Source: Phyllobates terribilis (taxonomy: Eukaryota). Taken from it: a DNA stretch of 64,000 nucleotides. A model generated the notes under the pieces. It searched no databases, had not been told where the DNA came from, and worked only from the letters and a program-made list of their open reading frames with translations. Location: NCBI RefSeq assembly GCF_046119375.1, contig NW_027362762.1, forward strand, positions 276,396,001 through 276,460,000, given 5' to 3'. Below, piece by piece: positions 1 through 64,000 of the stretch; positions within the stretch are counted from its first letter, which is position 1, and every line of letters starts with the position of its first letter. Both the position numbers and the translations under genes were made by a program.

Positions 1-571
1 AACATACCAGCTATTGGCAGAGAAATATATGTGTCAATATGCTTCATGGAACATTTAATGCTTTATTACAATAAATCATTTTCCCTTAATATCTATGCAA
101 ACACACATGATTCTCCTAACTGTGATGGAATTATGTGATGTTTAAACATTGTCATGACTGTAATTTGTTTGTGAGAATATGAATTCAAGTATTTGGCAAT
201 GAATAAATGAGATATTTATTGCTTACCCTAATAACATGAGTTAAAAATATCTTTGTGTAAATTTGACTAGTAATCCTTGTTAAGCTAAACTGGCACTTGT
301 GGATTTATGGGTATGCCAATATATTACAATAATATTGATTTCTGGCACCCAATGTAACTTATTTGAAAGGAGACAAACATAAATGCACGCAATAAATTTC
401 AGATTTAATGATTGGTTCAACAGTGCATCAGATTATGAGTATTTAAAGGGTTAAACAGGTTTCCAGCCCTTATATAAAATACATACTTATACATGTATAT
501 GCATGTACACATTACAAACACATTTACACATACATCCCCAATCCAACATAGTTGGGATGCTGCATAAAATA

Positions 572-2119
572 CACTGCTCAAAAAATAAAGGGAACACTTA
601 AACAACAGAATATAACTTCAAGTAAATCAAACTTCTGTGAAATCAAACTGTCCACTTATGAAGCAACAGGGATTGACAATCAATTTTACATGCTGTTGTG
701 CAAATGGAATAGACAATAGCTGGAAATTATTGGCATTTATCAAGACACACTTAATAAATGAGTGGTTCTGCAGGTGGGGACCACAGACCAAATCTCAGTA
801 CCATTGCTTTCTGGCTGATGTTTTGGTCACTTTTGAATGTTGGTTGTGCTTTCACACTCATGGTAGCATGAGACGGACTCTACAACCCACTGAAGTTGCT
901 CAGGTAGAGCAGCTCATCCAGGATGGCACATCAATGCAAGCTGTGGCCAGAAGGTTTGCTGTGTTTGTCAGCATAGTGTCCAGAGGCTGGAGGCGCTACC
1001 TGGAAACAGGCCAGTACACCAGGAGATGTGGAGGGGGCTGTAGGAGGGCAACAACCCAGCAGCAGGACTGCTACCTCCGTCTTTATGCAAGCAGGAACAG
1101 GAGAAGCACTGCCAGAGCCCTGCAAAATGACCTACAGCAGGCCACAAATGTGCATGTGTCTGCACAAACGGTTAGAACCTGACTCCATGAGGGCGGAATG
1201 AGGGCCCAATGTCCACAGATGGGGGTTGTGCTCACAGTCCAACACCGTGCAGGATGCCTGGCATTTGCCACAGAACACCAGGATTGGCAAAGTTGTGGCA
1301 CAGATGAAAGCAGGTTTACACTGAGCACATGTGACAGACGTGACAGAGTCTAGAGACGCTGTGAAGAGTGATCTGCTGCCTACAACATCCTTCAGCATGA
1401 CCGGTTTGGCAGTGGGTCAGTAATGGTGTGGGGTGGCATTTCTTTGGAGGGCCACACAGCCCTCCATGTGCTCGCCAGAGGTAGCCTGACTGCCATTAGG
1501 TACCGAGATGAGATCCTCAGACCCCTTGTGAGACCATATGCTGGTGCGGTTGGCCCTGGGTTCCTCCTAATGCAGGACAATGACAAACCTCATGTGGCTG
1601 GAGTGTGTCAGCAGTTCCTGCAAGATGAATGCATTGAAGCTATGGACTGGCCCATCCGTTCCCCAGATCTGAATCCGATTGAGCACATCTGGGACATCAT
1701 GTCTCGCTCCATCCACCAACGTCACATTGCACCACAGACTGTCCAGGAGTTGGCTAGTCCAGGTCTGGGAGGAGATCCCACAGGAGACCATCCGCAACCT
1801 CATCAGGAGCATGCCCGGGCATTGTAGTGAGGTCATATAGACACATGGAGGCCACACACAATACTGAGCCTCATTTGTTTTAAGGACATTACATCAAAGT
1901 TGGATCAGCCTGTAGCGTGTTTTTCCATTTTAATTTTGGGGGTAACTCCAAATCCAGGCCTCCATTGGTTAATAAATTTGATTTCCATTGATGATTTTTG
2001 TGTGATTCCGTTGTAAGCACATTCAATTCTGTACAGAACAAAGTATTCACTGAGAATATTTCATCCATTCAGATCTAGGATGTGTTATTTGAGTGTTCCC
2101 TATATTTTTTTGAGCAGTG
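572..2119 (+). mobile_element. Tc1/mariner DNA transposon, transposase disrupted
   Basis: TA|CACTGCTCAAAAAATAAAGGGAACACT at the left and AGTGTTCCCTATATTTTTTTGAGCAGTG|TA at the right form TIRs with a TA TSD. ORF pieces give the paired-like HTH ([20 protein letters not shown]) and the DD34E region (MVWGGIS...MQDN...[16 protein letters not shown]). Confidence 0.93.
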
Positions 2120-2470
2120 TATAATAAAAACAAAAATAAAATGATTTAGAAATCTCTTATAATGGTATTTTATTCACAACAGAGCATAGAACACATATCA
2201 ATAGTTGATAGTCACTTTTCCATTACATTTAAAAAATTTACTCATTTAGAAATTGATGAAAGCAACACATCTCAAAAAACTTGGGACATGGTTAATAAAA
2301 GGCATGAAAAGTATATGGTACTAATGAAAAATAACTGAAGCAACATTTTTAATCACGTCACAAGACTGTGTATAAGAAGATCATGTTAGTAAAGCAGGGT
2401 TTCTCTGAAGCAAACATAGTCAGAGTTTCACCAAATATGCTTATTTTTTAATTGCTTTCATTTTTAAAAA

Positions 2471-2898
2471 TCCTTAAAGGGTTGATTGTGACTTGTAAGT
2501 TCGCTGCTTCCAATAGGTGGCGCTATAGCGCTCAAGTCCTCTTTTTCTTTGAAGAGGCAATTTGCATATTAAATTTCCCAGAGGAGCACTGCACGGCGAA
2601 TAAGCCTCCTTACTTGGACATGCAAGAGCCGGTATGTCACTCTCCACAAGGAGAAACGTTAGCCCTTAGACCTCAGTCCTGAGCCTCTCATCTAGTCAAA
2701 TCAGTTCTCATACTTTGCATTGATGAGGGCCAACAGCCCGAAACACCATGTCTGCAAATTGAGATTCTGATTTGGCTTTTATCCTAAGTCATATAGCATG
2801 ACTTGTTAAAGGGTTGATTGTGACTTATAGAATTGCTGCTTCCAATAGGTGGCGCTATAGAGTTCAAGTCCTCTTTTCTCTGACAAGGCAATTTGCAA
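2471..2898 (+). mobile_element. Hammerhead-containing short element (retrozyme / Penelope-associated type), about 1.3 units of a 332-bp monomer
   Basis: A ~95-bp direct repeat starts at 2474 and again at 2806 (TTAAAGGGTTGATTGTGACTT...GGCAATTTGCA). A hammerhead lies between the repeats. A possible 11-bp TSD ATTTTTAAAAA sits at 2460-2470 and 2899-2909 (low complexity). Confidence 0.65.
2697..2774 (+). ncRNA. Type I hammerhead ribozyme (U3 core variant)
   Basis: Stem I CAAATCAG-TCTCA-TTTGCA pairs with TGCAAA-TGAGA-CTGATTTG. Core TTGATGA at 2720-2726; stem II GGGC/CAACA/GCCC; GAAA at 2740-2743; stem III ACA/CCA/TGT; GUC triplet at 2750-2752. Confidence 0.8.
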
Positions 2899-2989
2899 AT
2901 TTTTAAAAAACTATTTGAAATGAGAAAAGGGGGACGAATTAAACTTGAAGTAGATGCTGACCACATACAGGGTATTGGTGTACTCATGA

Positions 2990-3350
2990 GAAATTGGGTA
3001 ACAAACAATGTGGTCTATTATCCCTTTTGAAAATTAAGAACTTGGGGCTAAAACAATATTTTAGTGGAATAAATGTCATTTTTAATTTTTATAGCCCAAT
3101 GTTAAATAATCCCATCAATCATCTGTGGTTTTAAAATGCTTATTACACCTCTAGATAAATTCCTTTAGGGTTGCAGTTTCCAAATCGGTTCAAATCTGGC
3201 GGGTTTCTGCTGTTTTGGCATTTCAGAGGCTCTGATAATTTGACATGGCATCAGTAATTTATTCGAGCAAAAATCAAGTTCCAAAAGTCAAATTGCGCTC
3301 CTTCCCTTCCAAGCTCTGAAGAGTGACCAAACAGTAGTTGATGACAATAC
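2990..3350. repeat. Degenerate interspersed repeat that is the target of hAT copy 1; resumes at 14259-15044
   Basis: Motifs (CACCTCTAGATAAATTCC, GGGGCTAAAACAA, ACTCAGGAGAAATTG) are shared with 14259-15044 and 41500-43198. The sequence reads continuously across the hAT TSD. Confidence 0.6.
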
Positions 3351-4263
3351 TAGAGATGAGCGTTGTTCTACTCGAACTGTTCGCCAATCTCAAATTCGAG
3401 CTGTTTTGGGCGGTGTTCGAGCCGGTCGGCGAACACGAACAATTTGAGAAAAATTTGGCTGTTCGAGGTTATGTTCGATAACTGTTCGTGCACCAAAATC
3501 ATAACTGGATTTTTTCTCAGTAATGATGAAAATTAATGTTAATACGCAGTTTGAGTGTACAGCGGGGGGAGGGGCAGGGGATGGATCTCTGCAGGAACAA
3601 TGAAGATCTCCATTTTTTTTTCTCTTTCCCGCATTTGCAGTGGGGAGGTGCAATTTGTCAGCCTATCAGCAGCGCACACACGGAGCGAAGTGCTTTTTTT
3701 CACACAAGCAAGGGCATGTGTGATTGGCAGTGTATGTCACATGTCCTTGCCCTATAAGACCAAGCCATTTTCCCCGTCGCCACCATTTTCTCACTGCTGC
3801 AGCTGCGTGTTAGACGGCACCGCTGTTGCTGTGTGCGCTATACCTTGTTAATTTCAAGCCAATTTTCGCACAAATATACAGATAGCTTGGGAGTAGGGAA
3901 TAGTTGTGATTGCAGTCCTTTTAAGGACTAGGTTACAGCATTTCCTACGACTTTTATCAGGCAGGTCTGTGCTCTTAAATAGATAGATTGTGGGAGTAAA
4001 GACTAATTGTAATTGGAGTCCTTTTCAGGACTAGGTTACATCAGTTCCTATCAGTTTTTGCCAGGCAGGTCTGTGCCAGTGCTGTGCAAGTTTTTTTCAC
4101 AGCATTTGGCTGAATCTAGCAAAGCTAATCCTTTTTGGCCTATTGCAGAGTGTGTTAGTCAGTGGAGTAGCCTATCTGTGTTGCAAGATATACCACCTGT
4201 GTATAGAATACCAATTTTTTTACTGCACCTAGTGAAGTAAAATCTTTTGGGCATAGCATCATT

Positions 4264-5980
4264 CTATTAGTCCATCTATACTGACCTCCATCAGGTTGCA
4301 AACTGAATATAATTTTTTTCTGCATCTAGCTCTGAAAAAATATTTGGGCTTCTAGCGGTGTGTGGGACTTGGTCTATTAGTCCGTCTATACTGACCTCCA
4401 TCAGGTTGCAAATTAAAAATAATTTTTTTCTTCATTTATCTCTGAAAAAATATTTGGGCTTCTAGCAGCGTGTGGGACTTGTTCTATTAGTCCATCTATA
4501 CTGACCTCCATCAGGTTGCAAATTAAAAATAATTTTTTTCTTCATTTATCTCTGAAAAAATATTTGGGCTTCTAGCAGCGTGTGGGACTTGTTCTATTAG
4601 TCCATCTATACTGACCTCCATCAGGTTGCAAATTAAAAATAATTTTTTTCTGCATCTAGCTCTGAAAAAATATTTGGGCTTCTAGCAGTGTGTGGGACTT
4701 GGTCTATTAGTCCATCTATACTGACCTCCATCAGGTTGCAAATTAAAAATATTTTTTTTCTGCATCTAGCTCTGAAAAAATATTTTGGCTTCCAGCAGTG
4801 TGTGGGACTTGGTCTTTTAGTCCATCTATACTGACCTCCATCAGGTTGCAAATTGAATAAAAAAAAATTCTGCATCTAGCTCTGAAAAAATATTTGGGCT
4901 TCTAGTAGTGTGTGGGACTTGGTCTATTAGTCCATCTATACTGACCTCCATCAGGTTGCAAATTAAAAATAATTTTTTTCTTCATTTATCTCTGAAAAAA
5001 TATTTGGGCTTCTAGCAGCGTGTGGGACTTGTTCTATTAGTCCATCTATACTGACCTCCATCAGGTTGCAAATTAAAAATAATTTTTTTCTGCATCTAGC
5101 TCTGAAAAAATATTTGGGCTTCTAGCAGTGTGTGGGACTTGGTCTATTAGTCCATCTATACTGACCTCCATCAGGTTGCAAATTAAAAATAATTTTTTTC
5201 TGCATCTAGCTCTGAAAAAATATTTGGGCTTCTAGCAGTGTGTGGGACTTGGTCTATTAGTCCATCTATACTGACCTCCATCAGGTTGCAAATTAAAAAT
5301 AATTTTTTTCTTCATTTATCTCTGAAAAAATATTTGGGCTTCTAGCAGCGTGTGGGACTTGTTCTATTAGTCCATCTATACTGACCTCCATCAGGTTGCA
5401 AATTAAAAATAATTTTTTTCTGCATCTAGCTCTGAAAAAATATTTGGGCTTCTAGCAGTGTGTGGGACTTGGTCTATTAGTCCATCTATACTGACCTCCA
5501 TCAGGTTGCAAATTAAAAATAATTTTTTTCTGCATCTAGCTCTGAAAAAATATTTGGGCTTCTAGCGGTGTGTGGGACTTGGTCTATTAGTCCATCTATA
5601 CTGACCTCCATCAGGTTGCAAATTAAAAATAATTTTTTTCTGCATCTAGCTCTGAAAAAATATTTGGGCTTCTAGCAGTGTGTGGGACTTGGTCTATTAG
5701 TCCATCTATACTGACCTCCATCAGGCTGCAAATTAAAAATAATTTTTTTCTGCATCTAGCTCTGAAAAAATATTTGGGCTTCTAGCAGTGTGTGGGACTT
5801 GGTCTATTAGTCCATCTATACTGACCTCCATCAGGTTGCAAATTAAAAATAATTTTTTTCTTCATTTATCTCTGAAAAAATATTTGGGCTTCTAGCAGCG
5901 TGTGGGACTTGTTCTATTAGTCCATCTATACTGACCTCCATCAGGTTGCAAATTAAAAATAATTTTTTTCTGCATCTAGC
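4264..5980 (+). repeat. 110-bp tandem array (~15.6 units) inside hAT copy 1
   Basis: Unit TAGTCCATCTATACTGACCTCCATCAGGTTGCAAATTAAAAATAATTTTTTTCTGCATCTAGCTCTGAAAAAATATTTGGGCTTCTAGCAGTGTGTGGGACTTGGTCTAT repeats with period 110. Confidence 0.97.
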
Positions 5981-6094
5981 CCAGCCAATAGTTTTGGCCT
6001 AATACCACAGTTTGGCCACTCAGCTCTGCTCGGTTACCATCCATTGTTTTTTTGTGCAAACAACTCCAGAGTTGTGAATTAGTTAACCACCAAA

Positions 6095-9000
6095 ATGAGT
6101 GGAAAAAGGCCTGCTGCTGGTGGAAAGGGGAATAGGCGTGTTGGGAAGGGGAAAAAAGGTTGTGTCCGTGGGGTAGGTGCAGAAGAAAGACCATCTTCCA
6201 GCCAAACTAAAATGTCTACTTCTTTTAGCGGACAATGTGATAAGATCCCTTTCTTACGGCCACGCCAATCGCTACAAATTCCAGATGAGGCACAAAAACA
6301 GCAGGTGCTTCAACGGATATCAAGTGCTCCTTTACGTGGGCTCTCCTCCACATCAACTTCAACATCACAAATACTCCAGTCCTCAAAGGTGTCACCCAAA
6401 TCGCACTTGCTTCCTCACAGCTCCCAAATCTCCAGCTGCCCGTCTGAGTATGAGGTAGAACAGATGGTTGAGTCTGCAGAGCTGTTTACTCATACTATAG
6501 CCTGGGAATCAGAGGTCGACTCCAGCGCTTCTGTGAATCCAGACGAGGAAATCATCTGCACTGATGCCCAGAATCTTTATGAGTCGGATCCAGGACCAGA
6601 CGCAGAAGGTTCTGACCATAATGTAGACCCTCATTCCCAAACTGTAACTCCTGTTGGTGGAGACAATGAGGAAGACGATGATAAGACTCAAATACCTGAT
6701 TGGAGTGACAACTTTAGTTTTTTGTCAGGGCAGGAACAGGTTGGCTCTGAGGACGACGGGTGTGATAACGCACAGGGTGATGATGATGAGGTCGGAGATC
6801 CCACTTACTGTCAACCCACAGTCAGCCAAGAGATGAGGTCAGCAGAGGAGGTGGAGGAAGATGCTAGTGACGACGAGGTCAGGTTGCGCCTTCCTGGACA
6901 GAGACGTAGTACTGGAAGCACGTCAACAACTGCATCCTCAAACACAACTCTGCCTCTCACCACAAGTCGTGGTGGCTCTTCAGGTCGCATGGGTGCTAAG
7001 CCTTGCATAGCCTGGGCATTTTTTCAGATCGATAAAGATGACCCAACTCGTGTTATCTGTAACATTTGTCAGCAAAAGCTAAGTAGAGGCCAAAAAATAC
7101 ATAGTTTGAGTACTTCATGCATGAACCGGCACATGGACATGAAGCATAAGTTGCAGTGGGAAGCTCAGTGTGCTACAATGCGGCCTAGACGGCCGGGCCA
7201 ATCACCGTCTGCCATATCTTGTGCATCCGTGGCCTCTTCATCCTCTGTGACTGGGGGGACAGCAGTCACACCTGTTTTGGGGCGCAGACCTGCCATCTCT
7301 TTACCCGCAACAGCCAGCGTGATTGGCAGGTCATCATTTTCTTTGGAGGTGGTAACACCAGCTGGTGTTGAGCGCTGTCCGACATCGATAGCACCACCTT
7401 TGGATCAAGGCAACCTAACATGTCCGCCTGCATCTTCCTCACAGACCGGCAGTTTGCCGGGGACACCCTTATCAACCCCGTCTAAGCACAATAGCCAGCC
7501 CTCGGTCCCTCAGATGTGGACAAGTAAAAGACCATTTCCTCCTAGCCATGAGAAAGCTAAGAGGTTGAATTTCACCATCTGCAAGCTCTTGGCTACAGAA
7601 ATGCTGCCTTTCCGCCTGGTGGACACAGAGGATTTTCGAGACCTTATATCCGTCGCAGTGCCCCAGTACCAGATGCCCAGTCGGCACTACTTCTCAAAGA
7701 AAGGTGTGCCTGCGCTCCACCAGCATGTCGCACACAACATCACCGCTTCTTTGAGAAACTCTGTGTGTGACAGGGTGCATTTCACCACAGACACTTGGAC
7801 GAGTAGGCATGGACAGGGGCGTTACATGTCGCTGACTGGGCACTGGGTAACTATGGTGACAGCAGGACAAGGGGATGCTGTCCAAGTCTTGCCGTCCCCA
7901 CGAGTTGTGTGTCAATCCTCTTTATGTCAAAGTTCCTCCACTGCTTCTGCCTCCTCAACCTCCTCTCGGTCTTCCACCTGCACCCAAAGCCTGTCTGGTC
8001 ATGCCACAAGCTTTCTAACTGCGCAGAAGGGATCCTGCACACCTCCTTACTATGCTGGCAGTAGGGCTCAACGTCATCAGGCGGTTTTTACATTGAAATG
8101 TCTGGGAAATGTGAGTCACACAGCTGAGGAGTTGTGGTCAGCTCTGGAGAACCAATTTCATGAATGGTTGTCTTCACTGGACCTGAAACCAGGGAAGGCC
8201 GTGTGCGACAATGCTGCAAACCTGGGTGCGGCCCTTCGCCGGGGCAATGTCACACACGTGCCTTGTATGGCTCACGTGTTGAACCTGGTTGTCCAGCAAT
8301 TTTTAGCCCACTATCCCAGACTAGATGGCCTTCTGCAGAGGGCACGGTCGCTGTGTGCTCACTTCCGCCGTTCGCATCCCGCAGCTCAGCGACTTACATC
8401 TCTACAGAAGTCGTTGGGCCTGCCACTTCACCGGCTAAAATGCTATGTGCCTACCCGGTGGAATTCAACTCTGCACATGTTGCAGCGACTGTGGCAGCAC
8501 CGACAAGCCCTGGTGCAATACATTCTGACGTATAGCCTGGGCCAACGAGATTCAGAGGTGGGGCAAATCACGCTGGAGGAGTGGTCTCAGATCAGGAACC
8601 TATGCACCCTTCTGCACAGTTTTGAAATGGCGACGAAGATGTTTAGTGCTGACGATGCCATTATCAGCATGACTATTCCGGTGATTTACATGCTGGAGCA
8701 CATGTTAAACAGAATTCGGAGTCAGGTGGTGGCACAAGAGGAGGTGGAGGAAGTAGAGGAGGAGGAGTTGTATGCGGAAGGGCTAACATCTGCAAGGTCC
8801 AGACGGTCGGCAGCACCAAGGCGGCAGGCATGTGAGGGTGGGGGAGATGGTTTTACCAGGGCGCATGGTAGCAGCCAAACTAGTGAGGAAGGTGCAGGAG
8901 CCCAGGAAGAAGTGGAGGACGAACTGATGGAAGACTCATCAGATGAGGGAGACCTTGATCACATTTCTGTTGTGCGAGGTTGGGGGGAGAGGACAGAGGA

Positions 9001-9775
9001 AGGAAGCATGATTGTTACCTCGCCACCAACACAACAGGGACTTGGTGCTCCTGGATGCGCAACACACATGAGTGCCTTCTTGCTGCACTACCTGCAACAT
9101 GACCCTCGAATTGTGAGAATTAGAAATAATCCTGACTACTGGGTTGCCACACTGTTAGATCCCCGGTACAAAAGTAAATTTGCAGAAATTATTCCTGCCA
9201 TAGAAAGGGATGCACGCATGCAGGAGTATCAGCAGAGACTGTTGCAGAATCTTACATGTGCTTTTCCACAAAATACCAGTGGTGCACGTAGTGAATCTCA
9301 CAGTTCCAACTTGCCAACCGTGGGACCGTCAAGTGTTCAGCACTCAAACCGTAACAGAACCACAGTATCTGCTGGTAACATCAATTTTGCGGAATCATTT
9401 CACCACTTTTTTAGCCCATCCTTTGCAAGGCCACAGGAGACAAGAAGTCTGACACATAGTCAACGCCTAGAGACGATGGTACAGGAGTATCTCCAAGTAA
9501 ACATTGAAGCCACGACTGTGTCACTGGACCCTTGCTCTTTTTGGGCTTCCAATCTGGATAAATGGCCGGAGCTAGCCACTTACGCCTTGGAGATCTTGTC
9601 ATGCCCCGCAGCCAGCGTTCTGTCTGAACGTGTGTTCAGCGCTGCTGGTGGTGTGCTGACAGATAAGCGCACGCGGCTCTCCACTGATAATGTAGACAGA
9701 CTCACGTTCATAAAGATGAACAAATCATGGATCCGAAACGACTTTTCTACCCCTGTGTCATCCTGGGGAGAGTAA
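6095..9775 (+). CDS. hAT transposase, 1226 aa (BED finger, DDE core, C-terminal dimerization domain; ZBED-like)
   Basis: BED finger AWAFF..CNIC..RHMDMKH; FTTDTWTS (D566), VCDNAAN (D705), CMAH (CxxH), PTRWNST, SERVFS (E1178), then the TDKRTRLS dimerization motif. No stops. Confidence 0.95.
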   Translation: MSGKRPAAGGKGNRRVGKGKKGCVRGVGAEERPSSSQTKMSTSFSGQCDKIPFLRPRQSLQIPDEAQKQQVLQRISSAPLRGLSSTSTSTSQILQSSKVSPKSHLLPHSSQISSCPSEYEVEQMVESAELFTHTIAWESEVDSSASVNPDEEIICTDAQNLYESDPGPDAEGSDHNVDPHSQTVTPVGGDNEEDDDKTQIPDWSDNFSFLSGQEQVGSEDDGCDNAQGDDDEVGDPTYCQPTVSQEMRSAEEVEEDASDDEVRLRLPGQRRSTGSTSTTASSNTTLPLTTSRGGSSGRMGAKPCIAWAFFQIDKDDPTRVICNICQQKLSRGQKIHSLSTSCMNRHMDMKHKLQWEAQCATMRPRRPGQSPSAISCASVASSSSVTGGTAVTPVLGRRPAISLPATASVIGRSSFSLEVVTPAGVERCPTSIAPPLDQGNLTCPPASSSQTGSLPGTPLSTPSKHNSQPSVPQMWTSKRPFPPSHEKAKRLNFTICKLLATEMLPFRLVDTEDFRDLISVAVPQYQMPSRHYFSKKGVPALHQHVAHNITASLRNSVCDRVHFTTDTWTSRHGQGRYMSLTGHWVTMVTAGQGDAVQVLPSPRVVCQSSLCQSSSTASASSTSSRSSTCTQSLSGHATSFLTAQKGSCTPPYYAGSRAQRHQAVFTLKCLGNVSHTAEELWSALENQFHEWLSSLDLKPGKAVCDNAANLGAALRRGNVTHVPCMAHVLNLVVQQFLAHYPRLDGLLQRARSLCAHFRRSHPAAQRLTSLQKSLGLPLHRLKCYVPTRWNSTLHMLQRLWQHRQALVQYILTYSLGQRDSEVGQITLEEWSQIRNLCTLLHSFEMATKMFSADDAIISMTIPVIYMLEHMLNRIRSQVVAQEEVEEVEEEELYAEGLTSARSRRSAAPRRQACEGGGDGFTRAHGSSQTSEEGAGAQEEVEDELMEDSSDEGDLDHISVVRGWGERTEEGSMIVTSPPTQQGLGAPGCATHMSAFLLHYLQHDPRIVRIRNNPDYWVATLLDPRYKSKFAEIIPAIERDARMQEYQQRLLQNLTCAFPQNTSGARSESHSSNLPTVGPSSVQHSNRNRTTVSAGNINFAESFHHFFSPSFARPQETRSLTHSQRLETMVQEYLQVNIEATTVSLDPCSFWASNLDKWPELATYALEILSCPAASVLSERVFSAAGGVLTDKRTRLSTDNVDRLTFIKMNKSWIRNDFSTPVSSWGE

Positions 9776-9989
9776 AAGCTTGATGATTGGTTAAAATCAC
9801 CCTACCAACCGTTTTAAGCTTTCAAATTACTAATCATGTTTATCTGTATCTTGACTGGAAAATAATTTGGGCTTTGTAGCAGTGTGCAGCACTGATCCTA
9901 TTAGGCCATCTATAATAAGCTTCACCAGATTTAAAATTAAAAATAATTTTTAGCTGCATCTAGCCCGGAAAATAATTTTGGGGCTCCGA

Positions 9990-11545
9990 GATGCGCAAGA
10001 CACATAAGTGCCTTCTTGCTGCACTACCTGCAGCATGACCCTCATATTGTCAGAATTCGAAGTAATCATGACTACTGGGTTGCCACACTCTTAGATCCCC
10101 CAAACTTTTCGATCAACCTTTTCATTTTAATAAAGACCAAAAAAATGGTCATTTTTGAAATTATAAGCATTAGCAGGTTGTTAGAAACTGAAATCAAACA
10201 GTTTTCAACTCAAAACTTTATTCTAGGTGATGTTACATTTTCACATAGGACCCCTTGTTCGAAAGGAGCTTCTGAACTCTCTCGTCCATTGAATTTGTCA
10301 GGTTTTGGATGGTTTCTGCTTCAATTGTTTTGCATGAGGACAGAATACCCTCCCAGAGCTGTTGCTTAGATGTGAACTGCCTCCCGCCATCATAGACACT
10401 CCTTTTAATGATGCTCCAAAGGTTCTGAATGGGGTAGAGGTCAGGGGAGCATGGGGGTCACACCATAAGTTTGTCCCCTTTTATGCCCATATCAGCCAGA
10501 GATGCAGATGTTTTATGTGCAGCATGAGATGGTGCATTATCATGCAGAAAAATGATCTTGCTGTGAAATACACGGTTCTTCTTCTTGAACCATGGCAGGA
10601 AGTGCTGTTTGAGAAAATCCACATACATTATGGAGTTCATCTTTAGCGCCTTCAGGGATCCTAAAGGGGCCGACAATCTCTCTCCCCATGATTCCAGCCC
10701 AAAACATTACTCCACCTCCTCCTTGTTGGCGCTGTAGCCGTGTTTGCGTGGGGTGTCCATCAACCAGCCATCCTCCACTCCATTCATCTGGACCATCGAG
10801 CGCTGCACGGCACTCATCCGTGAACAAAACAGTTTTGAAATCAGTCTTCATGTAATGTTTGGCCCACTGGAGCCGTTTCTGCTTGTGTGAAGTGGATAGA
10901 GGAGGTCGACAGGATGGCATATGCACAGCTGCAAACCTCTGAAGGACCCTGCATCTTGTTGTTCTGGGGACGTTGGAGGCACAAGCAGCTTCAAAAACTT
11001 GTCTGCTGCTATGACAAGGCTTTTTTGCCGCTGCTGTTTCAACCTGACGTAATTGCCTGTAGGAAAGAGTCCTCAATTTGCCCTTATCAGCACGCACACG
11101 TGTGTACTGTGAATCAGCTACATACTTCTTGATTGCCAAGACACTTCATCCTGATCATCGCACAATGTTGATTGTAGTCATGCCTTGACCTAAACACTCC
11201 ACAATTTGTTGCTTCTCAGCAGCCGACACATCCTTTTTCTTTCCCATTTTGGCAGAAAATGTAGGCTGCTTAATAATGTGAGAGAGCCTTCTTAAGTAGT
11301 CTTGCCTTTCATTGGACACACCTGCCAAACTAATTAGCACAGGTGTCTGCAATTGCTTACAGTGATATAAAGAGCCCTGACACACATCACCATCAATGAG
11401 TTTAACTGACAAACAAACAAATTCTTCCCTTATCACTCCTAAACACTTTTTGCATAATAATTTGGAACGCGGTGTACATGTGCTTTTCCACAAAACACCA
11501 GTGGTTCACGTAGTGAATCTTAAAGTTCTAACTTGCCAACCGTGG
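9990..11545 (+). pseudogene. Second, older hAT transposase 3' remnant (9990-10100 and 11475-11545), interrupted by Tc1
   Basis: LHYLQHDPHIVRIRSNHDYWVATLLDP and TCAFPQNTSG pieces repeat the transposase C-terminal region. Diagnostic bases match the 33654-34833 relic better than the intact ORF. Confidence 0.8.
10101..11474 (-). mobile_element. Tc1 fragment carried in hAT copy 1
   Basis: One TIR (TTTGCATAATAATTTGGAACGCGGTG|TA) ends at 11474. Frameshifted transposase: MGKKKDVSAAEKQQIVE, VLFTDEC, VMFWAGI, FLHDNAPSH. The other TIR is deleted. Confidence 0.9.
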
Positions 11546-13373
11546 TCTGTATGGAATTGTTCAATAAAGGGCCCAAAATTAAGATAACATAGATGGGAGA
11601 GGTCTCTATGAATTGGAATTCCTAAGTATTTGATACCCTGTGAGGGCCAGGCAAAGGGAAAGTTGGACTGGATGGAATCCTATATGGATTTAGGGAGGGA
11701 GACATCGAGGGCCTCAGACTTCGCTGCATTGATTTTAAAATTTTACCATGTAACAAAGTGATCTATTTCAGCCATAACAGCAGGGATGGATATATGTGAT
11801 TGAGTGATATATACTAGGACATCATCAGCAAATAGAGAGCACTTGTACTCGGTGCCTCCCACCTCAATCCACCTAATATTGGGGTTATGGCGAATTGATG
11901 AGAGCAGGTGCTCCGTCACTAGGATGTATAAGAGAGGGGACAGAGGACATCCCTGCCTTGTCCCATTGGTGATTGTGAAAGGTGATGAAAATGTTCTGAC
12001 GCACCCCCTGGGCCTTGGGACACCCGGAGCCGGACCCTTTTTGGTGGATGCTGGTGGTTGTAGTCTTCGTGGCGGCGATCCGGTTCCGTGGCTCAGGGCG
12101 GTCAAACCAGTGGCGGAACTATTTATGTTGTTTTGATGTTTAAATGTCCGACTACGCCACCCGTGGATTGCGGTCAGAGTGAACCGCCGCTACAGGGCAG
12201 ACCGCTAAGGCTGGTGTTGTGGGTGCAGCAGAGCGTAGCATAACTCCCCACGGGAGGAGTATAGCCTCAGGGCAGTGTATGCGGAGGATGGGGGTGATGG
12301 TGCAGGGCAGCAGCAGTAACGACACGGAGTCAGTGATGCAGTTCAGGGCCTTTACTCACAGTTCTTATTATCCAGACCACGTCTGCAGGTAACGGCTGCC
12401 CACGTCGTACTGTGCTCACCAGGTGAGGGGCTCAGACAACTCCCAGATAACTTTGGAGCGCTTCACAGGACCCCCTTTGTGTGTCCTTTGTCTGGCCTTT
12501 CTTACCAACACTTCTGTCCGGCTGCCTCGGGCCTCCTCTTGGTAAACTTGGCGCCAGTTTCCCTGACCCTATGTGGTGCCTTCCTAGCGGGTGGAGCAAG
12601 GGGCTCCGCCACATAAAATGTCAGAGCCTCCGGTTTCTAGCTGAGGGTCATTTCCTGCCTCCACTAGTTCGGGGACCGGTCTCCCCCTTTGGCCTGACCC
12701 CTCCACGCAGGTGGATTCGGGCGTGCGGTGGCGACTCGCCCGTCCGCACCCCTGGGATCCCTTCATTCCTCGTTCCTGGAGCCTTCTCCGCTCCTCTTCC
12801 TTCCTTCTCCCTCTTGCAGGCCTGGGCCTCTGTTACTAGGCCCGCCTCCGGAGCAGAGCTCATGCAGAGCCCCTGCTCCCTGCCACTTCTGCTCAGACTT
12901 CTCTGCACTGAACTAAGATGGTGCCCACCTTTTATACTCCCTTCTCAATGCACCCAGGAACTGCTTCCTCCCTGCTCCTGCACTGCAGGGTTCCCCTTCC
13001 TCAGTGTTCCCTCCCCCCACTCCAGCCAGGGACAGGGACTGTCGTGCCCATCTCAGGGGCATATTGGTCGCCCTGCCCCACGGCAATGTGGTGTAATGCA
13101 TGCAGGTGTCGGGTCCTGATCCACACTCCATCCTTATCTGAGAGTGAGATATCACACCTCTGGGTGAGGTGCAATACGTCTGTAGCAACCGAGCCCTCGG
13201 TGCTACAGTTCCATTTATCTTCAGCCTAGGTGACGTATTGTGATACAGGGCCGTGATTTTGGCTATAAAAGGGTCCCCTAGACCCCTACCCCAAGCTTTT
13301 TAAGAGAATCATATATGGCGTGCCAGGAGACTCTATGGAATGCTTTCTCAGCATCCAACGAGAGTATCTACTT
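11546..13373 (-). mobile_element. L1/Tx1-type LINE reverse-transcriptase fragment, split by a solo LTR
   Basis: Minus-strand LSLDAEKAFHRVSW and ALYHNTSPRLKING (13208-13373) continue across the LTR into TFSSPFTITNGTRQGCPLSP, LFADD and IKYLGI (11546-11996). Confidence 0.9.
11997..13207 (-). mobile_element. Solo LTR (Gypsy-like, ~1.2 kb)
   Basis: TG...CA ends (TGTAGCACC / GGTGCGTCA on minus); 4-bp TSD GTTC at 11993-11996 and 13208-13211; TATAAAAG on minus at 12929-12936; AGTAAA poly(A)-like signal near 12355. Confidence 0.88.
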
Positions 13374-13478
13374 ACAAATTTTTAACTGCATCTAGCCCAG
13401 GAAATACTTTGTGCCTAGTAGCAGTGTCTGCTAGTCAGCGGATTATCCCGGCTGTTAAGCAAGCTACACCACCTGTAG

Positions 13479-13749
13479 TTTGGACACTTAATTTTTTCAA
13501 AGGAAATGCTTCGGGACCACGGGATACTTAGTGAAGAGCATCAGGAGGCACCCCAAGGCATAGGGGCTGGGACTGGCACTAGGATGCCTTGCGGTGGACA
13601 GCCGAGCTCGATCCTTATAAAAGCTTTTTAACTGCAGCAGCTTTAGTGGACGCTACTGGAGCTGGAATTACCGCGGCTGCTGGCATGAGACTTGCCCTCC
13701 AATAGATCCTTGTAAATGGATTTAAAGTGTATTCATTCAAATTAGAGGG
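13479..13749 (-). pseudogene. Degenerate 18S rRNA fragment (helix 18 / 530-loop region plus the start of V4)
   Basis: Minus strand reads ATTGGAGGGCAAGTCTCATGCCAGCAGCCGCGGTAATTCCAGCTCCAGTAGCG...GCTGCAGTTAAAAAGCT...GATGCTCTT...CCCGAAGCATTTCCTTTGAAAAAATTAAGTGT, recognisably eukaryotic 18S with many substitutions. Confidence 0.93.
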
Positions 13750-15046
13750 ACAATTTAAATTAAAAAGCTTAGAGCTGCCTCCACCACAGGGGGGCTCTCT
13801 CGACCCACCAGCGGACAGGCACCAGTATTGGGAGAGGGGGGCTGGCCGTCAGGGTTCACCGCGGCTCTGGCACAAACCCGGCGACACGGAGGTGGCACGG
13901 GCAGGAGCGGACTGGCCGTCTCGGCTTCTCACTTTTTGGATTTTAGAAGGGCATGACATGCCTATATCTGTGTCTCCCCCTCCTTTTACTCCTCCACCTC
14001 TTTTCTTTTCGCATGACTATATGTACTTGTCACTTTTCCATGTGTTAGTTGTGTCTTCTGAGCAGTTTGTCAGCTTTTGGACACCTTTGAAGGTGTTTTC
14101 TATGTGTTTCTATGTGTTTTTGTTTGCCTGCCATTGGTTTTAACGGTGTTCGAAGGTGTTCGACGAACAGTTCGACGAACAGTTCGGCGAACACACGGGT
14201 GTTCGACGAACCGAACCGAACTCGAACACTACGGGGGTGGCTCAACACTAGACAATACCATACAGGGTATCGGCATACTCAGCAGAAATTGCTCAACAAA
14301 TGTTAGGGTCCAGGTTCACCTCTTATCTTTGTGAAAATGAAAAATGTAGGGCTACAATAATATTTTCATTGAAAAAAAATTTTATATTTCATTTTTGTGG
14401 CCAAATATTACAAAGTTCTGTGAAACATCAGACGTTCAAGATAAGCATAGCACACCTAGATGAAATCCATGAAAGATGTAGCTTCCAAACTGGTGTCATT
14501 TTTTGTTTTATCTTTGCTGTTTTGGCACCTTAGGAGCTCAATAAATGTGATATGACATCTGCAATCTATTTCAGCCAAATCTGCACTTTAAAAATCAAAT
14601 AGTGCTTCTTCCATTCCAAGCACTGTCGTGTGCCCAAACAATGGATTCTGACCACATATTGGGTATCAGCATACTCAGGAGAAATTGTAAAACAAAGTAA
14701 ATTGTTCATTTTCTCCTATTACTTTTGAGTAAGTGATATATTTAGGCCTAAAACAACATTTACGTGGAAAAAAACAATCTTTCATTTTCAGGAACCAATG
14801 TTATTATTACTTAAATGGTTAACAAACTTTCTGAATGCAGTTTTGAATGTGATAAGGAGTGCAGATGTTATAACAGGCTATGTTTATGGATTTCCTGACA
14901 TTAAGGCACCTCAAAATCATTTAAAAAAATGAAGTGTTCCCTAAAAATATAGGTATTGTACATTGCTGCCAAAAATTGCTGCCAAACTTCTAACATTGCA
15001 GCAAAAAAAGTTATTTTAAGAATGATGCTGACGTAAATTAGACATA

Positions 15047-16426
15047 CAGTGGCTTGAGAAAGTATTCACTCCGCTTGGCATTTTTCGTATTTTGCTACCT
15101 CACAACCTGGAATTTCACTGTTTTCTTTTTAGTGTTTGCATCAGTTCATGCAAAGAACATGCCTACAACTATGAACAAATTGTTTTTCTTTTTTTTGTGA
15201 AGCAAACAACAAATGGGAAAAAATAACTTAAAACATCCGTGCGCATAACTATTCACCCCCTTAATTCAGTATTTTGTAGAGCGTCCTTTTGCAGCAAATA
15301 CAAGCAAATACAGACACAAGTCACTTTGGATAAGTCTCTATCAGTTTTCCACATATTGCCACTGGAATTTTTGCCCATTCCTCAAGGAAAAACTGCTCCA
15401 GCTCCTTCAAGTTAGATGGTTTCTTCTGGTGAACAGCAATCTTCAAGTCTGACCACAGATTCTCAATTGGATTATGCTCTTTGACTAAACCACTCCAAAA
15501 CATTAACGTGTTTCTCCTTAAACCACTCTAGTATTGCCTTAACAGTTTGCTTTCGGCCATTGTCCAAAAAGTTCAATTTTGGTTTAATCTGACCACATCA
15601 CCTTCCTCCATGCATTTGAGGAGCCTCCCACATTTATTTTGGCAAACTCAAAACGAGCCTTACAATTTTTGTGCATAAGTAAAGGCTTTCATCTGCCCAC
15701 TCTTCCATAAAAGCCACCTCTCTGTAGTGTACGGCATATTATGGACAGATACTCCATTCTCTGCTTGGGAACTCTGCAGCTCCTTCAGAGTTACCTTTGG
15801 TCTCCATGCTGCCTTTCTAATTAATTCCCTCCTTGCCCGTGCTGATAGTTTTATTGGACAGCCTTCTCTTGGCAGGTTTGTTGTGGTACCATGTTCTTTC
15901 CATTTGATGATAAAGGATTTGATGGTGCTCTGGGGGATCATCAGAGATTGGGATACTTTTTATAACCCAACCCTGACTTGAACTTCTCAACAACTTTGTC
16001 CCTGACTTGTTTAGAGATCTCCTTGGTCTACAAGGTGTTGTTTAGTTAATGGTGCCTCTTGCTTAATGGTTTTGCAACCTCTTTGGCCTTTCAGAAAACG
16101 TGTGTACATACTGACAGACCATGTGACACTCAGATTGCACATATGTGAACTTCCTTTCACTAAGCATGTGACTTATGAAGGGAATTGCTTGCACCAGAAA
16201 GTTTTAGGGGCTTCATTGCAAAAGGGTGAATACATATGTGAATGCCAATTTTAGTTATTTGATCCCATAAATTTAATTTATGCCTATATTTTTCTCGCTT
16301 CACTAATGTACACTATTTAGTACTGATGTATCACACACAAATCGGATTACAAAAATATTTAAATACTGGTTTTAATATAAAAAAATAAGTAAAAGTCAAG
16401 GAGGTGAATACTTTTACAAACCACTG
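15047..16426 (-). mobile_element. Tc1/mariner element, internally deleted
   Basis: TA|CAGTGGCTTGAGAAAGTATTCAC and GTGAATACTTTTACAAACCACTG|TA. Remnants TIKSFIIKWKEHGTTTNLPREG and NPIENLWSDLK. Confidence 0.9.
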
Positions 16427-17470
16427 TAGGATAAATGCAATTTACTTGCTAATTTTTGTGGTGTGACTAACTCTTTTAAAGGCATAAAAAGTATGCTGCT
16501 CCCCAAGAGGAGGTGATTAGGACAATCATCTCTTTAAAAAAAAAAGACAATGGATTTCTCATTTTTGGTCTGGTAGATTGACTGGTCTTAATGGTTTTAT
16601 GGGGATGATTCATCAAATTTGTTTTGTGAGATTTGTGGCAAACATAGCTTTGAAAAGTCGCATTATTTGGCGAAAACGTGAGGTTGCATAAAAAAATGTA
16701 ACTTTTGGCTTGTTCACATCATTATTGCCCCAGCTCCAACAAAGTGGGCCAAGTGAAGGTGGAATGGGTGCAGCGTATGGTGACCCCCCGCTTGTCAAAT
16801 TCATGACAAGTGTTTGCATTTGCTATGCCACAAACCTTTCTACAGCAGGTCCTAGTGTAAAATTTGTGATGAGGCATACCACTACACGCCTCACTCGATT
16901 CACTAATAGGCATGAGCCTTTTAATAAATTAGGAGCATCTGCTCCAAAATGCCCCCTTCATAAAGACCCTCGAGAGAATCACCGGACTTGATTAATTGCC
17001 CCCATTATCTTTTGTTCCCTTTTTTTGATGTCAGGCCTCTTGGATAGCTATATACATGTTGGTTCTGATGTGAAATACGTCCTATATGTTGGTTAAAGCA
17101 GGTATATGGTTGGTTAGTGGTATGGGATATATCCTGTTTACTGGATATATATTAGTTTGGGGAATTTATTTTTTTCAGTAAATAAGGACCCTTATTTTTA
17201 ATTTCTATTATGTTGATGTGCAATTTTATATTAATATAATCTTTGAGGAATATTGTGTTGTAGCTTTATCGGGTATAGATATAAATAAAAATGTATCTAC
17301 ACATGATTTTATGTTAAATTATTGATTAGGATGATCTAACACGTACCCTGCGACATTTACTCAATTTTGATCTGCTATTATTGTTAAGGGTTATTTATTT
17401 ACAAGATCTTAGTTACCCCATGGACAACATCTCACTGGAGAACTGTGCCTTTAAGATCCAGAGAGTATAA

Positions 17471-18308
17471 GGCTGTGAGCCCACGATGCGTTTTTTAAGC
17501 GTTTCTGCAGCGGCAAAAACACTGCAGAAATGCTTAAAAACGCATGGTAGAAGGCCTGCCATGTTCCCCAATGATAATCTACATGTGCTGTGCACATGCT
17601 GCAGAAATTTCCGCTGCGGATTATCATTGCGGAAAAAAATGCAGCACTACCAATTATTTTGCGGAAGAGCTGCGTTTTCGCCGCCATTGACTTGCATTAG
17701 AATGCATCTATTCTGCTTCACTAGATAAGCACATGCGGAATACATGCGTTCCAATGTGCGGATGGTACCCAGGTCTAGAGGAGAGGAGACTCTCCTCCAG
17801 ACCCGGGTACCATAGAAACTGTAAAAAAAAAGAATAAAATAAAAAATAAATGTTATATTTACCTTCTGACGGCCCCTGGTGTCCTTGTCTTCACTTGCCG
17901 GCAGATCGCGATGGACTGGAGGACCTGCGCTGACGTCATAGTCATGTGATGGGTCACGCGACGCTGACGTCGGCAGGTCCTTCAGTGTACCGCAATTTGC
18001 CGACAAGGGAGACAAGACACCGGGGGCCATCGGAAGGTAAGTATAGATTTAATTTTTATTTTTAAATATTCTTTTCGGCATGGATTTATATAGTGTGACC
18101 AAGTTGTCAAGCACTTTCTAAGTGATGCTAAAATTGCTTGGAAAGCGCTTGTCAACCCGCATGCGGAAATGCATTAGAAGAACGCTTCACATCCGCATGT
18201 CCCTGGCAGGAAAAATGCATCTACAATCCGCATGGTTTTTTTCTGCCAGGGAGATGCAAAAACGCTCAGGAAAAATCCGGAGCATTTCTGCATCGTGGGC
18301 TCATAGCC
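17471..18308. mobile_element. Non-autonomous MITE (PIF/Harbinger-like ends)
   Basis: TIRs GGCTGTGAGCCCACGATGC / GCATCGTGGGCTCATAGCC and internal inverted segments. Same family as 54825-55703, in opposite orientation. Superfamily assignment is an inference. Confidence 0.7.
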
Positions 18309-18926
18309 ATACAGTGTCTATGCGCTGAGCTGGAAGCGTTTGTTTGCCATGACAATGATGGTTGGATCCGTGCTATCCGGATTAACCTTGCAGATTCAGG
18401 TATTATCGAACCAATTCAATGTTCCTGAGTGACAAGTACATCAGTGGAGGAGGCTGTTTGGGCTTAAATAGTTGGTGGTCTTGCAGCCAAATGTACTTAC
18501 ATCCATGCTGGCCAGAGTCCACCATCAGGGCTCTGGCATACTACTAATTTTACCTAGCTGGTGTCCACCATTCGGACTCTAGTGCTCTTAATTATATATA
18601 TTAAAAGCTATTGTCTGCCATCAAGACATATCTGTACTTTACTTTAGATATTATGCAATTTAGCTGGCATCCACAAGTGGAACATTATCTATATCTAATC
18701 AATATCTAAAGAAGCATTTAGCAGGGATCCAGCATCAGTCAGGACCTGAGCATACATGTATATTTATGCAACAGTTTTAGGGCTGTGTAATAACTGAGGT
18801 GCACTATTGGGACCTTTGTAATTGTATACATAATTCTACATTTTTATTATTGCAGCCTATAATTGGGAATTTGGGTTATTTTTCTTTGCACTTATTTAGT
18901 ATAATGTGAATTAAAATACTCTTATT

Positions 18927-18977
18927 TGTCTCCTGATGTGCCCAGTGTGTACACGCTGGGAGAAATGCATTGAGGCA
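18927..18977 (+). ncRNA. Decayed minimal type I hammerhead motif (Penelope-like-element type)
   Basis: TGTCTC-CTGATGT-G-CCCAG(loop)CTGGG-A-GAAA-TGCA-TT-GAGGCA. Stems I and II pair, the loop III palindrome is TGCA, and the core is mutated. Confidence 0.55.
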
Positions 18978-19624
18978 TCTTGTACTATCTAATGGTTCAG
19001 TTATATGTAATAAATACAGAACGATAAGGAAACTTAATCTGACATGGTAATATTTATTATTCTTTATCCTTTATTACAATTATATCGGTATATACTGCTT
19101 CCTATTTAATGATATCTTAATAGATGGAAAGCATTGTGACAGTCTGACTTGTTAGTTTTCTCCCTTCATCTTGCTTTAAAATAGGATAGGTAATAGAGTT
19201 ATAGGGAGAGTACTTTCTATCTATTCTCTCCTCTGTTGAAATCCTTTATATTTATTCTTTCCTATAACAGGGAGATTATAGTGTATGGAGAGCATTCTAT
19301 TAATAGTGGACTACTACTGAGTTCTATATTTTAAGCATTATAATAAAATCTATTTTCTTTTTAAATACACTTTTATCAGTGATATTTTTACTAATTTGAA
19401 GAAGTACAATGTGTCCTGAAAATAATAATCTTAGAATCACTGGGATACGTAAAAACATTCCAAAGTTATTACCACATAAGGTTACATATGTCAGATTTAA
19501 AAAAAAATGCCCCATTCAGGAAGGTGAAAATAGGCTTCAGTGTTAAGAGATTAATACAGATTTACTGTTAGCTGAGATCAGATAAAATTGCAGTATTCAG
19601 GCAATATAGAAATAGCAAGGTTAA

Positions 19625-19936
19625 AGGGATTGTCCATTACTCAGACAACCACCTCTCAATCACAATGTTCCCCCCTTATAAAATATTAACAGCAATACTC
19701 ACCTCCTCTCAGCTCTTTTGATTCCTCCGGATGTCTGATTTATATGAATAAGGGAAGAGTTAAGTGGCCGCTGATTGGCTGCAGCACTCACTTGACATAA
19801 TGTTACAAGAGTCCTGGGAGAGCCAATGCCGACACTGCTGGAAAGGCGCTCACATCGGAGATGAGTATAGCTGTTTTTATTTTATAAGGAGGTAACAGTG
19901 ATTGAGAATGAGTTATTTGAGTAGTGAACATCCCAT
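19625..19936. mobile_element. T2-type MITE (TTAA target)
   Basis: TTAA|AGGGATTGTCCATTAC ... GTAGTGAACATCCCAT|TTAA; imperfect TIR. Confidence 0.5.
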
Positions 19937-20551
19937 TTAATGTTAAAATATTGTTACCTGAATAGGTTCTGAACATGGGCAACGGGCATACAATGCAATG
20001 ACTCAAAAACAGTGTAGAAAAATGAAAGAACACAACACCATTTTCTTTTTCAAATGCGTATATTCAAAATATGAATGCAAACTTGAATGCAAAAATGAAG
20101 ACTCACATGGCAAACAGTAAAGCATTTATTCTTATAATGCATTCCTCTGCGGTCTATCGGGGTAAAGAATGTCCTTCTATAGAAATCGCTGTGTAAGGCT
20201 TCTTGGAGACACTGGCTGAAGCACAGGCTTGGGATCATACTTTTCAAACATGACCTCTATATTCAAACCACCGAATATATATGGGACACTATCTGACTGC
20301 ACCTGGTAAATCAATGACAAATGCAAAATACTGATGATACACTAAACATTTAAGAGGCAGTACTCCAACTATAATTGTTCTGGATCTTTACACTGGGCAC
20401 ACTTATTTCAAATGGATTCAATAAATCTTACAATTGTAATCTACTTTCTGAAGTGTATGCTTGGTAGAGTGCAAAATTATTCTTTGTCTAAGGTTATGTT
20501 CCCCCAATGAGTTTTTGATGTTGCAGATTTTCTGCCCCATTTCTGCACCTA

Positions 20552-22057
20552 CAGTGTGGAAAATAAGTATTTGATACACTGTCAATTTTGCAAGTTTTCC
20601 CACCTATAAAGAATTGAGAGGTCTGTAATTTTAATCATACAGAAAATAGGAAGAAATCTCCAGTGATCAGGAAATCATAGGTACACTTCAACTGCGAGAG
20701 ACAGAACCTAAAAAAAAATCCAGAAAATCACATTGTATGATTTTTACATAATTAATTTTCATTTTATTGCATGAAATAAGTATTTGATCACCTACCAACC
20801 AGCAAGAATTCTGGCTCTCACAGATCTGTCAGTTTTTCTTTAAGAAGCCATCCTACTCTGCACTCATTTCCTGTGATAATTGCACCTGTTTGAACTCATT
20901 ACCTGTATAAAAAAAACCTGTCCACACACTCAATCAAACACACTACAATCTTAACACCATGACCAAGACCAAAGAGGTATGTAAGAACACCAGGGAGAAA
21001 ATTGTAGACCTGCACAAGGCTGGGATGGACTACAGGACAATAAGCAAGCAGCTTGTTGAGAAGGAAACAACTATTGGTGCAATTATTAGAAAATGGAAGA
21101 AACACAAGATGGCTGTCAATCTTCCTCGGTCTGGGGCTCCATGCAAGACATTGCCTCGTGGGGTAAGGACGATTCTGAGAAAGGTCAGGAATCAGCCGAT
21201 AACTACATGGGAGGACCTGGTCAATGACCTGAAGAGAGCAGGAACCACAGTCTCAAACATCTGTCATGGATTAAAATCCTGCAGGGCATGAAAGGTCCCT
21301 CTGCTCATGCCAGCACATGTCCAGGCCCATTTGAAGTTCATCAATGACCATCTGGATGATCTAGAGGAGGCATGGGTGAAGGTCATGTGGTCAGATGAGA
21401 CCAAAATAGAACTTTTTGGTATCAATTCCACTTGCTGTGTTTGTAGGAAGAAAAAGGATGAGTACAACCCCAAGAATACAGTCCCAATCATGATGCATGT
21501 TGGGGGAAACATCATACTTTGGGGGTGCTTTTCTGGCAAGGAGACTGGACAACTGCACAGAATTGAAAGATGGATGGAGAGATTTTGGCAATAATCCTCC
21601 TTCCCTCAGTAAGAGCATTGAAGATGGGTTGTGACTGGGTCTTCCAGCATGAAAATAACCCAAAACACACAGCAAGGGCAACCAAGGAATGGCTCCATAA
21701 GAAGCATTTCTAGGTCCTGGAGTGGCGTAGTCAGTCTCCAGACCTGAACCCAATAGAAAAACTTTGGAGGAAGCTGAAACTCAGTATTGCAAAGCGACAG
21801 CTCCGTAACCTGAAACATCTGGAGAAGATCTGTATGGAGGAGCGGGCTAAAATCCCTGCTGCCTTGTGTGCAAACTTGGTCAAGAACTACTGTAAACGTC
21901 AGACCTCTGTAATTGCAAACAAAGGTTTCAGTACCAAATATTAAGTTCTGTTTTTCTATTGTATCAAATACTTATTTCCTGCAATAAAATGCAAATTAAT
22001 TATGTAAAAATCGTACAATGATCTGGATTTTTGTTTAGATTCTGTCTCTCACATTCA
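20552..22057 (+). mobile_element. Tc1 element with long IR/DR-type ends, transposase frameshifted, right end truncated
   Basis: TA|CAGTGTGGAAAATAAGTATTTGA with an inner repeat AATAAGTATTTGATCAC near 20776. [38 protein letters not shown]. Confidence 0.88.
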
Positions 22058-22076
22058 CTAAAGAGTAGTCTGCTTA

Positions 22077-22868
22077 CACTATGTGCAGAATTATTAGGCA
22101 AGTTGTATTTTAGAGGATTATTTTTATTATTGATCAACAACTATGTTCTCAATCAACCCAAAAGACTCATAAATATCCAAGCTTAATATTTTTGGAAGTT
22201 GGAGTGGTTTTTTTTTTAGATTTGGCAATCTTAGGAGGATATCTGTTTGTGCAGGTAACTATTACTGTGCCGAATTATTAGGCAACTTAATAAAAACCAA
22301 ATATAATCCCATCTCACTTGTTTATTTTCACCAGGTAAACCAATATCAGTGCACAAAATTTAGAAATAAACATTTCTGACATGCAAAAACAAAACCCCCA
22401 AAAATTAGTGATCAATATAGCCACCTTTCTTTATGATGATACTCAACAGCCTTCCATCCATAGATTCTGTCAGTTGTTTGATCTGTTTTCGATCATCATT
22501 GCGTGCAGCAGCCACCACAGCCTCCCAGACACTGCTCTGAGAGGTGTACTGTTTTCCCTCCCTTTAGATCTCACATTTTATGATGGACCACAGGTTCTCT
22601 ATAGGGGTTCAGATCAGGTGAACAAGGGGGCCATGTCATTATTTTTTCTTCTTTTAGACCTTTTTTGGCCAGCCATGCTGTGGAGTAGTTGCATGTGATG
22701 GAGCATTGTCCTGCATGAAAATCATGTTTTTCTTGAACGATACCGACTTCTGCCTGTACCACTGCTTGAAGAAGTTGTCTTCCAGAAACTGGCAGTAGGT
22801 CTGAGAGTTGAGCTTCACTCCATCCTCAACCCGAAAAGATCCCACAAGTTCATCTTTGATGATACCAG
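22077..22868 (-). mobile_element. Tc1 3' fragment, cut by the left end of hAT copy 2
   Basis: TA|CACTATGTGCAGAATTATTAGGCAAG TIR; FMQDNAPSH and WPPCSPDLNP on minus. The 5' half is not found at the other end of copy 2. Confidence 0.87.
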
Positions 22869-23786
22869 TAGAGATGAGCGTTGTTCTACTCGAACTGTTC
22901 GCCAATCTCAAATTCGAGCTGTTTTGGGCGGTGTTCGAGCCGGTCGGCGAACACGAACAATTTGAGAAAAATTCGGCTGTTCGAGGTTATGTTCGATAAC
23001 TGTTCGTGCACCAAAATCATAACTGGATTTTTTCTCAGTAATGATGAAAATTAATGTTAATACGCAGTTTGAGTGTACAGCGGGGCGGGGGGAGGGGCAG
23101 GGGATGGATCTCTGCAGGAACAATGAAGATCTCCATTTTTTTTTCTCTTTCCCGCATTTGCAGTGGGGAGGTGCAATCTGTCAGCCTATCAGCAGCGCAC
23201 ACACGGAGCGAAGTGCTTTTTTTCACACAAGCAAGGGCATGAGTGATTGGCAGTGTATGTCACATGTCCTTGCCCTATAAGACCAAGCCATTTTCCCCGT
23301 CGCCACCATTTTCTCACTGCTGCAGCTGCGTGTTAGATGGCACCGCTGTTGCTGTGTGCGATATACCTTGTTAATTTCAAGCCAATTTTCGCACAAATAT
23401 ACAGATAGCTTGGGAGTAGGGAATAGTTGTGATTGCAGTCCTTTTAAGGACTAGGTTACAGCATTTCCTACGACTTTTATCAGGCAGGTCTGTGCTCTTA
23501 AATAGATAGATTGTGGGAGTAAAGACTAATTGTAATTGGAGTCCTTTTCAGGACAAGGTTACATCAGTTCCTATCAGTTTTTGCCAGGCAGGTCTGTGCC
23601 AGTGCTGTGCAAGTTTTTTTCACAGCATTTGGCTGAATCTAGCAAAGCTAATCCTTTTTGGCCTATTGCAGAGTGTGTTAGTCAGTGGAGTAGCCTATCT
23701 GTGTTGCAAGATATACCACCTGTGTATAGAATACCAATTTTTTTACTGCACCTAGTGAAGTAAAATCTTTTGGGCATAGCATCATT

Positions 23787-25283
23787 CTATTAGTCCATCT
23801 ATACTGACCTCCATCAGGTTGCAAACTGAATATAATTTTTTTCTGCATCTAGCTCTGAAAAAATATTTGGGCTTCTAGCGGTGTGTGGGACTTGGTCTAT
23901 TAGTCCATCTATACTGACCTCCATCAGGTTGCAAATTAAAAATAATTTTTTTCTGCATCTAGCTCTGAAAAAATATTTGGGCTTCTAGCAGTGTGTGGGA
24001 CTTGGTCTAATAGTCCATCTATACTGACCTCCATCAGGTTGCAAATTAAAAATAATTTTTTTCTTCATTTATCTCTGAAAAAATATTTGGGCTTCTAGCA
24101 GCGTGTGGGACTTGTTCTATTAGTCCATCTATACTGACCTCCATCAGGTTGCAAATTAAAAATAATTTTTTTCTGCATCTAGCTCTGAAAAAATATTTGG
24201 GCTTCTAGCAGTGTGTGGGACTTGGTCTATTAGTCCATCTATACTGACCTCCATCAGGTTGCAAATTAAAAATAATTTTTTTCTGCATCTAGCTCTGAAA
24301 AAATATTTGGGCTTCTAGCAGTGTGTGGGACTTGGTCTATTAGTCCATCTATACTGACCTCCATCAGGTTGCAAATTGAATAAAAAAAATTTCTGCATCT
24401 AGCTCTGAAAAAATATTTGGGCTTCTAGCGGTGTGTGGGACTTGGTCTATTAGTCCATCTATACTGACCTCCATCAGGTTGCAAATTAAAAATAATTTTT
24501 TTCTGCATCTAGCTCTGAAAAAATATTTGGGCTTCTAGCAGTGTGTGGGACTTGGTCTATTAGTCCATCTATACTGACCTCCATCAGGTTGCAAATTAAA
24601 AATAATTTTTTTCTTCATTTAGCTCTGAAAAAATATTTGGGTTTCTAGCAGTGTGTGGGACTTGTTCTATTAGTCCTTCTATACTGACGTCCAACAGGTT
24701 GCAAATTGAATATAATTTTTTTCTGCATCTAGCTCTGAAAAAATATTTGGGCTTGTAGCGGTGTGTGGGACTTGGTCTATTAGTCCATCTATACTGACCT
24801 CCATCAGGTTGCAAATTAAAAATAATTTTTTTCTGCATCTAGCTCTGAAAAAATATTTGGGCTTCTAGCAGTGTGTGGGACTTGGTCTATTAGTCCATCT
24901 ATACTGACCTCCATCAGGTTGCAAATTAAAAATAATTTTTTTCTGCATCTAGCTCTGAAAAAATATTTGGGCTTCTAGCAGTGTGTGGGACTTGGTCTAT
25001 TAGTCCATCTATACTGACCTCCATCAGGTTGCAAATTAAAAATAATTTTTTTCTGCATCTAGCTCTGAAAAAATATTTGGGCTTCTAGCAGTGTGTGGGA
25101 CTTGGTCTATTAGTCCATCTATACTGACCTCCATCAGGTTGCAAATTGAATAAAAAAATTTTCTGCATCTAGCTCTGAAAAAATATTTGGGCTTCTAGCG
25201 GTGTGTGGGACTTGGTCTATTAGTCCATCTATACTGACCTCCATCAGGTTGCAAATTAAAAATAATTTTTTTCTGCATCTAAC
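23787..25283 (+). repeat. 110-bp tandem array (~13.6 units) inside hAT copy 2
   Basis: Same unit as 4264-5980, about two units shorter. Confidence 0.96.
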
Positions 25284-25397
25284 CCAGCCAATAGTTTTGG
25301 CCTAATACCACAGTTTGGCCACTCAGCTCTGCTCGGTTACCATCCATTGTTTTTTTGTGCAAACAACTCCAGAGTTGTGAATTAGTTAACCACCAAA

Positions 25398-28300
25398 ATG
25401 AGTGGAAAAAGGCCTGCTGCTGGTGGAAAGGGGAATAGGCGTGTTGGGAAGGGGAAAAAAGGTTGTGTCCGTGGGGTAGGTGCAGAAGAAAGACCATCTT
25501 CCAGCCAAACTAAAATGTCTACTTCTTTTAGCGGACAATGTGATAAGATCCCTTTCTTACGGCCACGCCAATCGCTACAAATTCCAGATGAGGCACAAAA
25601 ACAGCAGGTGCTTCAACGGATATCAAGTGCTCCTTTAAGTGGGCTCTCCTCCACATCAACTTCAACATCACAAATACTCCAGTCCTCAAAGGTGTCACCC
25701 AAATCGCACTTGCTTCCTCACAGCTCCCAAATCTCCAGCTGCCCGTCTGAGTATGAGGTAGAACAGATGGTTGAGTCTGCAGAGCTGTTTACTCATACTA
25801 TAGCCTGGGAATCAGAGGTCGACTCCAGCGCTTCTGTGAATCCAGACGAGGAAATGATCTGCACTGATGCCCAGAATCTTTATGAGTCAGATCCAGGACC
25901 AGACGCAGAAGGTTCTGACCATAATGTAGACCCTCATTCCCAAACTGTAACTCCTGTTGGTGGAGACAATGAGGAAGACGATGATAAGACTCAAATACCT
26001 GATTGGAGCGACAACTTTAGTTTTTTGTCAGGGCAGGAACAGGTTGGCTCTGAGGACGACGGGTGTGATAACGCACAGGGTGATGATGATGAGGTCGGAG
26101 ATCCCACTTACTGTCAACCCACAGTCAGCCAAGAGATGAGGTCAGCAGAGGAGGTGGAGGAAGATGCTAGTGACGACGAGGTCAGGTTGCGCCTTCCTGG
26201 ACAGAGACGTAGTACTGGAAGCACGTCAACAACTGCATCCTCAAACACAACTCTGCCTCTCACCACAAGTCGTGGTGGCTCTTCAGGTCGCATGGGTGCT
26301 AAGCCTTGCATAGCCTGGGCATTTTTTCAGATCGATAAAGATGACCCAACTCGTGTTATCTGTAACATTTGTCAGCAAAAGCTAAGTAGAGGCCAAAAAA
26401 TACATAGTTTGAGTACTTCATGCATGAACCGGCACATGGACATGAAGCATAAGTTGCAGTGGGAAGCTCAGTGTGCTACAATGCGGTCTAGCCGGCCGGG
26501 CCAACCACCGTCTGCCATATCTTGTGCATCCGCGGCCTCTTCATCCTCTGTGACTGGGGGGACAGCAGTCACACCTGTTTTGGGGCGCAGACCTGCCACC
26601 TCTTTACCCGCAACAGCCAGCGTGATTGGCAGGTCATCATTTTCTTTGGAGGTGGTAACACCAGCTGGTGTTGAGCGCTGTCCGACATCGATAGCACCAC
26701 CTTTGGATCAAGGCAACCTAACATGTCCGCCTGCATCTTCCTCACAGACCGGCAGTTTGCCGGGGACACCCTTATCAACCCCGTCTAAGCACAATAGCCA
26801 GCCCTCGGTCCCTCAGATGTGGACAAGTAAAAGACCATTTCCTCCTAGCCATGAGAAAGCTAAGAGGTTGAATTTCACCATCTGCAAGCTCTTGGCTACA
26901 GAAATGCTGCCTTTCCGCCTGGTGGACACAGAGGATTTTCGAGACCTTATGTCCGTCGCAGTGCCCCAGTACCAGATGCCCAGTCGGCACTACTTCTCAA
27001 AGAAGGGTGTGCCTGCGCTCCACCAGCATGTCGCACACAACATCACCGCTTCTTTGAGAAACTCTGTGTGTGACAGGGTGCATTTCACCACAGACACTTG
27101 GACGAGTAGGCATGGACAGGGGCGTTACATGTCGCTGACTGGGCACTGGGTAACTATGGTGACAGCAGGACAAGGGGCTGCTGTCCAAGTCTTGCAGTCC
27201 CCACGAGTTGTGCGTCAATCCTCTTTATGTCATTTTTCCTCCACTGCTTCTGCCTCCTCAACCTCCTCTCGGTCTTCCACCTGCACCCAAAGCCTGTCTG
27301 GTCATGCCACAAGCTTTCTAACTGCGCAGAAGGGATCCTGCACACCTCCTTACTATGCTGGCAGTAGGGCTCAACGTCATCAGGCGGTTTTTACATTGAA
27401 ATGTCTGGGAAATGTGAGTCACACAGCTGAGGAGTTGTGGTCAGCTCTGGAGAACCAATTTCATGAATGGTTGTCTCCACTGGACCTGAAACCAGGGAAG
27501 GCCGTGTGCGACAATGCTGCAAACCTGGGTGCGGCCCTTCGCCGGGGCAATGTCACACACGTGCCTTGTATGGCTCACGTGTTGAACCTGGTTGTCCAGC
27601 AATTTTTAGCCCACTATCCCAGACTAGATGGCCTTCTGCAGAGGGCACGGTCGCTGTGTGCTCACTTCCGCCGTTCGCATCCCGCAGCTCAGCGACTTAC
27701 ATCTCTACAGAAGTCGTTGGGCCTGCCACTTCACCGGCTAAAATGCGATGTGCCTACCCGGTGGAATTCAACTCTGCACATGTTGCAGCGACTGTGGCAG
27801 CACCGACAAGCCCTGGTGCAATACGTTCTGACGTATAGCCTGGGCCAACGAGATTCAGAGGTGGGGCAAATCACGCTGGAGGAGTGGTCTCAGATCAGGG
27901 ACCTATGCACCCTTCTGCACAGTTTTGAAATGGCGACGAAGATGTTTAGTGCTGACGATGCCATTATCAGCATGACTATTCCGGTGATTTACATGCTGGA
28001 GCACATGTTAAACAGAATTCGGAATCAGGTGGTGGCACAAGAGGAGGTGGAGGAAGTAGAGGAGGAGGAGTTGTATGCGGAAGGGCTAACATCTGCAAGG
28101 TCCAGAAGGTCGGCAGCACCAAGGCTGCAGGCATGTGAGGGTGGGGGAGATGGTTTTACCAGGGCGCATGGTAGCAGCCAAACTAGTGAGGAAGGTGCAG
28201 GAGCCGAGGAAGAAGTCTAGGACGAACTGATGGAAGACTCATCAGATGAGGGAGACCTTGATCACATTTCTGTTGTGCGAGGTTGGGGGGAGAGGACAGA

Positions 28301-29078
28301 GGAAGGAAGCATGATTGTTACCTCGCCACCAACACAACAGGGACTTGGTGCTCCTGGATGCGCAACACACATGAGTGCCTTCTTGCTGCACTACCTGCAA
28401 CATGACCCTCGAATTGTGAGAATTAGAAATAATCCTGACTACTGGGTTGCCACACTGTTAGATCCCCGGTACAAAAGTAAATTTGCAGAAATTATTCCTG
28501 CCATAGAAAGGGATGCACGCATGCAGGAGTATCAGCAGAGACTGTTGCAGAATCTTACATGTGCTTTTCCACAAAATACCAGTGGTGCACGTAGTGAATC
28601 TCACAGTTCCAACTTGCCAACCGTGGGACCGTCAAGTGTTCAGCACTCAAACCGTAACAGAACCACAGTATCTGCTGGTAACATCAATTTTGCGGAATCA
28701 TTTCACCACTTTTTTAGCCCATCCTTTGCAAGGCCACAGGAGACAAGAAGTCTGACACATAGTCAACGCCTAGAGACGATGGTACAGGAGTATCTCCAAG
28801 TAAACATTGAAGCCACGACTGTGTCACTGGACCCTTGCTCTTTTTGGGCTTCCAATCTGGATAAATGGCCGGAGCTAGCCACTTACGCCTTGGAGATCTT
28901 GTCATGCCCCGCAGCCAGCGTTCTGTCTGAACGTGTGTTCAGCGCTGCTGGTGGTGTGCTGACAGATAAGCGCACGCGGCTCTCCACTGATAATGTAGAC
29001 AGACTCACGTTCATAAAGATGAACAAATCATGGATCCGAAACGACTTTTCTACCCCTGTGTCATCCTGGGGAGAGTAA
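25398..29078 (+). pseudogene. hAT transposase with a single nonsense codon (TAG at 28218-28220)
   Basis: The 940-aa and 282-aa ORFs are in the same frame. GTG GAG in copy 1 reads GTC TAG here, upstream of the catalytic E and the dimerization domain. Confidence 0.93.
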
Positions 29079-29403
29079 AAGCTTGATGATTGGTTAAAAT
29101 CACCCTACCAACCGTTTTAAGCTTTCAAATTACTAATCATGTTTATCTGTATCTTGACTGGAAAATAATTTGGGCTTTGTAGCAGTGTGCAGCACTGATC
29201 CTATTAGGCTATCTATAATAAGCTTCACCAGATTTAAAATTAAAAATAATTTTTAGCTGCATCTAGCCCGGAAAATAATTTTGGGGCTCCGAGATGCGCA
29301 AGACACATAAGTGCCTTCTTGCTGCACTACCTGCAGCATGACCCTCATATTGTCAGAATTCGAAGTAATCATGACTACTGGGTTGCCACACTCTTAGATC
29401 CCC

Positions 29404-30777
29404 CAAACTTTTCGATCAACCTTTTCATTTTAATAAAGACCAAAAAAATGGTCATTTTTGAAATTATAAGCATTAGCAGGTTGTTAGAAACTGAAATCAA
29501 ACAGTTTTCAACTCAAAACTTTATTCTAGGTGATGTTACATTTTCACATAGGACCCCTTGTTCGAAAGGAGCTTCTGAACTCTCTCGTCCATTGAATTTG
29601 TCAGGTTTTGGATGGTTTCTGCTTCAATTGTTTTGCATGAGGACAGAATACCCTCCCAGAGCTGTTGCTTAGATGTGAACTGCCTCCCGCCATCATAGAC
29701 ACTCCTTTTAATGATGCTCCAAAGGTTCTGAATGGGGTAGAGGTCAGGGGAGCATGGGGGTCACACCATAAGTTTGTCCCCTTTTATGCCCATATCAGCC
29801 AGAGATGCAGATGTTTTATGTGCAGCATGAGATGGTGCATTATCATGCAGAAAAATGATCTTGCTGTGAAATACACGGTTCTTCTTCTTGAACCATGGCA
29901 GGAAGTGCTGTTTGAGAAAATCCACATACATTATGGAGTTCATCTTTAGCGCCTTCAGGGATCCTAAAGGGGCCGACAATCTCTCTCCCCATGATTCCAG
30001 CCCAAAACATTACTCCACCTCCTCCTTGTTGGCGCTGTAGCCGTGTTTGCGTGGGGTGTCCATCAACCAGCCATCCTCCACTCCATTCATCTGGACCATC
30101 GAGCGCTGCATGGCACTCATCCGTGAACAAAACAGTTTTGAAATCAGTCTTCATGTAATGTTTGGCCCACTGGAGCCGTTTCTGCTTGTGTGAAGTGGAT
30201 AGAGGAGGTCGACAGGATGGCGTATGCACAGCTGCAAACCTCTGAAGGACCCTGCATCTTGTTGTTCGGGGGACGTTGGAGGCACAAGCAGCTTCAAAAA
30301 CTTGTCTGCTGCTATGACAAGGCTTTTTTGACGCTGCTCTTTCAACCTGACGTAATTGCCTGTAGGAAAGAGTCCTCAATTTGCCCTTATCAGCACGCAC
30401 ACGTGTGTACTGTGAATCAGCTACATACTTCTTGATTGCCAAGACACTTCATCCTGATCATCGCACAATGTTGATTGTAGTCATGCCTTGACCTAAACAC
30501 TCCACAATTTGTTGCTTCTCAGCAGCCGACACATCCTTTTTCTTTCCCATTTTGGCAGAAAATGTAGGCTGCTTAATAATGTGAGAGAGCCTTCTTAAGT
30601 AGTCTTGCCTTTCATTGGACACACCTGCCAAACTAATTAGCACAGGTGTCTGCAATTGCTTACAGTGATATAAAGAGCCCTGACACACATCACCATCAAT
30701 GAGTTTAACTGACAAACAAACAAATTCTTCCCTTATCACTCCTAAACACTTTTTGCATAATAATTTGGAACGCGGTG
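29404..30777 (-). mobile_element. Tc1 cargo fragment in copy 2
   Basis: Same breakpoints and sequence as 10101-11474. Confidence 0.9.
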
Positions 30778-30848
30778 TACATGTGCTTTTCCACAAAACA
30801 CAAGTGGTTCACGTAGTGAATCTTACAGTTCTAACTTGCCAACCGTGG

Positions 30849-32678
30849 TCTGTATGGAATTGTTCAATAAAGGGCCCAAAATTAAGATAACATAGATGGG
30901 AGAGGTCTCTATGAATAGGAATTCCTAAGTATTTGATACCCTGTGAGGGCCAGGCAAAGGGAAAGTTGGACTGGATGGAATCCTATATGGATTTAGGGAG
31001 GGAGACATCGAGGGCCTCAGACTTCGCTGCATTGATTTTAAAATTTTACCATGTAACAAAGTGATCTATTTCAGCCATAACAGCAGGGATGGATATATGT
31101 GATTGAGTGATATATACTAGGACATCATCAGCAAATAGAGAGCACTTGTACTCGGTGCCTCCCACCTCAATCCACCTAATATTGGGGTTATGGCGAATTG
31201 ATGAGAGCAGGTGCTCCGTCACTAGGATGTATAAGAGAGGGGACAGAGGACATCCCTGCCTTGTCCCATTGGTGATTGTGAAAGGTGATGAAAATGTTCT
31301 GACGCACCCCCTGGGCCTTGGGACACCCGGAGCCGGACCCTTTTTGGTGGATGCTGGTGGTTGTAGTCTTCGTGGCGGCGATCCGCTTCCGTGGCTCAGG
31401 GCGGTCAAACCAGTGGCGGAACTATTTATGTGGTTTTGATGTTTAAATGTCCGACTACGCCACCCGTGGATTGCGGTCAGAGTGAACCGCCGCTACAGGG
31501 CAGACCGCTAAGGCTGGTGTTGTGGGTGCAGCAGAGCGTAGCATAACTCCCCACGGGAGGAGTATAGCCTCAGGGCAGTGTATGCGGAGGATGGGGGTGA
31601 TGGTGCAGGGCAGCAGCAGTAACGACACGGAGTCAGTGATGCAGTTCAGGGCCTTTACTCACAGTTCTTATTATCCAGACCACGTCTGCAGGTAACGGCT
31701 GCCCACGTCGTACTGTGCTCACCAGGTGAGGGGCTCAGACAACTCCCAGATAACTTTGGAGCGCTTCACAGGACCCCCTTTGTGTGTCCTTTGTCTGGCC
31801 TTTCTTACCAACACTTCTGTCCGGCTGCCTCGGGCCTCCTCTTGGAAAACTTGGCGCCAGTTTCCCTGACCCTATGTGGTGCCTTCCTAGCGGGTGGAGC
31901 AAGGGGCTGCGCCACATAAAATGTCAGAGCCTCCGGTTTCTAGCTGAGGGTCGTTTCCTGCCTCCACTAGTTTGGGGACCGGTCTCCCCCTTTGGCCTGA
32001 CCCCTCCACGCAGGTGATTTCGGGCGTGCGGTGGCGACTCGCCCGTCCGCACCCCTGGGATCCCTTCATTCCTCGTTCCTGGAGCCTTCTCCGCTCCTCT
32101 TCCTTCCTTCTCCCTCTTGCAGGCCTGGGCCTCTGTTACTAGGCCCGCCTCCGGAGCAGAGCTCATGCAGAGCCCCTGCTCCCTGCCACTTCTGCTCAGA
32201 CTTCTCTGCACTGAACTAAGATGGTGCCCACCTTTTATACTCCCTTCTCAATGCACCCAGGAACAGCTTCCTCCCTTCTCCTGCACTACAGGGTTCCCCT
32301 TCCTCAGTGTTCCCTCCCCCCACTCCAGCCAGGGACAGGGACTGTCGTGCCCATCTCAGGGGCATATTGGTCGCCCTGCCCCACGGCAATGTGGTGTAAT
32401 GCATGCAGGTGTCGGGTCCTGATCCACACTCCATCCTTACCTGAGAGTGAGATATCACACCTCTGGGTGAGGTGCAATACGTCTGTAGCAACCGAGCCCT
32501 CAGGGTGCTACAGTTCCATTTATCTTCAGCCTAGGTGACGTATTGCGATACAGGGCCGTGATTTTGGCTATAAAAGGGTCCCCTAGACCCCTACCCCAAG
32601 CTCTTTAAGAGAATCATATATGGCGTGCCAGGAGACTCTATGGAATGCTTTCTCAGCATCCAACGAGAGTATCTAATT
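30849..32678 (-). mobile_element. L1-type RT cargo fragment in copy 2, split by a solo LTR
   Basis: Same as 11546-13373. Confidence 0.9.
31300..32512 (-). mobile_element. Solo LTR in copy 2
   Basis: Same as 11997-13207, with the GTTC TSD retained. Confidence 0.88.
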
Positions 32679-32783
32679 ACAAATTTTTAACTGCATCTAG
32701 CCCAGGAAATACTTTGTGCCTAGTAGCAGTGTCTGCTAGTCAGCAGATTATCCCGGCTGTTAAGCAAGCTACACCACCTGTAG

Positions 32784-33053
32784 TTTAGACACTTAATTTT
32801 TTCAAAGGAAATGCTTCGGGACCATGGGATACTTAGTGAAGAGCATCAGGAGGCACCCCAAGGCATAGGGGCTGGGACTGGCAGTAGGATGCCTTGCGGT
32901 GGACAGCCGAGCTCGATCCTTATAAAAGCTTTTTAACTGCAGCAGCTTTAGTGGACGCTACTGGAGCTGGAATTACCGCGGCTGCTGGCATGAGACTTGC
33001 CCTCCAATAGATCCTTGTAAATGGATTTCAAGTGTATTCATTCAAATTAGAGA
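32784..33053 (-). pseudogene. 18S rRNA fragment in copy 2
   Basis: Near-identical to 13479-13749. Confidence 0.92.
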
Positions 33054-33555
33054 GACAATTTAAATTAAAAAGCTTAGAGCTGCCTCCACCACAGGGGGGC
33101 TCGCTCGACCCACCAGCGGACAGGCACCAGTATTGGGAGAGGGGGGCTGGCTGTCAGGGTTCACCGCGGCTCTGGCACAAACCCGGCGACACGGAGGTGG
33201 CACGGGCAGGAGCGGACTGGCCGTGTCGGCTTCTCACTTTTTGGATTTTAGAAGGGCATGACATGCCTATATCTGTGTCTCCCCCTCCTTTTACTCCTCC
33301 ACCTCTTTTATTTTCGCATGACTATATGTACTTGTCACTTTTCCATGTGTTAGTTATGTCTTCTGAGCAGTTTGTCAGCTTTTGGACACCTTTGAAGGTG
33401 TTTTCTATGTGTTTCTATGTGTTTTTGTTTGCCTGCCATTGGTTTTAACGGTGTTCGAAGGTGTTCGACGAACAGTTCGGCGAACAGTTCGGCGAACACA
33501 CGGGTGTTCGACGAACCGAACCGAACTCGAACACTACGGGGGTGGCTCAACACTA

Positions 33556-33653
33556 GTCCCGAGCCATACGCCTTCCTTACCTGAGGGTGAGATACCACAC
33601 CTCTGGGTGAGATGCAGTAAATCTGTGGCGACTGAACCCTCAGGGGCGCCACA
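33556..33653 (-). mobile_element. 5' end of a related LTR, truncated by the right end of hAT copy 2
   Basis: Minus strand starts TGTGGCGCCCCTGAGGGTTCAGTCGCCACAG, similar to the LTR start at 13207. It is inserted in a hAT transposase relic. Confidence 0.75.
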
Positions 33654-34833
33654 CACCCTTCTGCACAGTTTTGAAATGGCGACGAAGATGTTTAGTGCTG
33701 ACGACGATGCCATTATCATCATGACTATTCCGGTGATTTACATGCTGGAGCACACATTAAACAGAATTCAGAGTCAGGTGGTGGGACAAGAGGAGGTGGA
33801 GGAAGTAGAGGAGGAGTCGCATGCGGATGGGATAACATCTCCAAGGTCCAGACGGTTGGCAGCACCAAGGCGGCAGGCATGGGAGGGTGTGGGAGAGGGA
33901 TTAACCAGGGCGCATGGTAGCAGCCAAACTGTTGAGGAAGGTGCAGGAGCCGAGGAAGAAGTGGAGGACGAACTGGCGATGGGCATGGAAGACTCATCAG
34001 ATGAGGGAGACCTTGATCACATTTCTGTTGTGCGAGGTTGGAGGGAGAGGGCAGAGGAAGGAAGCATGATTCTTACCTCGCTACCAACACAACAAGGACT
34101 TGGTACTTCTGGATGCGCAAGACACATGAGTGCCTTCTTGCTGCACTACCTGCAACATGACCCCCGGATTGTCAGAATTCGAAGTAATCCCGACTACTGG
34201 GTTGCCACACTCTTAGATCCCCGGTACAAAAGTATATTTGCCGAAATAATTCCTGCCATAAAAAGGTATTGACGAATGCAGGAGTATCTGCAGACGCTGT
34301 TGCAGAATCTTACATGTGCTTTTCCACAAAACACCAGTGGTGCACGTAGTGAATCTCACAGTTCTAACTTGCCAACGGTGGGACTGTCGAGTCTTCATCA
34401 CTCAAACAGTAACAGTAACACAGTATCTGCTGGTAACAGCAATTTTGTGGAATCGTTTCACCACTTTTTTAGACCATCCTTTGCAAGGCCACAGGAGACA
34501 AGAAGTCTGACACATAGTCAATGCCTAGAGAGGATGGTACAGGAGAATCTCCAAGTGAACATCGAAGCCATGACTGTGTCAATGGACCCTTGCTCATTTT
34601 GGTATTCCAATCTGGAATAATCGCCGGAGCTCGCCACTCACGCCTTGGAGATCTTGTCATGCCATGCAGCCAGCATTCTCTCTGAACGTGTGTTCAGCGC
34701 TGCTGGTGGTGTGTTGACAGATAAGCGCACGCGGCTGTCCACTGAGAATGTAGACAGACTCACGTTCATAAAGATGAACAAATCATGGATTTGCAAGGAC
34801 ATTTCTACCCCTGTGTCATCCTTGGGAGACTAA
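33654..34833 (+). pseudogene. 3' half of an older hAT transposase (sister subfamily of family A); its right-arm remnant continues to ~35448
   Basis: TLLHSFEMATKMFSADD...ILSERVFSAAGGVLTDKRTRLS with stops at 34270 and 34618. Degenerate TTTTAACTGCATCTAGCC units lie at 35335-35448. Confidence 0.9.
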
Positions 34834-34904
34834 AAGCTTGGGGATTTGGTAAAATCACCTCACCAACCGTTTTAAGCAACAGTGGGGCAATTGATGCCAC
34901 TTAA

Positions 34905-35120
34905 CCCTAGAACGCATGACCATAAAAATCTACACTTTCACATACCTGGGGCCCTTTAGGCCCGTGTGCAAATAACATGGAATAACTCAAACTCAAATGA
35001 CAAACAACTATATACATGAAGAATACCTAGAGTTTCAAAATTCTAACTAAAGTAATCTTGCAGAAAATAGAAAACAATTAACTGGGCGGGCCTGCAAGGC
35101 CACAGGTATGCGTTCTAGGG
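34905..35120. mobile_element. piggyBac-type MITE, 216 bp
   Basis: TTAA|CCCTAGAACGCAT ... ATGCGTTCTAGGG|TTAA: a perfect 13-bp TIR with a TTAA TSD. Confidence 0.85.
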
Positions 35121-35692
35121 TTAAGCGGTGTCTGTGCCACAATTTTGGGAGTCCCCTTGCTGTGTCTTACGTGACGTTGGCATCGTCAATTCCAGGTGGG
35201 TTGGGTCGCACCCCCCCCTTTTAACTGTAAGAAACTACATACACTATGGCTTGGGGTAACACAGATGGTTGAGTCTGAAGAGCTGTTTACTCAGAGGTCT
35301 GCTCCAAATCTTCAGTGTCTGCTAGTCAGCGTAGAATTTTTAACTGCATCTAGCCTAGGCAATACTTTGGGCGTAGTAGCCCAGCTGCGAAGCAAGCTGC
35401 ACCGCCTGTGTATCTAATAAGAATTTTTAAATGAATCTAGCCTAGGCAGACTGTGGGGACCCCCAACCAAACCCAGACGCTCAGCCCCCCTACCGCCCCC
35501 CTTTCATGGACAATACAATAATGTAACTCTTACAACTGGATGGGTGAGGATCGGTCACAGCTTTATTAACTCTTTATACTCATTCCATTAGAAAGGCATT
35601 TTATTTCTAAAATAATTCAGCTTGTTGCAGCATGCCCTGGGTCCCCACTCCGGCAAGTTGGCCAACAAGTGTAACTCTCCAACATGTCCTTT

Positions 35693-36210
35693 CTATTTCC
35701 AGGCCACGGAGGATCCAGCGTACTCGTATGCAGGACTCTGACCCCCACCCATCACTCTTAACGCTTGTTCCACTCCGTCCTGGAGTCCTGACAGGAATAT
35801 GTCCAGTCCAATATCTATTAAGTGAACACCGTCGGGCCGTATGAGGCCTGCTTTATCTCCTTCCAGTTGTCGGTGTCGTATCACTACACCGCCTCTGTCT
35901 CTTCTAAATTTTGCCATCCGAATATTTATTACCCGCGCTCAGTGTCTAGTTTCATTATTGCCATTAGTTATGTGCTCTTGTGATGACCTAGGTTGTTTCC
36001 CCCGGCCTGTATAACTAAGATGACCGGACCTCTTGCCTCTCTCCCTACCTTGATTACCTCCATTAGTACCTGTGGCCATAGCAGGCCTCTAATACCTCTC
36101 CAGTTGAAATATGTGTTATGAAACTCTAATTTCCTCCCGCCTGGGTGGACTTTCGCCCTTTTCTGTGCCCAATATATATACGAGTGGCCTATCACTCACA
36201 CTGTTGGCTT
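35693..36210 (-). pseudogene. SGNH-hydrolase-like ORF remnant of the Ngaro-type element
   Basis: IGHSYIYWAQKRA, VIQAGGNNL and RPDGVHLIDIGLDIFL match GDSL/SGNH blocks I, III and V. Confidence 0.7.
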
Positions 36211-36239
36211 AGCGTCACCTGTAAAAGACACAAACCACG

Positions 36240-37127
36240 TTAGGATAACAAGTCCGGTCTTATGTATCTCGCCAAACACGTGGATCGCCATCTCCCTATC
36301 CTCTGAACTTCCGTTTCTGACAGTCCTGCTCTTGCTGCTTCCGTGGCCGCACCTATGCAGAATGAGTGTGTGCCGTAATCTTTGGGGTGGTTCCCTGCCG
36401 ATGTTATGCATTTATTAAATATAGCTTGGAACAGGTATCTTGATAATGGCGTTCCATCAATGTGTGATAGGAAGAAATTACTTTGTGATCTGATGGTTAG
36501 ATATGTTTTTACTATTGTTACCCGACTCAGTGTACCGTTTGTGGGTTGTAGAAGTACCCAAGTACCCCTGCCCGCTGGAACCGTTTTCGATTGGTGTATG
36601 CGTAGACGTATTGCATTATTGGCTATGACTACGTCCTGGTGTAATAAGCCTCCACTGGTGGTAATTTTGGATTGAGGGACTAATTCGCTTATACATAGCG
36701 CCCCGAAGAAGGCGATCACAAATGCAGTAGACATTAGTGTTGCTTCAAATTGTGAGTGTCATGTTAATGGTGTTAGGGATATGATGTGAGAAATCAGTTT
36801 TAGTGACACGGGACGAGACGTCTACATTCCTGACTTGGCTGACCCCTTTTCCACCCTTTTATGGATTGTCTGATGATGAATCTTTGTCACATCTCCCCAA
36901 TTCAGTAGTTGGAAGTGAAATGCTACTCCGGTCAGACACCGCTGCGCTGACGCTCCTGATATGCCCCTCATCATTAGCTGGTGGAGAAATTCTATGGTGA
37001 CTTGTGATCTGGCTTGTTCACATTGGTCAACCCGTCTGCCTGCTACTAGTCGTGTCCACTCTTCCCATGCCTTACCGTATGCTTGCCACGTTGACGGGGC
37101 AACTGATGCTCTGATTAATGGCATCAA
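36240..37127 (-). pseudogene. Tyrosine recombinase, frameshifted, catalytic Arg codons changed to Cys
   Basis: ORFs 36822-37127 and 36240-36734. ALCISEL and HSFCIG replace the usual ALRxSEL and HSFRIG. Confidence 0.85.
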
Positions 37128-37447
37128 CTATTCGCCACTAGATCCCATAGGGAGGGTGGGCAACTGTTGCCCGATGGGTGGGCGTTGTGGAAGAGCTCTG
37201 TGAAAATCTGCCAATTGAATTGTTATAAAGCGTTAGCAGCAGCTTTATACCCCTCAGCATAGTGGCTAGCGCGGACCCATACATTGTGTTTTAGGCACAG
37301 GAATGCTAACCTGCGTAGTAGGCCTAGCACTGGGAGAGACGATGATGCCATCTTATTAATGCAGTGCGCTAGGCTGGTGTTTTGTGTTATGAAGCGTATA
37401 TTTTTGTTAGCCAGGCGCGCGCCCCATATTTCTATTGCTACCACTAT

Positions 37448-40400
37448 TGGGAAAAATTATTTTCAGGGCTAGATGCAGCTAAAAATTATTATTAATTTCA
37501 AAGCTGGTGGAGCTTGGTATAGATGGCGTAATACAATGAGTCCCACACACTGCTAGAAGCCCAAATATTTTTTCAGAGCTAGATGCAGATAACAATTATT
37601 TTTAATTTGCAACCTGATGGAGGTCAGTATAGATGAACTAATAGACCCAGTCCCACACACTGCTAGAAGCCCAAATATTTTTTCAGAGCTAGATGCAGAA
37701 AAAAATTATATTCAATTTGCAGCCTGATGGAGGTCAGTATAGATGGACTAATAGAACAAGTCCCACTCACTGCTAGAAGCCCAAATATTTTTTCAGAGGT
37801 AGATGCAGAAAAAAATGATATTCAATTTGCAACCTGATGGAGGTCAGTATAGATGGACTAATAGACCCAGTCCCACACACTGCTAGAAGCCCAAATACTT
37901 TTTCAGAGCTAGATGCAGATAAAAATTATTTTTAATTTGCAACCTGATGAAGATCAGTATAGATGGACTAATAGACCAAGTCCGACACACTGCTAGAAGC
38001 CCAAATATTTTTTCAGAGCTAGATGCAGATAAAAATTATTTTTAATTGCAACCTGATGGAGGTCAGTGTAGATGGACTAATAGACCAAGTCCCACACACT
38101 GCTAGAAGCCCAAATATTTTTTCAGAAGTAGATGCAGAAAAAAATTATATTCAATTTGCAACCTGATGGAGGTCAGTATAGATGGACTAATAGAACAAGT
38201 CCCACACACTGCTAGAAGCCCAAATTTTTTTTCTGAGGTAGATGCAGAAAAAAATGATATTCAGTTTGCAACCTGATGGAGGTCAGTATAGATGGACTAA
38301 TAGAACAAGTCCCACACACAGCTAGAAGCCCAAATATTTTTTCAGAGCTAGATGCAGATAAAAATAATTTTTAATTTGCAACCTGATGGAGATCAGTATA
38401 GATGGACTAATAGACCAAGTCCCACACACTGCTAGAAGCCCAAACATTTTTTCAGAAGTAGATGCAGAAAAAAATGATATTCAATTTGCAACCTGATGGA
38501 GGTCAGTATAGATGGACTAATAGAACAAGTCCCACACACTGCTAGAAGCCCAAATCTTTTTTCAGAGCTAGATGCAGAATAAAATTATATTGAATTTGCA
38601 ACCTGGTGTAGGTTAGTATAGATGGACTAATAGAACAAGTCCCACACACTGCTAGAAGCCCAAATATTTTTTCAGAGCTAGATGCAGAAAAAAATGATAT
38701 TCAATTTGCAACCTGATGGAGGTCAGTATAGATGGACTAATAGACCAAGTCCCACACACTGCTAGAAGCCCAAATACTTTTTCAGAGCTAGATGCAGATA
38801 AAAATTATTTTTAATTTGCAACCTGATGGAGATCAGTATAGATGGACTAATAGACCAAGTCCCACACACTGCTAGAAGCCCAAATATTTTTTCAGAGCTA
38901 GATGCAGACAAAAAAATTATTTTTCATTTGCAGCCTGATGAAGGTCAGTATAGATGGACTAATAGAGAAATTCCCACACACTGCTAGAAGGCCAAATATT
39001 TTTTCAGAGCTAGATGCAGACAAAAAAATTATTTTTAATTTGCAACCTGATGGAGGTCAGTATAGATGGACTAATAGAGAAAGTCCCACACACTGCTAGA
39101 AGGCCAAATATTTTTTCAGAGCTAGATGCAGACAAAAAAATATTTTTAATTTTCAACCTGATGGAGGTCAGTATAGATGGACTAATAGAACAAGTACCAC
39201 ACACTGCTAGAAGGCCAAATATTTTTTCAGAGCTAGATGCAGACAAAAAATAATTTTGAATTTGCAACCTGATGGAGGTCAGTATAGATGGACTAGTAGA
39301 ACAAGTCCGACACACCGCTAGAAGCCCAAATATTTTTTCAGAGGTAGATGCAGAAAAAAATTATATTCAGTTTGCAACCTGATGGAGGTCAGTATAGATG
39401 GACTAATAGAACAAGTCCCACACACTGCTAGAAGGCCAAATATTTTTTCAGAGATAGATGCAGACAAAAAATTATTTTTAATTTGCAACCTGATGGAGGT
39501 AAGTATAGATGGACTAATAGAACAAGTCCCACACACTGCTAGAAGGCCAAATATTTTTTCAGAGCTAGATGCAGATAAAATTATTTTTAATTTGCAACCT
39601 GATGGAGGTCAGTATAGATGGACCAATAATTCAAGTCCAACACACTGCTAGATAACCAAATATTTTTTCAGAGCTAGATGCAGAAAAAAATTATATTCAG
39701 TTTGCAACCTGATGGAGGTCAGTATAGATGGACTAATAGAACAAGTCCCACACACTGCTAGAAGGCCAAATATTTTTTCAGAGCTAGATGCAGACAAAAA
39801 AATATTTTGAATTTGCAACCTGATGGAGCTCAGTATAGATGGACTAGTAGAACAAGTCCCACACACTGCTAGAAGGACAAATATTTTTTCAGAGCTAGAA
39901 GCAGAAAAAAAAAATATTCAATTTGCAACCTGATGAAGGTCAGTATAGATGGACTAATAGAACAAGTCCCACACACTGTTAGAAGGCCAAATATTTTTTC
40001 AGAGCTAGATGCAGACAAAAAAATATTTTTAATTTGCAACCTGATGGAGGTCAGTATAGATGGACTAATAGAACAAGTCCCACACACTGCTAGAAGGACA
40101 AATATTTTTTCAGAGCTAGATGCAGACAAAAAAATATTTTTAATTTGCAACCTGATGGAGGTCAGTATAGATGGACTAATAGACCAAGTCCCACACACTG
40201 CTAGAAGGCCAAATATTTTTTCAGAGCTAGATGCAGACAAAAAAATATTTTTAATTTGCAACCTTATGGAGGTCAGTATAGATGGATTAATAGAACAAGT
40301 CCCACACACTGCTAGAAGCCCAAATATTTTTTCAGAGCTAGATGCAGACAAAAAATTATTTTGAATTTGCAACCTGATGGAGGTCAGTATAGATGGACTA

Positions 40401-41432
40401 GTAGAACAAGTCCCACACACTGCTAGAAGGACAAATATTTTTTCAGAGCTAGATGCAGAAACAAATTATATTCAATTTGCAACCTTATGGAGGTCAGTAT
40501 AGATGGACTAATAGAATGATGCTATGCCCAAAAGGTTTAACTTCACTAGGTGCAGTAAAAAAATTGGTATTCTATACACAGGTGGTGTATCTTGCAACAC
40601 AGATAGGCTACTCCACTGACTAACACACTCTGCAATAGGCCAAAAAGGATTAGCTTTGCTAGATTCTGCCAAATGCTGTGAAAAAAACTTGCACAGCACT
40701 TTCACAGACCTGCCTGGCAAAAACTGATAGGAACTGATGTAACTTAGTCCTGAAAAGGACTGCAATTACAATTAGTCTTTACTCCCACAACCTATCTATT
40801 TAAGAGCACAGACCAGCCTGATAAAAGTCGTAGGAAATGCTGTAACCTAGTCCTTAAAAGGACTGCAATCACAACTATTCCCTACTCCCAAGCTATCTGT
40901 AGATTTGTGCGAAAATTGGCTTGAAATTAACAAGGTGTAGAGCACACAGCAACAGCGGTGCCGTCTAACACGCAGCTGCAGCAGTGAGAAAATGGTGGCG
41001 ACGGGGTAAATGGCTGGGTCTTATAGGGCAAGGACATGTGACATACACTGCCAATGACACATGCCCTTGCTTGTGTGAAAAAAAGCACTTCGCTCCGTGT
41101 GTGCGCTGCTGATAGGCTGACAGATTGCACCTCCCCACTGTTAATGCGGGAAAGAGAAAAAATAATGGAGATCTTCATTATTCCTGCAGAGATCCATCCC
41201 CTGCCCCTCCCCCCGCCCCGCTGTACACTCAAACTGCGTATTAACATTAATTTTCATAATTACTGAGAAAAAATCCAGTTATGATTTTGGTGCACGAACA
41301 GTTATCGAACATAACCTCGAACAGCCGAATTTTTCTCAAATCGTACGTGTTCGCCGAACGGCTCGAACACCGCCCAAAACAGCTCGAATTTGAGGTTGGC
41401 GAACAGTTCGAGTCGGACAACGCTCATCTCTA
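37448..41432 (-). mobile_element. hAT family A left arm without transposase
   Basis: Reverse complement of TAGAGATGAGCG at 41421-41432, followed by the whole left arm and the 110-bp array. It then runs into a degenerate unit like 9860-9975 and joins the Ngaro RNase H. Confidence 0.92.
37540..40514 (-). repeat. 110-bp tandem array (~27 units, more heterogeneous)
   Basis: Reverse complement of the same unit. Variant blocks differ between about 37540-38890 and 38900-40514 (GAAGGCC / GCAGAC variants). Confidence 0.95.
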
Positions 41433-41499
41433 GTACGGGCTCTATGATATACGGGCGATTAAATGCCATATTTGCATTTTCACTCTGCAACATCCGTTG

Positions 41500-43198
41500 C
41501 TGATTGTTTCTGCAAAAGACTCATAGTCAAAATCGTCACTACACCTGTAGATAAATTTCCAGAGGGGAGTAATTGCCAAATTGGGGTCAATTGGGGCAGG
41601 TTTCTGCTCTTCTTGTTCTTTTGTATTTGAAGTCCGTAAACTATTCTACAAAAATTTGTTCTCCATGAGTCAAATTGCCCTCTTGCCGTGTGGCCAAACA
41701 GTATTGTATAGCCACATATGGGGTATTGACACATTCACAAGAAATTTTGTAACAAATTATGTGGTCATTGTACAATCTGGGGCTAAATCAACATTATAAT
41801 GGTATAAATTTTTGTGAAACACATGTGGTGTCAATATGCTCACTGCACCACTAGATAATTCCATTGGGAGTTGTAGTTGGTAAAATGGGGATACTTATGG
41901 GGTTCCTGCTGTCCTGACACCTCAGAGGCTCTGCCAATGTGACATGGCATCTGCAAACCATCCTAGGTAAATCTGCACTCTGAGATGGTGCTCCTTCCCT
42001 TCTGAGCTTTGCACTGTGCCTAAAAAAAATTTTTTGACCATATATGGGGCATTGCTGTACTCAGGACACATCGCGTTATGCATTTTGTAGTCCATTTTCT
42101 CCTATTAGCCTTATTGAAATTAAAAACTTGGAGCTAAAACAACAATTTAGTGGAAAAAATAAAAATTTGCATTTTCACAGCCAAATGTTTTACAATTTTG
42201 TAAAATACCTGTGATATTTAAATGCTTACTACACACCTAGAGGAATTGTTCAAGAAATGTGGTTTCCACAATGCAGTCACTTGTGGGGGTTTCTACTGTT
42301 TTTGAACCTTGGCAGCTCTCCAAATGTGATATGGCATCCACAATCTATTCCTGACAATTTTACACTCCAAAAATCAAATAGAGCTCATTCTCTTTCATGC
42401 CCCACCAAGTGCCTAAATGAGAGTTTCTGACCACATATGGGGCGTCCCTGTACTCAGGAAAAATTGCAAAAGAAATTATATGGTCCATTTTCTTCTGTTA
42501 CCTTTGTGAAAATGAAAAATTTGGGGCTAAAACAAATACATTTGGGATAAAATGTCATTTTTAATTTACACCATCCAATGTTTTAAAATTCCACAAAGCA
42601 CATGTGGGTTCAAGATGCTCACCACACCTCTAGATAAATTCCTAGAGGTTGTAGTTTACATAATGGGGCCACTTGTGTTTTTTTTCACTGTTTAGGCACA
42701 TCAGGGGTTCTGCAAACATGACACGTGTCCACCATGTATTCCAGACAATTTTGCTCTCCAAATTTCAAAAGATACTCATTTCAAGATCTGGTGTGTGCTC
42801 AAACAGTAATTTCCACTACACATGCGGTGATGGTGTACTCAGGAGAAATTCCACAAGTTGTGTGGTCTATTTTCCTATGTTACCATTGTGAAAATGAAAA
42901 ATTCAGTGCTAAATTAACATTTTTTATGGGAAAATGTATTTTTTCATTTTTACAGCTCAATGGTATAAAGTTCTGTGAAGCACCTGTGGATTTAAGATGC
43001 TGACCACAACACTAGATAAATTCCTTGTGGGGTATAGTTTCCAAAATGTGGTCACCTGTGGGGGATTCCACTGTTTTTACAAATCAGGGGCTCTGCAAAC
43101 GCAATATCTATTCCAGCCCATTTTGCACTCTAAAAGTCAAATGGTGCTCCTTCCCTTCGGAGACCTGCCATGTGCTTGAACAGTAGTTTTCCACCACA
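41500..43198. repeat. Degenerate ~385-bp internal tandem repeat of an old interspersed element
   Basis: TGCTCAC..CAC..CTAGATAAATTCC-like motifs near 41838, 42223, 42616 and 42998; related to 2990-3350 and 14259-15044. Confidence 0.6.
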
Positions 43199-43200
43199 TA

Positions 43201-44834
43201 CAGTACAGACCAAAAGTTTGGACACACCTTCTCATTTAAAGATTTTTCTGCATTTTCATGACTTTGAAAATTGTACATTCAAACTGAAGGCATCAAAACT
43301 ATGAATTAACACATGTGGAATTATATACTTAACAAAAAAAGTGTGAAACAACTGAAAATATGTCTTATATTCTAGGTTCTTCAAAGTATCCACCTTATGC
43401 TTTGATGACTGCTTTGCACACTCTTGGCATTCTCTTGATGAGCTTCAAGAGGTAGTCACCGGAAATGGTTTTCACTTCACAGGTGTGCCCTGTCAGGTTT
43501 AATAAGTGGGATTTCTTGCCTTACAAATTGGGTTGGGACCATCAGTTGTGTTGTACAGAAGTCAAGTGGATACACAGCTGATAGTCCTACTGAATAGACT
43601 GTTAGAATTTGTATTATGGCAAGAAAAAAGCAGCTAAGTAAAGAAAAACGAGTGGCCATCATTACTTTAAGAAATGAAGGTCAGTCAGTCCGAAAAAAAT
43701 TGGCATACTTTGAATGTGTCCCCAAGTGCAGTTGCAAAAACCATCAAGTGCTACAAAGAAACTGGCTCAAATGAGGACAGCCCCAGGAAAGGAAGACCAA
43801 GAGTCACCTCTGCTTCTGAGGATAAGTTTATCCGAGTCACCAGCCTCAGAAATCGCAGGTTAACAGCAGCTCATATTAGAGACCAGGTCAATGCCACACA
43901 GAGTTCTAGCAGAAGACACATCTCTCTACAACAACTGTTAAAAGGAAACTTTGTGCAGCAGGCCTTCATGGTAAAATAGCTTCTAGGAAACCACTGCTAA
44001 GGACAGGCAACAAGCAGAAGAGACTTGTTTGGGCTAAAGAACACAAGGAATGGACATTAGACCAGTGGAAATCTGTGCTTTGGTCTGATGAGTCCAAATT
44101 TGAGATCTTTGGTTCCAACCACCGTGTCTTTGTGCGACGCAGAAAAGGTGAACGGATGGACTCTACATGCCTGGTTCCCACCGTGAAGCATGGAGGAGGT
44201 GGTGTGATGTTGTGGGGGTACTTTGCTGGTGACACTGTTGGGGATTTATTCAAAACTGAAGGCATACTGAACCAGCATGGCTACCACAGCATCTTGCAGC
44301 GACATGCTATTCCATCCGGTTTGCGTTTCGTTGGACCATCATTTATTTTTCAACAGGACAATGACCCCAAACACACCTCCAGGCTATGTAAGGGCTATTT
44401 GACCAAGGGGGAGAGTGATGGGGTGCTACACCAGATGACCTGGCCTCCACAGTCACCAGACCTAAACCCAATCGAGATAGTTTGGGGTTTGCTGGACCGC
44501 AGAGTGAAGGCAAAAGGGCCAAAAATTGCTAAGCATCTCTGGGAACTCCTTCAAGATTGTTTTAAGACCATTTCCGGTGACTACCTCTTGAAGCTCATCA
44601 AGAGAATGTCAAGAGTGTGCAAAGCAGTCATCAAAGCAAAAGGTGGCTACTTTGAAGAACCTAGAATAAAATGCATATTTTCAGTTGTTTGACACTTTTT
44701 TGTTAAGTATATATTTCCACATGTGTTAATTCATAGTTTTGATGCCTTCAGTGTGAATGTACAATTTTCAAAGCCATGAAAATACAGAAAAATCTTTAAA
44801 TGAGAAGGTGTGTCCAAAGTTTTGGTCTGTACTG
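43201..44834 (+). mobile_element. Tc1/mariner element, full length with frameshifts
   Basis: TA|CAGTACAGACCAAAAGTTTGGACACACCTTCTC long TIR at both ends, closing ...GGTCTGTACTG|TA. ATG at 43616; [22 protein letters not shown]. Confidence 0.95.
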
Positions 44835-44836
44835 TA

Positions 44837-45888
44837 TAGGTGCATCTTACCAAATTAGAATATCATCAAAAAGTTAATTTATTTCAGTTCTTCAATACAA
44901 ATAGTGAAACTCATATTATATAGAGTCATTACAAACAGATTGATCTATTTCAAATGTTTATTTCTGTTAATGTTGATGATTATAGCTTAAAGCCAATGAA
45001 AACACAAAAGTCATTCACTCAGTAAATTAGAATAATTAACAAAAAACACCTGCAAAGACTTCCTAAATGTATAAAAAGGTCCCTTAGTCTGTTTCAGTAG
45101 GCTCCACAATCATGGGGAAGACTGCTGACTTGACAGATGTCAGGAAGGCAGTCATTGACACTAAGTAAATGCAAAGTAAATTTTGCATTTCATTTGGAAA
45201 TCAATGTCCCAGAGTCTGGAGGAAGAGTGGAGAGGCACACAATCCCCAAACCAGTGATGGTTTGGGGAGCCATGTCATCTTCTGGTGTAGGTTCACTGTG
45301 TTTTATGAAGACCAAAGTTAGCGCAGTAGTCTACCAGGAAACGTCATGCTTCCCTCTGCTGACAAGCTTTTTGGAGATGGAAATTTCTTTCTCCAGCAAG
45401 ACTTGGCACCCATTCACACTGCCAAAAGTACCAATACCTGGTTTAAAAACAGCAGTATCACTGTGCTTGAATGGCCAGCAAACTCGCCTGACATTAACCC
45501 CATAGAGAATCTGTCAAGAGGAAGACGAGAGACAGACACCAGACCCAACAAAGCAGACCTGGGCTTCCATAACATCTCAATAGTGCCACAGACTGATCAC
45601 CTCCATGCCACGCCAAATTGATGCAGTAATTGATGCAAAAGGAGCCCCGACCAAGTATTGAGTGCATTTACTGAACATACATTTAAGTAGGCCAACATTT
45701 CGGATTTTAAAAACATTTTTCAAGCTGTTGATATAAAGTATTCTAATTTACTGAGATAATGACTTTTGTGTTTTCATTGGCTGTAAGCCATAATCATCAA
45801 CATTAACAGAAAAAAGATCACTCTGTTTGTAATGACTCTATATAATATATGAGTTTCACTTTTTGCATTGAAGAACTGAAATAAATTA
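44837..45888 (+). mobile_element. Tc1 element, internally deleted and right-truncated
   Basis: TA|TAGGTGCATCTTACCAAATTAGAATATC left TIR; MVWGAMSS, QQDLAPIH, WPANSPDINPIENL. The right TIR copy stops at 45888. Confidence 0.82.
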
Positions 45889-45890
45889 AA

Positions 45891-46262
45891 AAAGCCGGAC
45901 GGCAATTCAGCATCGGTACCTGACAATTTAGAACAGAAAGAATAGAGCATCACACAGAGATTAGATAGATAGAAACATGTCAGTCACATATATAAGAAGT
46001 ACAGTGACAGTGTTGGTTACTGTATTTGTCATTTAGTGTTAAAGGATTTATTAAAGAAAATAATAGTGTTGTCATGCACAGTCTCTTTAAAAAAGCTGGC
46101 TGGCAATTCAGCATCGGTACCCGACAATTTAGAACAGAAAGAATAGAGCATCACACATAGATTAGATAGATAGAAACATGTCAGTCACATATATAATAAG
46201 TACAGTGATAGTGATGATTACTGTACTTGTCATTTAGTGTTAAAATAAAGGATTTATTAAAA
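45891..46262 (+). repeat. Two-copy tandem duplication, period ~201 bp
   Basis: GGCAATTCAGCATCGGTACC...GGATTTATTAAA starts at 45901 and again at 46102. Confidence 0.85.
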
Positions 46263-47599
46263 AAAAAATTGGCGTGGGGTTCCCCGTAATTTTAGTCTCT
46301 AGCGGAGGTTAAGCAGACGGCTGGGGCAGATGTTTGAAGCCTGGGAAGGGGGTAAAACCCACGGAGCTTCCCAGGCTACTAATATCAGCCCCCAGCTGAA
46401 TACCTAGCCTTTACTAGCTATTAAAATGGGGCACACCCTCAAAAAATGATGTGGGGTCACCCCTATTTTAATAGCTAGCAAAGGCTAGGTAGACAGCTGG
46501 GGGCTGATATTAATTGCCCAGGAAGGGTGCCATGAATATTGGCCCCCTCCCAGGCTAGAAATTCCAGTCGTCAGCCGCCCAAGAAATGGCTCATCCATAG
46601 GATGCGCCAATTCTGGCACTTAGCCTCGCTCTTCCCACTGCCCTGTAGCGGTGACAGTGGGTTAATAGGGCTGGGGTTGATGTCAGCTTATAATGCCAGC
46701 TGACATCAAGCCCAGGTTAGTAATGGAGAGGCGTCTATAAGACACCCCCATTACTAACCCCATAGTCAAAGTTAAAAAAAATCACAAACACCCAGAATAA
46801 AGTCCTTTAATTTAAATAAACACACAATTCTTTAAACCATACTTACCATCACGCCCATTCCAGCTGAAGCCAATGTCTTCTGCAATAAAAGTAAAATAAT
46901 AAACCAATCTCATCCTTACCTTTCCATGGTTCCCAGGACGGCTCCAGCTCTGCTACATTCACATGACAGGCTGGACCGCAGCCGAAAGCTGCCATCCAGC
47001 TTGTCATGCCACAGACAGTGCATGTTTGGCACTCATTAGAGTGCAAATGAACATGCAGGGATTGCCTGCCACTCACTGTAGTGCCGCAGCCATATTGGTT
47101 GTGGCATTACAGTGATTGGCTGGTCGCAAAGCGTCATCACGTCTATATCAGACCTGGCGCCGCTGTGCTCGTCAGTCTACTCTGCAATCAGGCAGTGTAG
47201 GGAGAGGTGCTGCTGAGCTAGGGAGAAATTTGATTCTGTATTAGGTAGTGTAGGGAGAAAACAAGTACATTATACATATCCATCTCAACAAAGAGTCCTT
47301 CTGAGGACTAATCCATCTGCAGAGATATCTGGCAGGCAGTGTATATGGGCAGGCAGGCAGAGTATATAGCAGACTGCAGTGCATATAGCACAAGAGGCTC
47401 CATTCCAGTTCTGCCTTCTGCTGCTGTTAGATATTTCTAGACAAAGGCCCAGGTCTCGGGGCCAGGAATAATTTTTTTTGGATCTTAATCCTCATTATTT
47501 GCTTAAAAAGCAATCCAGAGAACATCGCTTTTTTGTGCCATTTGCATGTTGGCACTGCAGAATATAGCCAGGTCCTTTCCATATTACAGCGCTATAAAT

Positions 47600-47965
47600 C
47601 CAGTTATTTAAAACTATGGTTAGTCCGTCACACGAATCACATATAACTGCGCTGAAAATACTGCCATTTTTAGCCTCCATTCAAATTTTTTTCAGTGTGT
47701 CAGCAAAGTTTTTGACACAGGTTTGCTGTTCAAAATAGTTACCTACAGGCCAAGGTATTTAAAACTGTGGTTTGTCCATCACATAGATCACATATATGTT
47801 TTCTGAAAATTCTGCCATTTCTGGCCTCCATTCAAATTTTTTTTCAGTGTGTCAACTAAGTTTTCAACACTGGTTTGCTGTTCAAAATAGTTACGTACAG
47901 ACCAGGTATTTAAAACTGTGGTTTCACCATCACATGAATTACATATAAGTTCGCTCCAAATTCAA
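47600..47965 (+). repeat. ~151-bp tandem repeat (~2.5 units) upstream of the family B transposase
   Basis: TATTTAAAACT.TGGTT recurs near 47605, 47756 and 47907. Confidence 0.75.
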
Positions 47966-48006
47966 CAATTTGTAGTGAGCGTGGAAGATATTGTCCTCCA
48001 TTTAAA

Positions 48007-51000
48007 ATGGGCAAGGCGCATGGCAAGGGACGGGGAACTGGACGTGATGGTGATGGTGCATGCAGAGGCCAAGGCCGAGGCCGTGGGCAAGCTGAAATTG
48101 TGTCACAACAAACACCCACATCTTCTCGCCCGACCTTCCTGTCCCAATTCCTATGGGACCGCAGCACACCACTATTGAACCAAGAGCAGTGTCTAAAGGT
48201 TGTTGGTTGGATAGCGGATAATGCTTCCAGTCACTTAGCCACCACCACCACCCTGTCTTCCACCCGGTCAAGTCTCTGTAGCCGTGAGTCTGGACTGCAT
48301 ATTCCTCACCCTGATCCTCCTTCCTCCCACCATGCCGAGTGTCCAGAGACAACTGATCCCACTCTTGGACACTCTGAAGAGCTGTTCACTTTTTCATTTA
48401 TATATTCGGGCCTCTCGCCCGGTCCACTTGAAGCGGGGCAAGAGGAGATCGCATGTAGCGATGCCCAAATATTTGAGCAGCCACGGTCACACACAGGCGA
48501 CTGTGGGAAAGTGTCACAAGAGGTGGACGATGATGAGACAAAATTGCCAGAAAGTCAGGAGGAGGACCAGGTTGCACAAGTGGAAGACGAGGTGGTTGAT
48601 GATATAGTAACTGACCCAACCTGGCAGGAGGACATGCAGAGAGAGGACAGCAGCACACAGGGGAAGGGAGGAAGAGCACCCCAACAGGCAGGAAGAACAG
48701 TGTGGTGGCCACAGACAGAAGGCAGGCAATCCTTCCCCGTAACACCAACATGAAGGAAGTTGCGAGTACAACTGTTAGATCTTCCCGAGTCTGGTTGTTT
48801 TATAAAGACTCTGCCGATAACCCCAAAAAGGCCATTCGCACCACCTGCCAGGCCAGCATCAGCGGCGGTAGCAAAACTAGCAGCCTGACCACCACCAGCA
48901 TGATCAGGCACATGGCAGCAAAGCACCCGACTTTGTGAGCCGAGGAACCCCAGGGTCCAGGAACAGAGTCTGCGGGTGGCACCAATGCTTCTTCCGCTGT
49001 TGTGCACGCAAGCCAATCCCCTGTCCGTGGTGCATTCGAAGATGCCTCCTGCCCTGCACCTGTCATTGCACACTCTCAATTAACATCATCAGGAAGCACG
49101 TCCACGTCCTTGTCCCAGCACAGCGTTCAGTTGTCCATACCCCAGTCCTTGGAACGCAAGCGCAAATTCGCAGCCAAGGCCCCACAGACCACACTACTAA
49201 ATTCACACATTTCACTACTGCTTGCGCTCGAAATTTTGCCTTTTAGGCTTGTGGAGACAGATGCATTCCGCAACCTGATGTTGGCGGGTGTCCCTCGGTA
49301 CTCGGTCCCCAGCCACCACTCTTTCTCCTGGTGTGCAGTCCGAGCTTTACACAAGCACTTGTTCCAAAACATTAGCCGTGCCCTCAACAACGCAGATACC
49401 GGGAAAGTCCACCTAACCACGGACACCTGGACAAGTGCTTGTGGGCAGGGATGGTACATCTCTCTGACGGCACACTCAGTTAACATAGTGGAAACCGGGA
49501 CCCATTTGGACCTTGGGATGGAACACTTCCTCCCGACGCCAAGGATTGCGGGCCCTAGATCAATCAGGGTTGCCTCCACAGTCTACAGCTCTTGCACCTC
49601 ATACTCTACAGCCTCCTCCTCCTTTTCAGCCTCCATCTCCAAAATGACCTCATCAGTCACAAGCTGGAAGCACTGCAGCACTGCCTCGGCCAAGCGGCAA
49701 CAGGCTTTGCTGAAGTCAATATGCTTAGGTGACAAACTGCACAATGCTGAAGAGTTGTGGACAGTTATGAAAGAACATTCAGATCTGTTGCTCACACCGC
49801 TGAACCTACAGCCAGGCATGGTCATGTGTGACAATGTCCAGAGCCTGGTGGTGGCTCTGAGGTGTGGCGAGCTCACACACGTACCATGCCTGGCCCATGT
49901 GCTTAACCTCATGGTTCAGCGGTTTCTCAAATCCTACCCAGAGCTGCTGGATCTGCTTGATAAAGTTGAAAGTCAGCAACAGCTTCCCCCTCCCTTGCCA
50001 TGTTTCAGCAGCGTTTGCAACTTCCGGCTCACAGACTGGTGTGTGATGTCCCCACGCGTTGAAACTCTACACTGCAGATGTTGGGAAGGATTTGTGAGCA
50101 GTAGAGGGCAGTTGTTGAGTACCAGCATCAAGAAGGCATCAGTATTGAGTTTAGACTCCACACAAAAGACCTCAGGAGTGGACATGGATGTCAGACATAT
50201 GTACCATGCTCCAAAACTTTGAGGACTCCACCAAGATGGTGAGCAGCAATAACGCCATAATTAGCATCACAATCCCGCTTCTCTGTCTTCTGAAACGCTC
50301 TCTACTCACAATGAAAGAGGATGCTATGCAGGCAGAGCACGATGAGATGGAGCAAGGGTGATTATACACAGCCAAGCCTCATCTCATCCCAATGTGGATT
50401 GGGTGACAATGAGAAAGAGAAGGAGGAGGAAGAACAGGAGTTAGTTTCATGCACAACTGTCATACCATCTGTTTAGCGTGGATGGCCAGAGGACAGAGAG
50501 GAGGAGGAAGAGGAGAGCATGGTTAGTCATCCTCTTGGTGAGGACACGGAAATCTTGCCTGTTAGCAGTCTGGCACGCATGGCTGAGTTTATGTTACGCT
50601 GCCTTTCCCATGACCCTCGCGTTCTCAAAGTTTGGGTGACAGTCATTACTGGCTGGTGACACTTCTAGCCTCACACTACAAGGAGAACTTTATATCTCTT
50701 ATTCCTGAGGCGGACAGGTCTAAAAAAATGGGGCAGTACCAGAAGGCCCTTGTTGCGGAATTATTAAAAAAATTCCCATCTGAAAACACTTGTGTCAGAG
50801 GTCACAGTACATTGTACAACTAAGGAGTACAGGCAAGAGAGACACAACTTCAATCCAGCAGAGGCAGGGGAACACTGTCGAAGTTCTGGGAGTATTTTCT
50901 ATGCCCCTTTCATCGCACAAGCCCTGAGGCACGGGGTACTCTCACAAGGAGTGCAAAGTTTGTGAAGATGCTGAGGGAGAACCTTGACGACCGTATGCAC

Positions 51001-51270
51001 GTCCTTCGTGATTCCTCTGTGCCTTATAATTATTGGATATCAAAGCTGGATACGTGGAATGAACTGGCTCTTTATGCCTTGGAGGTCCTGGCCTGCCCTG
51101 TCACCAGCGTTTTATCAAAGCGGGTTTTTAGTGCCGCTGGTGGAATGATAACTGATAAGTGCATCCGCCTGTCAACTGAAAATGCTGAGAGGCTGACTCT
51201 TATAAAAAAGAACAAGGGCTGGATTGTGCCAGACTTCTCAACACCACCAAATGATAGCAGCGTAACATAA
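48007..51270 (+). pseudogene. Decayed hAT transposase (family B)
   Basis: RG-rich start, BED-like RVWLFY...MIRHMAAKH, HLTTDTWTS, MCDN, CLAHVLNL, CDVPTR*NST, SKRVFS (catalytic E to K), dimerization motif. Many stops and frameshifts. Confidence 0.92.
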
Positions 51271-51559
51271 ACTCAAATCCTGTGTCTTTTTTTGGGAGGT
51301 GTATTCCCATGCACCTCTTCACACCCACATATGGGTATATGCTTCCTGATTTTGGCTATTTGCTCTTGTCCTCCTCCTTCTCATCATCCTCATCCTCCAC
51401 CACCATATCACCAAGGTGACCGTGGCAGGTGATGCAACACCCACATAATTTTTTAAACGGTGTTTATGATACACGTAAAAAAAAAAATATATACAGTATG
51501 TTCCTGTATACCTCCCAGGGTTAAATGTTTGTCAGCCCACACTCTTAGTGCATGGGCAT

Positions 51560-52440
51560 TACAAGTATAGGAGACCCGCTCCTTTCTAATGGGAACATTT
51601 TCTTATGAGGCCCTCCTCCACGTCTCTTCCAAGGGGCATTGAAGTGCCTCCAAATTTTAGGCTGCCCTTGGATTCACTTAATAGGCAAACACAATGGGAG
51701 ACCCACTTCCTAATAATGGGAACATTGTTTTCAGCAGGCCCTCTGACCTCCATGTCAATTCCAAGGGGCATTGGAGCGCCTCTAAATTTTTGGCAACCCT
51801 TGCATTCACTGCATAGGCAAACATGATGGGAGACTCACTTCCAAATAATGGGAACATTGTTTTCAGGAGGCCCTCTGACCTCCACGTCTCTTCCAAGGGG
51901 CATTGGAGTGCCTCCAAATTTTTAGAAACCCTTGCATTCACTGCATAGGCAAACACAATGGGAGACCCACTTCCTAATAATGGGAACATTGTTTTCAGGT
52001 GACCTCTGACCTCCACATCTCTTCCAAGGGGCATTGGAGTGCCTCCAAATTTTTGGCAACCCTTGCATTCACTGCATAGGCAAACATAATGGGAGACCAT
52101 TTCCTAATAATGGGAACATTGTTTTCAGGAGGCCCTGTGACCTCCACGTCTCTTCCAAGGAGCATTGGAGTGCCTCCAAATTTTTGGCAACCCTTGCATT
52201 CATAGCATAGGCAAACACAATGGGAGACCCACTTCCTAATAATGGGAGCATTGTTTTCAGGAGGCCCTCTGACCTCCACGTCTCTTCCAAGGGTCATTGG
52301 AGTGCCTCCAAATTTTGGGCAACCCTTGCATTCACTGCATAGGCAAACCCAATGGGAGACCTACTTCCTAAGAATGGGAATATTGCTTTCAGGAGGCCCT
52401 CCTCTAAGTCTCTTCCAAGGGGTATTGGGGTGCGTCCAAA
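51560..52440 (+). repeat. 132-bp minisatellite (~6.5 units) downstream of the family B transposase
   Basis: GGGAGAC starts at 51696, 51828, 51960, 52091, 52222 and 52354. Confidence 0.93.
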
Positions 52441-54824
52441 TTTTCAAAGTGGTATTGGGGTGCGTACAAATTTTGGGCAGCCCTGCCACTCACTGTATAT
52501 GCAATAACATTATAAAAGACCCATTCTTTAGTAATGGAAACAATAAAACATAGCCGGCTGATGGCTCTCTAAGAATAGTGAGGGCCAACTTCTGTCCCTT
52601 TAAGAATAGTAAAGGCCGCCTGATGGCCCCATAAAAATAGGCTTTGTGACTTTCAGAGTCCCTCCTTCATAAATAAAACACAATGTGTCTGATGATATCT
52701 CACACACCACATGGCCAGATAAGGTTGTAAAATGTTAAAATGACATTTCCTTGTGAATGCATTTGTCACGATTGAAAGCAATGCAAAAGTGCAAAAATGC
52801 ATCAAAAATGCTACGTGTGAACATAGCCCAAGGTGTGGAGGAGAGTTTTTGTTTTTATTTTGCTTTATATACAAGTCATTACCCTGGAAAGTATGTTCCT
52901 TAACATATTTCACAGGAAAATCCATTTTGGTTTCGTTTTGTGTATGTGTTATTGGAGTCCGTAAAAGTAGCGTAATACCTCTGACAATGTTGTTGACAGA
53001 AGTGACCTGGGAGTCAGAAATGCTTCGAGTGGTCTTCCTCATGCTGTTCCCATGTCATTTTAGCACCGTGCCCATTGATTTGGGCAATTTTTAGGCCCTC
53101 TGCAGACCGCCGGTGGGAGCAGCCTGAAAAATGCTCAAGTCTCCCATAGACTTACATTGGTGTCATTGCTCGGGTCGAGCACCCGAGTACTCCAAAGTGC
53201 TCGACCCGAGCATCGAGCACCAGAGCATTTTAGTGCTCGACCATCACTAGTTATTTATTAACTATTTTGTGTGGTATAACTATCTGATTTCAGGGCATTA
53301 AAATTCAAAGTTTGGAAATTGTGAAATTTTCAAATTTTCATAAAATTTTCAATATTTTCATAAATAAAAGCAAATCATATTGAGCAAAATGTACCACTAA
53401 CATGAATTACAACATCTGAAAAAAAAATAAATAAATACTAACAATAATAATAAATGTAATTTTTTTTGTTTTATATTATTATTATTGTTAATTTTTTTAG
53501 TTTTTATAACATATATAGATATTTTAAAAGGCGAAAATATAGTCCAAACAGAATGAAGATATGTAATTTCCTGTGAGAAACATCTCAGGAAGTCATGTGC
53601 TGTAGTACATAAAGTAGTTATAAACTTATTTGTCCATCCTGATGAAGAGGAAACCTGGAACCAGTAGATTTGGCTGTTTGTTTATTTGTTATTTAGCTGT
53701 AAAAGTATTTTTAGCTATTAAATTATTTGTGAGTCTCTGGCTGGATTGGCAATCACTCCAGTTTATGGTTTAACTTTCACTGCATTGCTTAGTGTGCAAG
53801 GAGGAGAGGCTGATTTGGAAGAAGGGAGGATAGGAATATTTCTACCCCCTACAAAGTAAGTGGAGCTTCAATCCTTCAACTCCCTTACTCCCCGTGTGGA
53901 CCTACTGTGCTCGTCGGCTGGCGCTCCTTTTTTTGTTTGTTTTTTCAGCTATGTTACAATATGGCACCTGATTAGGATGCCCGGACTTGGTAGCAGCAGG
54001 CTGATTGAGCTATAACAAAGTTGTCCACATTCAAGATATCTAATTAGTGTAAGTGTTTTGTTTGTTTTTCTTCCTCTCCACCCTCCTCAGAAGCATTCCT
54101 TTTCAGACTTTTTCTTGCTTTTTTTCATGAATTACAACATGTCAAGAAAACACAATATCACAATCACTGGGATATGTTTTTACCTCATAAGATGTCACTG
54201 GTCAGAATTTAAAAATGAGGCTTAGTCATTATCCTACAAGGTGGCTCTGTCCTTAAGGGGTTAATATAGTTCCGCAACTATTTAAAAGTCATGTGCAATA
54301 TTATTTACTAAGCTAGCCCAAGCCACATGCTTATATTCTTTGGACTATTTTGTCCCCAGTGCACCATAAGAAAAACACACCATATAACACAGTAAGGGTT
54401 AAAGGGGTTGGCCATGGCTTAATTAACACAAAAACATACAAAATAAAACTTTATCCATGCCCTTTCATTCCTAACTTTATCCGGTTAATCTTAAATGACC
54501 GAAATCCAACTACTGTTGTACAGCTGTCCTTTCAAACAACACATAATTGGGCTTGGAAGAGAACCACTACACTGTGACAGCATCTCATACTTAGAAATTG
54601 GGAATAAACTTTAATAATAATGTTTTTGTTTATATTAGAACACCATTTAAGGGAAGGAGGGTGGATGTATTTTGTCATCTGTAAGGTAAGAAGATGGTCG
54701 ACCTTCACTTGCTCCTCCATACCTCTTTTTTGTCAAAGACCCACCAAGCTCCCCTTTAATGGCAGCTCCTATACATCTTTACGCTCTTCATATCAACTAT
54801 AAACAAACTACCTTGCAGTCCTAA

Positions 54825-55703
54825 GGCTATGGGCCCACATAGCAGATTTGATGCAGAGCATTTTTGCCTCTCTCTGGCAGAAAAAAATGCATGCAGATTT
54901 ACATGCGTTGTTTCTGCCAGAGAGAAGCATTTTTTCAGCGTTTTTACATGCGTTTTCGCATGCGTTTTTTCAAGCTGTTTTCGAAGCGATTTTGAGCATC
55001 ACTTGGAAAACAGCTTTACAACCGACATGGATTTATATAATGTGACCAAGTAATAGTTAAAAAAAGAATAAGAATGGTAAAAAATAAAAAAAAAAAGATT
55101 ATACTCACCTTCCGGTGTCTTCCCGGTGTCATCTCTGCTGCGTCCGGTCTCTTGCAATGCTCGCGGTGGTGTGAAGGACCTGCGGTGACGTCATTGAGTC
55201 ATTTTATGGGTCACATGACTCAGGGACGTCATGGCAGGTTCTTCACAACAGCGCGAGCATTGCAAGAGACCGGACGGCGTGGACAAAACACTGGGAGGAC
55301 ATCGGAAGGTGAGTATAAACTTTATTTTTTATTTTAAATTCTTTTTTTTACAGCTTTTAATGGTACCTGGGTGTGGAGGAGAGTCTCCTGTCCTCCACAC
55401 CCGGGTACCATCCGCACATTAGAACGCGCCAATTCCGCAAGTACAGATGCAGTCTTGCGGAATTGGCGCATTCTAATGCAAGTCAATGATGGCGATTAAG
55501 CTGCGTGTCCGCAGAATTAATGGACATGCTGCGTATTTTTGGGTGCAGCATAAGCACTGTGGAAAAATACGCAGCATGGGCATTGAAAGTGCGGAATTGA
55601 ATAGGAGACCATGGGGGAAGGTTTACCAAGTGTTTCCCAAGCGTTTATGCTGCGGAAATTCCGCAGCGTAAACGCTTGAAAAACGCATCGTGGGCACACA
55701 GCC
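54825..55703. mobile_element. MITE, same family as 17471-18308
   Basis: Ends GGCTATGGGCCCAC / GTGGGCACACAGCC. The internal GGTACC..GGAGAGTCTCC..GGTACCATCCGCAC block is the reverse complement of ~17755-17815. Confidence 0.7.
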
Positions 55704-56647
55704 CAAGTCTTATCTTTAACTTTTTCAGGTCTTGCTAGACTGCAAGGATTGTAAGAAAACCAGCCCAAGTCACACCACGTTTATTCTTGGGGCTGCTTTA
55801 ACCTCAATATGCCATATAGCACGTTTTGAGTTAAAAGGGCTGGTCTCAGATTTATTAACACAAAACTACACAAAATAGTTTATCCATGCCCCTTTATACT
55901 TAACTTTATTCTGTTCTTCTTCAATGACCGAACGCCAAAAATAGCCTTGCAAATAACATGTAATTAGGCATGGAAGAGAACCACCACCAAGGAAAACAAT
56001 GTACTCCTTTATTGTATTCTGATTAACCCCACCAGAAGGAATCAATGCTTTTTCAAGGCTGTCCTGTAGCCCAGAAAGAAAAATATCCCACTATATGTCA
56101 CTCAAATGCACTCTATCACTCTTCAGTTAGTCGTTAATGTCACCTTCCAGTTCCCTGTGTCTCTTAACTACTCCACCCAGACCTGCAGATGTTTTGACAC
56201 CCTTACATTCAGCAGCCTACTAACTCACTCTATCCCAACCAGGCTCCTACCTCACACCAATTTTTTCTGCGAATTATATATGACCACACTATAGTGACCA
56301 TGCCAAAAAACTCATTCAATCTTGAAAGATCCTGTTTTATTAAGGTGAACAAGATTTCCCACTTTTATCTTGCATAAGTCATTGCCACCTGCATGTATTA
56401 TCAGTTTCACATTACTTGCATACTGCTTGATACATTGCACCACCATCGGGAGAACTTGTATCCAACGGAGACATTTCACCCCTTATGGCTTACCCAACTT
56501 AATTCCTCCCTGTCGAACACTGGCCCTCTTTTCTGCCCAGAAAATATAACAATGAAAACCACTCTAGACTGTAAGTGATCTGTAAGTAAAAACATTAAGA
56601 CTTAATGACTGAAACTGATATAACAAAATGACACCCCTTATTAAATT

Positions 56648-57400
56648 CTACGAGCTAGCTCCCCTTACTACCAGGCTCAGGCAAATATAACCATTAAAGA
56701 ACTCTAACTTCCATCTGACTAATGCTTTAACTTCCCCGGCTGACATACCACAAATATCAGCTGTCATGGCTGCTCCTATACAAAAAAAGTGCATCACAAA
56801 TGTCAAAGGAACTAGATCTAACTCTTTAATTTCTGCTTTAAAAATAACTGAAAATGTATACGAGGTTAAAGGACACTTGTCCTTGTTTAAGAAAAACTTC
56901 ACCAGCACCTCTTACCTTTAGATATTCCTTTACCAACTTTACCGAGCAAAATTTAGACTACAACTCATTCACTGACAAATATGTACCTCGCCCAAAACCA
57001 TCTGTCTTTGTTCTCCTGATACAGATCCTTAAAGCATTACCTGACCCTACTACAACCGTAAACAATAGGCCTTTAAGCAAACTTCTGTTGAGAGGGACTA
57101 ATTCCTTAATCCAAAAAAAGCTGGAGCAAAGGCCGCCTGAAATAAAGCAACCTCATCTGCATTTTACATTCTATCTGTTATCAACTTAATAAACAATTGA
57201 AAACATAGGCCACCATTTCCTTATGCCAGCCATTAACAATCTGCTTTATTGCAAAGACTTTAGTCCTATGTTCCACACCATGTAACTTAAGAAAGAAAGC
57301 TATTCCCGTAAAGCATTTTTACACTTTGCTTGCTGACGTACCTGAATGCCTCAAAGCCGCTAAATAATCCAACATTACAATTAGGAGTGAAAATTAATTC
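56648..57400 (-). pseudogene. Second, heavily decayed tyrosine-recombinase (Ngaro/DIRS-type) remnant
   Basis: GIAFFLKLHG..TKVFAIKQIVNGW (N-domain) and PLTSYTF..FK....HFFCIGAA...G....VRW......YI (C-terminal YR box). Confidence 0.7.
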
Positions 57401-57999
57401 TCAGATATGTTACCATTTGCGTATAAGAGCTACTCATTACATGATTTAGTTTGACTGCTCCATGTTGCTTAAACTGATTTTTTAATTAAGTGGACAAGTT
57501 CCTCTCTAATAGTGTCCACAAGAAAATGGTGCACAGCCTTTCACTAAGCTGTGCTACTGAATGAAGATCCCTGAAGTCTTGTATCTGCTGTGGTAAAGTG
57601 AGTTAATTTCCTGCATGCGGAGGTAAACAAGTGACACTGTTTCTTTAAATTTTCAGTTGGTTTAGTTAGTGGCATTAAACCAACGCAAAGTTCATGAAAC
57701 ATAAATGTAGCCTACCTGGCATAATGGCAAATCAAACTTAAGAAAGTGTCCAGCAAAGTACTTGCACCTGGCTGGGGTACGGCCACTCAGGATCAGCAAC
57801 AGAGAGACACACGGTTCAGTTTAACACACAGAAACATGAGCTCCTCTCTCTGGATCTGGCCTCCAGGTACTGAACACACCTGAGTTTCAAGGCTGTCTAT
57901 TTAAAGCACAGACATTCCCCTGATTGGAGAGGTATGGTGAATGACCTTCCACCCTTCACAATGGTCATTCACAAAAAACACTCCCTTTTAGTGATTTGG

Positions 58000-58330
58000 T
58001 AAGCTTCACACTTGGACACCTCATTCAGTCGGCGCTAGTCATTACAAAAGCTCCACTCTTCGTTGGGTTTTGGCACGAGGACGATGGGACTAGACTATCC
58101 ACTCTTCGACTCCTCTATCACCCCGAGGTCTAACATCCTTTTCACTTCAGTTAAGATCACCTCTCGGCATGCTTCAGGAATCCTGTAGGGCTTCAGGTTC
58201 ACTCTTATATGTGGCTCTGTTAGCATGTCATGCTCTACCACCTGAATGCGTCCTGGCAACTCTGAGAACAGGTCACAATTTCGCTGTAACAGTTCTCAAC
58301 ATTATTGCTTCTGAGCCAGCGATAGAGTCT
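58000..58330 (-). pseudogene. Start of the reverse transcriptase, fused by deletion to the 3' LTR
   Basis: LKPYRIPEACRE...MLDLGVIEESKSG*SSPIVLVPKP...FCND*RRLN. Confidence 0.85.
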
Positions 58331-58482
58331 CTGCAATAGTGACCTCTTCTACCTTGACTTCGGGAGCGGCTCACAGGCAAGGAGCTTCCACAGATTCCAG
58401 GTCTTGCCACAGCTTGAGCAGGTTCTCATGGTACACTTGACTTAACTTCACTGACCTTCTCCACCACCTCATACAGGTCTTG

Positions 58483-59620
58483 TCATTTGGCAAGAAACTT
58501 GCTCTTGACTGTGGTGATTAGCACCAGAACATGTTCCCCAGGCTGGAACTGCCTCAGCCTCGCAGATTGGTTATTGACCCCTGCCTGGGCCTCCTGCGCC
58601 TGGAGGAGTTGTACTTTCACGATAGGCTTCACGTTTGCCATTCTTTCCTGCATCTGGGCGGCATGATCAATGCTGCTCCGGTGTGGCATGACCTCGGCTT
58701 CCCAGGTTTCCTTGGTGATGTCCAGGAGCACTCTTGGGTGCCGACCATAAGGGAGCTCGAACGGAGAGAAGCTAGCGGAGGCTTGTGGAACTTTTCTGAC
58801 TGAGAAGACCAGGAACAGTAGCAGGTAGTCCCAGTCATGACCGTCCTTCTTGATGACCTTTTTGAGCATTGCTTTTAAGGTCTTATTACTGCGCTCCACC
58901 AGGCCGTCTGTCTGCGGATGGTAAACGGAGGTTCGCAGCTGGGTAACCTGGTGGACGCTACACAGCTCCTTCATTACCTTGCTCATGAATGGGGTTCCTT
59001 GGTCCGTTAGTATCTCTTTTGGCAGGCCGGTCCTGGCAAATATATGGACCAGTTCCCGGGCTATGATCTTACTCGACGAGTTCTTTAGTGGTACCGCTTC
59101 CGGGTACCGGGTTGCATAGTCTATGACCACCAGGATGTATTGGTGGCCCCGTGCCAATTAATTAAGGGCCCTACTAGGTCCATGGCAAACCTTTCAAAGG
59201 GAATTTCGATCACAGGTAGTGGGATTAAAAGACTACGGGAGTGGGGGGAGGGGCGGTTATCTGACAGGTGAGGCAGGACCTACAATAGTTTAGGATCTCC
59301 CCGTAACACCCTGGCCAATAAAACCGCCTCAATATCCTCTCCTGAGTCTTCTCGACCCTCATGTGTTCCCCCAGAACATGTGAATGGGCCATTTCTAATA
59401 ACCTCCTTTGGTATGGCCCTGGAACTAACAGCTGCTCCACTAACTCATCACCCCTTGGTTTGATCACCTGATACAATAATTCGCACAGAACTACAAAGTG
59501 TGGGTACTTGGTGTCTGCCCCCGGCTCTTGAGAAACCCCATTACAGACAGTAACATTGTCCCACACCCCCTTTAAGGTGAAGTCCCGAACTTGAGCAGAC
59601 CCAAAGTTCTCTCCGTGCAC
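58483..59620 (-). pseudogene. Retroviral-type integrase (HHCC plus core)
   Basis: AHSH..GEH...C.SC..CQ, VIDYATRYPEA, ILTDQGTPF, YHPQTDGLVERSN. Confidence 0.92.
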
Positions 59621-60335
59621 CTCTAACTCTGGGAGGTCGGCCTACTCAGTCACAGTCTCGTCCTCATTGCTGGCAAGGACAAACAGTGAGAACTCATCCA
59701 GTTCAGATGTCAAGCGGGGTATTTCCCTAGGGACCGGGCTTTTGTCCACGTGACTCAGTCAAGTTCCCTTCCCCCACAAGTCCCAGAACAAAGGGATATC
59801 GCGCCCCAATATGATGGGCTGTATTAGGTCATTGATCACCCCAACCTCGTGGGATTGGGCACCACAGTCTGTTCCCTCAGACACTCCTTGGTGTCCCCAT
59901 GTATGCAATGAATGCCCACCGTTTTGGCAGGGATCAGCTGGTGGGGAAGGGTAGTGCTGATCAAAGTCACCAGACTCCCTTAGTCCAATAGTCCAAGCAC
60001 CACCACCCAATTAGCGGACACATCACACGCCTGCGGCGGCCCCTCAGCGGGTTGGCCATCCATGCTACGGGCCAGATAGGCATAATAGGAACAACGCCGG
60101 CCTAGGCTGCAGTCCATTGGTTCAGGGGACATATGGCACCAGGCGGCTATGTGTCCAGGACTATGACACCGCCAACATACCACATCCCATACCACAGTCT
60201 TTGCAGGACACTCAGTGGGATTGGGACGACTCCCGTTTGTTACTCTAAATCCCTTACGTGGTGAGCCCCCCCTCTTTAGGCACTCCAGTATGGGGAATTG
60301 ACTATGTCCAGTTTCACCAGAGATTTCTCGACTAC

Positions 60336-60540
60336 TTAGTACCTCTCTACCAGGCCCATGAGGTCGTCCGCATTCCGATGGTCACCCTGGGCAACCCAGG
60401 TCTGCACCGGCCTGGGTAGGGAATGAATGAACCTGTCCATCACCACACGCTCAACTATCTGGGCAGGAGAGGAAGACTCTGGCTGCAGCCACTTCTGGAC
60501 TAGATGTAGTAAGTCAAACATTTGTGAGCGCGGAGGTTTA
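60336..60540 (-). pseudogene. SCAN-like gag C-terminal domain
   Basis: LVQKWLQPESSSPAQIVERVVMDRFIHSLPRPVQTWV resembles the SCAN consensus (WLRPE..TKEQILELLVLEQFL..LP). Confidence 0.78.
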
Positions 60541-60550
60541 TCGCCAGCAT

Positions 60551-61078
60551 TATTATTATTATTTATTCATATAGTGCCATTGATTCCATGGTGCTGTACA
60601 TAAGAAGGGGTAACATACCAAATACAGATATCTCTTACAGTAAACAAACTAATAATGATAGAATGGTACAGAGGGAAGAGGACACTGCCCTTGCGGGCTT
60701 ACATTCTACAGGAACGGGGAAGGAGACATTAGGTTTGGGAGGTTGCAGTAGCTCCGGTGTTTTTGAGGTGGAAGCAAGCAAGGTCATGGCAGGCTGTAAG
60801 CTTGCTTGAAGAGATGAGTTTTAAAGTTCTGTCTGAAGGATCAAAATGTGGGGGATAATCGGACGTGTTGAGGCACAGAATTCCATAGGATGGGGGATAT
60901 TTGGGAGAAATTTTGGAGGCAATTGTGTGAGGAACGAATAAGTGTGAGGGAGAGAAGGAGGTCTTGGGAGGACCGGAGATTACTTAATTGAATGTATTGG
61001 GAGATTAGTTCAGAGATGTACGGAGGAGAGAGGTTATGGATGGCTTTGTAGGTCAGTGTTAGTAGTTAATAGCTAGTA
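60551..61078 (-). mobile_element. L2 LINE 3' fragment inserted in gag
   Basis: LWNSVPQHVR...SFRQNFKTHLFKQAY, a (TAA)n tail, and an imperfect 8-bp TSD GCCAGCAT / GCCAACAT. Confidence 0.88.
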
Positions 61079-61756
61079 GCCAACATACACCCATTGGTGG
61101 ATCCTTTGCGCTCTGACAGACATAGTCATCCCTGAGTGGGCCAATATATCTGTTTTTAATTTGCCATATTTTTTGCATCTTGCAAAGCCAGATCATAATT
61201 GGCCTTCTGTGGCTCCCCTGTTAAATATGGCGCCAGAACCTCCGCCCACTGCTCCAGTGGTAATCTCTCCCACTTTGCCACCCTTTTAAACACAGTCAGA
61301 AATACCTCAACATCATCCCCGGGGTCATCTTTTGTAATGCTCTTCTTACTGTCTTCTTGACGTTTGAGTCATCACCTGGATTTGTGGGGTGGAACGGTTT
61401 CCCTGCCATGGATCTCCCCTGCTAGGAGTTCCATCTGTTGCATCAAGAGTTTATTTGTCTCCTGCTGTATCTGCTGGCTCTGCTGCTGCTGCTCTCATTG
61501 CTGCTGTAGCTGCTCTTGGGGCTGCTGCGTGTTCTGCTGGCTCTGGAGGTACTGTTGCTGAAACTGCACCTGCTGTAGCTGTAGCTGCTGCTGGACCTGC
61601 TCATGCTGCTTCTGGTGCTTCATTTGTTGCACCTGCTGTGCCTGCAACAGATGCTTAAGCAGGTCCTCCATGTTGTCAGACTTCTCTGGCTGGCTGGTGG
61701 CCGTTACCCAGGACATCCACCGGTCTCTGTGGCAGGTGCACGTGTTCCAGGAATCT

Positions 61757-61775
61757 TGCACGCATTCTCACATCA
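61757..61775 (-). other. Degenerate primer-binding site, tRNA-Ala-like
   Basis: TGATGTGAGAATGCGTGCA directly after the 5' LTR resembles TGGTGGAGAATGCGGGCA. Confidence 0.55.
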
Positions 61776-62604
61776 ACTGTGGTAAAGCGACTTACTTGGC
61801 CACATGCGGAGGTAAACAAGTTACACTATTTCTTTAAATTTTCAGTTGGTTTATTTAGAGGCATAAACCAGCACAAAGTTCATGAAACATAAACGTAGCC
61901 TATCTGGCATAATGGCAAAACAAACATAAGAAAGTGTCCAGCAAAGTACTTGAACCTGGCCGGGGTCTGGCCACTCAGGATCAGGAACATAGATCCACAC
62001 GGTTCAGTTTAACACACACATACACAAGCTCCTCTCTCTGGATCTGGCCTCCGGGTACTGAACACACCTGAGTGTCAAGGCTGTCTATTTAAAGCCCAGA
62101 CACTCCCCTGATTGGAGAGGTGTGGTGAATGACCTCCCACCCTTCACAGTGGTTATTCACAAAAAAATTCCCTTTTAATTGATTTAACCCCCAGCATATA
62201 ACATGCTGGAGAATATTTGTAGGTTCAGTTCGCTGAGGCTAGCAGCCATAGCGAAACATACCTCCCCTCACATACAACATCAGTGACTCTGTCACACTGC
62301 AAACAGGATAAAGCATCAGCAATGACACTTTCCTCACTAGGAATATATTTGATTTTAAACCAAAATATTATTCTGGAGGCACAGTAAAACCAAATGTCAC
62401 AATAATGCCAAGACCGGAGAGGACGCTGATTTTTGTGAGTTTACAACTAAAACTACCTAGCTATTGTCTGTCCAAAAACAGATCCTCCTACTGCCTAACT
62501 CGCTCATCCACAGTTCTATCGCTACTGCTATTGGAAAGAGCTTGTGTTAGTCATGTTCCTCATCAGACCACTGTCCCTTCAATGATCTTGCCACTGCTCT
62601 CTAC

Positions 62605-64000
62605 TAGTGTTGAGCCACCCCCGTAGTGTTCGAGTTCGGTTCGGTTCGTCGAACACCCGTGTGTTCGCCGAACTGTTCGTCGAACTGTTCGTCGAACACC
62701 TTCGAACACCGTTAAAACCAATGGCAGGCAAACAAAAACACATAGAAACACATAGAAAACACCTTCAAAGGTGTCCAAAAGCTGACAAACTGCTCAGAAG
62801 ACACAACTAACACATGGAAAAGTGACAAGTACATATAGGCATGCGAAAAGAAAAGAGGTGGAGGAGTAAAAGGAGGGGGAGACACAGATATAGGCATGTC
62901 ATGCCCTTCTAAAATCCAAAAAGTGAGAAGCCGAGACGGCCAGTCCGCTCCTGCCCGTGCCACCTCCGTGTCGCCGGGTTTGTGCCAGAGCCGCGGTGAA
63001 CCCTGACGGCCAGCCCCCCTCTCCCAATACTGATGCCTGTCCGCTGGTGGGTCGAGAGAGCCCCCCTGTGGTGGAGGCAGCTCTAAGCTTTTTAATTTAA
63101 ATTGTCCCTCTAATTTGAATGAATACACTTTAAATCCATTTACAAGGATCTATTGGAGGGCAAGTCTCATGCCAGCAGCCGCGTAATTCCAGCTCCAGTA
63201 GCGTCCACTAAAGCTGCTGCAGTTAAAAAGCTTTTATAAGGATCGAGCTCGGCTGTCCACCGCAAGGCATCCTAGTGCCAGTCCCAGCCCCTATGCCTTG
63301 GGGTGCCTCCTGATGCTCTTCACTAAGTATCCCGTGGTCCCGAAGCATTTCCTTTGAAAAAATTAAGTGTCCAAACTACAGGTGGTGTAGCTTGCTTAAC
63401 AGCCGGGATAATCCGCTGACTAGCAGACACTGCTACTAGGCACAAAGTATTTCCTGGGCTAGATGCAGTTAAAAATTTGTAAGTAGATACTCTCGTTGGA
63501 TGCTGAGAAAGCATTCCATAGAGTCTCCTGGCACGCCATATATGATTCTCTTAAAAAGCTTGGGGTAGGGGTCTAGGGGACCCTTTTATAGCCAAAATCA
63601 CGGCCCTGTATCAAAATACGTCACCTAGGCTGAAGATAAATGGAACTGTAGCACCCTGAGGGCTCGGTTGCTACAGAGGTATTGCACCTCACCCAGAGGT
63701 GTGATATCTCACTCTCAGGTAAGGATGTAGTGTGGATCAGGACCCGACACCTGCATGCATTACACCACATTGCCGTGGGGCAGGGCGACCAATATGCCCC
63801 TGAGATGGGCACGACAGTCCCTGTCCCTGGCTGGAGTGGGGGGAGGGAACACTGAGGAAGGGGAACCCTGTAGTGCAGGAGCAGGGAGGAAGCAGTTCCT
63901 GGGTGCATTGAGAAGGGAGTATAAAAGGTGGGCACCATCTTAGTTCAGTGCAGAGAAGTCTGAGCAGAAGTGGCAGGGAGCAGGGGCTCTGCATGAGCTC
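62605..64000 (-). mobile_element. hAT family A, copy 3 (right arm; continues beyond the window)
   Basis: TAGTGTTGAGCC TIR at 62605, then the reverse complement of the right arm: 18S piece, L1 piece (63483-63646) and LTR from 63647. Confidence 0.95.
63106..63375 (+). pseudogene. 18S rRNA fragment in copy 3
   Basis: TTGGAGGGCAAGTCTCATGCCAGCAGCCGCGTAATTCCAGCTCC...; same fragment as 13479-13749, with a 1-nt deletion. Confidence 0.92.

What the first reader, a model, noticed from the sequence alone, without database searches (positions are those of the whole stretch)
2471..2898. Retrozyme-like 332-nt unit with an intact-looking type I hammerhead ribozyme
Seen: a hammerhead at 2697-2774 with a long bulged stem I (about 19 bp in three segments), 4-bp stem II, GAAA, 3-bp stem III and a GUC site. 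It sits inside a non-coding unit whose first ~95 bp recur 332 bp later. Established: Penelope-like elements and non-LTR retrozymes of animals, including amphibians, use type I hammerheads to cut 170-400-nt monomers that can circularise. Inference: a 1.3-unit insert is what reverse transcription around a circular RNA would leave, so this may be a frog retrozyme family. The core has U in place of the canonical C3.
Basis: partly seen in the sequence, partly recalled or inferred. Interest (0 to 1): 0.8.

Follow-up and report, generated by a model that had tools for sequence, protein, structure and literature searches.

The report
Self-promoting hammerhead retrozyme riding Penelope machinery
This is one slightly decayed copy of a 332-base repeat with a hammerhead ribozyme fold, present in thousands of copies; its insertion scars match Penelope-like retrotransposons, which likely spread it, and it carries a predicted snRNA-type promoter of its own, so it is a new, unusually readable member of the known animal 'retrozymes'.

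Summary
Observation confirmed: a type I hammerhead (2694-2777, cut after C2752) lies in a 1.3-unit insert (2471-2898) between 11-nt target-site duplications. The family has thousands of copies (808 exact intact cores; a sister family with 2315 pattern hits shows compensatory stem changes). U3 is private decay (C in 135 of 139 units), as is a break in the stem-III palindrome, so this copy is probably crippled. It is a non-LTR retrozyme of the newt satellite 2 type, a known kind already reported in frogs. Two additions. (1) Penelope signature: 9-16-nt duplications, 5' truncations, head-to-head inversions and two 3' ends about 104 nt apart, one on each arm in 13 of 13 classifiable two-armed inserts; the genome's Neptune-type elements have similar 80-100-nt tails. 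(2) Octamer, SPH-like and PSE-like boxes match this genome's U5/U2 promoters, although a review says retrozymes lack promoters. The monomer-circle inference is not shown: reverse transcription ignores the cut site, but units within one insert differ six times more than one circle allows. Transcription, cleavage and circles are untested. Earlier scan notes describe similar Penelope-type scars for ribozyme-free repeats in other genomes.

The parts
2460..2470 (.). left target-site duplication (11 nt, AT-rich)
   Evidence: identical to 2899-2909; 44 of 109 inserts have such duplications against 2 of 200 mismatched flank pairs
2471..2898 (+). whole retrozyme insert, 1.3 units, 5'-truncated, ending at the main 3' end (S1)
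   Evidence: 22 of 331 positions of the full unit differ from the column majority, family median 4.2%
2474..2805 (+). one full 332-nt unit (unit position = window position minus 2473)
2806..2898 (+). partial second unit, up to priming site S1; its octamer is mutated
   Evidence: 87.6% to 2474-2570
2560..2567 (+). perfect octamer (ATTTGCAT); S1, the main 3' end of inserts, lies at its 3' edge
   Evidence: same box and orientation in 6 of 11 distinct U5 upstream sequences printed; intact in 115 of 133 units
2575..2592 (+). SPH-like box next to the octamer (predicted distal sequence element)
   Evidence: resembles the box after the octamer in this genome's U5 genes; octamer+box pattern 5636 exact hits with a 5-nt spacer indel between families, control 0; the name SPH is recalled, its position beside the octamer is described in PMC2235858
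2568..2673 (+). 'tail' of about 104 nt between the two 3' ends S1 (unit 94-97) and S2 (unit 198-202)
2641..2654 (+). PSE-like box
   Evidence: 11 of 14 identical to the U2 box at -62, first 9 exact; 3 of 60 shuffles as good; the same core at about -58 to -63 in U1, U2, U5; core intact in 114 of 130 units
2699..2703 (+). predicted transcription start (PSE + 58 to 62), about 50 nt before the cut site; untested
   Evidence: inference from spacing; no pile-up of 5' ends there (0 against 2.2 expected)
2694..2777 (+). type I hammerhead with internally looped 22-bp stem I, 4-bp stem II, weak near-palindromic stem III
2720..2720 (+). C3>U, private decay of this copy
   Evidence: C in 135 of 139 units; C in 80-99.9% of contig depth in four other organisms' runs
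2748..2748 (+). G>A (CpG decay) that breaks the stem-III palindrome
   Evidence: predicted two-molecule helix -3.2 kcal/mol against -7.4 for a family copy
2752..2752 (+). C17, predicted cleavage 3' of it
   Evidence: core geometry; cleavage untested
2899..2909 (.). right target-site duplication

Best explanation
The finding is one decayed copy of a high-copy, non-coding 332-nt hammerhead repeat (a non-LTR retrozyme of the newt satellite 2 type) that was likely inserted by the enzyme of a Neptune-type Penelope-like element and is predicted to be transcribed from its own snRNA-type promoter. Proposed cycle: (1, inferred) in a tandem, octamer+SPH and PSE in one unit start Pol II transcription about 50 nt before the cut site and read on through the following units; (2, inferred) the hammerhead has a weak, palindromic stem III and would cut efficiently only as a dimer, so multimers persist beside monomers and circles; (3, pattern shown, enzyme inferred) the Penelope protein nicks AT-rich DNA with a stagger of about 12 nt and primes inside the RNA at S1, or on both target strands at S1 and S2, giving 5'-truncated tandems and head-to-head inserts with the tail on one end; (4, shown) copying passes the cut site and often exceeds one unit, which puts the promoter back upstream of a ribozyme; the template is longer than one unit and often of mixed units (uncleaved multimer, multimeric circle or switching between sister RNAs). 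This copy keeps the promoter boxes but has lost C3 and the palindrome, is a lone hammerhead, and probably cleaves poorly.
For: Copy number: 6609 candidates; 808 exact 33-nt cores, 3690 exact S1 motifs, sister family 2315, all controls 0. Structure under selection: both paired differences between the families are compensatory (stem I U-A>C-G, stem II C-G>G-C), none in the core; 96% of cells paired, 19 double changes, 0 of 500 shuffles. Dimer type: stem III pairing probability <=0.05 as monomer, 8-bp two-molecule helix in both families, as described for amphibian motifs in PMC7229834. Penelope signature: duplications in 44 of 109 inserts, 9-16 nt, mode 12, null 2 of 200; 70% AT beside the 3' end against 58%; 16 of 18 one-armed hammerhead-anchored inserts end at S1; 27 of 110 inserts are two-armed, and the 13 with both ends classifiable all pair S1 with S2, none S1/S1 or S2/S2; 5 more of 12 in the sister family; 'tail at only one end' and inverted 5' copies are PLE hallmarks (PMC8557442, PMC3846280) and match two internal priming sites in vitro (PMC11167929). 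Neptune-type elements here (CX2-5CXXC linker in 9 of 12 loci) have two 3' ends about 80 and 100 nt apart. Non-autonomous: 35 of 86 arms exceed one unit and repeat it; no PLE protein match abuts an insert. Promoter; the three boxes together in 9 of 20000 shuffles; newt satellite 2 has an snRNA promoter (as cited in PMC2220036).
Against: No transcription, cleavage or circle was shown. Rfam misses the ribozyme. No Penelope element with a homologous terminal repeat was found among 89 GIY-YIG loci (4370 candidates exist), so the partner is unnamed. 14 of 27 two-armed inserts and 65 of 109 duplications could not be classed or were not found. The covariation rests on two clades, so on few independent events. 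The promoter motifs were chosen after looking; the PSE match alone is marginal (3 of 60); octamer-PSE spacing (81) is shorter than in the snRNA genes seen (about 92-180); the conserved blocks coincide with S1 and S2 and could be kept for protein binding instead; no 5' ends pile up at the predicted start. In Xenopus only 1 of 9 tested retrozyme dimers cleaved in vitro (bioRxiv 2026).
Confidence: 0.75

Rival explanations
1. Strict rolling-circle model (first reader; PMC7229834): monomers are cut out, ligated, and one 332-nt circle is copied round and round to give each insert.
For: No stop at the cut site (2 against 2.1 expected; 3 against 3.5) nor at the predicted start; 60 of 86 arms cross the cut; units within an insert are more alike (20% discordant) than between inserts (41%); the circle folds well (-100.5 against -81.0 +/- 4.4); circles are shown in axolotl.
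Against: Adjacent units differ at polymorphic sites in 47 of 304 comparisons, 7.6 expected, in 23 of 58 informative inserts; a six-unit insert (L031) is a mosaic; a Penelope protein used mainly unprocessed RNA in vitro (PMC11167929). Multimeric circles or template switching would rescue a looser version.
Confidence: 0.2
2. The inserts are only terminal repeats (pLTRs) of a 5'-truncated autonomous Penelope-like element, not an element of their own.
For: All insertion marks are those of PLEs; 24 of 57 Xenopus retrozyme families resemble Repbase entries, nearly all PLE ends (bioRxiv 2026).
Against: 35 of 86 arms run past one unit into the same unit, never into an ORF; no homology to the 3' regions of 89 GIY-YIG loci except separate insertions; the hammerhead is full-size, whereas PLE motifs are minimal (PMC7761336).
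Confidence: 0.07
3. A satellite spread by DNA-level events (unequal crossing-over, extrachromosomal DNA circles), the ribozyme being a relic.
For: Tandem arrays up to six units occur; mixed units could come from recombination or gene conversion; the 2026 preprint discusses satellite growth by crossover.
Against: Fixed 3' ends, random 5' ends, duplications and S1/S2 inversions need primed reverse transcription; compensatory changes show the RNA fold was kept.
Confidence: 0.04
4. The element has no promoter; the octamer, SPH-like and PSE-like boxes are chance or are the binding sites of the Penelope protein, and RNA comes from read-through.
For: Review statement that retrozymes seem to lack promoters (PMC7761336); S1 abuts the octamer and S2 lies 30 nt after the PSE-like box; motif test is post hoc.
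Against: Order, strand and sequence match this genome's U5 and U2 promoters; 9 of 20000 shuffles; both boxes kept across a spacer indel; precedent in newt.
Confidence: 0.25

Closest known systems
Animal non-LTR retrozymes (Cervera and de la Pena 2020, PMC7229834; Li, Clavereau and Pollet 2026, bioRxiv 10.64898/2026.07.22.740005)
   Same: Non-coding 170-400-nt unit (amphibian mean 316; axolotl 330 and 350), type I hammerhead in each unit, tandem and solo copies, duplications longer than 4 bp, co-occurrence with PLEs.
   Different: Those papers propose the PLE link from co-occurrence and trees; the preprint's main text has no 'tail', 'promoter', 'octamer' or 'newt'. Here the insertion ends themselves carry the PLE signature, units within inserts are mixed, and promoter boxes are present. 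Expression and circles, shown for axolotl, are untested here. Supplements of both papers could not be read.
Satellite 2 of newts and salamanders (Epstein and Gall 1987; Coats et al. 1994; originals not held, known from PMC7229834, PMC6155905, PMC2220036)
   Same: About 330-bp unit, internally looped extension of stem I, weak palindromic stem III acting as dimer, snRNA-type Pol II promoter.
   Different: Stem III here can form 3 bp against 1-2 bp in axolotl; dispersed as short PLE-type inserts (median about one unit); sequence homology to salamander repeats not tested (no sequence on hand).
Penelope-like elements, Neptune and Poseidon clades (PMC11167929, PMC8557442, PMC3846280)
   Same: 5' truncation, partial tandems, inverted 5' copy, 8-10-bp or longer duplications, AT-rich targets, internal priming at two sites, tail on one end.
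   Different: No ORF; full-size hammerhead; tail about 104 nt against the 30-40 nt described (but 80-100 nt in this genome's Neptune-type families); no shared sequence with any PLE end examined.

Membership tests
Type I hammerhead ribozyme | Core CUGANGA / GAAA / UH with three helices, helix I open | tested here: met
   family; this copy departs at C3
Type I hammerhead ribozyme | Covarying helices | tested here: met
   two clades only
Type I hammerhead ribozyme | Match to an Rfam hammerhead model | tested here: not met
   no hammerhead family at E<=10; not a defining test, curated models miss many animal motifs (recalled)
Type I hammerhead ribozyme | Site-specific self-cleavage | not testable with these tools
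   needs in vitro transcription
Non-LTR retrozyme | Non-coding tandem unit of 150-450 bp with a type I hammerhead in each unit | tested here: met
   332-nt arrays of up to 6 units, four exact cores 332 apart at one locus
Non-LTR retrozyme | Dispersed copies with duplications longer than 4 bp, no LTR/PBS/PPT, no ORF | tested here: met
Non-LTR retrozyme | At least two consecutive complete hammerheads at the locus ('active' in the 2026 preprint) | tested here: not met
   this locus has one; other loci of the family meet it
Non-LTR retrozyme | Expressed as linear and circular monomer RNA | not testable with these tools
   only contigs of runs not on record as RNA were available
Satellite 2 of caudate amphibians | Extended stem I and weak palindromic stem III | tested here: met
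Satellite 2 of caudate amphibians | snRNA-type promoter (octamer and PSE) | tested here: inconclusive
   boxes present and matching own snRNA genes; function untested
Satellite 2 of caudate amphibians | Sequence homology to salamander satellite 2 | not testable with these tools
   original papers and supplement not readable
Autonomous Penelope-like element | RT plus GIY-YIG ORF | tested here: not met
   none joined to any insert examined
Penelope-mobilised element | 5' truncation, inverted 5' copy, duplications, tail on one end | tested here: met
Penelope-mobilised element | Sequence shared with the pLTR of a partner PLE | tested here: inconclusive
   none in 89 loci of 4370 candidates

The most novel reading that the evidence does not exclude
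Amphibian retrozymes are self-contained snRNA-promoter transcription units, kept since frogs and salamanders split, and their inserts record how Penelope proteins work: one dimeric enzyme primes both target strands on one multimeric RNA, one subunit at S1 and the other at S2, which explains the long-known inverted pLTR with a tail on one end only. The two arms of an insert share alleles (21% discordant, as within an arm, against 41% between inserts), as one RNA or one source array would give.
Probability: 0.35. Interest if true: 0.75.

Novelty: new member of a known kind. Interest (0 to 1): 0.5.

Why it matters
How animal retrozymes move and how they are transcribed are open questions: the Penelope partnership has been argued from co-occurrence and trees, the circle as template is a model, and a review says they lack promoters. 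This family gives thousands of readable insertion junctions that carry the Penelope signature, argue against a single monomer circle as the only template, and point to defined promoter boxes and two priming sites that can be mutated. It also offers a 332-nt natural substrate for asking how Penelope enzymes make inverted ends and tails. The locus itself is an ordinary, decayed copy in transposon-rich DNA.

Tried and rejected
Rfam: no hammerhead. DNA search with the 69-nt 3' end found no candidates (the tool skips very common words), replaced by a pattern. An apparent excess of inserts starting at unit position 1 vanished when ends were aligned properly: query bias. Pile-up of 5' ends at the cut site or predicted start: none; best 16-nt window not significant, 88 of 200 null draws as extreme. 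First guess that the PSE overlaps stem III: not better than shuffles; the better candidate is at 2641. Partner search: no homologous pLTR in 30 and 89 GIY-YIG loci; L159 looked like a retrozyme-PLE chimera but is a nested insertion inside the RT gene with its own duplication; L244 holds a 74% copy downstream that other loci of its family lack (not examined further). Sequencing runs: no RNA holder listed; contigs cannot show starts, strand, level or circles, so nothing is concluded on expression. Effect of C3U: one search gave no direct measurement; PMC11167929 says C3G and G8C abolish cleavage; that a U3-G8 wobble lowers activity is recalled. Papers not held: Coats 1994, Schaub 1997, Cremisi 1992, Pabon-Pena 1991. 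No paper held 'retrozyme'+'promoter'+'proximal sequence element'; four held 'retrozyme'+'Penelope'+'tail'+'target site duplication' (listing only for three of them). The organism was not identified.

Full report
Observation. Stem I has 22 bp in three segments, 2694-2777, z = -4.24. A descriptor scan finds no other hammerhead in the window and none in 30 simulated windows; Rfam does not recognise it at E<=10. The first 97 nt recur 332 nt later at 87.6%, and an 11-nt duplication (2460-2470, 2899-2909) bounds the insert exactly at 2471-2898. The neighbourhood is transposon debris: a Tc1-type element at 569-2122 and a hAT element from about 3340.

Family. The 10.6-Gb genome gives 6609 candidates for the unit (40 scored), 808 exact copies of a 33-nt intact core and 3690 of a 22-nt motif at the 3' end, all controls 0. 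A sister family has 2315 pattern hits; its column majorities equal those of the first family at 292 of 332 positions, and within the ribozyme the changes at paired positions are compensatory (unit 228/297 in stem I, 257/263 in stem II), with none in the core. On 20 aligned copies 96% of cells pair and 19 show double changes, 0 of 500 shuffles; this reflects two clades, so few events. Contigs from runs of four coded organisms in four studies cover the unit and not its flanks, so the family is not confined to this genome; these runs are only guessed to be RNA and say nothing on expression.

This copy is decayed. Position 3 is C in 135 of 139 units and U in 2, and C in 80-99.9% of contig depth elsewhere. 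Stem III hardly forms in a monomer (probability <=0.05), but its palindrome gives an 8-bp helix between two hammerheads in both families (-7.4 and -7.0 kcal/mol); the G>A at 2748 cuts this to -3.2. Amphibian hammerheads work as dimers (PMC7229834, results and discussion read). The window copy is single, and 6.6% from the column majority against a median of 4.2%.

Insertion anatomy. I examined 110 inserts after dropping 21 loci that were the same place or segmental duplicates. Duplications scored in 44 of 109 against 2 of 200 mismatched flank pairs; 9-16 nt, mode 12; DNA beside the 3' end is 70% AT against 58%. 3' ends fall at two sites, S1 (unit 94-97) and S2 (198-202). Of 18 one-armed inserts picked by the ribozyme, 16 end at S1. 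Of 110 inserts 27 have an inverted 5' arm; in the 13 with both outer ends classifiable, one is S1 and the other S2 every time (chance 1.2e-4 at even odds); 14 have an end that could not be classed; none is S1/S1 or S2/S2. The sister family adds 5 of 12, read. [quoted passage not shown] The genome holds many GIY-YIG elements, with the Neptune/Nematis linker in 9 of 12 loci; two families have bimodal 3' ends about 80 and 100 nt apart (15 of 17 and 11 of 11 ends), close to the 104 nt here. No ORF is joined to any insert examined, 35 of 86 arms run past one unit into the next, and no homologous terminal repeat turned up in 89 PLE loci. So the element is non-autonomous, the Penelope enzyme is inferred, and the partner family is unnamed.

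Template. 60 of 86 arms cross the cut site and stops there are at background (2 against 2.1; 3 against 3.5 in 130 arms): cleaved linear monomers are not the template. That fits a circle or an uncleaved multimer. Units within an arm differ at eight polymorphic non-CpG sites in 20.5% of comparisons, the two arms of an insert in 21%, different inserts in 41%, background 6.9%. For adjacent units at seven sites, 47 of 304 are discordant against 7.6 expected if identical at insertion and about 121 if random; 23 of 58 inserts are affected (five loci mixed with diverged relatives left out). One monomer circle cannot be the general template; multimers from one source array, multimeric circles or switching between sister RNAs can. 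Later gene conversion is not excluded. The window's own 97-nt overlap is concordant and does not decide the matter.

Promoter. The unit has a perfect octamer (2560-2567), an SPH-like box 7 nt later and a PSE-like box at 2641. This genome's own snRNA genes, fetched as a yardstick, show the same octamer, in the same orientation, followed by a similar box in U5, and a TCTCC-type box at about -58 to -63 in U1, U2 and U5; the U2 box matches the unit at 11 of 14 positions (3 of 60 shuffles). The three boxes occur together in 9 of 20000 dinucleotide shuffles (post hoc), and octamer and box are kept across a 5-nt spacer indel in 5636 exact hits. The spacing predicts a start at 2699-2703, about 50 nt before the cut. 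Newt satellite 2 has an snRNA promoter (cited in PMC2220036, passage; original not held), whereas a 2020 review states that retrozymes seem to lack promoters (PMC7761336, passages). An upstream-type promoter is lost from its own transcript unless the copy is longer than one unit, which would explain why copying past one unit matters (inference). Against: function untested, spacing short, blocks coincide with S1 and S2, no 5' ends at the predicted start (0 against 2.2).

Comparison. It works like, and by the testable features is, a non-LTR retrozyme of the satellite 2 type. Retrozymes in all seven amphibians sampled, including Xenopus, and their proposed PLE origin are in a 2026 preprint (parts 1-3 of 5, the main text, read), whose text has no mention of tail, promoter or octamer; its supplements and that of PMC7229834 could not be read and may hold sequences or junction data that bear on novelty. 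PMC6155905, PMC2235858 and PMC7151607 were seen as passages. A search of earlier scan notes found no look-alike sequence and two notes on ribozyme-free tandem repeats with Penelope-type insertions in other genomes, seen after my analysis.

Verdict. Real feature, known kind, decayed copy; the value lies in what the family shows about mobilisation and transcription. Interest 0.5.

Noticed in passing
window 2505-2526 and 2837-2858: A stretch in each unit resembles the CTCF-binding consensus (recalled, no matrix on hand); if real, the family has spread thousands of such sites.
   Followed up: no
window 569-2122: Tc1-type DNA transposon with terminal inverted repeats and a broken transposase (PF01498, PF13358), apparently nested in an older Tc1-like fragment; another at about 43900-44700.
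   Followed up: partly
window 3338-9775, 22856-29078, 37452-41435: Three related hAT copies, each with an internal 110-bp tandem array (15.6, 13.6, 27.8 copies); the first keeps an open 1230-codon frame with zf-BED and hAT dimerisation domains.
   Followed up: partly
L147-L159, L133-L157 (3' regions of GIY-YIG loci): Neptune-type families carry divergent hammerhead-like motifs and long tails (about 80 and 100 nt) whose second end falls at a splice-donor-like sequence in two families.
   Followed up: partly
L159:oriented 346-779: A two-armed retrozyme insert (ends S1 and S2, 12-nt duplication) sits inside a PLE reverse-transcriptase gene.
   Followed up: yes
L043/L175, L032, L098: Inserts of the two retrozyme families lie adjacent or nested at the same loci; chance or shared target preference not tested.
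   Followed up: no
G000:C1:693227, 755690, 808005, 857234: Four sister-family promoter modules on one strand at 50-60-kb spacing, suggesting a large tandem segmental repeat.
   Followed up: no
L191-L220: U1 genes form a 1079-bp tandem array on C1; U2 genes lie in about 1.3-kb repeats on many contigs with a variant octamer at about -170.
   Followed up: no

Follow-up and report, generated by a model that had tools for sequence, protein, structure and literature searches.

A stretch of 64,000 nucleotides of the Phyllobates terribilis genome contains a 10.9-kb segment in which a transposase gene lies together with a satellite array and pieces of several other classes of repeats. This raises the question of whether the segment is a single DNA transposon that moves its passengers as one unit, and how these passengers came to be inside it. 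The original prediction had proposed one composite hAT element whose nest of repeats had come together a single time before being transposed as a whole, and had set it beside the Pack elements of plants. Our analysis covers this one 64-kb stretch, hereafter the window. The account that we favor, and to which we assign a probability of about 0.85, is that a young Ac-type hAT element of a dendrobatoid genome had its tail built once, in a master copy, after which the whole element was amplified. Strand-specific features described below are on the plus strand unless stated otherwise.

Boundaries and transposase gene of the element

The element, referred to as copy 1, occupies positions 3351-14250 (10,900 bp), and comparison of its ends and target site duplication (TSD) places its borders exactly where they had been predicted. 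Its terminal inverted repeats (TIRs), TAGAGATGAGCG at 3351-3362 and, at 14239-14250, a 3' end that reads GGCTCAACACTA, are 12 bp long and imperfect, being complementary at 9 of 12 positions. Both start with YARNG (TAGAG... at the 5' end and TAGTG... in the reverse complement of the 3' end). The sequence GACAATAC is present on either side (3343-3350 and 14251-14258) as a perfect 8-bp TSD. This target occurs once in each of three paralogous units of the ~385-bp repeat that flanks the element, which makes these units counterparts of the empty site.

The outer parts of copy 1 are rich in GTTCG/CGAAC motifs: eight are located in the 5' subterminal region (3351-3550) and 11 in the last 200 bp of the 3' terminal region (13797-14250), which also contains a 12-bp tandem repeat at 14158-14193, and every other 200-bp bin contains at most one. 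The scan of these bins for motif clusters revealed no buried internal terminus in copy 1. The structure is not that of a macrotransposon composed of two elements, since each copy has one 5' and one 3' terminus and no inner motif cluster. Compared with the Ac-clade target nTnnnnAn, the flanking 8-mers, which represent only five sites, have A at position 7 in all five and T at position 2 in two.

The transposase gene (6095-9775) comprises 1226 codons without a stop and encodes a BED finger, a DDE core with the W and CxxH residues, and the hAT C-terminal dimerisation domain. Two Pfam domains are detected above cut-off in the copy 1 open reading frame (ORF), namely zf-BED (PF02892, 4e-10) and Dimer_Tnp_hAT (PF05699, 2e-14), and in sequence comparison the protein matches Hermes (4e-19), the second D, the CxxH, the W and the E being aligned. 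The first catalytic D is located in the motif FTTDTWTS, and the D, D, E, W, C and H residues are kept in 16-18 of 18 anuran relatives. An AF2 model of the transposase (pLDDT 70.8) has a fold that agrees with that of Hermes (TM 0.66-0.70), to which are added a disordered N-terminal extension of 300 residues and long low-complexity inserts. Copy 1 therefore presents the whole set of features of the hAT superfamily: an 8-bp TSD, YARNG TIRs, subterminal repeats, and a BED/DDE/hATC transposase with the catalytic D/D/E, W and CxxH. Judged by its sequence, the gene looks intact, although an ORF alone is no proof of activity. The corresponding gene of copy 2 (25398-29078) has one premature stop and neither a frameshift nor an indel; besides this stop, the two genes are distinguished by 20 non-synonymous and five synonymous codon differences, a pattern that looks neutral. 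Exact-protein database look-ups with the transposase and with two junction-spanning ORFs returned nothing on record.

Copies in the window and movement as a unit

In addition to the second and third copies named in the original prediction, the window contains a fourth, partial one that had escaped it. Copy 2 (22869-33555, 10,687 bp) has the same junctions as copy 1 and two fewer satellite units. Copy 3 lies on the minus strand with only its last 1.4 kb inside the window (62605-64000); it is 99.5% identical to copy 1 and has a different flank. Copy 4, also on the minus strand (37452-41432), consists of the 5' end (96% identical) and a satellite array, is devoid of gene and tail, and terminates against unrelated DNA. 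The number of satellite units is 15.6 in copy 1, 13.6 in copy 2 and 27.8 in copy 4.

Identity among copies 1, 2 and the visible part of copy 3 is 98.4-99.5%. All ten cargo junctions of copy 1 are found again in copy 2, which is collinear with copy 1 across 8.3 kb (99.2% identity, one 2-bp indel), and the four that are visible in copy 3 recur as well (LTR right end/L1, L1/satellite-like, satellite-like/18S, and 18S/3' terminal region), so that the claim of identical breakpoints is borne out. Because the copies share every visible junction at this level of identity and are embedded in unrelated flanks, the composite moved as a unit. That the nest was built once and then transposed, as had been proposed, is supported by these junctions and flanks, by the homology that stops at the inverted ends, by the TSD of copy 1 with its paralogous empty sites, and by the intact-looking transposase of this copy.

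It could be argued that the copies are merely duplicated blocks or mis-assembled repeats, given that four of them are present in 64 kb, that copy 2 is without a TSD, and that the 7-bp sequence TTGATGA is found 7-13 bp upstream of both copies 1 and 2. However, shared flanking DNA, which the original prediction had named as the sign of such an origin, is not seen in the window: the similarity of all copies stops exactly at the inverted ends. Moreover, copy 1 has its perfect 8-bp TSD and empty sites, and the copies are not collapsed or duplicated reads, because they differ by 0.5-1.6% and in the number of satellite units. We therefore consider duplication or an assembly artefact very improbable.

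The flanks of copy 2, GATACCAG and GTCCCGAG, do not match, leaving copy 1 as the only one of the two complete copies with a verifiable TSD. Exchange between copies in the window was rejected as the cause, as the five flanking 8-mers, compared in both orientations, gave no match. The absence of this TSD suggests a later rearrangement beside copy 2; flanking rearrangements caused by linked hAT copies have been described (PMC1592236, PMC4270019, PMC9910405). The density of four copies in 64 kb, which may be inflated by the choice of window, suggests short-range transposition to linked sites.

Composition and origin of the tail

All the contents listed in the original prediction (the transposase, a satellite, a Tc1 piece, an L1 reverse transcriptase (RT) fragment with a nested solo LTR, and an 18S rRNA piece) were located in copy 1. 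That list was incomplete, however, in that the tail additionally contains pieces of hAT itself. A satellite array of 110-bp units lies at 4263-5980. The 4.4-kb region 3' of the transposase gene is a non-coding tail composed of satellite-like units, a hAT relic, a Tc1-like element, the L1 RT fragment, the solo LTR and the 18S piece. It begins with about 1.5 diverged 110-bp satellite units directly 3' of the transposase stop codon (9817-9985), and a single further diverged satellite-like unit is found at 13367-13476 (73-75% identity to 9822-9927 and to 4105-4200). The insertion of 3.4 kb into one satellite unit, which would explain both satellite-like pieces of the tail, was rejected, since the phases are off, with 69 bp missing or 41 bp duplicated.

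The relic of a second hAT transposase gene (9978-11545) consists of two pieces, one matching ORF nt 9042-9164 with 89% identity and the other matching nt 9253-9323 with 93%. It is damaged by one Tc1-like insertion, one 88-bp deletion and one stop in the reference frame, and its pieces are closer to another hAT fragment or lineage in the window than to the gene of copy 1 itself. The join between satellite and relic coincides with a 13-bp microhomology located within the satellite-like unit. An older hAT fragment beside copy 2, considered as a preserved ancestral tail, was rejected because it is scrambled and has no terminus.

Nested in the relic on the minus strand is a Tc1-like element (~10104-11474). 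It had been described as a fragment; such a piece is indeed present, but it is nearly whole, with the right-end terminal repeat adjoining a TA kept and only the other terminal repeat gone. Its transposase frame has decayed and is interrupted at least twice; it gives Pfam DDE_3 and HTH_Tnp_Tc3_2 matches under the curated cut-offs. The ends of the element and the loss of its terminal repeat in copy 1 were defined by comparison with Logan contig L001, where a copy of 92% identity has retained both terminal repeats. This contig, which was retrieved by a homology search with a junction-spanning ORF, was rejected as a second copy of the composite; it is a free Tc1-like element, and a literature search for its run accession gave no paper.

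The next passenger is an internal fragment of an L1-type RT gene (~11546-13370, minus strand; Pfam RVT_1, 1.7e-10), which is nearer to L1 (PDB LINE-1 ORF2p, 1.4e-13) than to R2 (0.008). Its frame is disrupted by one nested insertion and several interruptions. LINE ends, an A-tail or a duplication of its own are absent from this piece, which is bordered by the relic hAT piece and the satellite-like unit. The nested insertion is a solo-LTR-like unit of 1211 bp (11997-13207) of the form TG...CA, with termini TGACGCACC...GGTGCTACA and a 4-bp duplication, GTTC, at each side; it splits one RT reading frame. A single related piece, of 90 bp, is present elsewhere in the window, at 33556-33645. Finally, an internal, decayed fragment of 18S rRNA occupies ~13480-13796 on the minus strand, with a core at 13650-13770 (Rfam RF01960, 70.8 bits and 90.1 bits), and is the sole host-gene piece in the tail. 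Pfam searches of the tail detected no further domains of L1 or of other kinds, the RNA searches found no additional RNA-gene pieces or tRNAs there, and host protein-coding fragments are lacking, as its open stretches match only DDE_3, HTH_Tnp_Tc3_2, RVT_1 or nothing.

By analogy with other hAT elements, recognition by the transposase would be confined to the short inverted repeats at the ends and the GTTCG/CGAAC motifs of the outermost 200 bp, and cut-and-paste transposition with an 8-bp duplication would carry the interior DNA along as a passive passenger. As to how the tail arose, a microhomology-mediated join probably connected the satellite-like unit behind the gene to the 3' part of a hAT copy that had diverged by about 10%, either by a template switch in gap repair or by ectopic recombination between copies. 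Two nested insertions probably followed: that of a Tc1-like element at a TA of the relic gene, part of which was subsequently lost by deletion, and that of an LTR retroelement into the L1 fragment, of which only a solo LTR remained in the end. Having no ends of their own, the L1 and 18S pieces can be regarded as filler or deletion remnants; filler DNA is known in hAT derivatives (PMC3260210). Being dispensable, the tail would not have been purged, and the whole element would have been amplified afterwards. This origin is deduced from two short pieces of the relic, of 123 and 71 bp, together with one microhomology.

A different origin of the tail would be that it is genomic DNA that once lay between an autonomous hAT of normal size and the 3' terminus of a second hAT copy downstream that was older and already decayed. 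Once the 3' end of the young element had been lost or bypassed, pairing of its 5' end with that older terminus would have turned the TE-rich DNA in between into interior sequence. The relic pieces, the satellite-like unit and the 3' terminus do follow each other in the order and orientation of a hAT 3' half, the relic resembles a different hAT lineage of the window more closely than it does the gene of the element itself, and the lack of own ends in the L1 and 18S pieces fits as well. Yet neither a motif cluster nor a TIR marks a first 3' terminus after the gene, a template switch or recombination would account at least equally well for the microhomology at the relic join, and an independent ancestral short element is absent from the window. 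We hold this recruitment of a foreign end to be a serious but rather doubtful alternative.

Far less probable, and largely refuted, is an active, Pack-like acquisition of host sequences in which the pieces, notably the 18S piece, were selected and are functional for the element or the host. The cargo is fixed and the host-gene-derived 18S piece is common to all three copies, which would be in line with such a capture. However, the element has a full transposase gene and is not non-autonomous, the protein-domain matches in the tail are all to TEs with no host protein-coding fragment among them, the 18S piece is internal and decayed, and the cargo diverges between copies as much as the remaining element does. 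In addition, the Tc1 and LTR pieces have insertion marks of their own. The Pack framing of the original prediction was therefore overstated: the passengers are nested insertions (Tc1 next to a TA, the LTR with its own duplication) and fragments without termini, and not captured host genes.

Significance and comparison with known systems

The element is a large, young and well-preserved example of ordinary transposon biology. It provides a clean, datable case in which the master copy of a DNA transposon gathers foreign repeats and then spreads them, which is relevant to how repeat-rich amphibian genomes grow. It also matters for repeat annotation, as composites of this type give chimeric libraries and inflated numbers of Tc1, LINE, LTR and rRNA "copies". 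Young, abundant hAT sequence in poison-frog genomes has already been reported from bulk repeat analyses (PMC6278860). An intact-looking transposase together with ~99% identical copies is a pointer to recent activity of a DNA transposon, which is uncommon in vertebrates and was suggested earlier for poison frogs (PMC6278860). The intact ORF of copy 1, the near-identical copies and a fresh TSD are indirect indications that the element may mobilise itself. As a tentative and less than even proposal, the family may be an active, or very recently active, autonomous vertebrate hAT that makes mainly linked-site hops and whose master copy has ~6 kb of dispensable DNA fixed in it, comprising a satellite array that varies in length in situ, nested dead repeats and a piece of rRNA sequence. 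If this were true, the family would be a natural vehicle that scatters satellite arrays and pieces of repeats across a giant amphibian genome.

Ac/Ds of maize, a hAT of the Ac clade, tends to move to linked sites. The frog element resembles it in its 8-bp TSD, short imperfect TIRs, subterminal motifs, and DDE and hAT C-terminal domains. It also shares the internal filler DNA of foreign origin seen in some members of that family (PMC3260210) and may share the flank rearrangement of linked Ac/Ds copies (PMC1592236, PMC4270019). Unlike in maize, where the filler-bearing elements have no transposase, the filler of the frog element lies behind an intact-looking gene. Furthermore, the frog element exceeds Ac (4.6 kb, PMC3260210) more than twofold in length, contains a satellite array and has an amphibian host.

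The element has its domain order in common with hAT copies of anurans that bear the annotation 'zinc finger BED domain-containing protein 4/6-like', with which it can be aligned in full length over the catalytic part. Such copies are found in Ranitomeya, Dendrobates, Phyllobates, Anomaloglossus, Hyperolius, Rana, Xenopus and others. The element constitutes a separate family, since full-length anuran relatives are at most about 46-50% identical and the only close matches (72-89%) are fragments in dendrobatoid gene models. With Hermes of the house fly (structures 2bw3, 4d1q and 8sjd), the fold and the catalytic residues align, whereas sequence identity is only ~15% and the N-terminal extension and low-complexity inserts are particular to the frog protein.

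Tol2 of medaka, an autonomous vertebrate hAT, is comparable in its young, near-identical copies and intact gene, but it is ~4.7 kb long, has introns and does not contain a nest of foreign repeats. Tol2 tolerates long inserts, and the passive carriage of 4-6 kb is therefore mechanistically unremarkable. Finally, the plant Pack-type elements (PMC8903248) resemble the frog element in being DNA transposons that are bordered by TIRs and transport foreign DNA in their interior. They are non-autonomous, however, and their cargo consists of fragments of host genes, whereas the frog element has its own gene and a cargo of dead repeats and one rRNA fragment.

Copies of the element and their insertion sites

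Self-comparison of the window showed that the composite hAT element at 3351-14250 (10,900 bp; copy 1) recurs at three further places. Copy 2 (22869-33555) lies on the same strand as copy 1 with an identity of 98.7-99.2%, copy 3 (62605-64000) lies on the opposite strand, is 99.3-99.5% identical to copy 1 and runs off the end of the window, and the partial copy 4 (37452-41432), also on the opposite (minus) strand, comprises only the first 0.9 kb, which is 96% identical to copy 1, and satellite. The array of copy 4 stops against unrelated DNA, without gene or tail; this DNA encodes a tyrosine-recombinase-like (DIRS-type) ORF (36243-36758, minus strand). Reading the ends and searching for them located the 5' end (TAGAGATGAGCG...) at three places in the window and the 3' end (...GGCTCAACACTA) also at three. 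As inverted repeats the termini are imperfect, agreeing in 9 of 12 bases; both have a hAT-type YARNG start, and the similarity between copies breaks off exactly at the terminal bases. The outermost 200 bp of copy 1 contain 8 GTTCG/CGAAC motifs at the 5' end and 11 at the 3' end, and elsewhere in the window the count per 200 bp never exceeds one. The confinement of these clusters to both ends argues that the 5' and 3' ends belong to one recognition system, and the motif counts per 200 bp across the window gave no sign of a buried inner terminus within the element.

Copy 1 has GACAATAC on its left and on its right, and lies between adjacent, diverged units of a ~385-bp tandem repeat. In three further units the stretches that match its two flanks share about 7 bp, so that the target is present there once and these units are paralogous empty sites. 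The repeat, which is absent from the TRF output, is found at 2953-3343, 14259-14800 and 41500-43200 (units ~68-74% identical) and, besides lying on both sides of copy 1, also adjoins the 5' end of copy 4. The 7-mer TTGATGA precedes copy 1 (3338-3344) and copy 2 (22856-22862) at the same offset of 13 to 7 bp, and all five readable flanking 8-mers have G first and A at position 7; these shared features may be due to chance or to a wider target preference.

The 8-mers flanking copy 2, GATACCAG and GTCCCGAG, do not match each other. Its left flank is Tc1-like DNA, with a remnant at 22414-22866 (minus strand) abutting the 5' end, and its right flank, within 33556-34877, is a 90-bp piece that matches the end of the cargo LTR with 81-83% identity. 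Next to the right is an older hAT gene fragment of 1.2 kb (33654-34877) that is 92.5% identical to the 3' part of the transposase ORF and contains two stops and three in-frame indels; scrambled satellite-like bits occupy the 0.6 kb after it. Because the 8-mers are unmatched and the two flanks are contiguous in no recognisable repeat, we infer that a rearrangement took place next to copy 2 after its insertion. Rearrangements of this kind are a known effect of linked hAT copies (PMC1592236, PMC4270019, PMC9910405). If young hAT sequence amounted to ~255 Mb of a 6.8-Gb poison-frog genome (PMC6278860), and if this family accounted for all of it, a 64-kb stretch should contain fewer than 0.3 additional copies. 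The presence of four copies within the 64-kb window thus suggests movement to linked sites, an argument that the choice of the window may bias.

Several other elements are present in the window. An LTR retroelement remnant (57588-62185), 420 bp before the start of copy 3, contains integrase-domain ORFs (58486-59641, minus strand) enclosed by direct repeats of 410 bp (57588-57997 and 61777-62185; 89.8% identical). The three Tc1-like transposase remnants (616-1824 and 43910-44689 on the plus strand, and the one beside copy 2) are of families different from that of the cargo. Two other tandem arrays, at 47600-47963 and 51587-52444 (periods of 151 bp and 132/394 bp), are unrelated to the hAT satellite, and a GC-rich region (47938-50219) contains long ORFs of up to 427 codons overlapping on both strands, which gave no Pfam match.

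The transposase gene

The ORF at 6095-9775 comprises 1226 uninterrupted codons, and its product contains a BED finger and a hAT C-terminal dimerisation domain, both above the Pfam cut-off. The only solved relative found by sequence is the house fly transposase Hermes (4e-19), with whose counterparts the second catalytic D, the CxxH motif, the conserved W and the catalytic E align; the first catalytic D lies within FTTDTWTS. In an alignment, these residues are present in 16-18 of 18 anuran relatives. Residues 471-1226 were modelled with AlphaFold (mean pLDDT 70.8); the model gave TM scores of 0.66-0.70 against Hermes chains, and a structure search with it returned no convincing match besides Hermes. 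Full-length relatives are anuran "ZBED4/6-like" proteins with at most about 46-50% identity, and the only close protein matches (72-89%) are fragments within gene models of Ranitomeya, Phyllobates and Anomaloglossus; we infer that the element constitutes a family of its own and that the window derives from a dendrobatoid frog. The gene of copy 2 has one premature stop and no indel, and otherwise differs from that of copy 1 by 20 non-synonymous and 5 synonymous changes, as would be expected for neutral decay.

Composition, single assembly and origin of the cargo

A 110-bp satellite precedes the gene, with 15.6 units in copy 1, 13.6 in copy 2 and 27.8 in copy 4. Downstream of the gene, about 1.5 diverged units (9817-9985) are followed by the relic of a second hAT transposase gene. 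One of its two pieces matches ORF nucleotides 9042-9164 at 89% identity and the other matches 9253-9323 at 93%, and a minus-strand Tc1-like element of 1.37 kb lies between them. This element has kept one terminal repeat, followed by TA, and is missing the other, which is known to have been lost because a free copy of the family in a Logan contig (L001, run SRR14867391, 100-1490), 92% identical to window positions 10113-11476, has both. Since the relic gene lacks 88 bp on the side of the missing repeat, a single deletion would have taken the Tc1 end together with part of the relic. Next comes an internal fragment of an L1-type RT gene (11546-13370, minus strand; Pfam RVT_1; LINE-1 ORF2p 1.4e-13), split by a 1211-bp unit (11997-13207) that begins with TG, ends with CA, and has short inverted termini and GTTC on either side. 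RT-like translation resumes on both sides of this unit when the pieces are compared separately, and its features fit a solo LTR. A single satellite-like unit (13367-13476), an 18S rRNA fragment (13480-13796, minus strand) and the 3' terminal region complete the tail. The 18S and RT fragments share the minus strand, on which the 18S piece is the upstream one and a single satellite-like unit separates the two; they may conceivably derive from an old chimeric retrocopy.

Over an aligned 8.3 kb, copies 1 and 2 are 99.2% identical with one 2-bp indel, and each of their tail segments is 97-100% identical. Thirty-base windows over the cargo junctions, matched with a threshold of 2 mismatches, were found again in copy 2 in 10 of 10 cases, one of which exceeds this limit with the 2-bp indel as its sole difference; the junctions in the visible part of copy 3 likewise recur there. 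Over the common 1.4 kb, copy 2 is 98.4-98.6% identical to copy 1 or copy 3, and the latter two are 99.5% identical to each other. The original prediction of the same cargo with identical breakpoints in copy 2 and visible copy 3 is thereby borne out, and the shared junctions and collinearity uphold its proposal that the nest was assembled once, at a time before the copies separated.

Regarding the origin of the tail, the Tc1-like element and the LTR, having insertion marks of their own, can be taken as nested insertions, and the relic gene and the L1 and 18S pieces, which all lack ends of their own, would be filler or remnants. The join between the post-gene satellite unit and the relic gene sits in about 13 bp resembling both partners, which suggests that a microhomology-mediated switch joined one hAT copy to another. 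At 94% identity, the relic is somewhat closer to the older hAT fragment beside copy 2 than to the element's own gene (89-93%), values derived from short pieces. The arrangement of the relic pieces, second satellite-like unit and 3' terminus, in both order and orientation, is that of a hAT 3' half. An older 3' end lying downstream may alternatively have been recruited; we prefer the reading that the tail represents the decayed 3' half of another hAT copy, joined behind the intact gene. Filler DNA has been documented in maize hAT derivatives, and is termed rare for the superfamily (PMC3260210).

Comparison with known systems

Every testable defining feature of the hAT superfamily was found in the element. 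Pack-type elements are defined by having no transposase and by carrying host gene fragments, neither of which is seen here. Composites of nested repeats that amplify as one unit are familiar to repeat annotators. The abundance of young hAT sequence in poison frogs is also already on record (PMC6278860). Less usual are its length of 10.9 kb and the fact that it pairs an intact-looking gene with a fixed nest of 4.4 kb.
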